The notes below the pieces were generated by a model. That model was given only the letters and a program-made list of their open reading frames with translations, was not told the origin of the DNA and did not search any database. Both the position numbers and the translations under genes were made by a program. DNA of 64,000 nucleotides from Heterodontus francisci (taxonomy: Eukaryota): assembly GCF_036365525.1 (NCBI RefSeq), contig NC_090383.1, forward strand, positions 85,549,123-85,613,122. Direction: 5' to 3'. Position 1 is the first letter of the stretch. Each line of letters starts with the position of its first letter. This document shows, piece after piece, positions 1 through 64,000 of the stretch.

Positions 1-1004
1 TTTTCGCCACCTCCAGCGTGATGCCACTACCAGTCGCATCTTCCCCTGTCAGCATTCCGAAGGGATCGTTCCCTCCGCGACACCCTGGTCCACTCCTCCA
101 TTACCCCCACCACCTCGTCCCCGTCCCAGGTCACCTTCCCTTGCAATCGCAGGAGGTGTAATACCTGCCCATTTACCTCCTCTCTCCTCACTATCCCAGG
201 CCCCAAACACTCCTTTCAGGTGAAGTAGCGATTTACTTGTACTTCTTTCAATGTAGTATACTGTATTCGCTGCTCACAGTGTGGTCTCCTCTACATTGGG
301 GAGACCAAGCGCCAGACTGGGTGACCGCTTTGCGGAACATCTCCGCTCAGTCCGCAAGCAGGACCCTGAGCTTCCGGTTGCTTGCCATTTCAACACTCCC
401 CCCTGCTCTCATGCTCACATCTCTGTCCTGGGATTGCTGCAGTGTTCCAGTGAACATAAACGCAAGCTCGAGGAACAGCATCTCATCTACCGATTAGGCA
501 CACTACAGCCTGCCGGACTGAACATTGAGTTCAATAATTTCAGAGCATGACAGCCCCCCACTTTACTTTCATTTTTAGTCATTTTTAGTTATTTTTTCTT
601 CCTTTTTTTTACATTCCTTTTTACATTTTTTACAATCTTTTTTTGCATTTATTTCATTTCATCTTAGTTTGTTCAGTTTGCTTACCCACTGTTTTTTTCA
701 GGTTGTTTTTCTTCAGGTTTGCACTTGCTGCTGTTCAATATTCAGTATATTCACACCTAATCTGTACTAATGCTTTGTCTTTCAACACACCATTAACATA
801 TTGTTTGCCTTTGCTCCGTGACCTTTTGGTCAGCTATGTGGCCTGGTCCAATCTGCACCTTCGCCTTTGTTATCTCTTGCCCAACCCCCACCTCACTTGT
901 TTATAATCTGTGACTTTTCTAATATTTGTCAGTTCCGAAGAAGGGTCACTGACCCGAAACGTTAACTCTGCTACTCTTTCCACAGATGCTGCCAGACCTG
1001 CTGA
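1..1004 (+). mobile_element. Penelope-like element, 3' part (GIY-YIG endonuclease end, 3' UTR and terminal repeat)
   Basis: Frameshifted translation gives VVYCIRCSQCGLLYIGETKR..DRFAEHLRSVRKQDPELPVACHFN..LEEQHLIYRLGTLQPAGLNIEF*, the typical Penelope GIY-YIG C-terminus. An inverted copy lies at 48880-49813. Confidence 0.9.
931..967 (+). ncRNA. Minimal type-I hammerhead ribozyme motif (core variant CCGAAGA)
   Basis: AGTT-CCGAAGA-A-GGGTC-ACT-GACCC-GAAAC-GTT-AACT. Stem I is AGUU/AACU, stem II is GGGUC/GACCC, and helix III is the palindrome AACGUU. It sits in a Penelope terminus. Confidence 0.7.
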
Positions 1005-1098
1005 TAAATAAATGGGTGGTTGCTGGTCAGCACAGACTCGGTGGGCCAAAGGGCCTGTTTCAGTGCTGTATCTCTAAATAGAATAAAAAATAAATAAA
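1005..1098 (+). mobile_element. 3' tail of an HE1/V-type SINE (CR1-derived tail)
   Basis: AATGGGTGGTTG..GGGCCAAAGGGCCTGTTTCAGTGCTGTATCTCTAAA plus an A-rich tail. Matches the reverse complement of 48901-48985. Confidence 0.7.
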
Positions 1099-1146
1099 TG
1101 TTCCTACTTCAAATCCACCTTCCTGCACTATCAATATATCCTTTAC

Positions 1147-3183
1147 AAGAACACAAGAAATAGGAGATGTAGACCGTATGGCCTATCGAGCCTTCTCTGC
1201 CATTCAATACGATCATGGCTGATCTCGGGCTTCAATTCCACTTTCCTACCCACTCCCCATATCCTTTGATTCTGTGAGTCAAAAGATCTATCTATCCCAA
1301 CCTTAAATGTACTCAGTGATGGAGCATCCACAACCCTCTGAGGTAGAGAATTCCAAAGATTCACAACCCTTTCAGTGTAGTAATTTCTCCTCATCTCAGT
1401 CCTGAATCATTGGCCCCTTATCCTGAGACTGTGTCCCTGTGTTCTAGATTCCCCAACCGATGGGAACAATCTCTCAGCTTCTACCCTTTCAGGATCTTGT
1501 ATGTATCAATTAGATCGCCTCTCATTCTTCTAAACTCCAGTGAATATAGGCCCAATTTACTCACCCTCTCATCATAGGACAACCCCCTCATCCCAGGCCA
1601 CAATTAGTAAATCTTCGCTGCACTGCCTCCAGTGTAAGTATATCCTTTCTTAAATGTGGCGATCAAAACCGCACACAGTATTCCAGGTGCAGTCTATCCA
1701 AAGCCCTGTACAATTTTAGTAAGCTTTCTTTATTCCTGTACTCCAATACCCATGCAATAAAGGCCAACATTCCATTTGCCTTAATAGCCTGCTGCACCTG
1801 CATGTGAACTTTGTGCATTCCTTGTACAACTACCTCCAAGTCTCTCTGAATATCAATACTTACCAGTTTCACGCCTTTTAAAAAATATTCTGCTTTTCTA
1901 ATTTACGACCAAAGTGAACAACTTCACACTTCCCTACATCATACTCCATTTGCCATCTTGTTGTCCACTCACTTAACCTGTCTATATCTCTTTGCAGCCT
2001 CTCTACGTCCTCCCCGCAGTTTACCTTTCCACCGAGCTTTGTATCATCAGCAAACTTAGATACATTACTCTCTGCCTCTTCATCCAAGACATTAATACTG
2101 AGTTTAAATAGCTGAGGCCCCAGCACTGATCCTTGTGGCAGCCCACTATTCACTGCCTGCCAACTTGAAAATGCCCCATTTATGCCCACTCTCTGCTTCC
2201 TGTCTGTTAACTAATCCTCTATCCACGCCAGTATATTACCCCCAACACCATGAGCCCTTATCTTACCTATTAATCTTTTAAGTGGCGCCTTATCAAATGC
2301 CTTTTGGAAATCTAGGTATACTACGTCTACCCGACTAGTTACAACCTCAAAAAACTCTAAGAAATTTGCCAAACAGGATTTCCCTTTAGCAAAAGCATGC
2401 TGATTTGTTCTAGTCATACTACGCTTTTCCAAGTGCAATGTTAAGACTTCTTTAATAATAGTTTCCAGCATCTTCCCAACCATCGTAATTGGCTTTAAGT
2501 TTCTTGTTTGTGATTGAAATGTGTCACTTTCAAACTTAACATGAAATTCAATGGTATTATGATCACTAATCCCCAGTGGATCTTTTACTACGACACTGCT
2601 GTTTCACAAATCCTGTTTCATGACACAATACGAGATCTAAGATAGCTTTATCCCTAGTCGGTTCTACAATGTATTGCTCCAAGAAACTGTCACGAAAATA
2701 TTCTACAGATTCATCTTCTAGCCCACTGTTGCCAATTTGATTGTCCCAGTCTATGTGCAGATTAAAGTCCCCCACAATTAATACATTATCTTTGTTACAA
2801 GCTCCAATTATTTCCTGTTTAATGTTCTGTCCAATAATTACTGTTAGGGGGCCTGTAAACTACTCTCACCAGTGTTTTCTGACTCCCGCTATTCCTAATT
2901 TCCACCCAAATTGATTCTACTTCATGATCTTCTGAGGCCAGATCCCTTCTTATTAATGTCCTTATGTCATCCTTTACTATCAGGGCTACCCTTCCTCCTT
3001 TTCCATTCTGTCTGTCTCTCCGAAATACTGTGTACCCTGGAATATTCTTTTCCCAACCTTGATCTCCTTGTAACCATGTCTCAGTAATGGCAATTAGATC
3101 TAAATCATTTACCTCTATTCGTGCCACTAGTTCATCTACTAGATTTATCTATCTTATTACAGGTGCTTCGTGCATTCAGATAA
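1147..3183 (-). mobile_element. CR1-clade LINE, degraded ORF2 with internal deletion
   Basis: Fragments: APE domain (DLIAITETWL, VYRPP, GDFN), RT (YLDFQKAFDK, PQGSVLGPQLF, KFADDTKLGG, HLEYCVRF) and a CR1 3' tail. Confidence 0.9.
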
Positions 3184-3185
3184 AG

Positions 3186-3451
3186 GGTGGCACAGTGGCG
3201 CAATGGTTAGCACCGCAGCCTCACAGCTCCAGCGACCAGGGTTTGGTTCTGGGTACTGCCTGTGTGGCGTTTGAAAGTTCTCCCTGTGGCTGCGTGGGTT
3301 TCCTCCAGGTGCTCCGGTTTCCTCCCACGTGCCAAAGACTTGCAGGTTGATAGGTAGATTGGCCATTGTAAAAAAAAATTGCCCCTAGTGTAGGTAGGTG
3401 GTAGGAGAATTGAGAGAAGATTGGGATGTGGGATGAATGTAGGATTAGTAT
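3186..3451 (+). mobile_element. tRNA-derived HE1/V-type SINE, 3' tail replaced by a LINE
   Basis: A-box-like GTGGCGCAATGGTTAGC, a degenerate B-box, and the V-domain core GCGTGGGTTTCCTCC.GGTGCTCCGGTTTCCTCCCAC. Confidence 0.8.
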
Positions 3452-3996
3452 TTGGAATACTGTGTGCAGTTCTGGTCGCCGCACTACAGGAAAGATGTGA
3501 TTAAGCTAGAGAAGGTGCAGAAAAGACTCACAAGGATGTTGCCTGGTTTGGAGGTCTTGAGTTATAAAGAGAGATTGGATAGGCTGGGTCTGTTTTCCCT
3601 GGAGCGAAGGCGGCTGAGAGGGGACATGATAGAGGTATATAAAATTATGACAGGCATAGATAGGGTAGATAGCCAGAGTCTGTTTCCCATGGTAGGGGTG
3701 ACTAAAACTAGAGGGCATAGATTTAAGGTGAGGGGGAGAGGTTTAAAGGGGATCAAAGGGGTAGATTTTTCACACAAAGAATAGTGGGTATCTGGAATGA
3801 GCTGCCAAAGGAGGTGGTGGAGGCAGGAACAGTAGCGACATTTAAGAGGTATCTGGACAGGTACTTGAATGAGCAAGGCATAGAGGGATATGGAATTAAT
3901 GCAGGCAGGTGGGATTAGTATAGATAGGCATTATGGTCGGCATGGATGCAGTGGGCCAAAGGGCCTGTTTCTGTGTTGTACAACTCTATGACTCTA
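3452..3996 (+). mobile_element. CR1 LINE 3' end (young subfamily, same as 50293-52612)
   Basis: [38 protein letters not shown] and a CTCTATGACTCT tail. Near-identical to the reverse complement of 50293-50835. Confidence 0.9.
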
Positions 3997-4277
3997 AAGG
4001 AACTTTAATTTCATTTTTTAATCTGTATTCCCTGCAATGACCTTATTTGGCAATGTACAATTTTTGTTAAACTCTCCATCCCTTCCTGTTCGAAGTTACC
4101 CTGACTATCCTGCTCCAATGCCTTGATTTCTCTCTTTGGATTTCTAAATTTCCCTTTATCCAAACCCTCCACACCCCCCAACCAGTTTAAAGCCCTTAAT
4201 TCCCTTGGTACCCAGAAATCTATTGATCTCTGTCGTGAACATATTTAACGACTGCCCTCTGGGGTTAGGGTTCGGGC

Positions 4278-4302
4278 CACACACACACACACACACACAC
4301 AC
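4278..4302. repeat. (CA)n microsatellite
   Basis: About 12 CA units read directly. Confidence 0.9.
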
Positions 4303-4527
4303 GTGTGGCCCTAAATTCCATTTATTTGTCTCCCTTTCGTCAACCCCAAAGATTGCTGCTGCTCCTGTAAATCGAGCATATGCTGATGTAGAAAAACTCA
4401 AGTTTTGTTTTTCACTCCATTTACTTTTTTATTTAAACCTTTAGAATAAACGTAATGGTTGTGTGACTGTAACTCAATTTACATTCTTAAGCATTTCCAT
4501 AAAACAAAATTTCTACTATTATCTCTC
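4303..4527 (+). repeat. ~225-bp direct repeat, copy 1 (copy 2 at 5811-6037)
   Basis: GTGTGGCCCTAAATTCCATTTATTTGTCTCCCTTTCGTCAACCCCAAAGATTGCTGCTGCTCC.. is repeated with few differences. Confidence 0.9.
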
Positions 4528-4773
4528 TAGAGAATTCCAAAGATTCACAACCCTCCGAGTGAAGAAAACATTGGACCGGAGCTCAAATATAGACACAGGA
4601 CAGGAGACCTGCCAGAAAAATTCAACCAAACTTGGACTTTATTCAGAGACTTAAATGTGGAAAATCACCCTAAGGCGTTTCAGAACTAAGGAACATACGC
4701 CAAACTTCAGGAAGACAGGCGGCCGAAAGCTTACTACAAGAGACAGGTAGAGGGTGATGGTCAGTACACTCAC

Positions 4774-4883
4774 TTATCATGAAATGGATGTTCCTCCCCG
4801 AATTCCCGCAGATGTTTTTTCTGTTTTTTGGTTAAGTTGCTCCCAAGCTGCCGCGATTTTCCACCACTCTTTCTTTTCCCCAT
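4774..4883 (-). CDS. UTP25: UTP25/DIEXF (digestive organ expansion factor, SSU processome), coding exon 1; no further exon identified in this window
   Basis: ATG at 4883 gives [36 protein letters not shown]+AA, then a GTGAGT donor (phase 2). Matches the vertebrate DIEXF N-terminus [18 protein letters not shown]. Confidence 0.95.
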
Positions 4884-5197
4884 TTCCCCCACCACGCGAC
4901 TCTTCAACTAGCTCGGGCCTATGCGTTTGCTGCGGATTTGATTGGACAGTTTCCGGGGGCTAGTCCTGTACCACCTCCCTAAATGGTCTCATACCATTGG
5001 CTTACTCGCCTCCCAATTGCGTTCAGAGATCACGGCGATCTGTGATTGACGTTGACAGTGTCCAATCAATAACCGTATTCGGGAGAAGGCGTTAACAAAT
5101 GGAGGGGGAAACACTAATCAGATGGCCCGGAGCGAAGATGATGGGCGGGACTCCGAGTGCCAGGTTTGCTTGAGCTGTCATGTAACTCGCCATTTTG
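4884..5197. promoter_or_regulatory. CpG-rich bidirectional promoter shared by UTP25 and the RGG/Pro-rich gene
   Basis: CCAAT/ATTGG boxes at 4941, 4996, 5013 and 5062; GC box GGGCGGG at 5143; YY1-like CGCCATTTT at 5188. Locally CpG-enriched between divergent first exons. Confidence 0.8.
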
Positions 5198-5344
5198 TGG
5201 TCGCTGGTCACGATTAGTTTGCTTTATGGGGGCTTTTCTTTGGAATTAAAATACGTTTATAAACCGCCTGGGGTTTCACTCGAGGGAACTTTAATAAAAA
5301 TAAAGAGCGCACGATTTACCTATAATCCCACCTGCACAGTGGAG
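5186..5344 (+). other. Exon 1 of the RGG/Pro-rich gene (5' UTR or non-AUG coding; start position approximate)
   Basis: Ends at a consensus GC-type donor GAG|GCAAGT (5345). The frame is open from 5186 and in phase with the exon-2 ATG. Contains an out-of-frame 7-codon uORF at 5226-5249. Confidence 0.6.
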
Positions 5345-5810
5345 GCAAGTATGCAACAGAGTGCCTTTCTCATTCTTTATGTCGCTGTCCGAGTGGTGCG
5401 AAGGGGTTACAGCTAAGGCCGAGGTGGTTCTCAATGTGGTTCTTTGTGTTGTGATCTCACTGACTGAAACCCATTCGGGACGGAGAAGAATCAAACAAAC
5501 TTTTCTCATGTTTGTGAAAATTTCCGGGTCCTTTGTAAATATCAGTAATATCGTCCGTTACAAATTTGACATATTTTTCATTTAAAAGAATATGACCATT
5601 GATGCTCTTAGTCAGAAAGCAGAGAGAATGTATTAATAATGCGTTCTAGACCCGGTTATTTTATTCAATTATCTTAAGTGTCAAGACAGCAACAGTAAAA
5701 TAGGTTTCCCTTCCCGCTCACTTCTCCACAGTTGACATCAATCATTTCACATTTCCTTAAATATAAATAGATTGTTATCGATAACCTAGAATTAGATTTT
5801 CTCCATTGTT

Positions 5811-6037
5811 GTGCGGCCCTAAATTCAATTTACTTGTCTCCCTTTCGTCAACCCCAAAGATTGCTGCTGCTCCTGTAAATCGGGCATATACTGATGTCGA
5901 AAAACTCAAGTTTTGTTTTTCACTCCATTTACTTTTTCTGTAAACCTTTAGAATAAATGTAATAGTTGATTTAAATATTTAACTCAATTTACATTCTTAA
6001 GCAATTCCATAAAACAAAATTTCTACTATCATCTCTC
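5811..6037 (+). repeat. ~225-bp direct repeat, copy 2 (probable source copy)
   Basis: Sequence matches 4303-4527. Confidence 0.9.
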
Positions 6038-6235
6038 GAAACCTGTTATATACCTATCTCCTTTTTTTGTGATTGACACTTTTGCCCCACCCTTCCACCC
6101 CAATTTCAGATACCAGGTATGATAGGTGTGTGGCTTTCTTGGCCTCAAATTGAAAATGTTGTGCTGCTACTTCTGACATGGACTCCTGTGAACATCTCTC
6201 TAATACCGCATTCACTCTAATTCTAATCCATGTGT

Positions 6236-7165
6236 TGGAGCCTCAATGATTTACAATGTATGTTAAGGATTGTAAAGGGACAGAGTGTACTGTAGATAAA
6301 ATTTGCTGATGATAGATGGGAAAGCAAGTTGTGAGGAGGATACAAAGAATCTGCAAAGGGAAAAAGATAGGTTAAGTGAATGGGCAAAAAATTGGCAGAT
6401 AAAGATAATGTGAGAAAATGTGAGGTTATCCACTTTGGTAGGAAGAATAGGAAAGCAGAATATTATTTTAAATGGGGAGAGACTATAGAATATTTCAGTA
6501 CAGGGGGATCTGGGTGTCTTACATAAATCACAAAGTTAATATACAGGTGCAGCAAGTAATTAGGAAGGCAAATAGAACGTTGGCCTTTACTATAAGGGGA
6601 ATGGAATATAAAAGTAGGAAAGTCTTGCTACAAATACACAGGGTGTTGGTGAGACCACACATATAGTACTGTGTACAGTTTTGGTCTCCTTAATTAAGGA
6701 GGGATGTACTTGCATTGAAGACAGTTCAGAGAAGGTTCATGAGGTTGATTCCTGGGATGAAGGGTTGTCTTACGAGGAAAAGTTGAGCAGGTTGGGCCTG
6801 TACTCATTGGAGTTTATAGGAATGAGAGGTGAACTTATTGCAACATACAAGATTCCAAGGAGGTTTGACACTGTAGATGCTGAGAGGAGGTTTCCCTTTT
6901 TGGGGGAATCTAGAACTAGCGGGCAGAATTTCAGAATAAGATGGAGATGAGGAGGAATTTCTTCTCTGAGGGTTTTTAATCTTTGTAATTCTCTACTTCA
7001 GTGAGCAGTGGAGGCTGGGCCATTGAATATATTCAATGCTGAGATAGATTTTTATCTACAAGGGAGCCTAGGGTTATAGGGGCTGGCAGAAAAGTGGAGT
7101 TGAGGCCACAATCAGATCAGCCATGACCTTATTGAATGCCGAAATCCTATTTCTTGTGTTCTTAT
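6236..7165 (+). mobile_element. CR1 LINE 3' fragment
   Basis: KFADD, QVQQVIRKANRTLAF, LVRPHI, GLYSLEF and a CR1 tail TTTCTTGTGTTCTTATG. Confidence 0.85.
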
Positions 7166-7169
7166 GCTA

Positions 7170-7650
7170 CTGGATAGTTTCTCTCCCATCTCCATGTCGC
7201 TACACACTCTCTCGACTCATGTCTTCCATGAGACCATCTTCTGCCCCCTCAATTTCCTCCTCACGTAACATGTAACCACAGTCAATTACCTCTCCTGGAC
7301 GCCTTGCTAGCTGTCATTGTTAATGGTGCAGTGTGCTCGTCGAACCACCATCTGCCAACTATCATTAACACCCCTCAAAAAAATCCCCAAACTATCCATC
7401 CTCTTTAACTGCCACACCCATCTCTAACCTTCCCTTCCTTTCAAAGGTCTTCAAACATGTTGTCCCCAATCAGCTCTCTGTGCCATTCTGCCAAAATGCC
7501 TTATTAGAATCCTAATAGTCCACCTTCTGCTAATCTCACAGGTTTCAAGACCACAATGACATCTCTATAGCTATGATTCATGATCCTGCCTTGTCTTCAT
7601 TAATCTCTCCACGACATTTGATATGGTCAGTTATACTGCCATCCTCCATT
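7170..7650 (+). mobile_element. Old L2 LINE fragment
   Basis: Degenerate RT region (CCCATCTCTAACCTTCCCTTCCTTTCAAAGGTC = PISNLPFLSKV). Confidence 0.55.
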
Positions 7651-7654
7651 GAAA

Positions 7655-8092
7655 AAAGAATTTGCATATATATATAAAGCACCTTTAAAGATTTTACAAT
7701 GTCCCAGAAAAACTCTCGGCCAATTAAGCACTTTGAAATGTAGTCACTGCAGTACTGTAGGCAAACGTAGAAGCCAATTTGTGCACCACAAGATCCCACA
7801 AACAGCAATGAAATAAATATTCAGGTAATCTGGTTTTTAATTATGTTGCTTGAGATAAAGATGTTGACCAGGACATTGGGTGAACTCCCCTGCTTTTCTA
7901 GTAGTGGCTTGGCATCTTTATCCAATTGAGAGGGAAGATTAGGCCTTACTTTAATGCCGCTTCTCCTTTATAATAGTGTTTGGTACCACACTTAAGTGTC
8001 AGTGTATACTATGTGCTCAAATGTATCGAGTGGGGCTTGAACCCACAAGTTTCTGACTCAGGCCAGACTGCTACTATTGTGCCACAGCTGAA
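7655..8092 (-). mobile_element. Old tRNA-headed SINE with L2-type tail (Deu/SacSINE1-like); related copies near 31310-31640, 37600-38010 and 48290-48590
   Basis: The reverse complement shows a tRNA-like head (GGGTTCAAGCCCCAC) and an AAAGGTGCTTTATATATATGCAAATT tail. The central block GCCAATTTGTGCACC.CAAGATCCCACAAACAGCAATG recurs. Confidence 0.6.
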
Positions 8093-8149
8093 GGCAGTAT
8101 TTATTGCCCATGCCTTGTTGGCCTACCAGCATTAAGAGTCAACTATGTA

Positions 8150-8620
8150 TTCAGTGCACCATTGTTTAATTAAGCATGCACACTACCTTGCTGTATGATT
8201 TGTATTCTATATGCCAAGCTAATCTTTAACTTCCCATCTATCTCTCTGCTAAGCTAATTTTTAACTTCCCAATTAACACTCTATCTGTTTTACCCCAACA
8301 GGGTCCCTTAGAGGTAGAGACAGGAGAAATTATAATGGGGACCAAAAGAAATGGCAGAGATGTTAAACAAATGTTTTGTAGCTGTCTTCACAGTAGAAGA
8401 CACAAAACATAACGGAAATAGTGGGGAACCGAAGATCTAATGAGAGTGAGGAATTTAAAAGTATTAATATTAGTAACAAAAAAATTCCTTGAGAAATTAA
8501 TGGGACAAAAAGCTGATAAAACTCCTGGATCTGATGGTCTACATCGTAGGGTTTTAAAAGAGGTGGCTGCAAAGATAGTGCATGCATTGATTTTGATCTT
8601 GCAGAATTTCCTAGATGCTA
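8150..8620 (+). mobile_element. CR1 fragment with a shared 5' flank, duplicated at ~12075-12520
   Basis: KKFLEKLMGQKADKTPGSDGLHRRVLKEVA. The preceding ~150 bp recurs at 12075. Confidence 0.7.
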
Positions 8621-8879
8621 GGACTGGCCAGATGGTGTCCTGTTTGACTCAAAGCTGAGCTTCAAGTGTTCAGTCCTATCCATCAGTCAGTTCATTTTTT
8701 TTTTCTACCTTCGCAAAATTGCATGGCTCTGCCCCTCTCAGTTCTGTTGCAACTGAAATTCTTGCTTTGTCACTATTAGAGTCCATTTTTCAAATCTTTT
8801 TGCTGCCTTCCTATTATGCACCATTCAGCTGTAACTTATCTAACACTAAGCTGCCTGTATTCTGCCAGATAAACAGTCC

Positions 8880-9630
8880 ATCTTGTTTGCCTTCTACCAT
8901 CTTGCAATGGAGGAAGTTGGGGCAGAGATTGGTGATGAAGCAGAGGTGGCATGTAGCTTGGGTGTCATTAGTATACTTGTCAAAACTGATACCATGCTTC
9001 TGGTAACATTACAAAGGGGTAGCTTGAAAATGGTGACGAAGAGAGAGCCAAGATTGGAATACTTGGATACACCAGGAACAGACATGCAAGGAGAAGCCAG
9101 TTGAGGCAATGGAATGTCTATGATACAGCAGTAAGGAATTGAACCAACAAAGAATAATGCCGCAAATATGAACTTTGGAGAAGAAACAATCAAGGACAAT
9201 GGATTGGGTTGGCCATGTTAATGATTGTGGGATGGTTGAGGAGGAGTAGTTAACATTGGTCACAATTACGTAGGATGTCAGTGACTTTGACAAGTGTTTA
9301 TGTACTGTGAGTAGGACAAAAACATGGTTAAGGGCTTTGAACAGTAAGTTGTGAGGAAGCTGGGACCATAGTTGAAACACAATGGTGTTCCATAACTTTA
9401 GAAAGAAATGGAAAGTTAAAGAAAGCAGTAGTTGGAGATAATGGAATGATTGAGAGAAGAGTTTTTTGAGGGGATTGTTGATTGTAGTTTTCAGAGATGT
9501 GGGATTGACTCAGGATAGAGCCAGGTTGATACTACTGAAATTGGGTGGTAAGAAGCTGGGACAACACTCATCACAAGGCTAGAAAGAGTGCATTTTTGTG
9601 ATGGGGCTCAGATGGGAGCTCATTGTCTTG
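8880..9630 (-). mobile_element. Old L2-like LINE fragment
   Basis: Degenerate purine-rich plus strand typical of an inverted L2 ORF2. No intact motif. Confidence 0.4.
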
Positions 9631-9681
9631 GTTAATACATCACCAAAGCTAACTTGATTTTTTTTAAAATTTGATTTGCAG

Positions 9682-9722
9682 ATGGATTTTGATGAACAGA
9701 CTGGTGGTAGTAACTATGTTAG
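9682..9722 (+). CDS. RGG/Pro-rich protein gene, exon 2 (first ATG): MDFDEQTGGSNYV(R)
   Basis: TTGATTTGCAG|ATG..GTTAG|GTAAGC, 41 nt. Its phase-2 end joins exon 3 in frame. Confidence 0.8.
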
Positions 9723-10821
9723 GTAAGCTAATGTGCAGAAATATGGCTTTGAACATTTTGATGTAAATAGTGGGTTGGTAAAAGGAAGTATGGTAAAATT
9801 CCATTTGAAACAAGGTTTAAAATAAAGGCTCAACACATAACAGGTTGAGAAGTCATGTAAAAACACAGTCGTTTTCTGGTAATCAAGTGAAACCAGATGA
9901 CTGATTCTGAAAGATGGCGTGGATTAATTTGTGGCCAACTTGGAGTGACCACATCACTAAAGTGTGTTAATAGCATTAGTGTCTAGATTTGGGGCCAGTA
10001 GTTAGTTGCAGTAAAAGCACCAATCTGAATTACTGCAGTCCCTGTAGTGTATTATGCACATTTCAAAAACTTGGCTTTCACATCTATTATGTCACCTAAT
10101 GACCATTATAAGCCATGCAAACTCTCTCCTTTGGTTTAATATCATCCACTCAATCAGATGTTTGCCTTAGAATCACTCTTATTAGATACAAATTCCTGTT
10201 TGGGGCATTTTAGAGGTTTTTAACTAGTTGTACATCATGTAAAAAGTTCTTGAGGGTGGGATGTTACAAACTTGCTTGTGTTTGAGGAAATGTCATCATA
10301 TCAAATAACATGCATATCCATAAATTATGAGATGTAATGAGCTAAGCATTTCAACACTATAGTGAGATCCACAAACTTATGCTATTTTAAGATATTTTGA
10401 AAACAAATGTTATTTTACAAACCATTCTGTACTTAAGTGAAGTCTTTGTTTTCATATTTACTTAATATTTTGAGTACTGAAAAATACCTATGAACCATAA
10501 AAATAGTGCACTACTTTTGTTTCTTCTGAGCTAAATGGCTAAAAATGTGCATTTGTTTGCTGACCAATTTCTAAGAAATGTATTCAGGATAATTGCATTT
10601 GGATGTGAGAAAATACTTATGGTTTAACTTTTTATGCCAAGTTGGATAGTTGAAGAAATTAACTTACTAATTAGTTCCATTTTACAATGGTACTGTAGGG
10701 ACTTATTTATTAACAGTCCAAGTCTCTGAACATTTTCTGCTGTTTGGATTATAGTGCCATTTTATACTCAATATAATGTGCAGCATAGAGGAATAAAATG
10801 TAACGCTACTATTTTGAGCAG

Positions 10822-10995
10822 GGGCAGAGGAGGTAAAGGAAGAGGAAAAGTTGGACGGATGGCTAGAGGTGGCAGAGGAAGGGGCAGCAGAGGTGTTTTT
10901 GGAGGACCTAAGGACCTCGGGCCACCGAGTGGAGATGGATCATCTGGCAGATTTGGGCGAGGACAAGCAGCTGCTAATGGATTTGGCTCCGCAAG
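10822..10995 (+). CDS. RGG/Pro-rich protein gene, exon 3: GRGGKGRGKVGRMARGGRGRGSRG..NGFGSA(R)
   Basis: TTTTGAGCAG| ..GCAAG|GTATTT, 174 nt, phase 2-2. A GC-rich RGG-coding island in an AT-rich intron. Confidence 0.88.
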
Positions 10996-12074
10996 GTATT
11001 TCTGTTATTTTCCAATTTCTTCTCCCTCCTATCCTTAGGATGATGATTTGATCTGGGTATACCTCCAGAAGCCTTCAGTACCTCATCTAAGTGAATATTC
11101 TTTGTTGGTGAACATGGACAGTTATGTGTTGGTAGCGAATTTGACTTGGGGCCATGTCAGCCTTTCCCTCAGTCAACAGTCTATACACGTGTATTTGCAG
11201 AAGATTACTTGATGGTGATCAGAAGAGGAGGGGAGTTGTCAATATGTCTTTTCCCCAGGGACAAAAGCTAATTATGTATGTCTGTCAATCAGCCCTAGTC
11301 ATGACAATGTAATTCGACAGATCGGGGATCAGGCATAGTCTCAATGAATATAAATGAACTTGAGGAATATAAACGCCACTGGAAAAGTGGTCCAAGTGTG
11401 GCGAACTAGAGAAGTAAAAGATATTGCTGGATTAAAAGAGGCTTACAGTGTTGTTAAAAAGAGTAGTAAGCCTGAAGATTGGGAGGGTTTTAAAAATCAA
11501 TAAAGGATGACCAAGAATTGATAAAGAGGGATAAAATAGAATGAGTAAACTAGCAAGAAATATAAAAACAAATTTTAAGAGTTTCTACAAGTATATTAAA
11601 AAGAAGAGATTCGCAATTGTTCTATTGGATCTATTGTTAAAATGAGTAGTGACAAACTTAGTTGATGCTGGTGAGGTTCAGTACCTTTTTCTTCCCTCAG
11701 TATGCAAAATCATTTCCAACAGGGTTAACGGAGCACAATAAATGTAAGCATGTATTCTAGCATTGTACAAATTTTCGGAGCACAGAATGTCTCCTTTTTA
11801 TATCTCCTTCCTATACCTCCTTCCTTTAACAAGCTTGAATTTATCTCTTTTCCCTTTACACCTGACCTCACATGATACTTATTCTCAGTAATTTTTCATC
11901 GGTTCCCAGACTGACCATACTCCTTTCCCTTATCTGCCTGTTTTTATTTTCTCATCAATCTAATTTCTGTGTGAAAATTACACAGCCACAGATACAGTCT
12001 CAGTAACCCTCTTATTTATCAAACTTCTTCAGTCGGGGCCACTTTCAGACTTTCAAGGTCCAGCCACAATGTCT

Positions 12075-14270
12075 TATTTAGTACACCATTGTTTAATTAA
12101 GCATATACACTATCTTGCAGTATGATTTCTATTCTATAAGCCAAGCTAATCTTTAAATTCCATCAACCTCTCTGCTAAGCTAATTTTTAGCTTCCCAATT
12201 ACCTCTCTACCTCTTCTACCCCATGTTTGAATAGCGTCCCTTAGGAGCAGAGACAGGAGAAATTATAATAAAATAAATCGCAGAGATGTTAAGCAAATAT
12301 TTTGTAGCTGTCTTCACAATAGAAGACACAAAAAAACAATGGAAATAACGGGGAACCGAAGATCGAATGAGAATGAGGAATTTAACAGAATATTAGTAAC
12401 AAAAAAGTACTGGAAAAATTAATGGGACTAAAAGCTGACAAATCCTCAGGTTTTAGAAGAGGTGACTGCAGAAATAGTCCATGCATTGGTTTTGATCTTC
12501 CAGAACTCCCTAGGTTCTGGAACAGTCCCAGTGGATTGGAAGGTAGCAAATTTCACAAACCTGAAATGCTAACTCTCTCAACACAAATGCTGTCTGACCT
12601 GCTGAGTATTTCCAGCATTTTCTGTTCTCATTTGAGTTCCAGCATCCGCAGTATTTTGCCACTATTATAGAAAATTTAACCCACTTTTCAAGAAAGGAGC
12701 AAAGCGGAAACAGAACTATACGCCAATTTACCTGCTATAAGAAGTAGGGAAAATGCTAGAATCTGTTGGTAACGGGGCACTTAGAAAATCATTATATGAT
12801 TAGGCAAAATCAACACGGTCTTATGAAAAAGAGATTTTATTTGACAACTCTATTAGAGTTTTTTGAGAATGCAACTATCAGGGGAACCAATGGATATAGT
12901 ATATTTGGATTTTCAGAAGGCATTAGTTAAGTTGCCACACAAGAGGTTGTTACACAAGTTTAGGGCTTATTAGATTGCGGGTAATGTATTAGCATGGATT
13001 GAGGATTAGTTGACAACAGAAAACAAAGAAACAGATGAGGAGAAATTTTCTCTGAGGGTCATGAGTCTTTGGAACTCTCTTCCTCAAAAAGCAGTGGAAG
13101 CAGAGCCTTTGAATATTTTTAAGGCAGAGGTAGATAGATTCTTGATAAACTGGAGGGGAGGGGAGCGAAAGGGTATTGGGGGCAGGCGGGAATGTGGTGT
13201 TGAGGTTATAGTCAGATCAGCCATGATCTTCTTGAATGGCGCAGCAGGCTTGAGAGGCCGAGTGGCCTACTCCTGCTCCTAATTTGTATGTAAATGGAGG
13301 TCTGCAACGATTAGTGCTTGAACCTCGGCTATTTTCAACCTGTTTCAATGACTTGGATGAGTATCATATATCCAAGTTTGATGAAAGCTCGGTCGGAAAG
13401 CAAGTTGTGAGGAGGATGCAAAGAGGCTGCGAACACATATAGAATAGTTAATTGATTGGTCAAGAAGGTGGCAGATGGAGTATAGTGTGGAGAAATGTGA
13501 AATTAGCAACTTTGCCAGGAAGCATAGAAAAGCAGAATTTTTTTAAAAAGTGAGAGATTAATAGATGATATTCAGAGGAATTCGGATGTCCTTGTACATG
13601 AATCACAGAAAGTTAGCATGCACGCAAAGCAAGCAATTAAAAAGGTAAATGGTATGTTAGCCTTTATTGCAAGGGGGTTGGAATATAAGTATAAGGAAGT
13701 CTTGCTACAATTATATAGAGCTTTGGTGAGACCACACCTGGAGTACTGTGTACAGTTTTGACCTCCTTACCTAATGGAGGATATACTTGCCTGAGAGGGG
13801 GTGTAACAAAAGTTCATTAGATTGATTCCTGGGTTGCGAGGGCTGTCCTTTGGGAGAATTAGAGTAGAATGGGCCTATATTCTCTGACGTTTGGAAGAAA
13901 GAGAGGTGATCTCATAGGAATATATAAAATTATTAGATGTCTTGACAGATGCAGAAAGGCTGTTTCTCATGGCTGGGGTGTCAGAAATATTGAAGTCTCA
14001 AAATAAGGGATCAGCCATTTAGGAGAAAATTTCTTCACTCATGGGGTTGTGAATATTTGGAATTCTCTATCTCAATAGAGAGTTGTGGCAGTCGTTGAGC
14101 ATATTCAAGACTGAGATCAATGATGTTTGGTCACTAAGGAAATTAAGGGATGTGGGGATAGAACGGGCAAGTGGAGTTGATGTAAAAGATCAGCCATCAT
14201 CTTACTGAATGGCGGAGAAGGCTCGAGTGACTGTATGGCCTACTCCTGATCCGATTTCTTATGTTCTTAT
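12075..14270 (+). mobile_element. CR1 LINE, degraded, with nested insertions (12554-12667 short element; ~13036-13290 CR1 tail)
   Basis: MGLKADKS, YLDFQKA, LVRPHLEYCVQF remnants and a CR1 3' tail at ~14190-14270. Confidence 0.85.
12554..12667 (+). mobile_element. Short Penelope-derived non-autonomous element, 5'-truncated within the hammerhead motif
   Basis: CACAAACCTGAAATGCTAACTCT..GACCTGCTGAGTATTTCCAGCA..TTCCAGCATCCGCAGTATTTTGC. Flanked by TAGCAAATTT/TAGAAAATTT. Confidence 0.75.
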
Positions 14271-14695
14271 GGTCTGTATGAATCACTGGCAAGCCATGTG
14301 GTCCATTTACCCAATGAAACATTGTTTTGTGTCATTGAGAATCATAGAATCTTACAGCAGTAGGAGGCTATTAAGACCAAATGTACAGGATGTTTTGACT
14401 CCTTTCATCCTGATTGCCAAAACTTTTAACACTACTCATTTTAATTGTAACATGTAAAATACTTAAAATTATATCATTTTGTTGGAGCAGATTAGAGGGA
14501 GCTTCAGAATGCTCCTTACTGATTGGAGTAAGAACAGTAAGTTCTGTTTTCTTGGTGCTAACATCCCTTACTTTGATTAACACAGAAAAAAGAGGGTTTA
14601 ATTTTAACAATGATTTTATGATCAGTGTTAAAATTGTTAACTTTGTTTGAATTGTGCTTACTCATTTGAGAGTTAAAATTATGTTTCTGTTTTAG

Positions 14696-14842
14696 ACGTG
14701 GTATGGGAAATAGTAGAATGCGTCCATACCCAGATCCTCGAGGTCGAAGAGGTCCGCCTAGGTTTGGACTGCCACTTATGAGGGGAAGGATGGAATGTCC
14801 ATTTGGTGGACATGGAGATCTGGCTTTCCCTCCCCCACCAAG
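14696..14842 (+). CDS. RGG/Pro-rich protein gene, exon 4: RGMGNSRMRPYPDPRGRRGPPRFGLPLMRGRMECPFGGHGDLAFPPPP(R)
   Basis: TTTCTGTTTTAG| ..CCAAG|GTAAGG, 147 nt, phase 2-2, open in frame. Confidence 0.9.
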
Positions 14843-15439
14843 GTAAGGGACTTGTAGGGAATTGGAAACACTTTGGTGAGAACCAGTGAGCCAGATCATA
14901 TGCAAGGGCTAAACTAGAACATTTGCAACAGAAATGGTTATTGATGTTTTAATTTGCATTACTGGACAGATTGAAATCTTTAAAACTGAGAGACGTTAAA
15001 TGGATGAAGCTGGGATGTTGCAAACTGTAATTTAACAGAAGGTGGTGTTTTGAATTCATCTTCTACACAGCCAAGATGGTTATATTGTAAGAGATTCTTC
15101 TTTTGAATGGGGCATCTTTCTTGCATTATTAGAATTATCTTATGTCTCCATACAAAATAAGATGCAAAAATCAAAAGAGCTTGAATGTTGTTGACCCTTT
15201 AGGCAGATGAAAGCCAGCAGCAAGGCTATTTTCTAAATCTGCAATATGAAATTGCACACAGGTGGCCCATAAAATAGTAGATAAATGAACTTTAGGGCAA
15301 AATTGAAGTCTAGTCAGGCACTAGCAACAATCAGTTGGTTTGCCAAGGCCCTATCATGATCAGAGATCTAGAAAGGGTGCTTTTACTATCAAATAGACCC
15401 AAATGAAACTGGGTTCAATCCCAAGTCAAGCAGGTTGAA

Positions 15440-15880
15440 AGTACTCTAAAAATGAATCTCCCCACCACCTTTCTGGACCCTCCATTGTCTCTGTGCTTGT
15501 CTGACGTCCATTCTTAGATGAGCCACAATTACCTCCAGTTAAAAGACTTTGGCCCCTGCCAGAAGCTCTGTTCCCTTGCCACAGATTCCATCCCCCTCCC
15601 TGGCCCCTGTCTCCGATTGAAGCTGACAATTTTGGCATGCTAATTAACCCGAACTCTCCATCACAAAAACCAGCTTCTACCACATCTCTGATCACCCATC
15701 TCTGTCCCTGCCAATCTGCTATTAAAAGATTCATTCATGTCTTTTTCACCTCCATACTCGACTATTCCAATGCTCTCCTAGTCAGTTTCCTATCCTCTAT
15801 ACATTTCCGCTCGTCCAAAACTCTGCTGTCTGTATCCTATCCTCAGCATGTGCTAGGTACCCGTCGCTCCTGCGGTCGCT
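15440..15880 (+). mobile_element. Old L2 LINE 3' fragment
   Basis: FIHVFFTSILDYSNALL resembles the L2 motif LIHAFITSRLDYCNSLL. Confidence 0.6.
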
Positions 15881-16469
15881 GACAAATCGATAGGAGATGT
15901 CTATGCTGGGGAATAAAACTTTTATTTTGGGCAATTATGTTGACATGAAATCCTACTAGATTAGATATTGGCATAATTGGATACTTGTATGACACCACCC
16001 CATCCCCAGTGATGTGCCTCAATGCTATTCTATATCTATTCTGTATTGTGAATTTTTCATAATTTTTACAGCAGCTATCTTCACAGGCGACGGAATGGAC
16101 TGCCCAAACCCCTTTCGTAGGTTATTCAGTCAGAACTAAATTTGTACAAAAGTCCTAGAGTCGCCGACCTTAGTACACAATCTGCATACATCCTTAAAAT
16201 AACTTTATCCTTGGTTTTGTTTGCATATACTTATTTTGCTGAATATTTTGTTCTAAATATTGGATATGCTGTTTTAGAAATTTCTGCCAAATTCTGGAAT
16301 AAGTTGGTACAGGTTAAAAGATTGAAATTACTTACTTTAAACAGCATAAAGTATATGGCAAATTGAACCTTTATGACACTATTTGTAACTATGCTGTTTA
16401 ATTTGAGTGGCAAAGCCTAGTACACTTCAGGAACCATCACCTGGAGACTTAGCATATTGACTTCAGTAC

Positions 16470-17080
16470 ATAAGGACAGAAGTAGATCATTAAACCCCAC
16501 AAGCCTGTTCCACCATGCAGTTAGATCATGGCTGATCTGTTCCTTAATTCCATTTTCCTGCCTTTGCTTCATGTCCCTTGATAGTCTTACCGGACAAAAA
16601 TCTGTAGATCCAGTTCTTGAAAATTTCAAATTGATCCAACATCTAAGATGTTTGGAGGAGAGAATTCTAGACTTGCACTACCCTTTGTATGGAAAAAGTG
16701 CTTCCTGATTTCACTTGGAAATAGCCTAGCTCTAATTTTATGTTTACGCCCCCTTGTTCTGAAATCGCACACAAGAGGAAATGGGGTAGATCCAGAGAAG
16801 ATGTCAAATCCCTTTATCATTTTAAGCAACTCAATTAGATTACTATCTTAATCTTCTAAACTCAATGGAATACAAAGTAATTTTGCGCAACCTGTCCTCA
16901 TAATTTAACTATTCAAACTCTGGTATTCTGGTGAATCAGTGTTCTCCCTTCCAAAGCCAATATATCATTCCTTAGGTTAAATCCTACAGGTTGAATAAGG
17001 CTCTGAACAACTGAAGCCTCACTTTTGTATTTCAACCCCCTTGGGATAAAGGCCAACATTCCATTACTACTTTTGACTAG
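16470..17080 (-). mobile_element. Old CR1 3' fragment
   Basis: KMIKGFD..FPLV..RTRGRKHKIRARLF..IRKHFF. Confidence 0.7.
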
Positions 17081-17117
17081 ACAAGTAGGAATATTTCAGA
17101 AACTATAATAAACCTGT

Positions 17118-17912
17118 GGGCTGGATTTTAAGAGCCCACTGCCGATCTCGGCGGCTAGCTCAAAAATTGGCAGCCCGCCTAAGAGCCGCAGCTATCTTAG
17201 CGCGGCGGCTCATTTAAATAGCCGGGGTGGCCTGCCCCTACAATCACATGGAAGGGTGCGCTGTCTGTCCCCGGCAATGGCGTCAGCTGCCAGTGTGCAG
17301 GCACTGGCTTCATCTTTAAAAGCAGCCAGCCCTGTCGGCACATTTTAATTTTTAAATAAGTATCCCCCCAAAATATATCCAATAAATTTTAAACGCCCCT
17401 TTTCCACCCAGCCAAAAAACACTTACATTGATGATTTGCCCTCCCACCCCCCCCAAAATACTTACTTTGTAAATATGGCCTTCCCCCCACAGACTACACA
17501 AATTTTAAAGTTCAATCTTTCCCACCATCCCCTACACCCATTACATTTATTTGACCCCATCTCCCCCAAACCCCCCCCCCCAATAGAAAATATAAATCTC
17601 CCCCCCCCCCCCCCCCCTCCCAACCAGTGTCACGCCACCTTTCCCCAGATGAGGAATTGAAGGCACGGGAGTGCAGGCCACCACGCCGAAGATCGTGGCA
17701 GGCCCTCAAGATTGCAGGTGTGTATTTTAATTTATTAATTCCCTTCATTAACATATGTTAATTAGCATCCTCCGCCACGGAGCCTCGCTGTCGCCGGGAG
17801 GATCGGGCCAGGGCCTCTTGGCGTTGAGGTCCGTGGCGGGCCTCTTCCGGACCTATTTCAAGACCCCTTTCCCCCGTCGGCTCTGGAGCCCAACAGCGAG
17901 GGCTTGGTAAAA
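17118..17912. mobile_element. Non-autonomous DNA transposon (Harbinger-like MITE); relatives at 25897-26080, 61838-62500 and 62630-63372
   Basis: Begins GGGCTGGATTTT. GC-rich subterminal arms share GCGGCTCATT..TGTCCCCGGCAA with the 62630 copy. Poly-C centre. Confidence 0.6.
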
Positions 17913-18552
17913 TGTTTATAATAGTCTCTGCAGAATATTCATTTAATAGTGATGTTCCCAACAAGTGCCTGCTGCTAATTGGGTGCTATTGGTGAAGACA
18001 ACAGAAGCCTTTTTTTTGTTGGGAAAGATGTTTTAGATAAAGAACTGTGTGGTAAGGTGTATAATTGGAATATTTTAGTAAGAAATCAGTAGACAGAGAG
18101 ACTCCGCTTTGTAGAGGTATATCACCATTTAGTAGTTTACATAAACTTGAACATTAAGAATGGATTGGACTCATTTCAGTTGTAACAAGTACTGAACTTT
18201 TACTATTTTTAGCTGTACTTATACTTTAGTAGTTGTTGGGAGCACAGATTGTTGTGATGTTGCAATGCCAATGTTCTTGAACTTTCTGATGAGGTGATTG
18301 AAAATACATGGCTTGCAAGGAATTTTAGCAGAAAAGTTCTATGCTATTACTAAGCAATGAAAATGTTAGCATTTTTATTGCAGGACCGAAGCTGAAATTG
18401 GGCCTTTTTAAATATTCTACCTCCCAAATGTGTCTGGTCTCTGTACTCTTGTCCAGATGCTTAGAATTTCACCTTCACCATGGTCCTAGTTTGAATAAAA
18501 TATGTTTTGATTTGCTTTCTTTGGTCATTAGCATTTGATAATTGTTTTGCAG

Positions 18553-18660
18553 ATTTAGGGGTGGCGGCCCGCCTCCTCCAGGACCAATGTGCTTCAGAGG
18601 AAGAACCCCTTTTATTGGAGGTAGAGGCATGCGAAGAGGAGTTTTTTCACCTCGGAGAGG
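18553..18660 (+). CDS. RGG/Pro-rich protein gene, exon 5: FRGGGPPPPGPMCFRGRTPFIGGRGMRRGVFSPRR(G)
   Basis: TTGTTTTGCAG| ..AGAGG|GTAAGT, 108 nt, phase 2-2. Confidence 0.9.
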
Positions 18661-18949
18661 GTAAGTGAAACTGAGGCTTGTGTGGGATTGTTTTTCCCAA
18701 AACACTGTAAATTCATTTTCTCTAAGTTAAACAAAATACTTGAATCTATTTTTTGTAATTAGCCCTTCTTGTAGTGAGTAATTTTTTTTGGAAGCCTATA
18801 AAAATCTGCATGTCGAATATTTCAAATGACTATTTAGTGTATAAGATTAAAAGTAGTATAACTGTTAGATTTTTATAACTAACTTTATTTTTTTAATGGA
18901 AAAGTACACCATAAAACAAAAAAAATTGTGATTTTATCCTTTTACACAG

Positions 18950-19040
18950 CTTTCACAATGGACCTGGTGCGCCGCTGCCACCTCCGCCACCTGGACGGGG
19001 CCAGAGATGGCCTGGACCGCCAGGTGGCAGACACTTTTAA
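18950..19040 (+). CDS. RGG/Pro-rich protein gene, exon 6 (last): FHNGPGAPLPPPPPGRGQRWPGPPGGRHF*
   Basis: TTTTATCCTTTTACACAG| then TAA at 19038-19040. Total spliced CDS is 561 nt = 186 aa. Confidence 0.9.
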
Positions 19041-19678
19041 AGCCACTTATTGTTAAATTGTATAGTGGGGTGCACACAAAAAATTGTGAGATGGCCGGAC
19101 TAGGAACAGCAAATAGTAATGCTGGCAAAGAAACTTAGTTGAGACTTGTCAACAATATTTGCAGCAGCCCTCATGCACCAAATGGCATAAGCCATACAAA
19201 TACATATTTCTGTGACTCCTTGGACTTTCGAAGCATTGTTTTATATAAGCTGTATGGACTCCTTGCGGTGCCTCATGCTCACAGAAATCTTGAATGATTA
19301 AATAACCATTCATCTCTGCCGAGATCAAGCATTTATCTTTGTAAAGAATCATGCAGTCTCCTTTTATGCAGTTTGAAAATATTTTTGTGCAGCTAATTTA
19401 GCTTAGGTAGCTGTGATTGTTTTAATAATATTTGTCTAGAAATATTGCTTGTGCATCCTTATTTTATAGAAGTGAAGTGTTTTTAAACTTGAAAATACTG
19501 ACAGCAAGTAACAATGTAAAGTAAAAGTAGTGAATGGCTGGATGATTCCATACATGGAAAAGAAATCTCACTGTTTTAAGTTTTGAACTGTTAGAAACAC
19601 TAAATAATGTAACTGAAGTAAATGTGGATCAATGTTACTTTCTGAACCAGAAAGAGCATAATGAAAAACTATTGAGGA

Positions 19679-19684
19679 AATAAA
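19679..19684 (+). terminator. Candidate poly(A) signal of the RGG/Pro-rich gene
   Basis: AATAAA about 640 nt after the stop, in non-repetitive AT-rich UTR-like sequence. Confidence 0.4.
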
Positions 19685-20999
19685 AAATATTTAAAACAAT
19701 TGTGAATTTCAAAGGGTTTTAAATTCATTTTCCCAAAATTTATATATACAGCGCAACTCGACCCTTTTGATTTTGTATTTAAACAATAATTGAAGTGTAA
19801 CATGTTATGTTTGACAAACAAAAATGTTAGAGTTAATGTATCTAACTACATTCATTTGAATATTTTAATGAAGTAATGTATATTAACTTTTACCATATAT
19901 TCATATGAATATTCTAATGAAAGTGTTATCAGTACTTGGTACAAAGAATTTAATGAACAACTGTAATTCTTTCTAATGTTGCCATATTGGTGGCAGAGAA
20001 ACATAGCGTAACGACGGAAAAAAGTATTATGGAACAGAGCCTGCCATCTTCCAGGATGATCACAACCTAACTTGCCACTAAAACAGTTCGTTTAACAACG
20101 AACCTTGCTAGTTCCCTTTGTGCTGAGGGCTGAATTCTATCTTCTGACCAGTGCGCAGTTCAAGTTAACCTTAGGCTAGCTCTACCCTGGGTCTTAAATC
20201 TGCAAGCAGGAATTGTATGTACGAAGAGACAATAATTTGTTAAGGTATGGTTAACTAAATTTTATGTGGGCATGTCCCCCTACCTATCTGGCTTCCAGTA
20301 ATATATTATTATTAAAAGGTAGCATTAGAAGAGATTAATATTTTAATTTATAGATCTAACCGTTGAAAAAAATCCTTGGGTAATTAAAATGTAGCGATTT
20401 TAATGTTGTGCAATTTAAAATTTTCCCCTTTTTTTTAAGCCTTTGATGCAATAAGCCTGTTAACCAATTTTTCTAATTTTCTTCAATATTGCATGTGATT
20501 ATAAATTTAATTTTAATCACCACCTTTGCTGTGGTGCAAGATTGATGCTGTTGTTGTCTCCTGAAAGGTAACATAGGTAGTGCACCCTGTGTGGCTTACT
20601 GGTGATGCTGAGACTGCTGGGAAGCTTGAGCACTGAATTCAGGTGAGAAGTTTTTGCGTAATTATTTTTTTATTTACTGGTGTTACCTGAAGCGGTGCAG
20701 AACAATGTTGCTTAGTCCAATTTTGAAGTGGCTGCTGTGCTTTAAACTGCTGTTCTTGCTACAAAGAGTATGATTTTTAAATACCACAAATACTCAGTGG
20801 GTAAATTCACTTTATGTTTTGATATTGAACGGTACAGACAGTTAAGAATGCTGATTCGATCACTGTTCTGTGCCCAGGCAGCAGTGGGGCACAACAGTTG
20901 GTCAGTAATCCTGACTAGAGAAGTGAGCATATCAACTATTTGCTGCGTCTGTTTGCTATCCATTAGACCCTGTTAGGAAATGTGGAAGTTTGTATTTAA

Positions 21000-23230
21000 G
21001 AAAGGTTTAGAGTGCGTCAAAAAGCAGAGAGATGGACACCAAGTAGGAAAAGGATGAATTTAATAGAGGAGAAAGCATGTTTGAAGAGATGTATTTTAAG
21101 GAGGTTTTTGCAAGTGGGAGGGAGGTGGAATGATAAAATAATTTTGGAACTTGAACATCGGGCATAGTATCTGAATTATGGGCCTTTGATGATGGAGTGG
21201 GGAACAAGTACCAAACTGGGAGTCAGAGAATTGGAGGGTGTGGAAAGGGACATGTGAATGAAGATCACTTAGACAGGGTGGAGCAGGGCAATGGAGGAAA
21301 GTGCAGATGAGAATTTTGATTTATTAAAGCACAGGTATCCAGCAGAGCTGAGCAAGAATAATAGTGATGGTTATGTGAAAAATCGAGTTGTAGACTTTGG
21401 ATAAGCTGGTTTGTAAACGATCATAGTGGGGTAGCCGATGAGAGCATTTGAGAAGTCAGTTCTCTGGGTGAAGACATAGATTAAGGATTTGGAAGCTTTG
21501 AGGCAGACCATGAGCAGGAAGTTGTGGGATAAAAAGCTCAGCTAAAAGTCAAGCATGAAGCTGAGATTGTGTACCACTGGCTTCAGTCAGCTCCAGAGGT
21601 ACATAGATGCTGGCTGGAGCTGAAAATAATTGTTTGTTTTGGCAACCTTGAGCTGAGGAAATGTTGACTCGTCCAAGAGTTGATGTTGAGTGACAATGGG
21701 ATTAGGTTTGGCTGTGATGTCCCCAGTGATCAAATAATCTACCAGCACTTACTTTTAGGGTGGACATGAAAATGGCCACTTAACAGAAAAAAAGAGAGAA
21801 AAATAAGAAACAGAACACACAGGATAGTAAGAGAGACCCAAAATGTTCCACAATTGTGTTAATAGAGGAAAGGTCAAAGAATGGGCAGGACAGATTATTA
21901 AACGTGAACAAGATATGGCAGATACATTAAATAGATTATTCACAATTTTTCACAAAGGGGGACTATAGATAAATACCAACCATGGTAAATAGAACTGAGC
22001 AATATGCAAGACATAAAAATTGGAAAATATGTTATGTGGGAACTTGATGGTTTAAACATCCACAAGGCAGCTAGACTTGGAGCCTTCAACAAATTGAATA
22101 AATTATATTTTGGTATTTTTAAGAGCTCCAGAACTAGTGGGATAATATTTGAGGGCTGGTGAACAGTAAATGTAATTCCAATATTAAAAGAATTAAGGCA
22201 CAAAATTAATCATTACAGGTTGGCTTCACATCCAAAGTAGGAAAATGCTTGATGTATTCTACAGGATACTTCAAATGAACATCTAAAACTGCACAGTTAT
22301 CATAGGAAACAGTTGCATGGTTTTAAAATAAATAATTGTGGCATACAATGTAGGAATTCTTTGAGCAGGTAACTAAGCTAGTGGACATAGATAATCTAGT
22401 AGTTGTAATTAATTTGGCTTTTCAAAACATTTGTCAAAGTTCTTCACGAGACAAATGGGGAAATAGCTTATGGCAAAGAGAAATTGTCTAGCTGAATTGA
22501 GCATAGATGTAACAGAGGGCAATGATAACTGGTAAATGTTCTTCCTCGGAAAAACAGTTGTGTTCAGTTATGTTATCTTCTAGAATGCCTCTTGTTCACA
22601 ATATTTATGAATTATATGGAAAGATATCTAGTTTAGTAGCACTTTTTTTTTACATTTGCTGCTGACATAGAAATGCTGGCAAATAATGAATAGGAAGAGT
22701 GAACATTTGGAACAGTTAATAAATGTGTATAGCATGAAGGGGGCCTATTTAAGATAAGCTCGTGAGAATTATGGGGTTAGGTTAAATTTAGCCCTGGAAT
22801 ACAACAGCTGCTTTCCTAAAAGCATTAAACACTGGGAAGAGTGATCCAGCTAACAAAAAATGAATTAATTAATAAGATGGCTGATGCAGAGTCTGAAAAA
22901 GAGGATTTGCATTCTAGAGATAATAACACTGCTCAATATTTATTTCTACTTGGATAGAGGAAGGAAATTGTTCAACTGAGAAATCAAGAGTGGAGGTTGA
23001 GAAGTCCATATTGGAGTAATCGATAAATTACTCTTTGTTCGTGAGATGCAATGGCTTCCTGGACAAAATAGCATCCTTTCACTCCGGCAGTAATTATGAA
23101 TGATACTAAGAGGCTACAGCTGGTAGTGGAAATATGCCCTAGATTGATTGCCATTTGGAAGGGAGAGGAAGTTAGGCCAAAGAGAACAAATGGGACACTT
23201 TTGCTGTGTTCATCCTTATTTTGTTTGGAC
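21000..23230. mobile_element. Very old L2 (minus, ~21000-21750) and CR1 (plus, ~21760-23230) remnants
   Basis: Degenerate motifs (NVIPILK, LAFQNICQSS resembling LDFQKAFDKV, TFAADIE resembling KFADDT). Confidence 0.5.
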
Positions 23231-25409
23231 AAGTATATTTGTTATCTCCTCACAAAAAAGTCATAGGCTGTGAAGTTAGAGAAAGTAATATGAATGAACG
23301 TATATAATTTTTAAAAAGGAAAAAGAGATCTGTGAAGAATTACATTGGCTTAAGTTGCAGAATGTAGCCAGCCAGAAATGTTTCCAGCCACCATGTCTGT
23401 GCTAACAGGCATACCTCTGGTTGCTTCACCCAGGTTTGGAAATAAAAGTGAAACGTCCTCATATTCTAATATTTTGTGTTTGGATGACTAATGTTTTTCA
23501 AAGCATCTGATAATGGTTCTATCTGAAGTTGTCAATACTGTGATCTAACTGATACTATTTCTGATGTCTTCTGAGAGTTTGGCAGGAACACAGTATCTGT
23601 GAAGATGTCGCTTGGACTTGCAAGAAGAAAAAGATAAGATGGTCTTCTCTGTTTACCACACTGCTTACAGCCCATTACCATTTTTCATTGCATGTAGTCA
23701 AAGAAAACAAGTGTTGACTGCACTGCTTTCCACCACCACTCTGCCAAAAAATAATGTGGGGGTTTGGCATTTAGTTGTGCAGGTTAGAAAGGTCACAGGT
23801 CAGTGTAGATACCAGTTAATGCAGCAATGGGGGCGATATTAGCATCCCCACATTGAGAGTAATTAATCTGGACAGTTTTACAGTATTATCTGTGATAAAG
23901 ATGGACTTTGGCTTGACTATAGTGTGTAGTCGATGAATGCTCACTATTCAGAATCTCAAATTAGTTTGTAGAAGGATGATGGTGCCTATAGGATCCACAT
24001 CTTCAGAAATATAGATGAGGGGAGAAAGTACCAAACAGCCGCACATTTATGGGTGCAAGGGTATAATTAGATGCATAAAATAATGAGTAAATTGGAAACA
24101 TCTATGAGAAAGATTTGCTTAAAGTGAGAAATAACACTTATTACCGCCAGGTATAGAAAACAGTAATGAATGGTAACATTGTAGTTTACAAAACAGAAAA
24201 GAATGAGTGCTGAGTGAACAAATGTTTAAAAGAAATGTGACCTAAAAGGGTTTTTTTGAATACAGTAAAAATTTACTGTTTCCAATACTTGACAGACATT
24301 GCAGAGCACGATTACATGAAATTTAAATGAAATATTTAGCTGAAAGGAACACTGAAATTGCTATTGCAATGAGATTCTCTGGCTATCCAGCTTACTGATC
24401 TTGAATAATGTTTAATTAGATATGTGTTGCTGCAGATAACTACTAGCTCAACAACCATGCGGAATGAAGGAAGTCCCTGTGTTAAAAACAGTGGAACATT
24501 ACCAAATACCAGAGAAAAGATTTGAGTACATGTAATGCTTTGAAAGGTACTTTGTTCAACATTTCACAAAGCTAGTTTTCAAAAATTATAAATTCAAAAA
24601 CTGATCCATTATAATTTTTAAATTTTAAAGTCTTTTAGGTATGTAAAATACACTCTGAAGAGCGCTCTCTCACACAGTGATTAGTTTCTCTTTTAGCCTA
24701 TAAAACACATCATCAGAAATCATCACAACTGGTGCTTAAATAAAACCAGAAAAGAAAGGAATTAAAGTTGCTGCTTTTGTCAGAACTGTTGATTGTTCGA
24801 ATACTGTTGAAAGTGTCTAGATTTTAAAATCGATAATGCGATGCTTCATAAAGAAACATTGTGTAAAGATGAACATAATTTTTGAGGAATCTTAATTAAA
24901 TGTCCATTTTTCGACTAAGTTCTGGAAATAAGATACATCTCATGAAATTTGCCATTTAATATAAATAGTTCTCAAGCTAAAGTATTCAGAATCAGCAGCA
25001 TAAAATAAAACTAGAAATTTGCGATCTTGATTTTTTCATTTTTAAAGCTTTATTAATTATTCACTATCATAATTAAGCTAATAGCTTTTATGTCCCACAT
25101 AAGCTTACTTTTAATTTGATTTGACAAATTAACTAGTTTTGCATTGCAAAAGAAGGACATAAGTGTAGAAATGATATCTTATAATAGGAAACTTCCTTCC
25201 TGAAGCCTTCTTCCAGACCTGGAAATGGTGAGAAAATTCAGATAACCTTACTGTATGCCACAGGCATTTATATTATGTGGGTGACAAACCTCATGTGAAT
25301 TAATAAAATCTGTTTTAAAAAATTAACTTGTCTATTTTTGAAGTTAAAATTCCTATTCACATTGAAAAAGGATAAGATTAATTGGCAACAACTTGGTATT
25401 CACATATGC

Positions 25410-25815
25410 AACAGTACAGTGGTTGTGTTATTGGACTCGCAAACTCAAGGGCTGGACTAATAATTAAGAGAACACAGCAATTGGAAAATTTGAATTCCGT
25501 TTTTAAAAATCTGGAAATTTCAAACAATAAAAAGCAGCTATCAGTAAAAGTGAACATGAAGCTGTTGGAAAAACTTCACAGATGTCCTTTCGGAAAGGCC
25601 TATATGTGACACCAGTCACACACCAACATCGTTGACTCTTAACTGCCCTCCGTGGCCTTGTAATCCATTCAGTAGTATCAAACTACAAGAATAACCATAC
25701 TGACTGCAGTGTTTTCAAGGAGAAGGCTCACTACCTCCTTTTTGGGACAATTATGGATGGGCAATAAATGCAGGCCTTGCCAGCAACGTCCACATCCTGC
25801 GAATGTATTTTAAAA
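25410..25815 (+). mobile_element. SINE-like element sharing 5' and 3' ends with the LINE at 31823-36292
   Basis: Shared blocks GGCCTATATGTGA..GTTGACTCTTAAC.GCCCTC, and tail GGGCAATAAATGC.GGCCTTGCCAGC..CCACATCC. Confidence 0.65.
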
Positions 25816-26953
25816 AATGATAACTGGCGGACAACCTCCACTGCAGGTATGGCAATGCCATAGAACTGAGGTTTACAACACAGGCCATTTAGATCATGGG
25901 GAGAATTTTATAAGTGTGCTGCAAATCACGGTGGGCATGCTCTGATCTCGGCAGTCTTCCGGCACGGATGCGCCATCGCTGAACCCCTGCAATATTTCGC
26001 GCGGGAGTTCATTTAAATGGAGGGGTTGGAGCTGCCGCCCCTGATGGCGTAGATGGGATGGCCGCTCCAGCAACAGCATCCATTGTATTCCTTTAATGAA
26101 TTTAATGTCCTTTCTATTTGCACCCAAAATAACACATCTAGTAATGTAACTTTGGCTTAGCCAATGTCTTGCACAAATTTATCAATACCTCTTTAGGTAC
26201 ACTGTGCTCCTATTTATCATATTGAAAATGCTGTTGATTTTATTGCTTTATCTATTTGCACTTGTACCTTCAAGGAATTATGTATTTGAGCCTCTCACTG
26301 TCTCTGCTAATCCATACACTTCAGTGGCTTCCCAGTGAGTATATACTCCCATTTCCTCACATCTTGACATTAAGTTGCATTTGACACCAGTCTTGTCTAT
26401 GTATCCCTGAGGCCATTACAGTCTTTGTTTGTTGACCCTACTTTTGTTACAGTTTCACTTTTCTCCTAACACTTGGTCGTTATGTCAAAAGGGCAGTTTC
26501 TATAAGTATGTGGAGTTGCCTATGAAACAAAACCATGTGTAGTTGGATAGCACACCACAGCATTAACAATTAACCCTAATTATGATTTATAATACGAGAT
26601 GAGGCTGAAATTTTCAATATTTGACATAAAATGAAAATTCTGCATTTGTAATGATACTTAGAGCAGCTAGCAAGATTGGTTCAGCTCAAGTATTTCTCCC
26701 ATTCCTCATCCCTAGCCCTGCTCCCCTGGGCTATTGTCTAGGCAGCTCCAGTTACAAACAACTAAATGTCAATTCCTAGTCATCCCTAATTCAGGTTACT
26801 TGGACAAATGCCTAAAGTTTTCATTAATTTACCATCTATTACAAGGGTTTGTTTTAGTAGCTCCACCTTTCACTCTATTTAGTAGTTTATCCAGAATTTG
26901 ATGTATTTGAGGGTTCTGCCTGCAATAGTAGTGAAATAGTGAACTTTTCCTTT

Positions 26954-26959
26954 TTTATT
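26954..26959 (-). terminator. Candidate MRPS10 poly(A) signal
   Basis: AATAAA on the minus strand about 130 nt after the stop. Confidence 0.45.
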
Positions 26960-27086
26960 CTGTTTTTACGAGATACAGTTTAGATAATCGAGCACAAAGG
27001 TAAAACATTGACAAAAATCATGTTTAGTGAGCTATTTTACTTTAAAATAAATAGCTTAAACAGTTACAGGAGAATGTCCATTGGCT

Positions 27087-27173
27087 TTAATTGTTGAGTT
27101 CGCCTTCATCTTTAGAAGAATGTATGCTCCAAACAGGTTTTTTAATATGTTCAGGTATCTTTTCTAACATTGT
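27087..27173 (-). CDS. MRPS10: MRPS10 exon 7 (last): TMLEKIPEHIKKPVWSIHSSKDEGELNN*
   Basis: CCCTTTTCAG| acceptor. Corresponds to human TQLEQLPEHIKEPIWE. Confidence 0.93.
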   Translation of the reverse strand, partial: TMLEKIPEHIKKPVWSIHSSKDEGELNN

Positions 27174-27253
27174 CTGAAAAGGGAGAAACATTTTATAAGT
27201 TACAGACATGCATGACAGACAAATCAGAAAAATTGTACAAATATAAAACTGAC

Positions 27254-27343
27254 CTTGGTCACCTCCATAGCAACCCCTTCTGGAAGATTGCGCTGGATAT
27301 ATTCCAAGTACACATTAGCAGTGCTTCCAGTCAGATGTTTGAT
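27254..27343 (-). CDS. MRPS10: MRPS10 exon 6: [30 protein letters not shown]
   Basis: Nearly identical to human [31 protein letters not shown]| ..AAG|GTCAGT, followed by an 80-nt intron. Confidence 0.97.
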
Positions 27344-29101
27344 CTAGCAGAGAGCAGCATCAGTATTAAAAGTAAGCTCAAATTGGTTAATCGCATACAA
27401 CAAGCACAGCTTTCTAAACTGCCCTCTATTTAACAATTAAAGTGTACTTCACACAGAAAACATTAGAAAAAGTGTGTTTTTCTTTCAACATGTGAATTTG
27501 TAAAATGACTCTGGAATTGAGGGTGGCTCAGCAGTACTATCTGTACAAACCAACTTCAACTCCAAGAATAGCTATAGAAGTATGTTGAATTAACAAAATA
27601 CAACAAATTCTGATCATTAGACCCGGGAAGGAAATTGACAAAAAAGTAAATTGACTGGCAAATAACATATTTGTAGGAAGTGCTTTGGAGTCTTAACTCA
27701 TAGCAACATAAAGTAATGGATCACAAGGTCAATACCTTACTCTTAATTTCCAGTCACAGCTATGACATCATGGGCAGCAGCCAAACACAGGCTGGCAGTT
27801 CCCCCAAAAGGAGAAAAACCTAGAGAAAGATTTTTTTGTCAGCCTGCTGTTATATACCTGAACAGTTGAAAAGGTTTCAAAGTAGACTGACTGTTCTATT
27901 GTCTGGTAGGTACCTGGCATTATAAGATCAAAAAGGATTTGACAGAAAATCAAGGGTTACATCTGGTGAAAGATGAAATTTTGATTATGCTTGATATTAA
28001 AAGGCTGGATAGTCACAGATTATCAGCAGTTTGTGATATAATTAAGTGACTATAACAGATCTCGAGACTGCCTCTGCACATGCACACTACTACCATATTT
28101 CACACTGGGACTACGATTAGAACGTCCAGCCATTTGGCTGATTATTTACCAATGAAGCAGTTCTATACAGTGAGTTCATGTGACAAAATATATTTAAATT
28201 ATGTTAACCTGCAGAATGTACTGTCTCAGGATCAGTGTATTTGAGTCAATATATATCTAGCAAATACATTTTCTTATTTGGTTAATGAGGAGCAAAGAAA
28301 AATTCAGCCTTGTCCTTTAAGTTTTTGCTCATTTACTAATTGCTTGAAATCACAGCATGTTTTTAGTAATAGTTGAGTATAATTATGATTAGGTAGGACA
28401 TGATGGGAAGAATCTGATCATTCAAAGTTATATTAGATAGGTGGGTGAAGGAATATGGGAACAGATTGGCTAAATGTAATTAGAATTATTTCCAGCACGA
28501 AAAATAAATTTCTCAGACTGGACAGACCTATATGTCCTGTTTATTGTTGTAACTTCTATATTAACTAATTTGAGCAAGAGGCAATAGGGATTTTCTTTAA
28601 ATAACTTGATGTTCTCCATTTCATAATAAACGTGTGTTTCTACACTGCAGCCATCACTAGGACTCGCATGGATGGCTACTGAAGTGCATTCCTTTTTGGA
28701 GAGAGGATTAAAAATATAGTAAGGATGGGCTTATCAATCCTAATGGCCATTTCTCATTCCTAAACATACTGGCCCACAAAGGGCTATTAAAATTTTGAAT
28801 GAGAGTCAGTCCAAGTTGGGTTTGCTCACCTAATGAGCAGCAGGGAACTAAGAACAAATTGGACTGCATTTTGTGGTCAGCGGCAAAGCCAGTCATATAG
28901 GAACAGCAGCCTAAGTGAGTGAACAGATAAATAAAGAAAAAAAAAAGCAAAGTAATAACTAAAATTACCTTCACTTTAGCACCATTTAAATGGTTCAAAA
29001 TTATATGAAGTTTAAATATTTTACGTCTAATCAGTTGAAAGTTTAAACTAAGATATCTACTGTGCCCTAGATTTCTAGTTGATATTTTGCCTTTTACTTG
29101 C

Positions 29102-29210
29102 CTCAATACATCTGTAGTATGTTCTCATCTCATACTGAACTCTGTGCTTCTTGAAAATGTGAATAGATTTGAGAAGTGTCATTCTGTCAATTTTCTTTGC
29201 AGGCTCATAC
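29102..29210 (-). CDS. MRPS10: MRPS10 exon 5: [36 protein letters not shown]
   Basis: uS10 motif [21 protein letters not shown]| acceptor and GC donor GAG|GCAAGT. Confidence 0.96.
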
Positions 29211-30973
29211 CTAAAAATATTTTTATTAAAAAAATCATGTTAACTTCACAAAATGTGATTTTAAACCACGGAACATCAATCTTAGTTTTATTGACTTTAC
29301 ACAAGCAAAGTCTCAGCTACGTATAAATATCAAAACTGCCTTCAATGTAGCTGCCACAGTATGTTCTGAAGGGGAGAGTGGGAAAACTAGAAAAAGGTAC
29401 AAGCCTAGAACAAAGCAGATAAAACAGATGCAGCTAGAGTTTTCTTGAGGATTCCGATGGGTTAATCACTGGAACCCATGAAGAAAAGCAGTGAACAGCT
29501 AAAAATGGCCATGTGCGGCTTTTTCCTGGGTTTCCTTTGACCTTCAGCTAAAGTTCCAGCCTGATTTGGCAAACTGCACAGAAATTCTCCCCCATAATAC
29601 TCATCTGAACTTTTTTTTTCATCACAGGTTCACTGGGCTAGTGTAAAATCTGAATAACACTAAAAGTAAAGGGAAATAACCAACCTATTTCTCTGAATGA
29701 TAATGTCCTCCACATTCTAACACCCTTCTCATTCTGTCTCTTTTGGGATGGATCACTTATGTATACATTTTATATTTAATGTGACGCTAGATGCCACAAG
29801 ATGGCTTAATCCTCACTCTGCTGAGTTCAAGATCTCAGCTGCATAGCCCACAAACTATTTAGCAAATCCTGTTTAGAATTCCCAAGTGTGCATGGTCCAG
29901 CTGCTCATTCCTAATGGTATGTGGAATAAAGATGCATGGATATTTTTTGCTTATATTGGATAAATACATTTTTATAACAAAAAAGTGGGGGACAGTGAGT
30001 TGCAATCTGCCTTTCCCCTCCGAGATCTAGGTTTCAATCAGGCTCAGACTGATGGGATGTAAGAATCTTACAACAGTAAATTGCATTTATAATGCCTTTA
30101 ATATAGCAAAGCATGCCAAGGTGCTTCAGGAGCATATATAGACAGGCAAAAAAAAAAATTTCACTGAGCCAAATATTAGGCCAGGTGACCAAAACTCGGT
30201 CAAAGGTAGATTTTAAGAAGCGTCTCAAAGGAGGGTGAAAAGGTTTAGGGAGGGAATTCCGGAGGTTCGCGCCTAGACAGCTGAAGGTCTGGCTGCCAAT
30301 AGTAGGGCAAAGGAAGTTGGGGATGCACAGGAGGCCAGCGTTGGAGTTGCTTGGACAGTCTTGATCAGGTTACTACTATTCATTGCCCTTACATTGGTAC
30401 TAATTGGAAATCTCAGACACAATAGTATGTATGACTTGTGAGAAATGGAAAATGTAACACTGGTACAATTGGGGTGGTTCTTCTGAACTGTGAAATTTGA
30501 GGCAGTGTTTTACTCTGCAACTAAATCACCTGTGAGTACGTTATGCTGAAACTGGATACCTGAAATGGAAGTGTTCCATTCCTAGTGCTAACTTATCTTG
30601 ATGAACACAAAAATCGCAAAGAAAATGGAATTAACATAATGATGAGTATTATGAGGAAAAGTAGCATTAAAAAGGCAGGAATTTGTCTTTGCTATGAGAA
30701 TGAAACCATGAATGGACTGAAATTAAAGTGATTTTTTCATTGCTATAATTTATGTACAGCATACCAACTACTTACTGGGAACGTGGTGAAGGAGGTCTGT
30801 GTTCAGACACAACAGTGCCATTAATTTTGTAGAGTGGATAGAGTGCATGGGATTTCTATTCCCTGTGTAACTGTAGTGCATTTGAATGTAAGGGAAACAA
30901 GTCCAAATTTTAAAAGAATCCACTTGACATATTAAATCCAAAAAGATGCTTATAACAGCAATTAAGTACTTAC

Positions 30974-31113
30974 ACTTTATCAACAATGATATTCAGCTCT
31001 TTAGCAGCAAGTGTGGCAAAATATTCATAGCTATCCAGTACAGTTTTATCATGGCCCTTCACCAACACAGAGATTTTCTTGTAAAGTGCATCAGGCTCAT
31101 CTGTTACTGTTGC
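30974..31113 (-). CDS. MRPS10: MRPS10 exon 4: [46 protein letters not shown](V)
   Basis: Matches human [39 protein letters not shown]| ..|GTAAGT. Confidence 0.97.
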
Positions 31114-33144
31114 CTGCATTAACATAAAATCATAAAGCATAACGAACAAAAGAACTTATTGGACGTCTTCCTTAAAATGAAAAGTCTCCAAGTTCCAAAG
31201 CAGCCAAATATTCAAAAACATGACAATTAAGTTTGCACCTTATATAATCAGTAAAGCAAATAAAAATTAACTAGAAAATTTTTAACCAGTCTCCCTGCCT
31301 ATGGCTTAGAAGAAAAGATTCTCACTTATATAGCACCTTTCACATCCTCACAACATTCCAAAATGCACTGCAGCCAAGTAATTACTTTTTAGGTAAATAC
31401 AGCAGCCAATTTGCACAGATCACGATTCCAACAAATAAAAAATAGTTGATCTGTTTTGGTAGAGTTAGCTGAGAGATGGAACTTTGCCTAAGACGTAAGG
31501 GAGAACCTGAAACAGGCAGACAAGGCCTCAGTATATCTCATCTGGAAAAAAAGCACCTTGAACAATGCAGGACTCTTTCAGAACTGGTGAAGTATCAGCC
31601 TGGGTTATATCCTGGTGATTCTGAAACACTGACTGTTGTTAAAAGTCTACAAATAAAGATTTTTTACTTCCATAGCCAGCCTGATTGCACTTTTTTTTTT
31701 AAAGATTTCCAGTAAAAAAACTGAACACTTATTAAAAGTGATTCTGCCTCTTAAGATAATCTGCCTCTGTTCACTGTGTATGTCAATGATATGGATACAG
31801 GTTTAAAGGGAGTGGTGTTGAAAGGGGAGACAGTAGCTGGACAGGTACTGGACTAGTGCTCCAGAGGCCTAGACTAATGCTCTGGGGACATGAGTTCAAC
31901 TATCACCACAGCAGCTGGGAGAATTTAAATTCAATTAATCTGGTATAAAAATTCTAGTATCAGTAATGATAATCATGAAAGTACTGGATTATCGTAAAAA
32001 CCCACCTGGTTCACCAATGTCCTTCAGGAAAAGAAATCGGGTATCCTGACCTGATTCGGCCTATATGTGATTCCACAGCAATGGGGTTGACTCTTAACCA
32101 CCCTCTGAAATCGGCTAGCAAGTCCCTCAGTTCTATGAAACCACTACAGAAAAATTAAATAATAAAACCAGATGGACCACCTGGCATCGACCTCGGCATC
32201 GGAAATGACAAAGGTATATCCTGCCCAGTCGACCCTGCAAAGTCCTCCTCACTAACATCTGGGGACATGCCAAAATTGGGCAAGCTGCCCCACAGACTAG
32301 GCAAGCACCAGCCTGACAGTCATACTCACTGAATCATACCTTACAGCCAATGTCCCAGACTCCTCCATCATATCTGAGTATATCCTGTCTCACTGTCAGA
32401 GTGCACCCACCAGAGATAGCAGCACAGTGGTATACAATCAGGAGGGAGTAGCCCTGGGAGTCCTCAACATTTACTCGGGTCCCCATGAAGTTTCATTGCA
32501 TCGGGTCAAACATGGGCAAGGAAATCTGCTGATAACCACCTACTGCCCTCCCTCAGTAGATGAATCAGTGCTCCTCCACGTTAAATACCACTTGGAAGAA
32601 ACACTTAGGGTAGCAAGGGCACAGAATGTACTCTGGGTGGGGGACTTCAATATCCATCACCAAGAGTCGCTCGGTAGCACCGCTACTGACTGAGCTGGCC
32701 AAGTCCTGAAGGACACATCTGCCAGATTGGGGCTGTGGCAGGTGGTAAAAGAACTATTTAGAGGGAAAAACCTACTTGACCTCGCCCTCGCTACCCTGCC
32801 CATCGCAGATACATCTGTCCATGACAGTATGGGAGAAGGAAGTCCCATCTTCACACTGAGAACACAGTCCATCGTGTTGTGTGGCACTATCACCATGCTA
32901 AATGGGATAGATTCAGAACAGATCGAATGGCTCAGAACTGGGCATCCGTGAGGTGATGTGGGCTATCAGCAACAGCAGGATTTTATGCAACCAAAATCTA
33001 TAACCTCATGGCCTGGCACATCCCTCACTCTACCATTACCATCTGGCCAGGGGACAAACCCTGGTCAAATGAATATAGGACAGGATGCCAGGGGCAGCAG
33101 CGGCCATACCCAAAAGTGAGGTGCCAACCTGATGAAGTTACAAC

Positions 33145-33913
33145 TGTTACGACCAGGTGAGCAATGTGTCTAGGGGGTCTCTTGCTGTCTTCACCTGGTC
33201 TTATTGTACCAGGGTTTAATTTTAAACACTCTGTTTTGAGCTCCCTTTTTTGTGAATCTGTGTTCACAATTTCCAATTATCAGGCAAATAACTGAGCACA
33301 AACAGGCTTTCTTTGGTTTAAAGCAGAAAGATTAAATTTATTAAACTTTAATTCTAATACGTTCACCGGTTCACGCCTGCAGATATATGACGTGCTCACA
33401 CTAGCATGCACACGCGATATAAAACAAGAAAGATAGGGACAGAAAAGAGTAGACGAAGAGATAAGTAGGACAGTTGGAGGCAATATCTTGTTACTGTTTC
33501 TTGAGCTCGCAGTAGTACTTGATTGTAGTTATTTGCTTGCATTTTGTTGGGGCCCAGTAATCGTCTTAAAACTTTGTTCATGTGGCAAACCTTTTTCTCT
33601 TCGAGTTTCACGTGTCTTCAATGATTTCAGTTCCCTGAGAAATAGGCAGACAGACAGGAGAGGCTGTAAGTCTTGCTTCAGTTCCAGGAGAGATGTTACT
33701 CCATGAGTACACAGCTTTGTCTCTGCTCAAATCCCTTTGTTTGAGAGTTCAAATTCAAAAAGCTCCCAGGGTGCTCAGCAGGTTAGCCATTGTTTCAACA
33801 TTGTCTGTTACCATAGAAATGTCTTTCCAGTCAGGGCTTGCAATTTTAAGTTTTAATGTTCATGTAGTGAAATAAGGTGTGCCTCAGTCTTGGCAGGTGG
33901 GGTTTGCCTGACA
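33145..33913 (-). mobile_element. Solo LTR (TG..CA) inserted in a LINE
   Basis: TGTTACGACCAGGTGAG..CCTGACA with an imperfect TSD CAAC/TAAC; the host LINE resumes afterwards. Ends resemble the reverse complement of 59056-59862. Confidence 0.7.
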
Positions 33914-34438
33914 TAACACAGGACTATGTGCACGCTAAACAGCAGAAGCAGCATCCTACAGAGCTTAGCGAACCCACAACCAACAGATCAGACCAAAGCT
34001 CTGCAGTCCTGCCACATGCAGTCATGAATTGTAGACAATTAAACAGAACCACAGAATTGTTAAACAATCAACCAGTGGAAGCTCTGCAAACATCCCCATC
34101 CTCAATGATGGGGGAACCCAGTACATCAGTGTAAAAGACAAGACCGAAGAATTCGCAACCATTTTCAGCCAAAAGTGCTGAATGGATGATTCATCTCGGC
34201 CTCCTGAGGACCCCAGCATCACAGATACCAGTCTTCAGCCAATTTGATTCACTCCATGTGATATAAAGAAACAGCTGAAGGCACTGAATACAGCAAAGGC
34301 TTTGGGCCCTGGCAACATCCTGGCTGTAGTACTGAGGAATTGTGCACCAGAACTAGCTGCGCCTCTAGCCAAGCTGTTCGTGAACAGCTACAGCACTGGC
34401 ATCTACATGTCAATGTGGAAAATTGCTCAGGTTGGTCT

Positions 34439-34941
34439 TGTCATGGTCCTGTAGTTTTTTTGTCTCTCCGGGGAATATGTGGTTTGCCTTTAAGGCAGGC
34501 AAAGGATCAGTACTGCTTTAAGAACCAGCAAGCCTCAGAGTTAGAGAAAATGCATTTTCGGTTGCTATTGGATACAACCATTTGGAGACTGCGATTCAAA
34601 GGGTGCATTCTCGTTACCATGGAAACAGCCACTGGGATTGAGTATCAAGTGACACATTTGTTACAGTTCAATTTTGAACTGGCTTTTTAGTTGAAGACAG
34701 TTTGTTCTAACAGAACTCTCACAGAGGACACAGACAGCTGTGGTGTTAGCTCTTTTTTCAGGTGCTCTCAGCCATTTAATTATCTCTCAAAATTCTAAAA
34801 AAAGTCAAGCCAAAACGGAGATCTCTGATAATTTGAACTGAAGGGAAGTTAGACTGTGACAATCTTTTATCCCTCAAAAACTCTCAAGTCAAATTGATTT
34901 TATTGAAAGTGTTTGCAAGTCATTAATTGTTGGTCGTAACA
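34439..34941 (+). mobile_element. Solo LTR-like insertion (TGTCATG..GGTCGTAACA)
   Basis: TG..CA termini similar to those of 59056-59862. The host LINE resumes at CTGTCCACAAAAAGC. Confidence 0.6.
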
Positions 34942-36292
34942 CTGTCCACAAAAAGCAGAACAAATCCAATCCAGCCAATTACCGCCCCATCAGTCTACTC
35001 TTAATCATCAGCAAAGTGATGGAAGATGTTGTTGACAGTGCCATCAAGCAGCACCTACTCACTAATAACCTGTTCGCCGATGTTCAGTTTGGGTTCAGCC
35101 AGGGCCACTTGGCTCCAGACCTCATTACAGCCTTGGTCCAAACATGGACCAAGAGCTGAATTCCAGACATGAGGTGAGAGTGACTGCTCTTGACATCAAG
35201 GCAGCATTTGACCGAGTACAGCATGAAGGAGTCTTAGCAACATTGAAGTCAATGGGAATCGGGGGAAAATTCTCCACTGGTTGGAGTCATACCTAGCACA
35301 AAGGAAGGTGATTGTGCTGTTGGAGGCCAATCATCTCAGCCCCAGGACAGTGCTGTAGGAGTACCTCAGGGTAGTGTCCTGGGTGCAAGCATCTTCAGCT
35401 GCTTCATCAATTACCTTCCCTTCAACAGAGGGTCAGAAGTGGGGGTGTTCACTGATGAGTGCACAGTGTTCAGTACATTTGCAAATCCTCAGATAATGAA
35501 GTAGTCCATGCCCACATGCGGCAAAACCTGAATGACATTCCAACTTGAGTTGATAAATGGCAAGTAACATTTGCACCACACAAGTGCCAGGCAATGATCA
35601 TCTCCTCTTGACGTTCAACAACAGTACCATCACTGAATCCCCCACCAACATCCTGGGGATCAATGTTGATCAGAAACTTAACTGGAACAGCCATATAATT
35701 ACTGTGGCTACAAGAGCTGTGAATTCTGCAGTGAGTCCTCTGACTCCCAAAAGGCTGTCCATCATCTATAAGACACAAGTCAGGAATCTGATGGAATACT
35801 CTTCACTTGCCTGAACGTGTGCAGCTCCAACAACACTCAAGAAGCTCAACACCATCCAGGACAAAGCAGCCCACTTGGTCTGCACCCCATCCACCACTTT
35901 AAACATTCACTGCCTACACCACTGACGCACAGTGGCAGTAGTGTGTGCATCTACAAGGTGCACTGCAGCAACTTGCCAAGGCTCCTGTTAGTCCACCTTC
36001 CAAACTCGTGACCTCTACCAGCCAGACAAACAAGGGCAACAGGCGATGGGAACAGCACCACCTGCAAATTCCCCTCCAAATCACACACCATCTTGACTTT
36101 GATCACCGTTCCTTCACTGTTGCGGAGTCCTAAAATCCTGGAACTCACTCCTTAACAACACTGAGTGTACCTACACCACATAGACTGCAGCAGTTCAAGA
36201 AGGCAGCTCACCACTACCTTCTCAAGAGCAATTAAGGATGGACAATAAATGCTGGCCTTGCTAGGGATGCTCAAATCCCATGAATGAATAAA

Positions 36293-37095
36293 ACAAATTG
36301 GAGATTATACCAAATTAGGAAATTGCAAAGGAATATTGATAAGATGGGGCAATGGGATAGGAAGTGGCAGACAAAATTCAATGTCAGTAACTGTAAGGTC
36401 ATAAATATTGGTTTAAAAAAATAACAGCAATAATTATACTCTAAATGGAAGTAGACTTGGCGCTATGGAAGGGCAGGGGAACTTGAAGCAGAGGGCATTA
36501 AAGGCAGCATTTCAAGTTGATAAGAAAAGAAAATTTTATCTCAAGAAGTAATGATATAAAAGTAAAGAAGAAATTCTGAGCCTATATAAGTCCTTAATTA
36601 AGACACCAGTTACAGTACTATGTGCAGTTCTGGGCTTCTCATTAAAGGAACAATATTGAAGTTTTAAGAGAGGGTGTAATGCAGGGTGTAATCACTAGGA
36701 CCCTGCCTGGTATGAGAAAATATAATTATGATTTGAAAAAAATCTTTCTTGTTAGAACAATGGATTACAGGGGGATATAATGGGTGTTTGAAATTATGGA
36801 AGGATGGGTCAGGATAAATAAAAGCAGACTGATTCCAGCAGCTGAGGGACCAAGAACAAGCGGCCGTCGAGACAAAATTAAATGCAGGCGATTTAGAACA
36901 GAGGGCAGGAGAAACTTCTATATACAAAGTTCTGAGGCTGTGGAATTCACATCCAGGATTACTGACTGAGGCAGAAATCTATCAAGATTAGATAGTTGGA
37001 TAAAGGATATGGGAACAGTGGGTAAAGGTGATTAGTGCTCACATGAAAGGTAAACACTGGCACAGACTGATTGAGTGCTGAATGGTCTTTGCTGT
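36293..37095 (+). mobile_element. Old CR1 3' fragment (5' part at ~31760-31822)
   Basis: QYYVQFWASH, FEIMEGWVRINKSRLIP..RRNFYIQ. Confidence 0.7.
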
Positions 37096-37423
37096 GTTGT
37101 AACTTCCATGTATGTAAGTGTCCAAAGTTATATTGTTATAAATATAGATAAGTATCATTCTTATTTTTATACAAACTCAACATTTTCTAAAAGGTGCCCA
37201 GATATTTTCTGTGCCTAGAAAAGTAAATAATTATATAAAGTACCTTGAAAGTGTAATTGGACATTTTCTATTCGGATCTCAAGAATTCTGATAATAAAAT
37301 TGGCGTATTTGAAATTTATGTCTAGATTTCATGACAAGCTAACTACTTAAAAATATACAGCATAGTTTGTAACAGATTAAACAGAGCACCAAAACAATTA
37401 ACAAAATATGCAGGAAATCTTAC

Positions 37424-37493
37424 CAAGGGAGCTGTGGTGTAGTGTGGAGACCCCAAATGGATTCCTGCTGTCAGTGTCAGCACAGTCCTTTTA
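37424..37493 (-). CDS. MRPS10: MRPS10 exon 3: (H)KRTVLTLTAGIHLGSPHYTTAPL
   Basis: GGCAG| ..TTG|GTAAGA, 70 nt, phase 2-0, which fits the flanking exons. Confidence 0.8.
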
Positions 37494-38579
37494 CTGCCAT
37501 TAAACAAAAACATTGCATATGAAATTATTAACTTTTTGTAAATGCAACATCTGAATTTTACAAAAACGAAATTGTATTTAAAAAGCTTCTAAGGGAAGAC
37601 TTACAATTGTATAGTATCTTTCAATTTTCATGACATCTAAAAGCATTTAACAGCCAATGAATTACTTCTAAAGTGCAGTCATAATTATGTAGCAAATGTG
37701 GCAACCAATTGGCACATAGCAAGATCCCAGGTTCAGCAAGCAAGATAAATCACCAGTTAATTTGTTTTATTGGCATTAGTTGAGAGATGATTGTTGTCCA
37801 GGATACGAGAAGAACTCCCTCCTCCTCTTCAAAAGAAGTATAATGGGATCTTTTTAGATTCATCAGTATCTTACTTCTATCTCAACCAAAAGTCAGCGCT
37901 CCCAATAATGAAGTACTCCTTTAATACTGCACTCAAGTGTCAAACTAGATTATGTACTGAAATTCTGGAATGGAGCTAAAACCCAAGTGCTACCATTGAG
38001 TCAAGCTAACACTTGAGATTTTATGAATATATATACACACACACATAAAAACAGTGATGCTGCTATTGGTAAGTTAGAGATTTTATAAGCACTGGACATT
38101 TTACCAAGTAAAATAGAATGTAAATGTGGATCCCTTTAAAACTATACAATTGCAATCCTGAAATAAATACTATGTTTGGCTTTCTGCATTTGAGAACCCT
38201 GGCTTTCTTAGTTTGATAGGCCAATTAACAAGTAGAATTCATCATGGAATTGGTATGTTCTTAGAGGGGGGGAGCTGAAACATGACATTTTAACATTGCG
38301 ATGCACTTGTAAGAAAGCTGAGTAAAGACGACAGGAAGTGTATATTATAATTATAAGAATCATTGAAAAAATAAAGCTAAATTTATACCTAGCTTGAATT
38401 GTTCAACTCTTTTTCATTAGTTTTAATTTCCTTTTTCTGTGGTCTGCTCCAGCTGGTAGATTTGCCTAATAACTTTGTCTTGGTTAGAATAAATTTGGGT
38501 CAGTTAAAAAGTTTGACTATTGGGTAGCCCCAATCCCCAACCCTTCACTAATCCTTGACCTTTTCTTACCACCAACCCA

Positions 38580-39340
38580 GGCTTAACTCTCTCCAGGATA
38601 AGCTCTGCCTCACCATTACCTGTCACGACCCATCCACTGCTTTTGCATTGTCCGACTACTTAGCAGACATCCAGTCCTGGTTAAACCAAATTTCTTCCAA
38701 TTAAACACTGGGTTGCCACAAACTCTGTGTCTAACCAACGATTCCATCCTTCTCCCTGACCACCATCTCAGGCTGAATCAGACTGTACACTACCTCGGTG
38801 TCCTATATGACTTTGAGTCGAGTTTCCCACCCCATATTCTCTCCATCACCTCCTTCCACATGCATATCACCCACTCTGCCCCTACCTCAGCACATCTGCT
38901 GCTGAAAACTTCACCTATGATTTTGTTACCTCCAGACTCGACTATTTCAATACTGTCCTGGCTGGCCTCCCATCTTCCATCCTACACAAACTAAGCTCAT
39001 CCAAAACTTAACTGCCTGTAATCTAACTCACACAAAGTCCTGTTCACCCATCACACTTGTGCTCACTGACCTACATTTGCTCCCAGTCCAGCAACGATTC
39101 AATTTCAAAATTCTCATGTTCCTCCACGTCCTCACCCATCCCTCGGTCTCTAACCTTGTGCAGCCCGACAACCCTCCAAGAACTCTACATTCCTCCAATT
39201 CTGGCCATTTGTACTTCACCCACTTTCTTTGCCCTCCCCAGTGGCCCCAGGGCCATCTAGGCCCTAAACTCTAGAATTCCCTCTCTGTCTCGCTTCCTTT
39301 ACGATGCTCCTTAAAACCTCTCTCTTTGGCCAAGCTATTT
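38580..39340 (+). mobile_element. L2 LINE 3' fragment
   Basis: YLGVLYDFESSF, LTDLHLLPVQQRFNFKIL. Confidence 0.75.
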
Positions 39341-39864
39341 AGTGAAGGAACAACCATCATCAGTACTCCCTTAAAATCAATTACAAAACATATTTTATTT
39401 CTATTGATTTGTTTGACTTTGTCTGTGGGTATGAGGGAACTGAACTACAATAAGAAATATGATTAACACAAGACACTTCTGAAAATGTCAATGTTGTATC
39501 TAATTAAGCTCCCTCACACCCTGTGCAGTGATTCCTCCAAATCAGTTGTCATAATGCCACCAACAGTTAATGTGCATACAAATGTATTCATCAAAAACAA
39601 ATTTAAGATTAGAAAGTTAGTTTAGACTTGTAGTGCATTTAGACTATAAATTCAATGTTGAAGATATGAAGGGATCTTCACAACAAAGCACATTAAGACT
39701 TCCTCCTCCAGTTCAGGGGCTCCAAATTATCTGTACCACTTTTGCACCAATATTACAGTTGTTGTGTAAATACACCCTAAAAATTATTTGTCTCGGCTTA
39801 TTTTTGAAAGGAATATTGATATAAATATTCTTAATTTGAAGTCAGCTAATATCTTTGAACTTAC

Positions 39865-39923
39865 TGAAGGCATACTGTTATCATATTGTTGCTGGTATAA
39901 TTCAAAACTGGAATTCGATTAAC
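39865..39923 (-). CDS. MRPS10: MRPS10 exon 2: VNRIPVLNYTSNNMITVCL(H)
   Basis: TTGATTTTCAG| ..CA|GTAAGT, 59 nt, phase 0-2. Restores the frame between exons 1 and 3. Confidence 0.75.
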
Positions 39924-40169
39924 CTGAAAATCAAACAATGATTTTTTTTTTTAGTTATTCATACACATATATCATTATCGTTCAAAAGAAAACTGAGCTA
40001 ACAAGGAGATCCCACAATATCTTTCTTCCAGCTTATTAAACTTTGTTTAAACTACAGCACTTCCAGGAGTGTTACATTACCTCCTCCTGGTAAAGATACT
40101 CTACTGAGATTGTTACAACAACCGAGCACCTTTTAACTGACGGACATTCCAAGAACAACATATTTGAGA

Positions 40170-40790
40170 ATGTTAAAGGAAGACAGGAAACAGTGAACAC
40201 TGAGCAGAAAGAAAAAGTTTCAGGGACCACCAACACTGTTGAAAGCTGGGGTTTTTAAGGAGATTTGAAAGCAATGAGGAAGTAGCAAGGTGGAGAGATT
40301 TCTGAAAGGGGTTCCGGAGGGCAAGATTATAGTAGTTGAAGGGCCAGCCACTGATGATGAAGGAAAGGGAGTGGAAGATTATGGTATAGGAAGAGAGTAC
40401 CACTGGGAGAGACTGCTGTGGTACTGTGAGACAAGGTCAAAAAGGGATTTCAAAATGAGGATATAAGGATCTTTAAATGCATGTAATAAGTCGCAGGAAC
40501 CAGATAACCTTGGCAAGGATAGGACTGCAACATTTCATTCAAGATAAGACTGTGTGTTCTGAATGACTTGCAGCTTACAGAGAATACAGTTTGGAAGTCC
40601 AGCAAGAAGCACATTGAACATGTCAAGCCTCTGGTGATAATGGCATGTATTAAGGTTTTGGCAGGAGCAGAATGTTGTAGGGGTGGAGGGAGCAGTATTT
40701 TGTAGGCGGATGAAAGCAAACTTAGTAAAGTTTGGATGTGGGAGCTTGATTTACAGCATTATGTCAAAGTCACTGTACTTAAAATGAAGA
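40170..40790 (-). mobile_element. Old L2 3' fragment
   Basis: AKTLIHAIITRGLTC resembles an L2 motif; L2-type tail. Confidence 0.6.
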
Positions 40791-41346
40791 TATTGCTCAG
40801 CATCCCTACCTGTCCCTACACTGAAAGATTATTCACATGTGGTCTGAGGGCTGATTTCACACATGGGGTACAGAATCACAGAATTGTTACAGCACAGGAG
40901 ACAGCCATTCGGCCTATTGTGTTTGCACTGGCTCTCCGAATAACCCTGCACAATCTTCCTTTTCAGATAACAGCAGATAAAAGATCTGGGTACAGGGCTA
41001 GTAGGAATGGTGTCCAACTTTACAGACTGTACTAAAATAAGAGGCATAGCAAATAATTCTGAGGCCAAAATTAAGCTGCACAGGGATATTGAGATGGTAG
41101 AATGGACAAAAAAAAGCAGATGGAATTTAATGCCAGTAAATGTGAAGTGGTACATTTAGTAAAAAATATAAAAGTAATAACACTTGGAGGGAAGAAACAA
41201 CTGAGTGATATGTAATACATTAAAAACAACACTTTAAATCAATAAGGCCATAAAAAAAGCTAAAGGAATATTGGATTTCATAGAAAGGGGTATAAAACAT
41301 AAAAATTGAGACATAATGGTAAAGCTATAAAAACATTAGTAAGATC

Positions 41347-41494
41347 TGATGTTTAGTAAGTTCTGATGAAAGGTCACAGACCTGAAACCTTAACTCTGCT
41401 TCTCTCTCCTCAGATGCTGCGAGACCTGCTGTGTATTTCCAGCACTTTCTGTTTTTATTTCAGATTTCCAGCATCCGCAGTATTTTGCTTTTAT
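41347..41494 (+). mobile_element. Short hammerhead-bearing non-autonomous retroelement (Penelope-derived) inside an old CR1
   Basis: Flanked by a 12-bp TSD ATTAGTAAGATC (41335)/ATTAGTAACATC (41495). The body matches the Penelope terminal sequence at 931-1004. Confidence 0.8.
41359..41395 (+). ncRNA. Minimal hammerhead ribozyme motif (canonical CUGAUGA core, helix-III variant)
   Basis: AGTT-CTGATGA-A-AGGTC-ACA-GACCT-GAAAC-CTT-AACT. Confidence 0.7.
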
Positions 41495-41809
41495 ATTAGT
41501 AACATCACAGGTGGATTGCCACGTGTAGTTTTGGGCTCTACCTTTATGGGAAGGATATTGAGGAAACAGCACAGCATAAATTCACTAGGACAAAACCAGG
41601 TATGAGGAATTACAAATACGAAAAAAAGACATGGAAAAAATTGGGGCTATTTTCACAAGAGCTGAGTTGATTACAGTGATTTAATAGAGGTGTGAAAACA
41701 ATGAAGTGAGGGGGCAGACCACATAAAAAAATTGATTCCAGTGATTGAGGAATTTACAACGAGAAAACATAGATAGAAGACTAAAAGTCAGAAATTTAAT
41801 ACCAACAGC

Positions 41810-42268
41810 AGGTGAGTGGTAAAGTTGTGAAGTTGATGTTCGCTGATGATTGCACAGTGTCAGTACCATTTGTAACTCCTCAGATACAGAAGCAGTGAGT
41901 GCCCACATGCAGCAAGACCTGGACTACATTCAGGCCTGGACTGATAAGTGGTAGTGACAATCACACCACACAAGTGCCAAGCAATGACCATCTCAAACAA
42001 AGAGAGAATGTAACCATCTCCCGTTGGCATTCAACATTACCATCGTTGAATCCCCCACCATCAACAACCTGGGGGTTGCCATTGACCAGAAACTTAACTG
42101 GATCAGCCACATAAATATTGTGGCTACAAGAGCAAGTCAGAGGCTGGGAATTCTGTGACGAGTAACTCACCTCCTGACTCCCCAAAGCCTGTCCACGAGG
42201 CATAAGTCAGGAGTGTGATGGATTACCCTTCACTTGCCTGGATGAGTGCAGCTCCAACAACACTCAGC
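41810..42268 (+). mobile_element. LINE 3' fragment (family of 31823-36292), continuing at 46631-46990 after a CR1 insertion
   Basis: MFADDCTV, CAGAAACTTAACTGG, GCAGCTCCAACAACACTCA; resumes CTCAATACCATCC at ~46632. Confidence 0.75.
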
Positions 42269-45200
42269 AAACAATGGTGCAAGAGGAAAGGCTTTAGTTT
42301 CCTGGATCACTGGGTCTGTATCTGGCGAAGGTGGAACCTGTACAAGTTGGACGGGTAGCACCTGAACCAGAACGGGACCAACATCCTTGCTGGTAGGTTT
42401 GCTGGTGCTGTTGGGGGGTTTAAATTAATTTGGCAGGGGGATGGGATACAGAGTAGAGGTACAGTAGGGGTGATGCACAGCCAAATATAGAAGAGAAATT
42501 AAGTCAGTCAGGAAGGTAGAGCAAATATAGATCTGTTAAAGCACAAGCGAATAATGCAAGGCTGGATTGCATCTAATTTTAACGCAAGGAGTCTTACAAG
42601 TAAGGCAGATGAGTAACAGGGTGTTGATTAACACATGGGAATATGATATTATTGCTATCACAGAGACATGGTTGAGGTAAGGGCAGGACTGGCAGCTCAA
42701 TTTTCCAGGATATAGAATGATCAGGCATGACGGTTGGGGGGGTGGGGGGCGGGTGTAAAAGAGGAGGTGGTATGGCACTATTGATCAAGGAGTCAATTAC
42801 TGCAGTAAGGAGGGATGACATCTTAGAAGGTTCCTCAAATGAGGCCATACGGGTCAAACTTAAAAACAAAAAGGGGGCAATCACTTGGCTGGGAGAGTAC
42901 CACAGGCCTCCAAATAGTCAGGGAGAGATAGAGTAGCAGATATGTAGGCAATCTCAGAGAGATGTAAAAATAATAGGGTAATAATAGTAGGAGATTTCAA
43001 CTTCCCCAATATTAACTGGGATAGTCTTAGTGCAAAAGTCTTAAAGGGGGCAGGATTCTTAAAATGCATACAGGAGAGTTTTTTGAGCCAGCATGTAGAT
43101 AGTCCTACAAGAGAAGGAGCATTACTGGATCTAATCCCAGGAAATGAAGCCAGACAAATGGTAGAAGTATCAGTGAGGGAGCATTTCGGGGATAGTGACC
43201 ATAACTCTAAGATTTAAGGTAGTTACGGAAAAAGACAAAGATGGAATGAAAATCTTCTTTCTTTGGCCTCCTTGTCTCGAGAGACAATGGGTAAGCGCCG
43301 AGAAGTGGTCAGTGGTTAGTGAAGCAGCGCCTGGAGTGGCTATAAAGACCAATTCTAGAGTGACAGACTCTTCCACAGGTGCTGCAGATAAAATTGGTTG
43401 CCGGGGCTGTTACACAGTTGGCTCTCTCCTTGCGCTTCTGTCTTTTTTCCTGCCAACAGCCAAGTCTCTTTGACTCACCACACTTTAGCCCCGCCTTTAT
43501 GGCTGTCTGCCAGTTCTGGCGATCACTAGCAACTGACTCCCACGACTTGTGATCAATGTCACACTTCATGTCGCATTTGCAGACGTCTTTAAAGCGGAGA
43601 CATGGACGGCCGGCGGATCTGATACCAGTGACGAGCTCGCTGTACAATGCGTCCTTGGGGATCCTGCCATCCTTCCATGCAGCTCACATGGCCAAGCCAT
43701 CTCAAGCGCCGTTGGTTCAGTAGGGTGCATATGCTGGCCACCTCGAGGACTTCTGTGTTGGAGATACCGACCTGCCACCTGATGCCAAGGATTCTCCAGA
43801 GGCAACGAAGATGGAATAAATTGAGACGTCGCTCTTGGCTGACATACATTGTCCAGGCCTCGCTGCCGTAGAGCAAGGTACTGAGGACACAGGCTCGATA
43901 CACTCGGACTTTTGTGTTCCGTGCGAGTGTGCCATTTTCCCGCACTCTTGGCCAGACTGGACATAGCAGTGGACGCCTTTCCCATGCGCTGTTGATTTCT
44001 GCATTGAGAGACAGGTTACTGGTGATAGTTGAGCCACTTCCAGAGCGTAGTCGCTGATATTGATGGATGGAGCATTTCTGACGCCCTGTCCCATGATGTT
44101 CGTTTTCTTGAGGCTGACAGTTAGGCCAAATTCGTTGCAGGCAGCCGCAATCCAGTCTCTGCAGACACTCTTCAGTGTGAGATGTTAATGCAGCATCGTC
44201 AACAAAGATGAGTTCCCTGATGAGGACTTTCCGTACTTTGGTCTTTGCTCTTAGATGGGCAAGGTTGAACAACCTGCCAACTGATCTTGTGTGGAGGAAA
44301 ATTCCTTCTTCTGAAGACTTGAACGGATGTGAGAGCAGCAGGGAGAAGAAGATCCCCAACAGTGTAGGTGCGAGAACACAGCCCTGTTTCACGCCACTCA
44401 GGATAGGAAAGGGAGGCAACAGTTACGGTTGCCTTTGTCGGACTGGAAATAAAGGTACTGAACCGGAGGATTTCAATATCACAAAACAGGATCTGGCCAA
44501 AGTGGACTGGGAGCAGCTACTTGTAGGAATGTCTACATCAGACTAGTGGGAGTCATTCAAAAAGGAAATAGTTAAGAGTTTAGGGCCAACATGTTCCCAT
44601 TAAGGTGCAGGGTAGGACCAACAAGTCCAGGGAACCCTGGATGTCAAGGGATATAGAGGATTGAATATGAAAAAAAAGGAGGCTTATAGCAGATTCAGAG
44701 GGCTGAAAACAGCAGAGGCCCTACAGGAGTATAGAAAGTGTAGGGGTGGTACTTAAAAAAGTAATGAGCAGAGCAAAGAGGGGTCATGAAAAAACACTGG
44801 CGGGCAAAATAAAGGAAAATCCCAAGGCGTTTTATGTATATTAACAGCAAGAGGATAACCAGGGCAAGAGTCGGACCCATTAGGGACCAAAGCAGCAATC
44901 TGTGCGTGGAGACGGAAGACGTAGGTGAGGTTTTAAATGATTACTTTTCATCTGTGTTCACTATGGAGAAGGACGATGTAGTTGTAGAGATCAGGCAGGG
45001 GGACTGTGATATACTTGAACAAATTAGCATTGATTGGGAGGAGGTATTAGCAGTTTTAGCGGGCTTAAAAGTGGATAAATCCCAAGGCCCAGATTAGATG
45101 TATTCCAGGCTGTTATGTGAGGCAAGGGAGGAGATAGCAGGGGCTCTGACACAAATTTTCAAATCCTCTCTGGCCACAGGAAAGGTGCCAGAGGACTAGA

Positions 45201-46630
45201 GGACAGTGAATGTGGTACCATTATTCAAGACGGGTAGCAGGAATAAACCAGGTAATTACAGGCCGGTGAATCTAACATCAATGGTAGGGAAACTATTGGA
45301 AAAATTCTGAGGGACTGGAATGGTCTCCACTTGGAGAGGCAGGGATTAACCAAGGATAGTCAGCATAGCTTTGTCAGGGGGAGATCATGTCTAACAAACT
45401 TGATTGAATTTTTCGAGGAGGCGACTGGATGTGTAGCTGAAGGTAAAGCAGTTGATGTAATCTACATGGACTTAAGTAAGGCTTTTGATAAGGTCCCGCA
45501 TGGGAGATTGGTTAAGGTAAGATTCCCATGGGATCCAGGGAAATTTGGCAAATTGGATCCAAAATTGGCTTAGTGGCATTACGCAGGTGGTGATGGTTGA
45601 GGGTTGTTTTTGCGATTGGGGGCCTGTGACCAGTGGTATACCACAGGGATTGGTGCTGGGACCCTTGCTGTTTGTAGTGTACATTAATGATTTAGACGTG
45701 AATATAGGAGGCATGATCAGTAAATTTGCAGATAACATGAAAATTGGTGGGGTCGTAAATAGTGAGGAGGAAAGCCTTAGGTTACAGGACGATATGGGCT
45801 GGTAAGATGGGCGGAGCAGTGGCAAATGGAATTTAATCCTGAGAAATGTGAGGTGATGCATTTTGGGAGGATTAACAAAGCAAGGGAACATACGATGAAT
45901 GGTAAGATCCGAGGAAGTACAGAGGGACCTTGGTGTACTTGTCCATAAGTCACTGAAGGCAGTAGCACACGTCTATAAGGTGGTTTAGAAGGCATATGGG
46001 ATACTTGCCTTTATTAGCCAAGGCATAGAATATAAGAGCAGGGAGGTTATGATGAAGCTGTATAAAACGCTAGTTAGGCCACAGCTGGAGTACTGTGTCC
46101 AGTTATGGGCACCACACTATAGGAAGGATGTGATTGCACTGGAGAGGGTGCAGGAGAGATTCACCAGGATGTTGCCTGTGCTGGAGCATTTCAGCTATGA
46201 AGAGAAACTGGATAAGCAAGGGCTGTTTTCATAGAGCAGAGAAGGCTGAAAGGGGACCTGATTGAAGTGTACAAAATTATGAGGGGCATAGATGGGGTAG
46301 ATAGGAAGAAACCTTTTCCCTTAGGGGAAGTGTCAATAACCAGAGGGCACAGATTTAAAGCAAGGGGCAGGAGGTTTAGAGGGGATTTGAGGAAACAAAT
46401 TTTCACTCAGAGGGTGGTTGGAATTTGGAACACACTGCCTGAAGGGGTGGTAGAGGCAGGAACCCTCACAACATTTAAGAAGTATTTAGATGAGCACTTG
46501 AAACGCATAGCATACAAGGCTACGGGCCAAGTGCTGGAAAATGGGATTAGAACAGATAGGTGCTTGATGGCCAGCACGAACACAATGGGCCGAAGGGCTT
46601 GTTTCTGTGCTGTATAACTCTATGACTCTA
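42269..46630 (+). mobile_element. CR1 LINE (end of ORF1 plus frameshifted ORF2), interrupted by an RTE
   Basis: APE (YDIIAITETWL, GDFNFPNINW), RT (YMDLSKAFDKVPH, PQGLVLGPLLF, KFADNMK), [13 protein letters not shown] and a CTCTATGACTCT tail. Confidence 0.92.
43254..44412 (-). mobile_element. RTE-clade LINE, 5'-truncated
   Basis: FPILSGVKQGCVLAPTL, RELIFVDDAAL, STLLYGSEAWT, QRRLRWLGHV and the C-terminal CSTCGRVCHSRIGLYSH. AAG-type tail; imperfect TSD GGAATGAAAAT/GGACTGGAAAT. Confidence 0.92.
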
Positions 46631-47360
46631 ACTCAATACCATCCTGTACAAAACAGCCCATTTGATTGGCACCCATCCACCACAATGGCAGCAGTGTGTA
46701 CCATCTACATGATGCACTGCAGCAACTCACCAAGGCTCCTTCGACAGCACCTTCCAAATCCATGACCTCTGCCACCTAGAAGAACAAGAGCAGCAGATGC
46801 ATGGGAACACCATCACCTACAAGTTTCCCTCCAAGTCACACACCATCCTGACTTGGAACTATATCGCCTTCCTTCACTGTTGCTGGGTCAAAATCCTGGA
46901 ACTCCCTCCCTACACCCCAAGGACTGTTCAAGAAGGTGGCTCACCACTACCTTCTCATAGGCAATGTCCCCATCCCATGAATTTAAAAAATGCACTACTA
47001 GGCTTACTGATTGAAACAGGGACCATACCGCTATTTGATTATAGGTTGGATGTTCTTGATGGACAATGTGAACTGGAAACTAGGGATTTTGCTGCTCCCG
47101 TGGAGGATAAACAGCACCTCTCATGATTTTTATGGTATCATTTCTAACTCTCAGTGAGTTGGAGGTTAAGTATCAAAAAGTTTGAGCATCTCTCAGTCGG
47201 CGCCCAAGGAGTCAGTCCTGAAGTCCGGCGGTGTTTAAAGGCATGCGAGTGACAGTTCCCCGAGAAATGCGCCATTATGGAAGCAGCGAAATTATTTAAA
47301 CGCCGCACAGTAGCCGACTGAGAATTTTGCGTGCAATGAGTAAAAGCGGCAAAACGTTAC

Positions 47361-47420
47361 CTTGCGCAGCTGCAGCAGCCGCCAGAACGCACAGCGAAAT
47401 CCATTCGGAATTGCCGCCAT
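47361..47420 (-). CDS. MRPS10: MRPS10 exon 1: MAAIPNGFRCAFWRLLQLRK (mitochondrial presequence-like)
   Basis: CCAAGATGGCG Kozak/YY1 context and AAG|GTAACG donor in a CpG island. The spliced CDS is 615 nt = 204 aa. Confidence 0.88.
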
Positions 47421-47650
47421 CTTGGCCACAACGCCGACAACTTCCGGGTCAGAGAGCACTGCTGCCTAGTGACGTGCGCGTTGTCAGCAAGAACAAGTGG
47501 AAGATGTTAAAAACAGAACAAAGTTAATCCTGACAACACCGCGGCCCGCTGACGTCATCAGAGCGCTGCAAGCTACGCACTTGCGCAAACGAGATCGTGC
47601 TCTCTGCGCATGATCTCTAACTTGCAACCATTCCGACTGATGACGTTAGG
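47421..47650 (-). promoter_or_regulatory. MRPS10 CpG-island promoter
   Basis: ETS/GABPA ACTTCCGG at ~47440, CRE-like TGACGTG at 47470 and TGACGTCA at 47550, NRF1-like TGCGCATG at ~47605, and YY1 overlapping the ATG. These motifs are typical of nuclear-encoded mitochondrial genes. Confidence 0.7.
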
Positions 47651-48900
47651 GCAGCAGAGCAATGATAGATTCCCTGTGTGAATGGAATAGTCTGGTGCAG
47701 GAGTTACTAACACTTACCCTTTTGTCACAGGGTGAAGCACGTGGCTTGTCCACTGACGAAAGAAAACACAAAACTATCAGAAATAAATTGTTCAGGCTAA
47801 AGCTAATAGTCCAAATAATTTGCAAGGTAGATGATTATACAGCGTAGAACAAGCAACCGGCAGTATAATAGTTTTACTCACATAATGCTTAAGCTACATC
47901 ACAACATAATGGAATCCAAAACCTTAGCAGTTTAACAGTATTTGATGATTTAGGGGCTTGGTTCCCTTTGTATTGCCACAACATGGAAAGGGCAGGCAAG
48001 CAGGAGAGTGAAAATACAGGTAAATTCACACTTAATGGACAATTCTTTTGGGATTCCAAAGCTGATGACAAAACAAAAGATCAAAGAAACTCCTTAAAAC
48101 TAGGCAGACATTCATGTTATTAATCTATTCATATAATCATTGAATCTTATGGCACAGAAGAAGGCTATTCCTGTGCCAGTTTTACTAATCATGTAGATGA
48201 ATCGTGAAGCTGTGTTTCAGGATGTCTATTCACGTCTCCTGCCCTGGACTATCAACTGGTGGCAACTGCTGTGATGGTGCAGCAAACAAAGGTAGAGTTT
48301 TGTCTGCTTTCCCAGTTCAGTACAGTGCCATGGGTAGTCTCTGCTGTTGGAGGTGTCAAATTTTAGATGAGATATTAAACCAAGCTCCTATCTGCCTGTT
48401 TAGGGGGTGTAAAAGATCCCATGGCACTATTGTAAAAACAGCAGCGAAATCTCCCAGTATTTTGGCCAACATTTATCCCCCATCTAACAGCATCAAAAGA
48501 GTAGCTGGTAAACTGTCTTTCAGTAGGTAAGACTTTGTTTTGTAGAATTCTGTATTTTCCTACATTACTAACTATACTTCAACAGTAATTAATTAACAGT
48601 GGGGATGTACTTTGGTAAGAAAAATAGAAATATCACCTGCACCTTAGAAAATAAACTGAATGGGGTAGAAAGCATAGGGATATAAGTGAACAAATCATTA
48701 AAAGTAGCATTGCAGGTTAGTAAAGCAGTTAAAAATACTAACAGAGCACTGGAATTTTTTTCTATGGGCATAAAATTCAAAAGTAGTGAAGTTATGTTAG
48801 ACTTGTATAGGGATCAGGGGGAAAATCAACAGGCTCTTGGAGAGGTTTGAGTCAATTAAGGATAGCCAGCATGGATTTGAAAAATAAAAACAAGAAATGC

Positions 48901-49150
48901 TTAGTTTTTTAGCTTTAGAGATACAGCACTGAAACAGGCCCTTCGGCCCACCGAGTCTGTGCCAACCATCAACCACCCATTTATACTAATCCTACACCAA
49001 TCCCATATTCCTACCACATCCCCACCTGTCCCTATATTTCCCTACCACCTACCTATACTAGGGGCAATTTTATAACGGCCAATTTACCTACCAACCTGCA
49101 AGTCTTTTGGCTTGTGGGAGGAAACCGGAGCACCCGGAGGAAACCCACGC
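48901..49150 (-). mobile_element. 5'-truncated HE1/V-type SINE
   Basis: Reverse complement reads GCGTGGGTTTCCTCCGGGTGCTCCGGTTTCCTCCCAC..GGGCCTGTTTCAGTGCTGTATCTCTAAAG. Confidence 0.8.
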
Positions 49151-49196
49151 TGGAAATACTCAGCAGGTCTGGCAGCACCTGTGGATAGAGAAGCAG

Positions 49197-49233
49197 AGTT
49201 AACGTTTCGGGTCAGTGAACCTTCTTCAGAACT
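49197..49233 (-). ncRNA. Minimal type-I hammerhead ribozyme motif (canonical CUGAAGA..GAAAC-GUU)
   Basis: Reverse complement reads AGTT-CTGAAGA-A-GGTTC-ACT-GACCC-GAAAC-GTT-AACT. Confidence 0.75.
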
Positions 49234-49813
49234 GGCACATATTAGAAATGTAAAAGGTTATAAGCAAGTAAAGCGGGGGTGGGGCAAGAGATAACAAAGG
49301 AGAAGGTGTAGATAGGACAAGGTCACAGAATAGCTGACCAGAAGGTCGTGGAGCAAAGGCAAACAATATGTCACTGGTGTATTGAAAGACAAAGCATTAG
49401 TACAGATAGGGTGTTAACGGACTGAAAATTGAACAGCAGCAAGTACAAACATGAAAAAAAACAGTGGGTAAGCAAACTAAGATGAAATAAAATAAAATAA
49501 ACACAAAAAATATATATAAAAAAGGAAAAAGAACAAAATAACTTAAAAATAAGAGTGAAATGGGGGGCCCGTCATGCTCTGAAATTATTGACCTCAATGT
49601 TCAGTCCGGCAGGCTGTAGTGTGCCTAATCGGTAAATGAGATGCTATTCACTGTTCACTGCAGCAATCCCAGGACAGAGATGTGAGCATGAGAGCAGGGG
49701 GGAGTGTTGAAATGGCAAGCAACCGGAAGCTCAGGGTCCTGCTTGCGGACTGAGCGGAGATGTTCCGCAAAGCAGTCACCCAGTTTGCGTTTGGTCTCCC
49801 CAATGTAGAGGAG

Positions 49814-50131
49814 CCCGATCCAACCATCTGTTTACTTACCTTCCTGACACCGAACCTGCAAGAAGCTGCAGTACGTGCGCAATGATGTCATAGTGATGTC
49901 ACTCGTTCACTGCGCAGACTGAGTTTCGTCCCGGACTCCCAGCTCAGGTAAGTTTTTTATTTTTAATACTTACCAGCAGAGCACTTACCATGTGTGTCTG
50001 GCCCGACCCGACCTGGACTCGGCCCAACCTGACCCGAGCCCGAAAGCCAGCCCCGGAAGATGGGCCCGACCCAACCCAAACCCGACACATGTCGTTGGGT
50101 CCCGTCAGGTTCGGGTCGGGTAGCAGGCCTC
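49814..50131. mobile_element. End of a hAT-like non-autonomous DNA transposon
   Basis: Clustered (CCCGA)n/(TCGGG)n subterminal repeats ending GGGTCGGGTAGCAGGCCTCT. Confidence 0.55.
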
Positions 50132-50292
50132 TCGGGCACAGACCTTGCCACCAGCTATACGTTGAGCAGCAGGAAGAGAAAGAGGAAGGGAGGAGGCAAC
50201 TGACAAAGCCCTTTTCTGACCAGCATATCCATGAACAGCTCATCTGGCTGTGATACAATTAAATGCAACCCCAATTCCCCATTCACCAACAG

Positions 50293-52612
50293 TCATAGAG
50301 TCGTACAGCATAGAAACAGGCCCTTCGGCCCACCGCGTCCATGCCAACCATGATGCCTATCTATACTAATCCCACCTGCCTGCATTAATTCCATATCCCT
50401 CTATGCCTTGCTCATTCAAGTACCTGTCCAGTACCTCTTAAATGTCGCTACTGTTCCTGCCTCCACCACCTCCTCAGGCAGCTCATTCCAGATACCCACT
50501 ATTCTTTGTGTGAAAAATTTACCCCTTTGATCCCCTTTAAACCTCCTCCCTCTCACCTTAAATCTATGCCCTCTAGTTTTAGTCACCCCTACCACGGGAA
50601 ACAGACTCTGGCTATCTACCCTATCTATGCCTCTCATAATTTTATATACCTCTATCATGTCCCCTCTCAGCTTCCTTCGCTCCAGGGAAAACAGACCCAG
50701 CCTATCCAATCTCTCTTTATAACCCGAGCCCTCCAAACCAGGCAACATCCTTGTGAATCTTTTCTGCACCTTCTCTAGCTTAATCACATCTTTCCTGTAG
50801 TGCGGCGACCAGAACTGCACACAGTACTCCAAATGCGTCCTAACCAACGTTATGTACAACTGTAACATGACGTCCCAACTCTTGTACTCAATGCCTCGGC
50901 CGATGAAGGCAAGCATGCCATACGCCTTCTTCACCACCCTGTCTACCTGTGTTGCCATTTTTAGGGAACTATGTACTTGCACCCCAAGGTCTCTCTGCAC
51001 AACAACACTCCCCAGGGCCCTGCCATTCACTGTATATGTCCTGCCCTGGTTTAACTTCCCAAAATGCATCACCTCACACTTGTCTGCATTAAATTCCGTT
51101 TGCCACTCCCTTGCCCACTTTCTCAGTTGATCTATATCCTGTTGTAACCTTAGACAACCTTCTTCACTGTCCACTATGCCACCGATTTTGGTGTCATCAG
51201 CAAACTTACTAATTATGCCCCTTACATTCACATCCAAGTGATTAATATATATGACAAACAACAGAGGGCCCAGCACCAATCCCTGCGGCACACCACTGGT
51301 CACCGGCCTCCAATCTGAAAAACAACCCTCCACTACCACCCTCTGCCTCCTCTCACCAAGACAATTTTGTATCCAATTTACTAGCTCACCCTGGATCCCA
51401 TGTGTTCGAATCTTCTGGACCAGACGACCATGCAGGACCTTGTCAAAGGCCTTGCTAAAGTCCATGTAGACAACGTCCATCGCCCTGCCCTTGTCAATCC
51501 TCTTGGTCACCTCCTCGAAAAGCTCAATCAAATTCGTGAGACATGATTTTCCACTCACAAAGCCATGCTGACTATCCCTAATCAGACCATGCCTTTCCAG
51601 ATGCATATAAATCTTGTCTCTCAGAATCCCTTCCAATAACTTTCCCACCACTGATGTAAGGCTCACCGGCCTGTAGTTCCCTGGCTTATCCCTGCTGCCC
51701 TTCTTAAATAAAGGCACAACATTAGCTATCCTCCAAACTTCCGGTACCTCACCTGTGGCTAACGATGATACAAAAATCTCTGCCAGGGCCCCAGCAATCT
51801 CCTCCCTTGCTTCCCATAGCATCCTAGGATACACCTGGTCAGGCCCTGGGGATTTATCCACCTAATGCACTTCAAAACCTCCAACACGTTCTCCTTTGTA
51901 ATGTTGATATGCTCCAGGATATTCCTTCCCTTGAACTCACTAGCTCCCATGACCTTCTCCACGGTAAATACGAACGAGAAATATTCATTTAAGACCCGCC
52001 CATTTCCCGTGGCTCCACACATAGATTGCCACACTGATCCTTAAGAGGACCTACTCTCTCCCTTGTTACCCTTTTACTCTTAATATACTTATAGAATCTT
52101 TTAGGATTCTCCTTTATCTCATCTGCCAGGGAAATCTCATGGCCCCTTTTTGCCCTCCTAATTTCCTTCTTAAGTGTAGTCCTACATCCCCTATACTCCT
52201 CAAGGGTCTCTCTCGATCCCAGCTGCCTATACCTGACATATGCCTCCTTCTTTGTCCTGACCAGACCCTCAATATCCCTCATCAACCAAGGTTCCCTAAA
52301 CTTGCCAGCCTTGCCCTTCCATCTAACAGGAACATGCCGGCCATGAACTCCTCCTATCTTACTTTTAAAAGGCTCCCACTTGCCAGACGTCCCTTTACCT
52401 GTAAACAGCCTCTCCCATTCAACTTTTGAGAGTTCCTGTCTGATGCCATCGAAATTAGCCTTCCCCCAATTTAGGACTTCAACCTGAGGACCAGTCCTAT
52501 CCTTTTCCATAACTATCTTGAAGTTAATAGAGTTATGGTCACTGGTCCCAAAGTGCTCCCCCACTGACACATCAACCACCTGCCCATCCTCATTTCCTAA
52601 GAGAAGGTCGAG
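50293..52612 (-). mobile_element. Young CR1 LINE, 5'-truncated, RT domain open (481-aa ORF)
   Basis: ORFs 50416-51861 and 51989-52618 carry DKSPGPD, NYRPVSLTS, MDFSKAFDK, PQGLVLGP and KFADDTK. Confidence 0.95.
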
Positions 52613-52619
52613 TCCCACA

Positions 52620-54295
52620 TCTTACCTTCCCTCAGTTATTGACTATCACAAACCAAAAATAAAAGCTACCAGAATCATTCCAAACCAGGTATCACCTTCG
52701 TGGATTGCCTTAGTGCCTGTCTTCTGTGTGCCTTTGACTGTCCCAGTGCTCCTACGCAGTGCTACCTCAGTGGCTGCAGCATGGCTGGGGGAAGGCTGCT
52801 GGCTTTCAGTGTGGGACACTGCAGATGCCCTCGATGACAACCTTAAGCAACTCTGGGCCTAGAAGGTCCGACATCATATTCCACCATCTCTGCATGGAGG
52901 CAGCACTCTGGGCTGGTTGGCTGACAGGCAACAGCAAGGGCACTGGTGGAGTTGCAAGAGTAGGAGGTCAAATGTCATCCTGAGAGAGGACTGCAGATTC
53001 GTGCTCCACTCTCCTGGGACAGTGCCACAGCAGTCTAATAATTTGTTGGCAGACAGATTGCGGGACCTCTGTGGAACCCTGCAAGCCCCTTTGAACACTG
53101 TTATCTGCACATGATGGCAGCAATCTGAGCTTTCATGGCAGCAAGCTAAGCTTGCTTGAGAGCAGTCTAACTTTGCATGGCAGCAAGTCAACCTTGCAGG
53201 CCAGAGGTCTGAGCTTCCACTGCAGCCTCCAAACACTGGGTGTCTTGTGCTTGTGCTGCAATGGAAGCTGAGACATCAGCCATCAGACGCTGCATCATGG
53301 TTGGGTCCACAAGTGTGCTAATGGATTTGACCACCACTTCCATGTTGGAAAGGGTGGGCTCGAAGCTCTGCACAGAGCCCTTTGCAAATTTGGTGCCAGA
53401 CTCCTCCATGCTGCTTGACATAACATGCACACTTTCTGGCAGGCCTGCCACTGCACCAAGCATTTCATAGTTCATACTCAGAAGCCTTCTACTGCAGCCT
53501 GCCCCATCAAAGTACTCATCTGAGTCCTCTGCAGCAGAACCTGTGTGTGACTTCGCCCTCCAGGGATCTGGGACCTGCGTTATCCTTGCCCTGGTTGCAG
53601 GCCACTTGTGCCCGGTGTCTTACCATGTGCAGATCCCTCCTCTAATCCATCCTCTAAGATACACACAGTGTCAGTATCTGAGCTGGTGACTGCAGAGAGC
53701 ATCAAGTGTTTCTTCATCATTACTGTCTTCCTGCTCTTCCACCTCTGCCTGTCAAGGTTGCAATTCTTGAGAATCTGAAAGGAGAAAGGCTTAAGAGGTG
53801 CACACTTACACCATCTTCAGCTTGTAAATTATAAGAAATTGTGGGATGAGGGCAATGTGCCCTGTAAGCTACGCTGGTGCATGGCCGTGTTAGCAATCCA
53901 GAATATATCTGTACAGTGCAACAAACAAGGTGTACACAACAAAGAATATTTAGCGGGAACATTGGATAAGGAGACGTAGGATTTGAGAGGGAGGATTAGG
54001 TATGAGGATACCATCACCTTCGATGGTTTTAACCCCTCCACTGGCTATGGCCTCAACCATGGTCACTCCAATGAAGGGTGCTACTGTATCATCCATCAGT
54101 GGCAGCTGCGCCAGTCCCCCACTGGTTAGGTCTTGCTGTCTCCAGTTATGCACCAACTTGTCCTGCAAAAGCGAGGAAAGTGTATCAGTGAGTGTGGTGC
54201 ACTATGTTTCGGTGAGGTGGTCATGGTTGAATAGCTGGCAGTGTGTACAAGCTGTGAGATTTGGGTGTGAGGCTTGCAAGAGTGCTACAGTCACA
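52620..54295 (-). mobile_element. Degraded Harbinger-type transposon accessory (Myb/SANT) gene, downstream exons
   Basis: CAG|DKLVHNWRQQDLTSGGLAQLPL..IGVTMVEAIASGG resembles the TGGG motif that follows Myb/SANT domains in Harbinger proteins. A coiled-coil-like ORF lies at 53188-53475. Confidence 0.5.
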
Positions 54296-54303
54296 CTGCT
54301 TAC

Positions 54304-54407
54304 AAAAACAAAATACTGCAGATGCTGGAAATCTGAAATAAAAATAGAAAATACTGGAAATAATTAGCAGGTCAGGCAGCATCTGTAGAGAGAAAGTAAG
54401 AGTTAAT
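54304..54407 (-). mobile_element. Short Penelope-derived element copy lacking the hammerhead core
   Basis: Reverse complement reads TTAACTCTTACTTTCTCTCTACAGATGCTGCCTGACCTGCT..TTTCCAGCATCTGCAGTATTTTG. Confidence 0.75.
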
Positions 54408-54409
54408 AT

Positions 54410-55245
54410 GCTGAATTTTACTGGGACGGAGGAAGTCCCCACATTGGAGCCCAAATCGGGTCACGTGGCTGCTCAGGTGAGAGGCGGGACACGGAAGCGG
54501 ATTTTGCTGCTCACATACAATTAATAGCCAGCAGGCAGGTGGTGTGTGGGGATGTCCCAGCAGCTGAAATGCTGATGCCATTTTAAAGGGATGGCAGCAC
54601 TTGTAAAGGCATTATACAGAAAAGCACCTGGAAGGGAGAGTAATCAAGGGTTGCTTTCAAGGAATGGCTGCAGTTAGAGGAAAAGCAGCTCCCAGGTTTA
54701 GTGCTGCCTTCCTGGAAGTGCTTCTCCAGGTGGCAAGGGCATGTTGTGAGGTTCTTTCCCATTTGCCGGGAGGAAGAGGCCAACAAGCCTCACCAAGAAG
54801 GTGCGGCTGGAGGTCACAGACGAAGTCAGCAGCAGTGGGGGGGTGGTCGTACGGACATGGTTCCTGTGCCGCAAGCGACTCAATGACCTGCTGAGATCTG
54901 GCAAGGTGAGTGGACCTCGTTATACCAAACTTGCAGCCCTGGCTGTCACAAAAGGTGCCAATGAAATGTGAGATGAGGTTAAGGACCCAGGCATCAGGCA
55001 CCAGTGTTCACATCGAGGCACATAGTAGCCTCACAGCAGAAGCCTCTGGCCAGTCAGCATTGAGCATGGCCAATATTAAATGGCCCCTAGCAGTAGGCTT
55101 CCCAGTGGAGCAAGGCTGAGCCTTGAAACTCACACAAATGACGAGCACAGCTAGGCTATGTGAGACCAGTAACACGGTGTATGTATTTGCAGTAGAGGCA
55201 AGCTCACAATGCCAAGGAGCAGAAACTAACTGGAGGGGGATTTCC
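54410..55245 (+). mobile_element. Harbinger-like transposon left part with a Myb/SANT exon (54664-54905, one frameshift)
   Basis: GCTGAATTTT terminus. Translation MAAVRGKAAPRFSAAFLEVLLQ..GRKRPTSLTKKVRLEVTDEVSS..VRTWFLCRKRLNDLLRSGK|GTGAGT. Confidence 0.7.
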
Positions 55246-57357
55246 ATTTTTTAAAATTATTCAGTCATGGGATGTGGGCATCGCTGGCTAGGCCAGCATT
55301 TATTGCCCATCCCTAATTGCCCTAGAGAAGGTGGTGGTGAGCTGCCTTCTTGAACCGCTGCAGTCCTTGGGATATAGGTACATTGACAGTGCTGTTAGGA
55401 AGGGAGTTCCAGGAATTTGACCCAGTAAAAGTGAAGGAACGGTGATATAGTTCCAAGTCAGGATGGTATGTGGCTTGGAGGGGAACCTGCAGGAGGTGGT
55501 GTTCCCATGCATCTGCTGCCCTTGTCCTTCTAGGTGGTAGAGGTCGCGGGTTTGGAAGATGCTGTCGAAGGAGCCTTGGTGAGTTGCTGCAGTGCATCTT
55601 GCAGATGGTACACATTGCTGCCACTGTGCGTCGGTGGTGGAGGGCGTAAATGCTGAAGGTGGTGGATGGGGTGCCAATCAAGCGGGCTGTTTGTCCAGGA
55701 TGGTGTTGAGCTTCTTGAGTGTTGTTGGAGCTGCACTCATCCAGGCAAGTGGAGAGTATTCCATCATACTCCTGACTTGTGCCTTGTAGATGGTTGACAG
55801 GCATTGGGGAGACAGGAGGTAAGTTACTCGACGGAGAATTCCCAGCCTCTGACCTACCTGTTCCTGCAGCCATAATATTTATGTGGCTGGTTCAGTTCAG
55901 TTTCTGGTCAATGGTGACGCCCAGGATGTTGGTAGTGGGGGATTCAGTGATGGTAATGCCATTGAACATCAAGGGGAGGAGGTTAGATTCTCTCTTGTTT
56001 GAGATGGTCATTGTCTGGCACTTGTGTGGTGCGAATGTTATTTGCCACTTATCAGCCCAAGCCTGGACGTTGTCCAGGTCTTGTGCATTTGGACATGGGC
56101 TGCTTCAGTATCTGAGGAGTCGTTAATGGTGATGAATATTGTGCAATCATCAGCAAACATGCTCACTTTATGATGGAGAGAAGATCATTGATGAAGCTGC
56201 TGAAGATTTTTTGGCCTAGGACACTACCCTGAGGAACTCCTGCAGTGATGTCCTGGGACTGAAATGATTGATCACCAGCAACCAGAACCATCTTCCTTTG
56301 TGCTAGATATGACTCCAACCAGTGGGGAGTTTCCCCCCCAATTCCCATTGACTTCTAATTTGCTAGGGTTCCTTGATGCCACACTCAGTCAAATGCTGCC
56401 TTGATGTCACCCTCACTCACGTTTGTAATTCAGCTATTTTGTCCATGTTTTGATCAAGGCTGTAATAAGGTCTGGAGCAGAGTGGCCCTGGCAGAACCCA
56501 AACTGAGCACTGGCGAGCAGATTATTGCTGAGTAAGTGCCGCTTGGTAGAACTATTGACAACACCTTACTTTGCTGATGATTGAGAGTAGACTGATTGAC
56601 TGGACTGGATTTGTCCTGCTTTTTGTGGACAGGGCATAACTGGGCAATTTTTCACATTGTCAGGTGCTGTAGCTGTACTTGGCTAGGGGCCCAGTTAGAT
56701 CTGGAGTAGAAGCCTTCAGTACTGCAGCCAGGATATTGTCAGAGTCCATAGCCTTTGCTGTATCCAGTGCCTTCAGCTGTTTGTTGATTCATGTATCAAA
56801 TTGGCTGAAGACTGGCATCTGTGATGCTGGGGACCTCAAGAGAAGGCTGAGATGGATCATCCACTCTACACTTCTGGCTGAAGATGGTTGCAAATGCCTC
56901 ACTTATGTGCTGGGCTCCTCCATCATTGAGGATGGCGATGTTTGTGGAGCCTCCTCCTCTGTTTAGTTGCTTAGTAGTTCACCACCATCCATGACTGGAT
57001 GTGGTAGGACTGCAGAGCTTCGATCTGATCCGTTAGTCATGGGATCGCTTAGCTCTTAGCATGCTGCTTCCACTATTTATCATACATGTAGTCCTGTGGT
57101 GTATCCTCACCAGGCTGGCATCTCATTTTTAAGTATGCCTGGTGCTGCTCTAGGCATGCTCTCCTACACTCCTCTTTGAACAAAGGTTAGTCCCCTAGCT
57201 TGGTGATAATGGTAGAGTGAGGAATATGCCAGGCCATGAAGTTACAGATTGTGGTTGAATACAATTCTGCTGCTGATGGTCCACAACGCCTCATGAGTGC
57301 CCAGTTTTGAGCTGCTGGATTTGTTCTGAATCTATCTCATTTAACATGGTGGTAGTC

Positions 57358-58222
57358 GCACACAACAGGACAATATAGATGGGCTGGTAAAATGGGCAGA
57401 GCTGTGGCAAATGGAATTTAATCCTGAGAAGTGTGAGGTGATGCATTTTGGGAGGACTAACAAGACAAGGGAATATACAATGGATGGTAGGACCCTAGGA
57501 AGTACAGAGGGACCTTGGTGTACTTGTCCATAGATCACTGAAGGCAACATCACAGGTAGATAAGGTGGTTAGGAAGGCATATGGGATACTTGCCTTTATT
57601 AGCTGAGGCATAGAATATAAGAGCAGGGAAGTTATGATGGAGCTGTATAAAACGCTAGTTAGGCCACAGCTGGAGTACTGTGTCCAGTTCTGGGCACCAC
57701 ACTATAGGAAGGATGTGATTGCACTAGAGAGGGTGCAGAGGAGATTCACCAGGATGTTGTCTGGGCTGGAGCATTTCAGCTATGAAGAGAGACCGAAAAG
57801 GCTAGGGTTGTTTTCCTTAGAGCAGAGAAGGCTGAGGGGAGACATGATTGAGGTATACAAAATTATGAGGGGCATTGATAGGTTAGATGGGAAGAGACTT
57901 TTTCCCTTAGTGGAGGGTTAATAATCAGGGGGCATAGATTTAAGATAAGGGGAAGGAGGTTTAGAGGGGATTTGAGGGAAAAGAATTTCACTCAGAGGGT
58001 GGTTGGAAACTGGAACGCACTGCCTGAAGGGGTGGTAGAGGCGGGAACCCTCACAACATTTAAGAAGTATTTAGATGAGCACTTGAAGCGTCATAGCATA
58101 CAAGACTACAGGCCAAGTGCGAGAAAATGGGATTAGAATAGTTAGGTCCTTGATGGCCGGCACGGACACGATGGGCTGAAGGGCCTGTTTCTGTGCTGTA
58201 TAACTCTATGACTGTCTATGAC
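57358..58222 (+). mobile_element. CR1 3' end (subfamily of 42269-46630)
   Basis: [35 protein letters not shown] and a (CTATGACT)n tail. Confidence 0.92.
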
Positions 58223-59055
58223 TTTAACACAATGGAGGGTGTCCTCAGTCTGAAGATGGGACTTTGTCTCCACAAGGACTATATGGTGGTCATTCCTATC
58301 AATTGCTGTCATGGACAGATGCATCTGTGCCTGGGAGATTGATAAGTACAAGGTCAAATAGATTTTTCCCCTCTTTGTTTTCTGGCAAATGTGTCCTTCA
58401 GGACATGGCCAGCTTCATCAGTAGTGGTGCTACTGAGCCACACTAGGTGATGGACGTTGAAGTTCCCCACCCAGAGTACATTCTGTGCCCTTGCTAGACT
58501 CAGTGCTTCTTCCAAGTGATGAAGGAGCAGTGATTTATCAGTTGAGGGAGGGCAGTAGGTGGTCATCAGCAGGAAGTTTCCTTGCCCGTGTTTGACCTGA
58601 TACCTTGAGACATCATGGGGTCTGCAGTCAATGTTGAGGACTTCCAGTGCCACTGCATGACTCTATACCACTGTGTCACAATGTCTGGTAGTTCTGTCCT
58701 GCCAGTGGGTTAGGACATACTCAGGGATGGTGATGGAGGAGTCTGAGATACTGGCTGTAAGGTATGATTCAGTGAGTATGACTATGTCATACTGTTGCTT
58801 GACTAGTCTGTGGGTCAGCTCTCTGAATTTTGGCACAAGTCTCCAGATGTTAGTGAGGAGAACTTTGCAGGGTCAACTAGGTAGCATGTGCCATTGTTGT
58901 TTCTGGTGCCTAAGTTGATGTTGGGTTGGTCAGTCTGGTTTTATTCTTATTCAAATTTTCCGTTGCAGTTTGATACAGCTGAGTGGCTTGCTAAGCTATT
59001 TCAGAGGGCAGTTAAGAGTCAACCACATTGCTGTGTGTCTAAAGTCACATGTTGA

Positions 59056-59862
59056 TGTCATGCTAAGCCCCCAACTGCCAAGAATGAGGCACATTAATTT
59101 TGTCATGAACATTGATTTTTAACTGTTGTTGGTGTGAGGAAATGACTTGATAAACAGATCAGCCATGGCTGGAAATTTATTTTTACATACTAACAGACAT
59201 CGAAAGTGAGGAAGCGCATTCCAGGGCCTGCGAAGGAGGATATACAATCCACAAGGGCCAGGACTGGTTAGACCAGTTGGTCACATGACTAACTGGCTGT
59301 TCCAGTGTTTTGAACTAGCTACAGAGAGTTTGAACTCAGAAAGACTGTTTGCTCATGGACTGAGAAGATCTCTCCTGTCTACTCCCATCTCTTTCTCACA
59401 AGCCTCTGAATCCACTGATGACACATGAACCCCAAGAGAGAAAAGTCTCCTCCAGCGTACAAGGTTTAAGAATACGGGGCTCCACTAAAAAGCAAGACCT
59501 ACCTATAATCAAGGACTCTACAGTGAGCTTGAAGAACCGTAATAAAAACTCTTCAGATATTTCACTTTATTTTTTTTTGTTCTGCTCTTTTCTGTCTCTA
59601 TTTGCATGTGTGTATCGCGTGTGCATGCCGGTGTGGGTGCATCATATATCTGTAGGCTTCAACTGAATTAGAGTTTAATAAATTTCAACTTTTCTTCTTT
59701 AAACCTAAACCTGTTTGTGCTGGTTTCTTTGCCTTATAATTGGAAAGCGGTGAACAAAGATTCACCAAGGGGGAGCTAAAAACAGAGTGTTTAAAATTAA
59801 ACGCTGTTACGGTAAGACCAGGTGAAGGCTGAGAGGGACACCTTTCTCACCTGGTCATAACA
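59056..59862 (+). mobile_element. Solo LTR
   Basis: TGTCATG..CATAACA with TSD GTTGA/GTTGG and internal AATAAA. The host LINE 5' region resumes on both sides. Confidence 0.75.
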
Positions 59863-61837
59863 GTTGGCCAGACCTGGACATTAGTAAACCAGGTGGGTTT
59901 TTAAAACAACTTGGTAATTTCATGATCATTACTGAGACAAGCTTTTTATTCAAGATTTACCTCTTTGACCAACCTTTTGCTCACTTGATCTAATATCTCA
60001 TATGGCTCGGTGTCAAATTTTGTTTAATAACATTCCTGTGAAGCTCCTTGGGACATTTTACTACATTAAAGGTGCTATATAAATGCAAATTATTGCCATA
60101 GCTCTTCACAACCAAAGAACCATTTCTGAAGCACAATCACTGCAATTATTTAGAGAAATACAGCAGTCAATAAATAAAATTAGACAAATACACCAATAGA
60201 AGTGAAAGTAAATCAAACATAATGTTGAAAAATATTGTAGCGAATCTTATTGGATGGAAACACTAATGCTCAGTATTAAAAGTTAGAGTATAATTTTGTC
60301 AAAATGCTATCAGAAATGTCAAGATTGAAGAGTTTTATTGTGTTAAGAAGAATGACACTCGCATTGTAAAGAACAGTTTCCCATTTCAGTAAACTATCAG
60401 CATTGAGCACTTTCGGATCAGATACAGCATAGCCAGCCTCAGTGTAAAGCTCTCTGCTGCAATTTTGTCAGTGTGCTATTTGCATCTAGCGTCTATGTTA
60501 AATTATAGGGAGTTTTGTACTGTGGACCATGGTCCCTAGATGATGCCCATAGGGTTCTTAAGAAGTCAGTCTGGGCTGAAGTTGAATCTGGCAAAGGGTG
60601 AAATAAATGTGCTAACTCACTGTGCCAACCCAATGCCTCCAAATAATGGGTTTTAAAGAACCATATGTTCACAAAGAAAATCATTTGGCTCTTCAATTCA
60701 GGATTTTAGAATATTAAATATTTTCTATATTAAAAATAGAAATTAGTTTCCCCATTGGCTTGTGGTAAATGCATTATGTAAAATATAAAATTGTGGGAAT
60801 TCTGCTGTATGGCACAGTAGCACTAATTTCTGGTGGCAGGCTGTTCGCAGCCATGTTTGTCAGCAGGCATGCACCATGTGGTTTTAGTCTACATGGGACA
60901 AAAGAGAGGGTGTCCGATCATGGGACCTTCTGTGCAGTTCCTCTTGTCCCTTGCACAAGCCCCATTGTTTTGCTGCCAACTTTCTCATCTTGGATCCCAA
61001 TGTTGGCAGTACGAGAGGTTGTGATTTGGGGCCAAGCAGGAACCAGGTGTTAAGGGGACAACCGTGCACAAGGTTTTTACCTACCTAAATCTTGGTATAG
61101 GCAGTGCAGCTGTGAGAAAAGTCCCAAATCTAAGCACTTTCACATAAGAGACACTCCAAGATATTCTTGCTGATCCTAGTGGCTAGTTTCATAGAGCTTT
61201 GGTGGAAGCCTGGGAGAAGGTTCTCAGCCCTCTCTCTTGGCTCTGTAGTTGGAGATAATTGAACAGAATACAACCCTTCCTAATGATTTTTAAAATACTT
61301 CTCTCATCTACGGGTAGAATAAAGGCTTTTTTAATGTATAAGCATACCACAAGTTATTGTCTGAGCTATTTTTCAACTTTTGCAAGTTAGTTGCACCAAA
61401 ACTAAAGTCTGTCCCTTCCACTGAAATATTGCATAAACAAGTGGCTATATAAAAGGATTTGGTGTATTTTCCTCTCCCTTGATTGGCATCTAAATCAGGA
61501 GATGGAGGCACTGGCTGAATTCTTCTTTAAAGTAGGAAGTGTGTCTTCTGTTACCTAATTCTTCTGTACACTGATGCTGTTCAGTTTGTTTGTGAAATTT
61601 GCTCCTAAATATGTGGATTTGCTTGAAGGAACATCTTCATCCAGTGCTGTCATATTACTTTTCTATATGAAATCCACAAAAGCAGCTGACAAGATGTTTT
61701 TTTAATTATCACATCATGTTGAATTTTCTCTCTTCCTTTGCTGAAAGTGCTGAGTCCTGCTAGAGTATAATGCTACAAGTGTCTGGAGTACCTCACCCAA
61801 TATAGCCATTCTTCACAGATGAGCCTAGATTAATCAA

Positions 61838-63372
61838 GGGCTGAATTTTCCTGGCCCTGGGGTGGCAGACTCGGAGGCTGCAGTCGAGTTGTGATGGCTC
61901 CCCGTTGCACCCCCGCCACCGGGGAAGGCTCCTAGGGGCGGGGCAGCATGTGGGGTGGCTGCCCACTCAATGCAGGCGGGCAGCCAATCTGCATATTTAA
62001 GCCCTAGATTGGGGCCGATCAGAGTGCTGCTATTGTGGAGTGGCTCCCTCGCCACACGAGGAGGCCAATTTAAAGGAAGTGTCCATCCTGCAGCAATCCA
62101 AGGGGATCATCGGAGCCAGAGGTTCCATTCCCCAGAGAGGGGGCTTCCACCAGGAAAGGCAGCCCGCCTACAGCTCCAAAGAGCAATTGAGGAATTTCCC
62201 CTCCAATCCGAGGAGTCTGCCTGCTTGGCCCCTCTGAAATTTTATTTCAAACTCTATCTCCTAGATGCCTCAGCAACACCCACCTCTCCCGGTGAGGCTA
62301 CCGACCCAATGATTTGGCAGCATTGGGAGCTTGCCCACTGTTTTTAATTGGACCTTGAGCTCAGGGACAGCCAATTAGGAGACCGCCTCCGGGAATATCG
62401 CTGCGTCAGCCTTGCTGCTAGCAAGCGTGGGCCAGGGACCCCCATTTGTTCCCGATGCCATCCCAACATTGCCTCAAGCGTCAGCAAACTATTCAATTCT
62501 AGCGGGCATGACGGAAGAGCCCAACCTTGTCTTCCTCTGTGCGTATACTTACATATTTTCCATCAACAGACATTAAATGGAAATAGAAATTTCAGATGAT
62601 CTTTTGCTTCCCTTGGTCAAGCTCACATTGGGCTGGATTTTGTGTGGCCTGGTCGTAAAAGATGGCGGCCCACACGCACATCATTTACTCCGCGGAGCCA
62701 CCTTGATCTTAAATGTGGCGGCTCATTAACATGCCCAGGGCAGACCACCCCCCCGCCCCCCCCCCCCCATCATAACGTGGAGTGGGCGGGCGAGCCAGCC
62801 GTCCCCGGCAACAGCGTCTAGTACCACTGTGCAGGCACCATTTTTAAAGGGCTTAGAGCCCTAACTGACAATTTACATTTTCAAAGAAACAGTGCATTTA
62901 AAATTTTAAAAATCTTTACAGCCCCTCTCCCACCACCTCCCCCATAGCATGTCATTCCTGCCCTTCCCCCTCCCAAAATACTTACCTTGCATATATGACC
63001 TTTCCCCCACCCCCTGCGAAGTTCAGAACCTTTTACCTTTACTGCTTCCCATCACCGCATAGACCAATCAAGAAAGTTTGACCCCACTCGCCCCCACCGA
63101 AACCTACCTCCTCCCCGCTCCCCACAGGTGTCGGACCTTGTTTCCCCAGATGGGGATTCGCAAGCGCGTCAGTGCCGGCCACTGGGATGAAGATTACAGC
63201 AGCACTTCGGGAGGCGACGGGAACTTCATTAACTAAGCTAAGTAAATTAATTTGAATACTTAAATGACGGGCCCTGCCAGCGTGGAGGGCGGTTGCAGGC
63301 CTCATCCGGGGTAATCTTCATGCGTCCCCCCTTCCCAGATCCCAACATCGAGGCCCCTATAGAATTCAGTCC
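61838..63372. mobile_element. Two Harbinger-like MITEs (61838-~62500 and 62630-63372)
   Basis: Termini GGGCTGAATTTT and GGGCTGGATTTT; the second ends GAATTCAGTCC (inverted-repeat-like). Homologous to 17118-17912. Confidence 0.6.
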
Positions 63373-64000
63373 ATTACTTTTATTGTTGCCTCAGCTAAAA
63401 TTAACTATTTCAGTCCAAATCAGGGAACCAAGTGGAAATCTCCCTAATGGTGCAGCATACTATGCAATCTATTTACACACCAAACCAAAGGAAACAGTAA
63501 TAATTTTTTATAAAGAAAAGTCAGAGAAGAAATATTTATAAAGTCTGGGTACACGTGGAATTATGATATCAGAAGCTGTCATCTTGGCAGTTATCAGTCT
63601 CATAATTGCCTGATTTAGGGCAAGTTAGTGCCTGGGTACCATGACATCACGTATATCTTAAATGTTATGTTATGCGCTAATTAGATTTGAGGAACTTGGG
63701 TAGTTGGTTGCAAGCACTTTGTTGCATAATGGAATTCTCTTTCAAAATAACTCTTATTTAAGGAACTCTGGAGGACAGAATAAAAAAAAAATCACTTTCT
63801 TTGATTAGTTTAATAGGAAAAAAATCAGTTAATCCCATCACATTTTTTAAAAAAACCTTCGGTACATATTCAAGCACAACTTACTTGTTGTGAAAGTGAG
63901 TATTAAATTCACAAGAAAATACTGCTTATTTTAAAGATGCCATCACTTATTAAAAATTACACACTCTCCCCAAGAATATGGCACAGAAGTCTTCCTCAAG

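Follow-up and report, generated by a model that had tools for sequence, protein, structure and literature searches.

Small RG-rich proteins that lack a classical RNA-binding domain are exemplified by CHTOP, which carries a duplicated motif at its C-terminus. Tails combining proline, glycine and methionine with RG dipeptides are described as CARM1/PRMT substrates that are bound by the SMN Tudor, CD2BP2 GYF and FBP21 WW domains (PMC3281842; PMC11412891), with a precedent for such PGM/GAR tails in methylated RNP proteins (PMC3281842) and for the recruitment of CD2BP2 and FBP21 by PPG motifs in the nucleus (PMC11412891); ligands of the GIGYF (Smy2-class) GYF domains, according to the available excerpt, have PPG followed by a hydrophobic residue (PMC10187677). 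A PY-NLS is characterized as a disordered, basic segment with R/K/H-x(2-5)-PY, and transportin can also bind RG regions without PY (PMC7930572). Genes of RNA-binding proteins also provide a precedent for AS-NMD (poison) exons, the rule being that a stop triggers NMD when a later junction lies more than 50-55 nt beyond it, and CHTOP autoregulates by intron retention and NMD, as stated in the title of a reference of the same source (PMC6547761).

Here, we describe a gene of Heterodontus francisci, located in a window of 64,000 nucleotides (the whole stretch of DNA analysed), whose predicted product shares the composition and several short motifs of these systems. Its best-conserved part is a nearly invariant C-terminal peptide in an otherwise drifting protein.

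Gene structure and transcripts

The locus is a real, spliced shark gene. Five coding exons bounded by AG/GT join into 561 nt (186 codons plus the stop), and the product is identical to RefSeq XP_067901203.1 of H. francisci, a model automatically named 'collagen'. The first-pass annotation had proposed a complete gene with these coding exons; its translation was reproduced letter for letter, and phase 2 was recovered for all four coding introns on recomputation. It had also called for a check of the junctions in transcripts, and contigs from three public runs (X1, X2 and X19) show all five introns joined, including that between exons 1 and 2, while the last joint also appears in X8, from a more distant relative, in which one contig covers exons 4, 5 and 6 (15 of 305 joints listed; the RNA nature of these four runs is a guess). 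For the closest runs (X1; X2/X19), the four coding differences listed are all non-synonymous. The features are as follows.

4773..4883, minus strand: head-to-head neighbour, its first coding exon, taken as UTP25/DIEXF from the translation
4884..5180, no strand: putative shared CpG-island promoter of ~300 nt, from the neighbour's ATG to the contig-supported 5' end
5181..5344, plus strand: exon 1, non-coding; joint 5342->9680 (+2) in X1, X2 and X19; 5' end estimated from the length of X1 record 1
9682..9722, plus strand: exon 2; opens with the start codon; N-terminus acidic and poorly conserved
10822..10995, plus strand: exon 3; RG/GAR-type repeat region with an invariant Asn-Gly at its end
14696..14842, plus strand: exon 4; PY-NLS-like block, then a Pro/Gly/Met-rich stretch
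18553..18660, plus strand: exon 5; poly-Pro run and conserved Phe-Arg-Gly block; branch point of tailed and tail-less isoforms
18950..19040, plus strand: coding part of exon 6; C-terminal tail, almost unchanged among orthologues, the last residue a free aromatic
19041..19700, plus strand: 3' UTR; transcript end at ~19700, AATAAA at 19679, contig ends at 19667-19764
20568..20642, plus strand: candidate alternative 3' exon, proposed from its Val-Thr-stop pattern
27227..47420, minus strand: MRPS10, convergent; ribosomal S10 exons within 30973-31155, 29078-29239 and 27227-27343
47361-47420, minus strand: likely first exon of MRPS10, from its translation and a CpG island at 47001-48000

Intron 1 is of the GC-AG type, with its donor after 5344, and exon 1 holds an out-of-frame uORF of 7 codons with its ATG at 5226. 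The suggestion that exons 3-5 can be skipped in frame stands for database models, in which P0008 is without exon 3 and P0013, P0028 and P0087, from a shark and frogs, are without the PY exon, but no in-frame skip occurs among the 15 joints listed (of 305) for the runs.

Orthologues and names

The gene belongs to the uncharacterised si:ch211-51e12.7 family, with members in sharks, chimaera, teleosts, bowfin, amphibians (a caecilian and frogs), lizards and turtles. A shark-only profile matches P0021 and P0026 (E 6e-11 and 5e-8), proteins that bear this name and align with the shark protein over its length, and profile matches to proteins so named reach E 1e-68 and 4e-63. These proteins are like the shark protein in motif order and tail, and their tree is species-like; the shark protein differs in its shorter acidic N-terminus and fewer His and Met. 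In a tree of 51 rows (tail-bearing only, one per species, taken from 139 records), teleosts, squamates, chondrichthyans and turtles each form one side of a starred branch and amphibians need two changes, so that four of five groups are recovered in this way. Judged from these comparisons, the family is a single orthologous gene of jawed vertebrates. It had been taken for a possible fish-lineage gene, a view that falls, since orthologues in a caecilian, frogs, lizards and turtles mean that it is not fish-specific.

The failure to recognise a human counterpart was borne out, as no bird or mammal protein occurs among the 82 matches listed in the profile search, a listing that missed 1 of 33 earlier matches and in which zebrafish, Xenopus, coelacanth, snake and skate proteins are likewise not named. 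An HMM search with a five-shark profile against 1.84 billion representatives returned 7 matches, all of the si:ch211-51e12.7 family, for which no named Atlas cluster was found. The gene also remains uncharacterised, in that no paper was found under the placeholder name. The label 'unnamed' must be qualified by the teleost placeholder and by misleading automatic names across databases (collagen, fibrillarin, SmB, formin, CPSF6, WASP and others). The RefSeq automatic names fibrillarin and collagen at this locus are, by sequence comparison, compositional mislabels, the likeness consisting of Gly/Arg or Gly/Pro bias only, with no methyltransferase or collagen family match. Membership of the Sm B/B', fibrillarin, collagen, CHTOP or formin/WASP families was likewise rejected, with no family Pfam signature in 27 of 27 members and no PDB match.

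A predicted disordered, RG-rich protein with a conserved PY block

The statement that the protein has no folded domain held up: none of 27 family members has a Pfam family at E<=0.1, no PDB sequence matches at E<=10, and the 186-aa protein is predicted to be disordered (mean pLDDT 55, pTM 0.13). It is basic (35 R+K vs 8 D+E) and has only 2 Tyr in 186 residues. The label 'RGG/RG protein' is half right. The tri-RG pattern consists of closely spaced RG repeats and the RGG box of closely spaced RGG triplets; the former is present (RG at 14, 16 and 21 and at 29, 32, 34 and 37), and the latter is absent from the shark protein, which has 3 RGG (at 16, 29 and 123) vs 18 RG dipeptides, the family means being 2.6 and 16.3 per protein (51 rows).

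A PY-NLS-like motif is present and conserved, as had been claimed, import itself being a prediction. R/K/H-x(2-5)-PY occurs in 49 of 51 orthologues, and within the block Arg79 is found in 51/51, Pro82 in 50/51 and Tyr83 in 50/51. The single replacement of Tyr83 is by Phe, whereas positions 158 and 186 swap freely between these residues (28 F/23 Y and 34 F/17 Y, respectively). It is this conservation that supports the motif, because R-x(2-5)-PY by itself arises in 18.8% of 20,000 shuffles of the shark protein. All six substitutions listed in codons 82-94 are synonymous. Residues 61-100 have pLDDT 51-62 in a basic protein, as in the disordered, basic PY-NLS class; upstream, where a PY-NLS has a loosely defined basic or hydrophobic epitope 1, lie Arg72 (39/51), Arg73 (44/51) and the invariant Asn-Gly, after which the next residue is hydrophobic in most orthologues.

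The C-terminal tail

Identity between shark and bony vertebrates is 41-46% over the whole protein vs 84-88% in the tail, and the conservation score rises from 0.49 in exon 3 (the RG region) to 0.81 in exon 6. Of all 15-mers, residues 170-184 score highest (0.97 clade-weighted, vs 0.82 for the runner-up), and Trp177 and Pro180 are present in 51/51 orthologues, the Trp always exactly 10 residues from the C-terminus, values that are conditional on row choice because the 51 rows were selected as tail-bearing from 139 records. A peptide ~85% identical from sharks to turtles in a drifting disordered protein points to a specific partner, which very likely persists in humans and whose discovery could reveal a new linear motif.

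Likeness to GYF/WW ligands had been noted. PPG motifs stand in a basic, disordered context (PPPG[RH] in 41/51; PPG-x-[RK] in 43/51), for which the CD2BP2/FBP21 criterion is a loose 'PPG motif' wording only. The GIGYF consensus of PPG plus a hydrophobic residue occurs anywhere in the protein in just 11/51 and fails at the conserved sites. W-P-x-P-P, an EVH1-like pattern, is found in 46/51 orthologues, which would suit a cytoplasmic role, and arises in 10% of shuffles; runs of at least five prolines are found in 40/51, and PxxPxR lies in the tail in 17/51.

Database models of sharks, eel, frogs and reptiles include a tail-less isoform with an alternative 3' exon, a feature that the first-pass annotation had missed. 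Among 139 records, 23 close with a Val-Thr-type dipeptide past the exon-5 junction, and 8 stop at the junction itself. Of 14 pairs from one species each, 4 have Ser at the junction of the full form where the short form has Arg-Val-Thr, a difference that intron retention cannot explain. The candidate exon at 20568-20642 is the only match to the Val-Thr-stop pattern in 18661-26000 and has the best pyrimidine tract among acceptors that give an immediate stop; there is one match in the window vs 0.09 expected (9 of 100 shuffles), by criteria chosen when the site was already known. If exon 5 were joined to this exon, an immediate stop would fall 71 nt upstream of the exon's own consensus donor, and such a transcript would therefore be tail-less and of NMD type. 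The contig-to-DNA comparison covered a range outside 20568-20642. A low-depth X2 contig spans intron 5, and retention of this intron would account for the short isoform of sharks equally well.

Genomic neighbourhood and possible loss in mammals

The head-to-head neighbour, which we take to be UTP25/DIEXF from its N-terminal sequence, has no Pfam or PDB match for the 30-residue part of it that was searched; a 2561-nt X19 contig places its first 91 letters on 4773-4863, with the remainder not on the window. CpG o/e is 0.93 in 5001-6000 vs mostly 0.1-0.4 elsewhere, and the region holds what are presumably CCAAT boxes on both strands, a GC box and a YY1-like site just inside exon 1. The proposed link to UTP25 is real as a layout in the shark; as a functional link it is weak, because in three teleost gene models (P0022, P0042 and P0043) an upstream, same-strand bHLH gene is fused to the family gene, so that the head-to-head layout may not hold in teleosts. 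Downstream, PF00338 is found in three minus-strand frames of MRPS10, two of them above the curated cut-off, and the best PDB matches are mitochondrial S10.

Human MRPS10, we assume, adjoins GUCA1B, which is on chromosome 6 in human and chromosome 26 in chicken. The supplement of PMC7915476, as available, gives the order SYT14-UTP25-IRF6 in human and C6orf132-GUCA1A-GUCA1B-IRF6 in chicken, and for several salmonids its rows have C6orf132 and/or GUCA1A next to IRF6. The shark gene sits between the UTP25-like gene and MRPS10, where human gene order switches to UTP25-IRF6, a position also missed by the first-pass annotation, and this neighbourhood appears to have been broken apart in mammals. A far-reaching interpretation, which we regard as rather doubtful, is that the gene encodes an undescribed ancestral jawed-vertebrate RNA-processing adaptor, that its ~17-residue C-terminal peptide is a docking motif of a new kind, which an alternative last exon retained between sharks and reptiles turns off, and that the gene was eliminated from the mammalian lineage through a reciprocal rearrangement (GUCA1B|IRF6 plus UTP25|gene|MRPS10 to UTP25|IRF6 plus GUCA1B|MRPS10), creating the interval with the human cleft-lip enhancer; the gene may also have been lost independently in birds, leaving mostly ectotherms. 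If the breakpoint reading holds, the locus would offer a clear example of how a housekeeping-type gene disappears where chromosomes were rearranged in one lineage, here beside the IRF6 regulatory region. In databases the gene is masked by its many incorrect automatic names; it can be tested directly in zebrafish.

Proposed role

We tentatively favour, at somewhat short of an even bet, a five-step model in which the protein is an RNP adaptor of the nucleus, methylated on arginine, that docks through its tail on a single conserved partner. A housekeeping-type CpG promoter would drive a gene for a fully disordered, basic adaptor made of short linear motifs. The protein (1) would be imported by Transportin-1 through the exon-4 PY-NLS; (2) its RG repeats and Pro/Gly/Met-Arg stretches would bind RNA weakly and be PRMT-methylated, as in Sm B/B', U1C and SF3B4, which would assign it to RNPs or condensates of nuclear pre-mRNA processing; (3) the tail, constant in length, would dock on a single conserved, folded partner, most probably a module of the splicing machinery that recognises proline (WW or CD2BP2-type GYF); (4) dose may be tuned by a switch from exon 6 to the alternative 3' exon, which removes the tail and may be followed by NMD; and (5) mammalian loss may have come when rearrangement cut the UTP25-gene-MRPS10 block beside the shared promoter. 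The earlier view of a disordered nuclear or nucleolar RNP factor fares well as to disorder and the PY block, and poorly as to UTP25.

An unlikely alternative is a cytoplasmic or shuttling regulator of mRNP granules or translation (a client of stress granules or P-bodies), with a factor of mRNA decay or translation bound by its tail. The disordered, RG-rich, aromatic-punctuated composition and the isoforms that skip the PY exon would suit it, but the PY block is kept in 49/51 orthologues and the GIGYF ligand consensus, as the excerpt gives it (PMC10187677), is scarce. Quite unlikely, too, is the nucleolar option of the first-pass annotation, a factor that acts in ribosome biogenesis or associates with snoRNPs, has a GAR region like that of fibrillarin/GAR1 and is co-regulated with UTP25 by the shared promoter; the UTP25-like gene ~300 nt away in the same CpG island and the basic RG repeats point that way, whereas RGG triplets are few, conservation peaks in the Pro-rich tail rather than the RG region, the three teleost models have a bHLH gene upstream, and human UTP25 works with IRF6 as its neighbour. 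We consider it improbable that the protein is a proline-rich signalling or actin adaptor, with poly-Pro binding profilin or SH3 and the tail binding EVH1: the proline runs, W-P-x-P-P and the names 'formin-like' and 'WASP-like' imply it, yet no WH2, FH2 or other Pfam domain is found in 27 members, the EVH1-like pattern recurs in shuffles, PxxPxR is uncommon in the tail, and Arg flanks W-P-x-P-P where classical EVH1 ligands are acidic. It is very improbable that the gene is a diverged relative, orthologous or paralogous, of some low-complexity gene already characterised in mammals (e.g., PRR3 or CHTOP) and so neither novel nor lost, despite a presumed likeness of the exon-4 block to a stretch of human PRR3 and homology searches with listings cut short and little power on low-complexity sequence, given that no zinc finger or other Pfam domain occurs in 27/27 members, that the large HMM search returned its own family alone, and that a mammalian orthologue should share tail words because the family tail changes slowly.

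Comparison with known systems

Among described proteins, the tails of Sm B/B'/N, U1C, SF3B4 (SAP49) and CA150 are also G/R/P/M-rich and disordered, with PPG motifs. The shark protein is unlike these in having no Sm fold, RRM or zinc finger and in being tail-like throughout, with a unique, fixed C-terminal motif. Several orthologues are automatically named after these proteins. It resembles CHTOP as a small RG-rich protein but is far more Pro-rich, and the duplicated C-terminal motif of CHTOP is taken to be absent because there is no Pfam match of any kind. The FET proteins (FUS, EWSR1 and TAF15) and hnRNP PY-NLS cargoes likewise combine RG repeats with a downstream R-x2-PY in basic, disordered sequence; compared with these, the PY of the shark protein is internal rather than C-terminal, and it stands in a protein free of an RRM, a zinc finger and a Tyr-rich prion-like domain.

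Gene structure and transcript support

The six-exon gene is confirmed. All five coding exons have AG/GT ends, their joined length of 561 nt corresponds to 186 codons plus a stop, all four coding introns are in phase 2, and the product is identical to XP_067901203.1, a 186-aa Heterodontus francisci RefSeq model; the exons, frame and phase-2 introns proposed in the first-pass annotation thus stand. That model, auto-named 'collagen alpha-1(III) chain', was found in clusters of four shark proteins matching exon 4. Gly makes up 26% of the product, and Arg and Pro 17% each; RG dipeptides number 18, RGG triplets only 3.

Contigs from 4 of 22 listed sequencing runs were placed on 4600-19900, and we presume these runs to be RNA, none of the 22 being recorded as such. 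Contigs of three of them (X1, X2 and X19) connect 5344 to 9682, 9722 to 10822, 10995 to 14696, 14842 to 18553, and 18660 to 18950 among the 15 listed of 305 joints, so that all five junctions are joined in these presumed RNA data. The 5344-9682 intron is GC-AG. One X19 contig contains all six exons, and contig ends fall at 19667-19764, close to an AATAAA at 19679. We conclude that this is a real gene, uncharacterised and carrying a wrong label in its annotation; a pseudogene or chance ORF was rejected.

Exon 1 also holds a 7-codon out-of-frame uORF (5226-5249, plus strand), and an ATG at 5180 is immediately followed by a stop codon.

Family and taxonomic range

A profile built from 5 sharks returned 33 matches, and one built from 27 sequences returned 82 among 8000 scored candidates. 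Species names accompany 77 of the 82, covering sharks, chimaera, teleosts, bowfin, a caecilian, frogs, lizards and turtles; of the five without a species name, three group in the tree with teleosts, frogs and squamates, and the other two have no position there. The earlier description of a fish-lineage gene is rejected, as the range extends to these amphibians and reptiles. Several teleost members are named si:ch211-51e12.7. Automatic names on the remaining members include fibrillarin, SmB, CPSF6, SF3B4, formin and WASP, and were rejected as identities.

No bird, crocodilian, mammal or lamprey protein appeared among the 82 matches of the 27-sequence profile to the 8000 scored candidates. This blank is only moderate evidence of absence, because the same search missed 1 of the 33 earlier matches (the protein model P0031, itself a row of the query), and none of its matches bore the name of a zebrafish, Xenopus, coelacanth, snake or skate. 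Bird assemblies are, moreover, frequently without GC-rich genes (PMC5470226).

The tree was drawn from 51 tail-bearing rows, one per species, out of 139 collected records, with isoform duplicates, tail-less and partial models excluded. Teleosts, squamates, chondrichthyans and turtles each form one side of a starred branch, and amphibians need two changes. Pfam gave no match for 5 proteins nor for 27 alignment members, and no PDB sequence matched the family profile. The ESM Atlas holds an unnamed 122-member chordate cluster at 0.91, which is probably the protein's own; the gecko orthologue had no named Atlas match. No Rfam match was found in the window. Full-text literature searches under the placeholder and LOC names returned no paper, their coverage being of main texts, so that supplementary tables may list the gene, and searches on diexf synteny and convergent bird/mammal loss returned nothing on it.

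Disorder and conserved motifs

AlphaFold with the 27-row alignment gave a mean pLDDT of 55 and a pTM of 0.13, and charge and hydropathy place the protein on the disordered side. Conservation climbs along the chain, from 0.35 in exon 2 through 0.49, 0.59 and 0.72 to 0.81 in exon 6. Conditional on the choice of tail-bearing rows, the most conserved 15-mer is residues 170-184 of the C-terminal tail (score 0.97; runner-up 0.82), identity between shark and each bony-vertebrate group is 84-88% over residues 168-186 vs 41-46% over the whole protein, and a Trp lies 10 residues before the C-terminus in all 51 orthologues. PPG motifs of the loose kind are present in the tail, and such motifs recruit CD2BP2 and FBP21 (PMC11412891). 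The GIGYF consensus is absent from the tail and occurs anywhere in the protein in 11 of 51 orthologues. The antepenultimate residue is Arg in 49 of 51 orthologues (residues 184-186 of the protein model P0005), a position that we take to resemble an R-x-x C-degron pattern.

In the PY block, Arg79 is present in 51/51 rows, and Pro82 and Tyr83 in 50/51 each. Tyr83 is replaced by Phe once, and positions 158 and 186 exchange F and Y freely in the same 51 rows. Judged on sequence, the block agrees with the PY-NLS criteria of PMC7930572 and is a putative import signal; a bare R-x(2-5)-PY motif arises in 18.8% of shuffled versions of this single protein.

All six listed substitutions in codons 82-94 of X8, a run from a more distant relative, are synonymous. 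Its exon pieces carry 8 synonymous differences over 60 sites and 6 non-synonymous over 176 sites among the 14 of 29 differences listed, and a dN/dS estimate was rejected for that reason. In the closer runs, four of four listed coding differences are non-synonymous, a pattern that speaks against strict constraint on the terminal branches. The window itself differs non-synonymously from X2/X19 at 10851, 10931 and 14787. At codons 51 and 103 most of the other sharks also have a residue unlike the window's, a hint that sequence outside the motifs has drifted recently.

Tail-less isoform in database models

In 23 of 139 records, Val-Thr, Val-Arg, Val-Ile or Ile-Thr directly after the exon-5 junction closes the protein; these records come from a sevengill shark, an eel, two frogs, lizards and turtles. 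Another 8 terminate at the junction. Among 14 same-species pairs, 4 have Ser as the junction residue of the full form, whereas the short form has Arg there, then Val-Thr. Because an intron retained after a phase-2 donor gives a next codon starting with T, never Val, the Val-Thr forms would use another acceptor, for which the window offers one candidate:

20568-20642, plus strand: candidate alternative 3' exon, the sole pattern match in 18661-26000, with a consensus donor after 20642

Of the acceptors that would give a stop, the one at 20568 has the best pyrimidine tract. The combined criteria, chosen after the site was seen, hold in 0.1% of 2000 resamples, and a plainer pattern has 1 match in the window vs 0.09 expected (9 of 100 shuffles). 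Splicing of exon 5 to this candidate would leave 71 nt between the stop and the next junction downstream, as the NMD rule predicts for a target; the rule, and autoregulation in many RNA-binding proteins, are described in PMC6547761. Alternatively, the shark short isoform could arise by intron-5 retention. X2 has a low-depth contig across intron 5.

Gene neighbourhood and a possible breakpoint

A minus-strand exon, which we take to be UTP25, begins at 4883, some 300 nt upstream of the gene and within a common CpG island. No sequence match established this identity, and PMC5033581 gave no confirmation of the N-terminal sequence. A Pfam scan of 121 minus-strand frames located the convergent downstream neighbour:

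27227-47420, minus strand: MRPS10, with Pfam S10 in three frames and best PDB matches to mitochondrial S10

The gene order in the window is putative UTP25, the studied gene, MRPS10. An MRPS10 exon near 29078-29239 seems to finish at a GC donor, so a GC-AG intron would occur in each of two neighbouring genes. A second CpG-island promoter, at 47300-47650, holds what are presumably YY1-, ETS- and three CRE-like sites. This promoter serves MRPS10, on the minus strand, and a plus-strand transcript might start from it too; none was identified from this interval. A segment of ~220 nt is duplicated at 4303-4527 and 5811-6037 (89-97% identity, 1.5 kb apart), flanking the shared promoter. Many LINE fragments, ordinary repeats that we assume to be CR1-like, lie at 6200-7150, 12500-14300 and 42000-58000, among them a 481-aa reverse-transcriptase-like frame at 50416-51861 (minus strand).

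In human, MRPS10 presumably adjoins GUCA1B. The human order is SYT14-UTP25-IRF6, the chicken chr 26 order is C6orf132-GUCA1A-GUCA1B-IRF6, and C6orf132 and/or GUCA1A adjoin IRF6 in several salmonid rows (PMC7915476 supplement). GUCA1B lies at 42.2 Mb on human chr 6 and on chicken chr 26 (PMC6170504 supplement), and MRPS10 is absent from the text and supplements of PMC10061024 and PMC6170504. A cleft-associated enhancer sits in the human IRF6-DIEXF interval (bioRxiv 10.1101/135368). No IRF6 motifs were found in the window. Taken with the presumed MRPS10-GUCA1B adjacency, the gene orders of the window, human, chicken and salmonids are consistent with a reciprocal exchange in the human lineage, one breakpoint falling inside the interval that holds the gene. 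Such a breakpoint would be a plain mechanism for loss. The other proposed breakpoint lies next to GUCA1B; guca1b is reported lost in all marsupials by one paper, and an opossum GUCA1B position is listed in another.

Three teleost models (P0022, P0042 and P0043) fuse an upstream same-strand bHLH gene to the studied gene, with PF00010 listed for two. We take this bHLH to be mesogenin-like; tblastn found no mesogenin-like bHLH. The fusions suggest a different upstream neighbour in teleosts, and the UTP25 pairing is therefore possibly not universal.

Proposed function and comparison with known systems

RG/Pro-rich disordered proteins are common as a general class; this one merits pursuit for its invariant tail, its tail-less isoform and its place at the proposed breakpoint. 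Our best reading, which we hold at somewhat short of an even chance, makes it a methylated nuclear adaptor of pre-mRNA-processing RNPs, built of motifs only. Import into the nucleus would go through its PY-NLS, its tail would dock on one conserved partner, and an exon switch that removes the tail would tune it.

Perhaps the protein is instead a cytoplasmic mRNP factor, which we consider unlikely, or a nucleolar factor, which is slightly less likely again. An actin or EVH1 adaptor is improbable; an EVH1-like pattern is present in the tail of 46 of 51 orthologues. Least probable is a diverged known mammalian gene: a full-library HMM search gave 7 matches, all within this family, and is a weak test for mammals because its profile came from 5 sharks.

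As a nuclear adaptor, the protein would act much as the GAR and PGM tails of Sm B, U1C and SF3B4 do (PMC3281842), though it belongs to none of these families.
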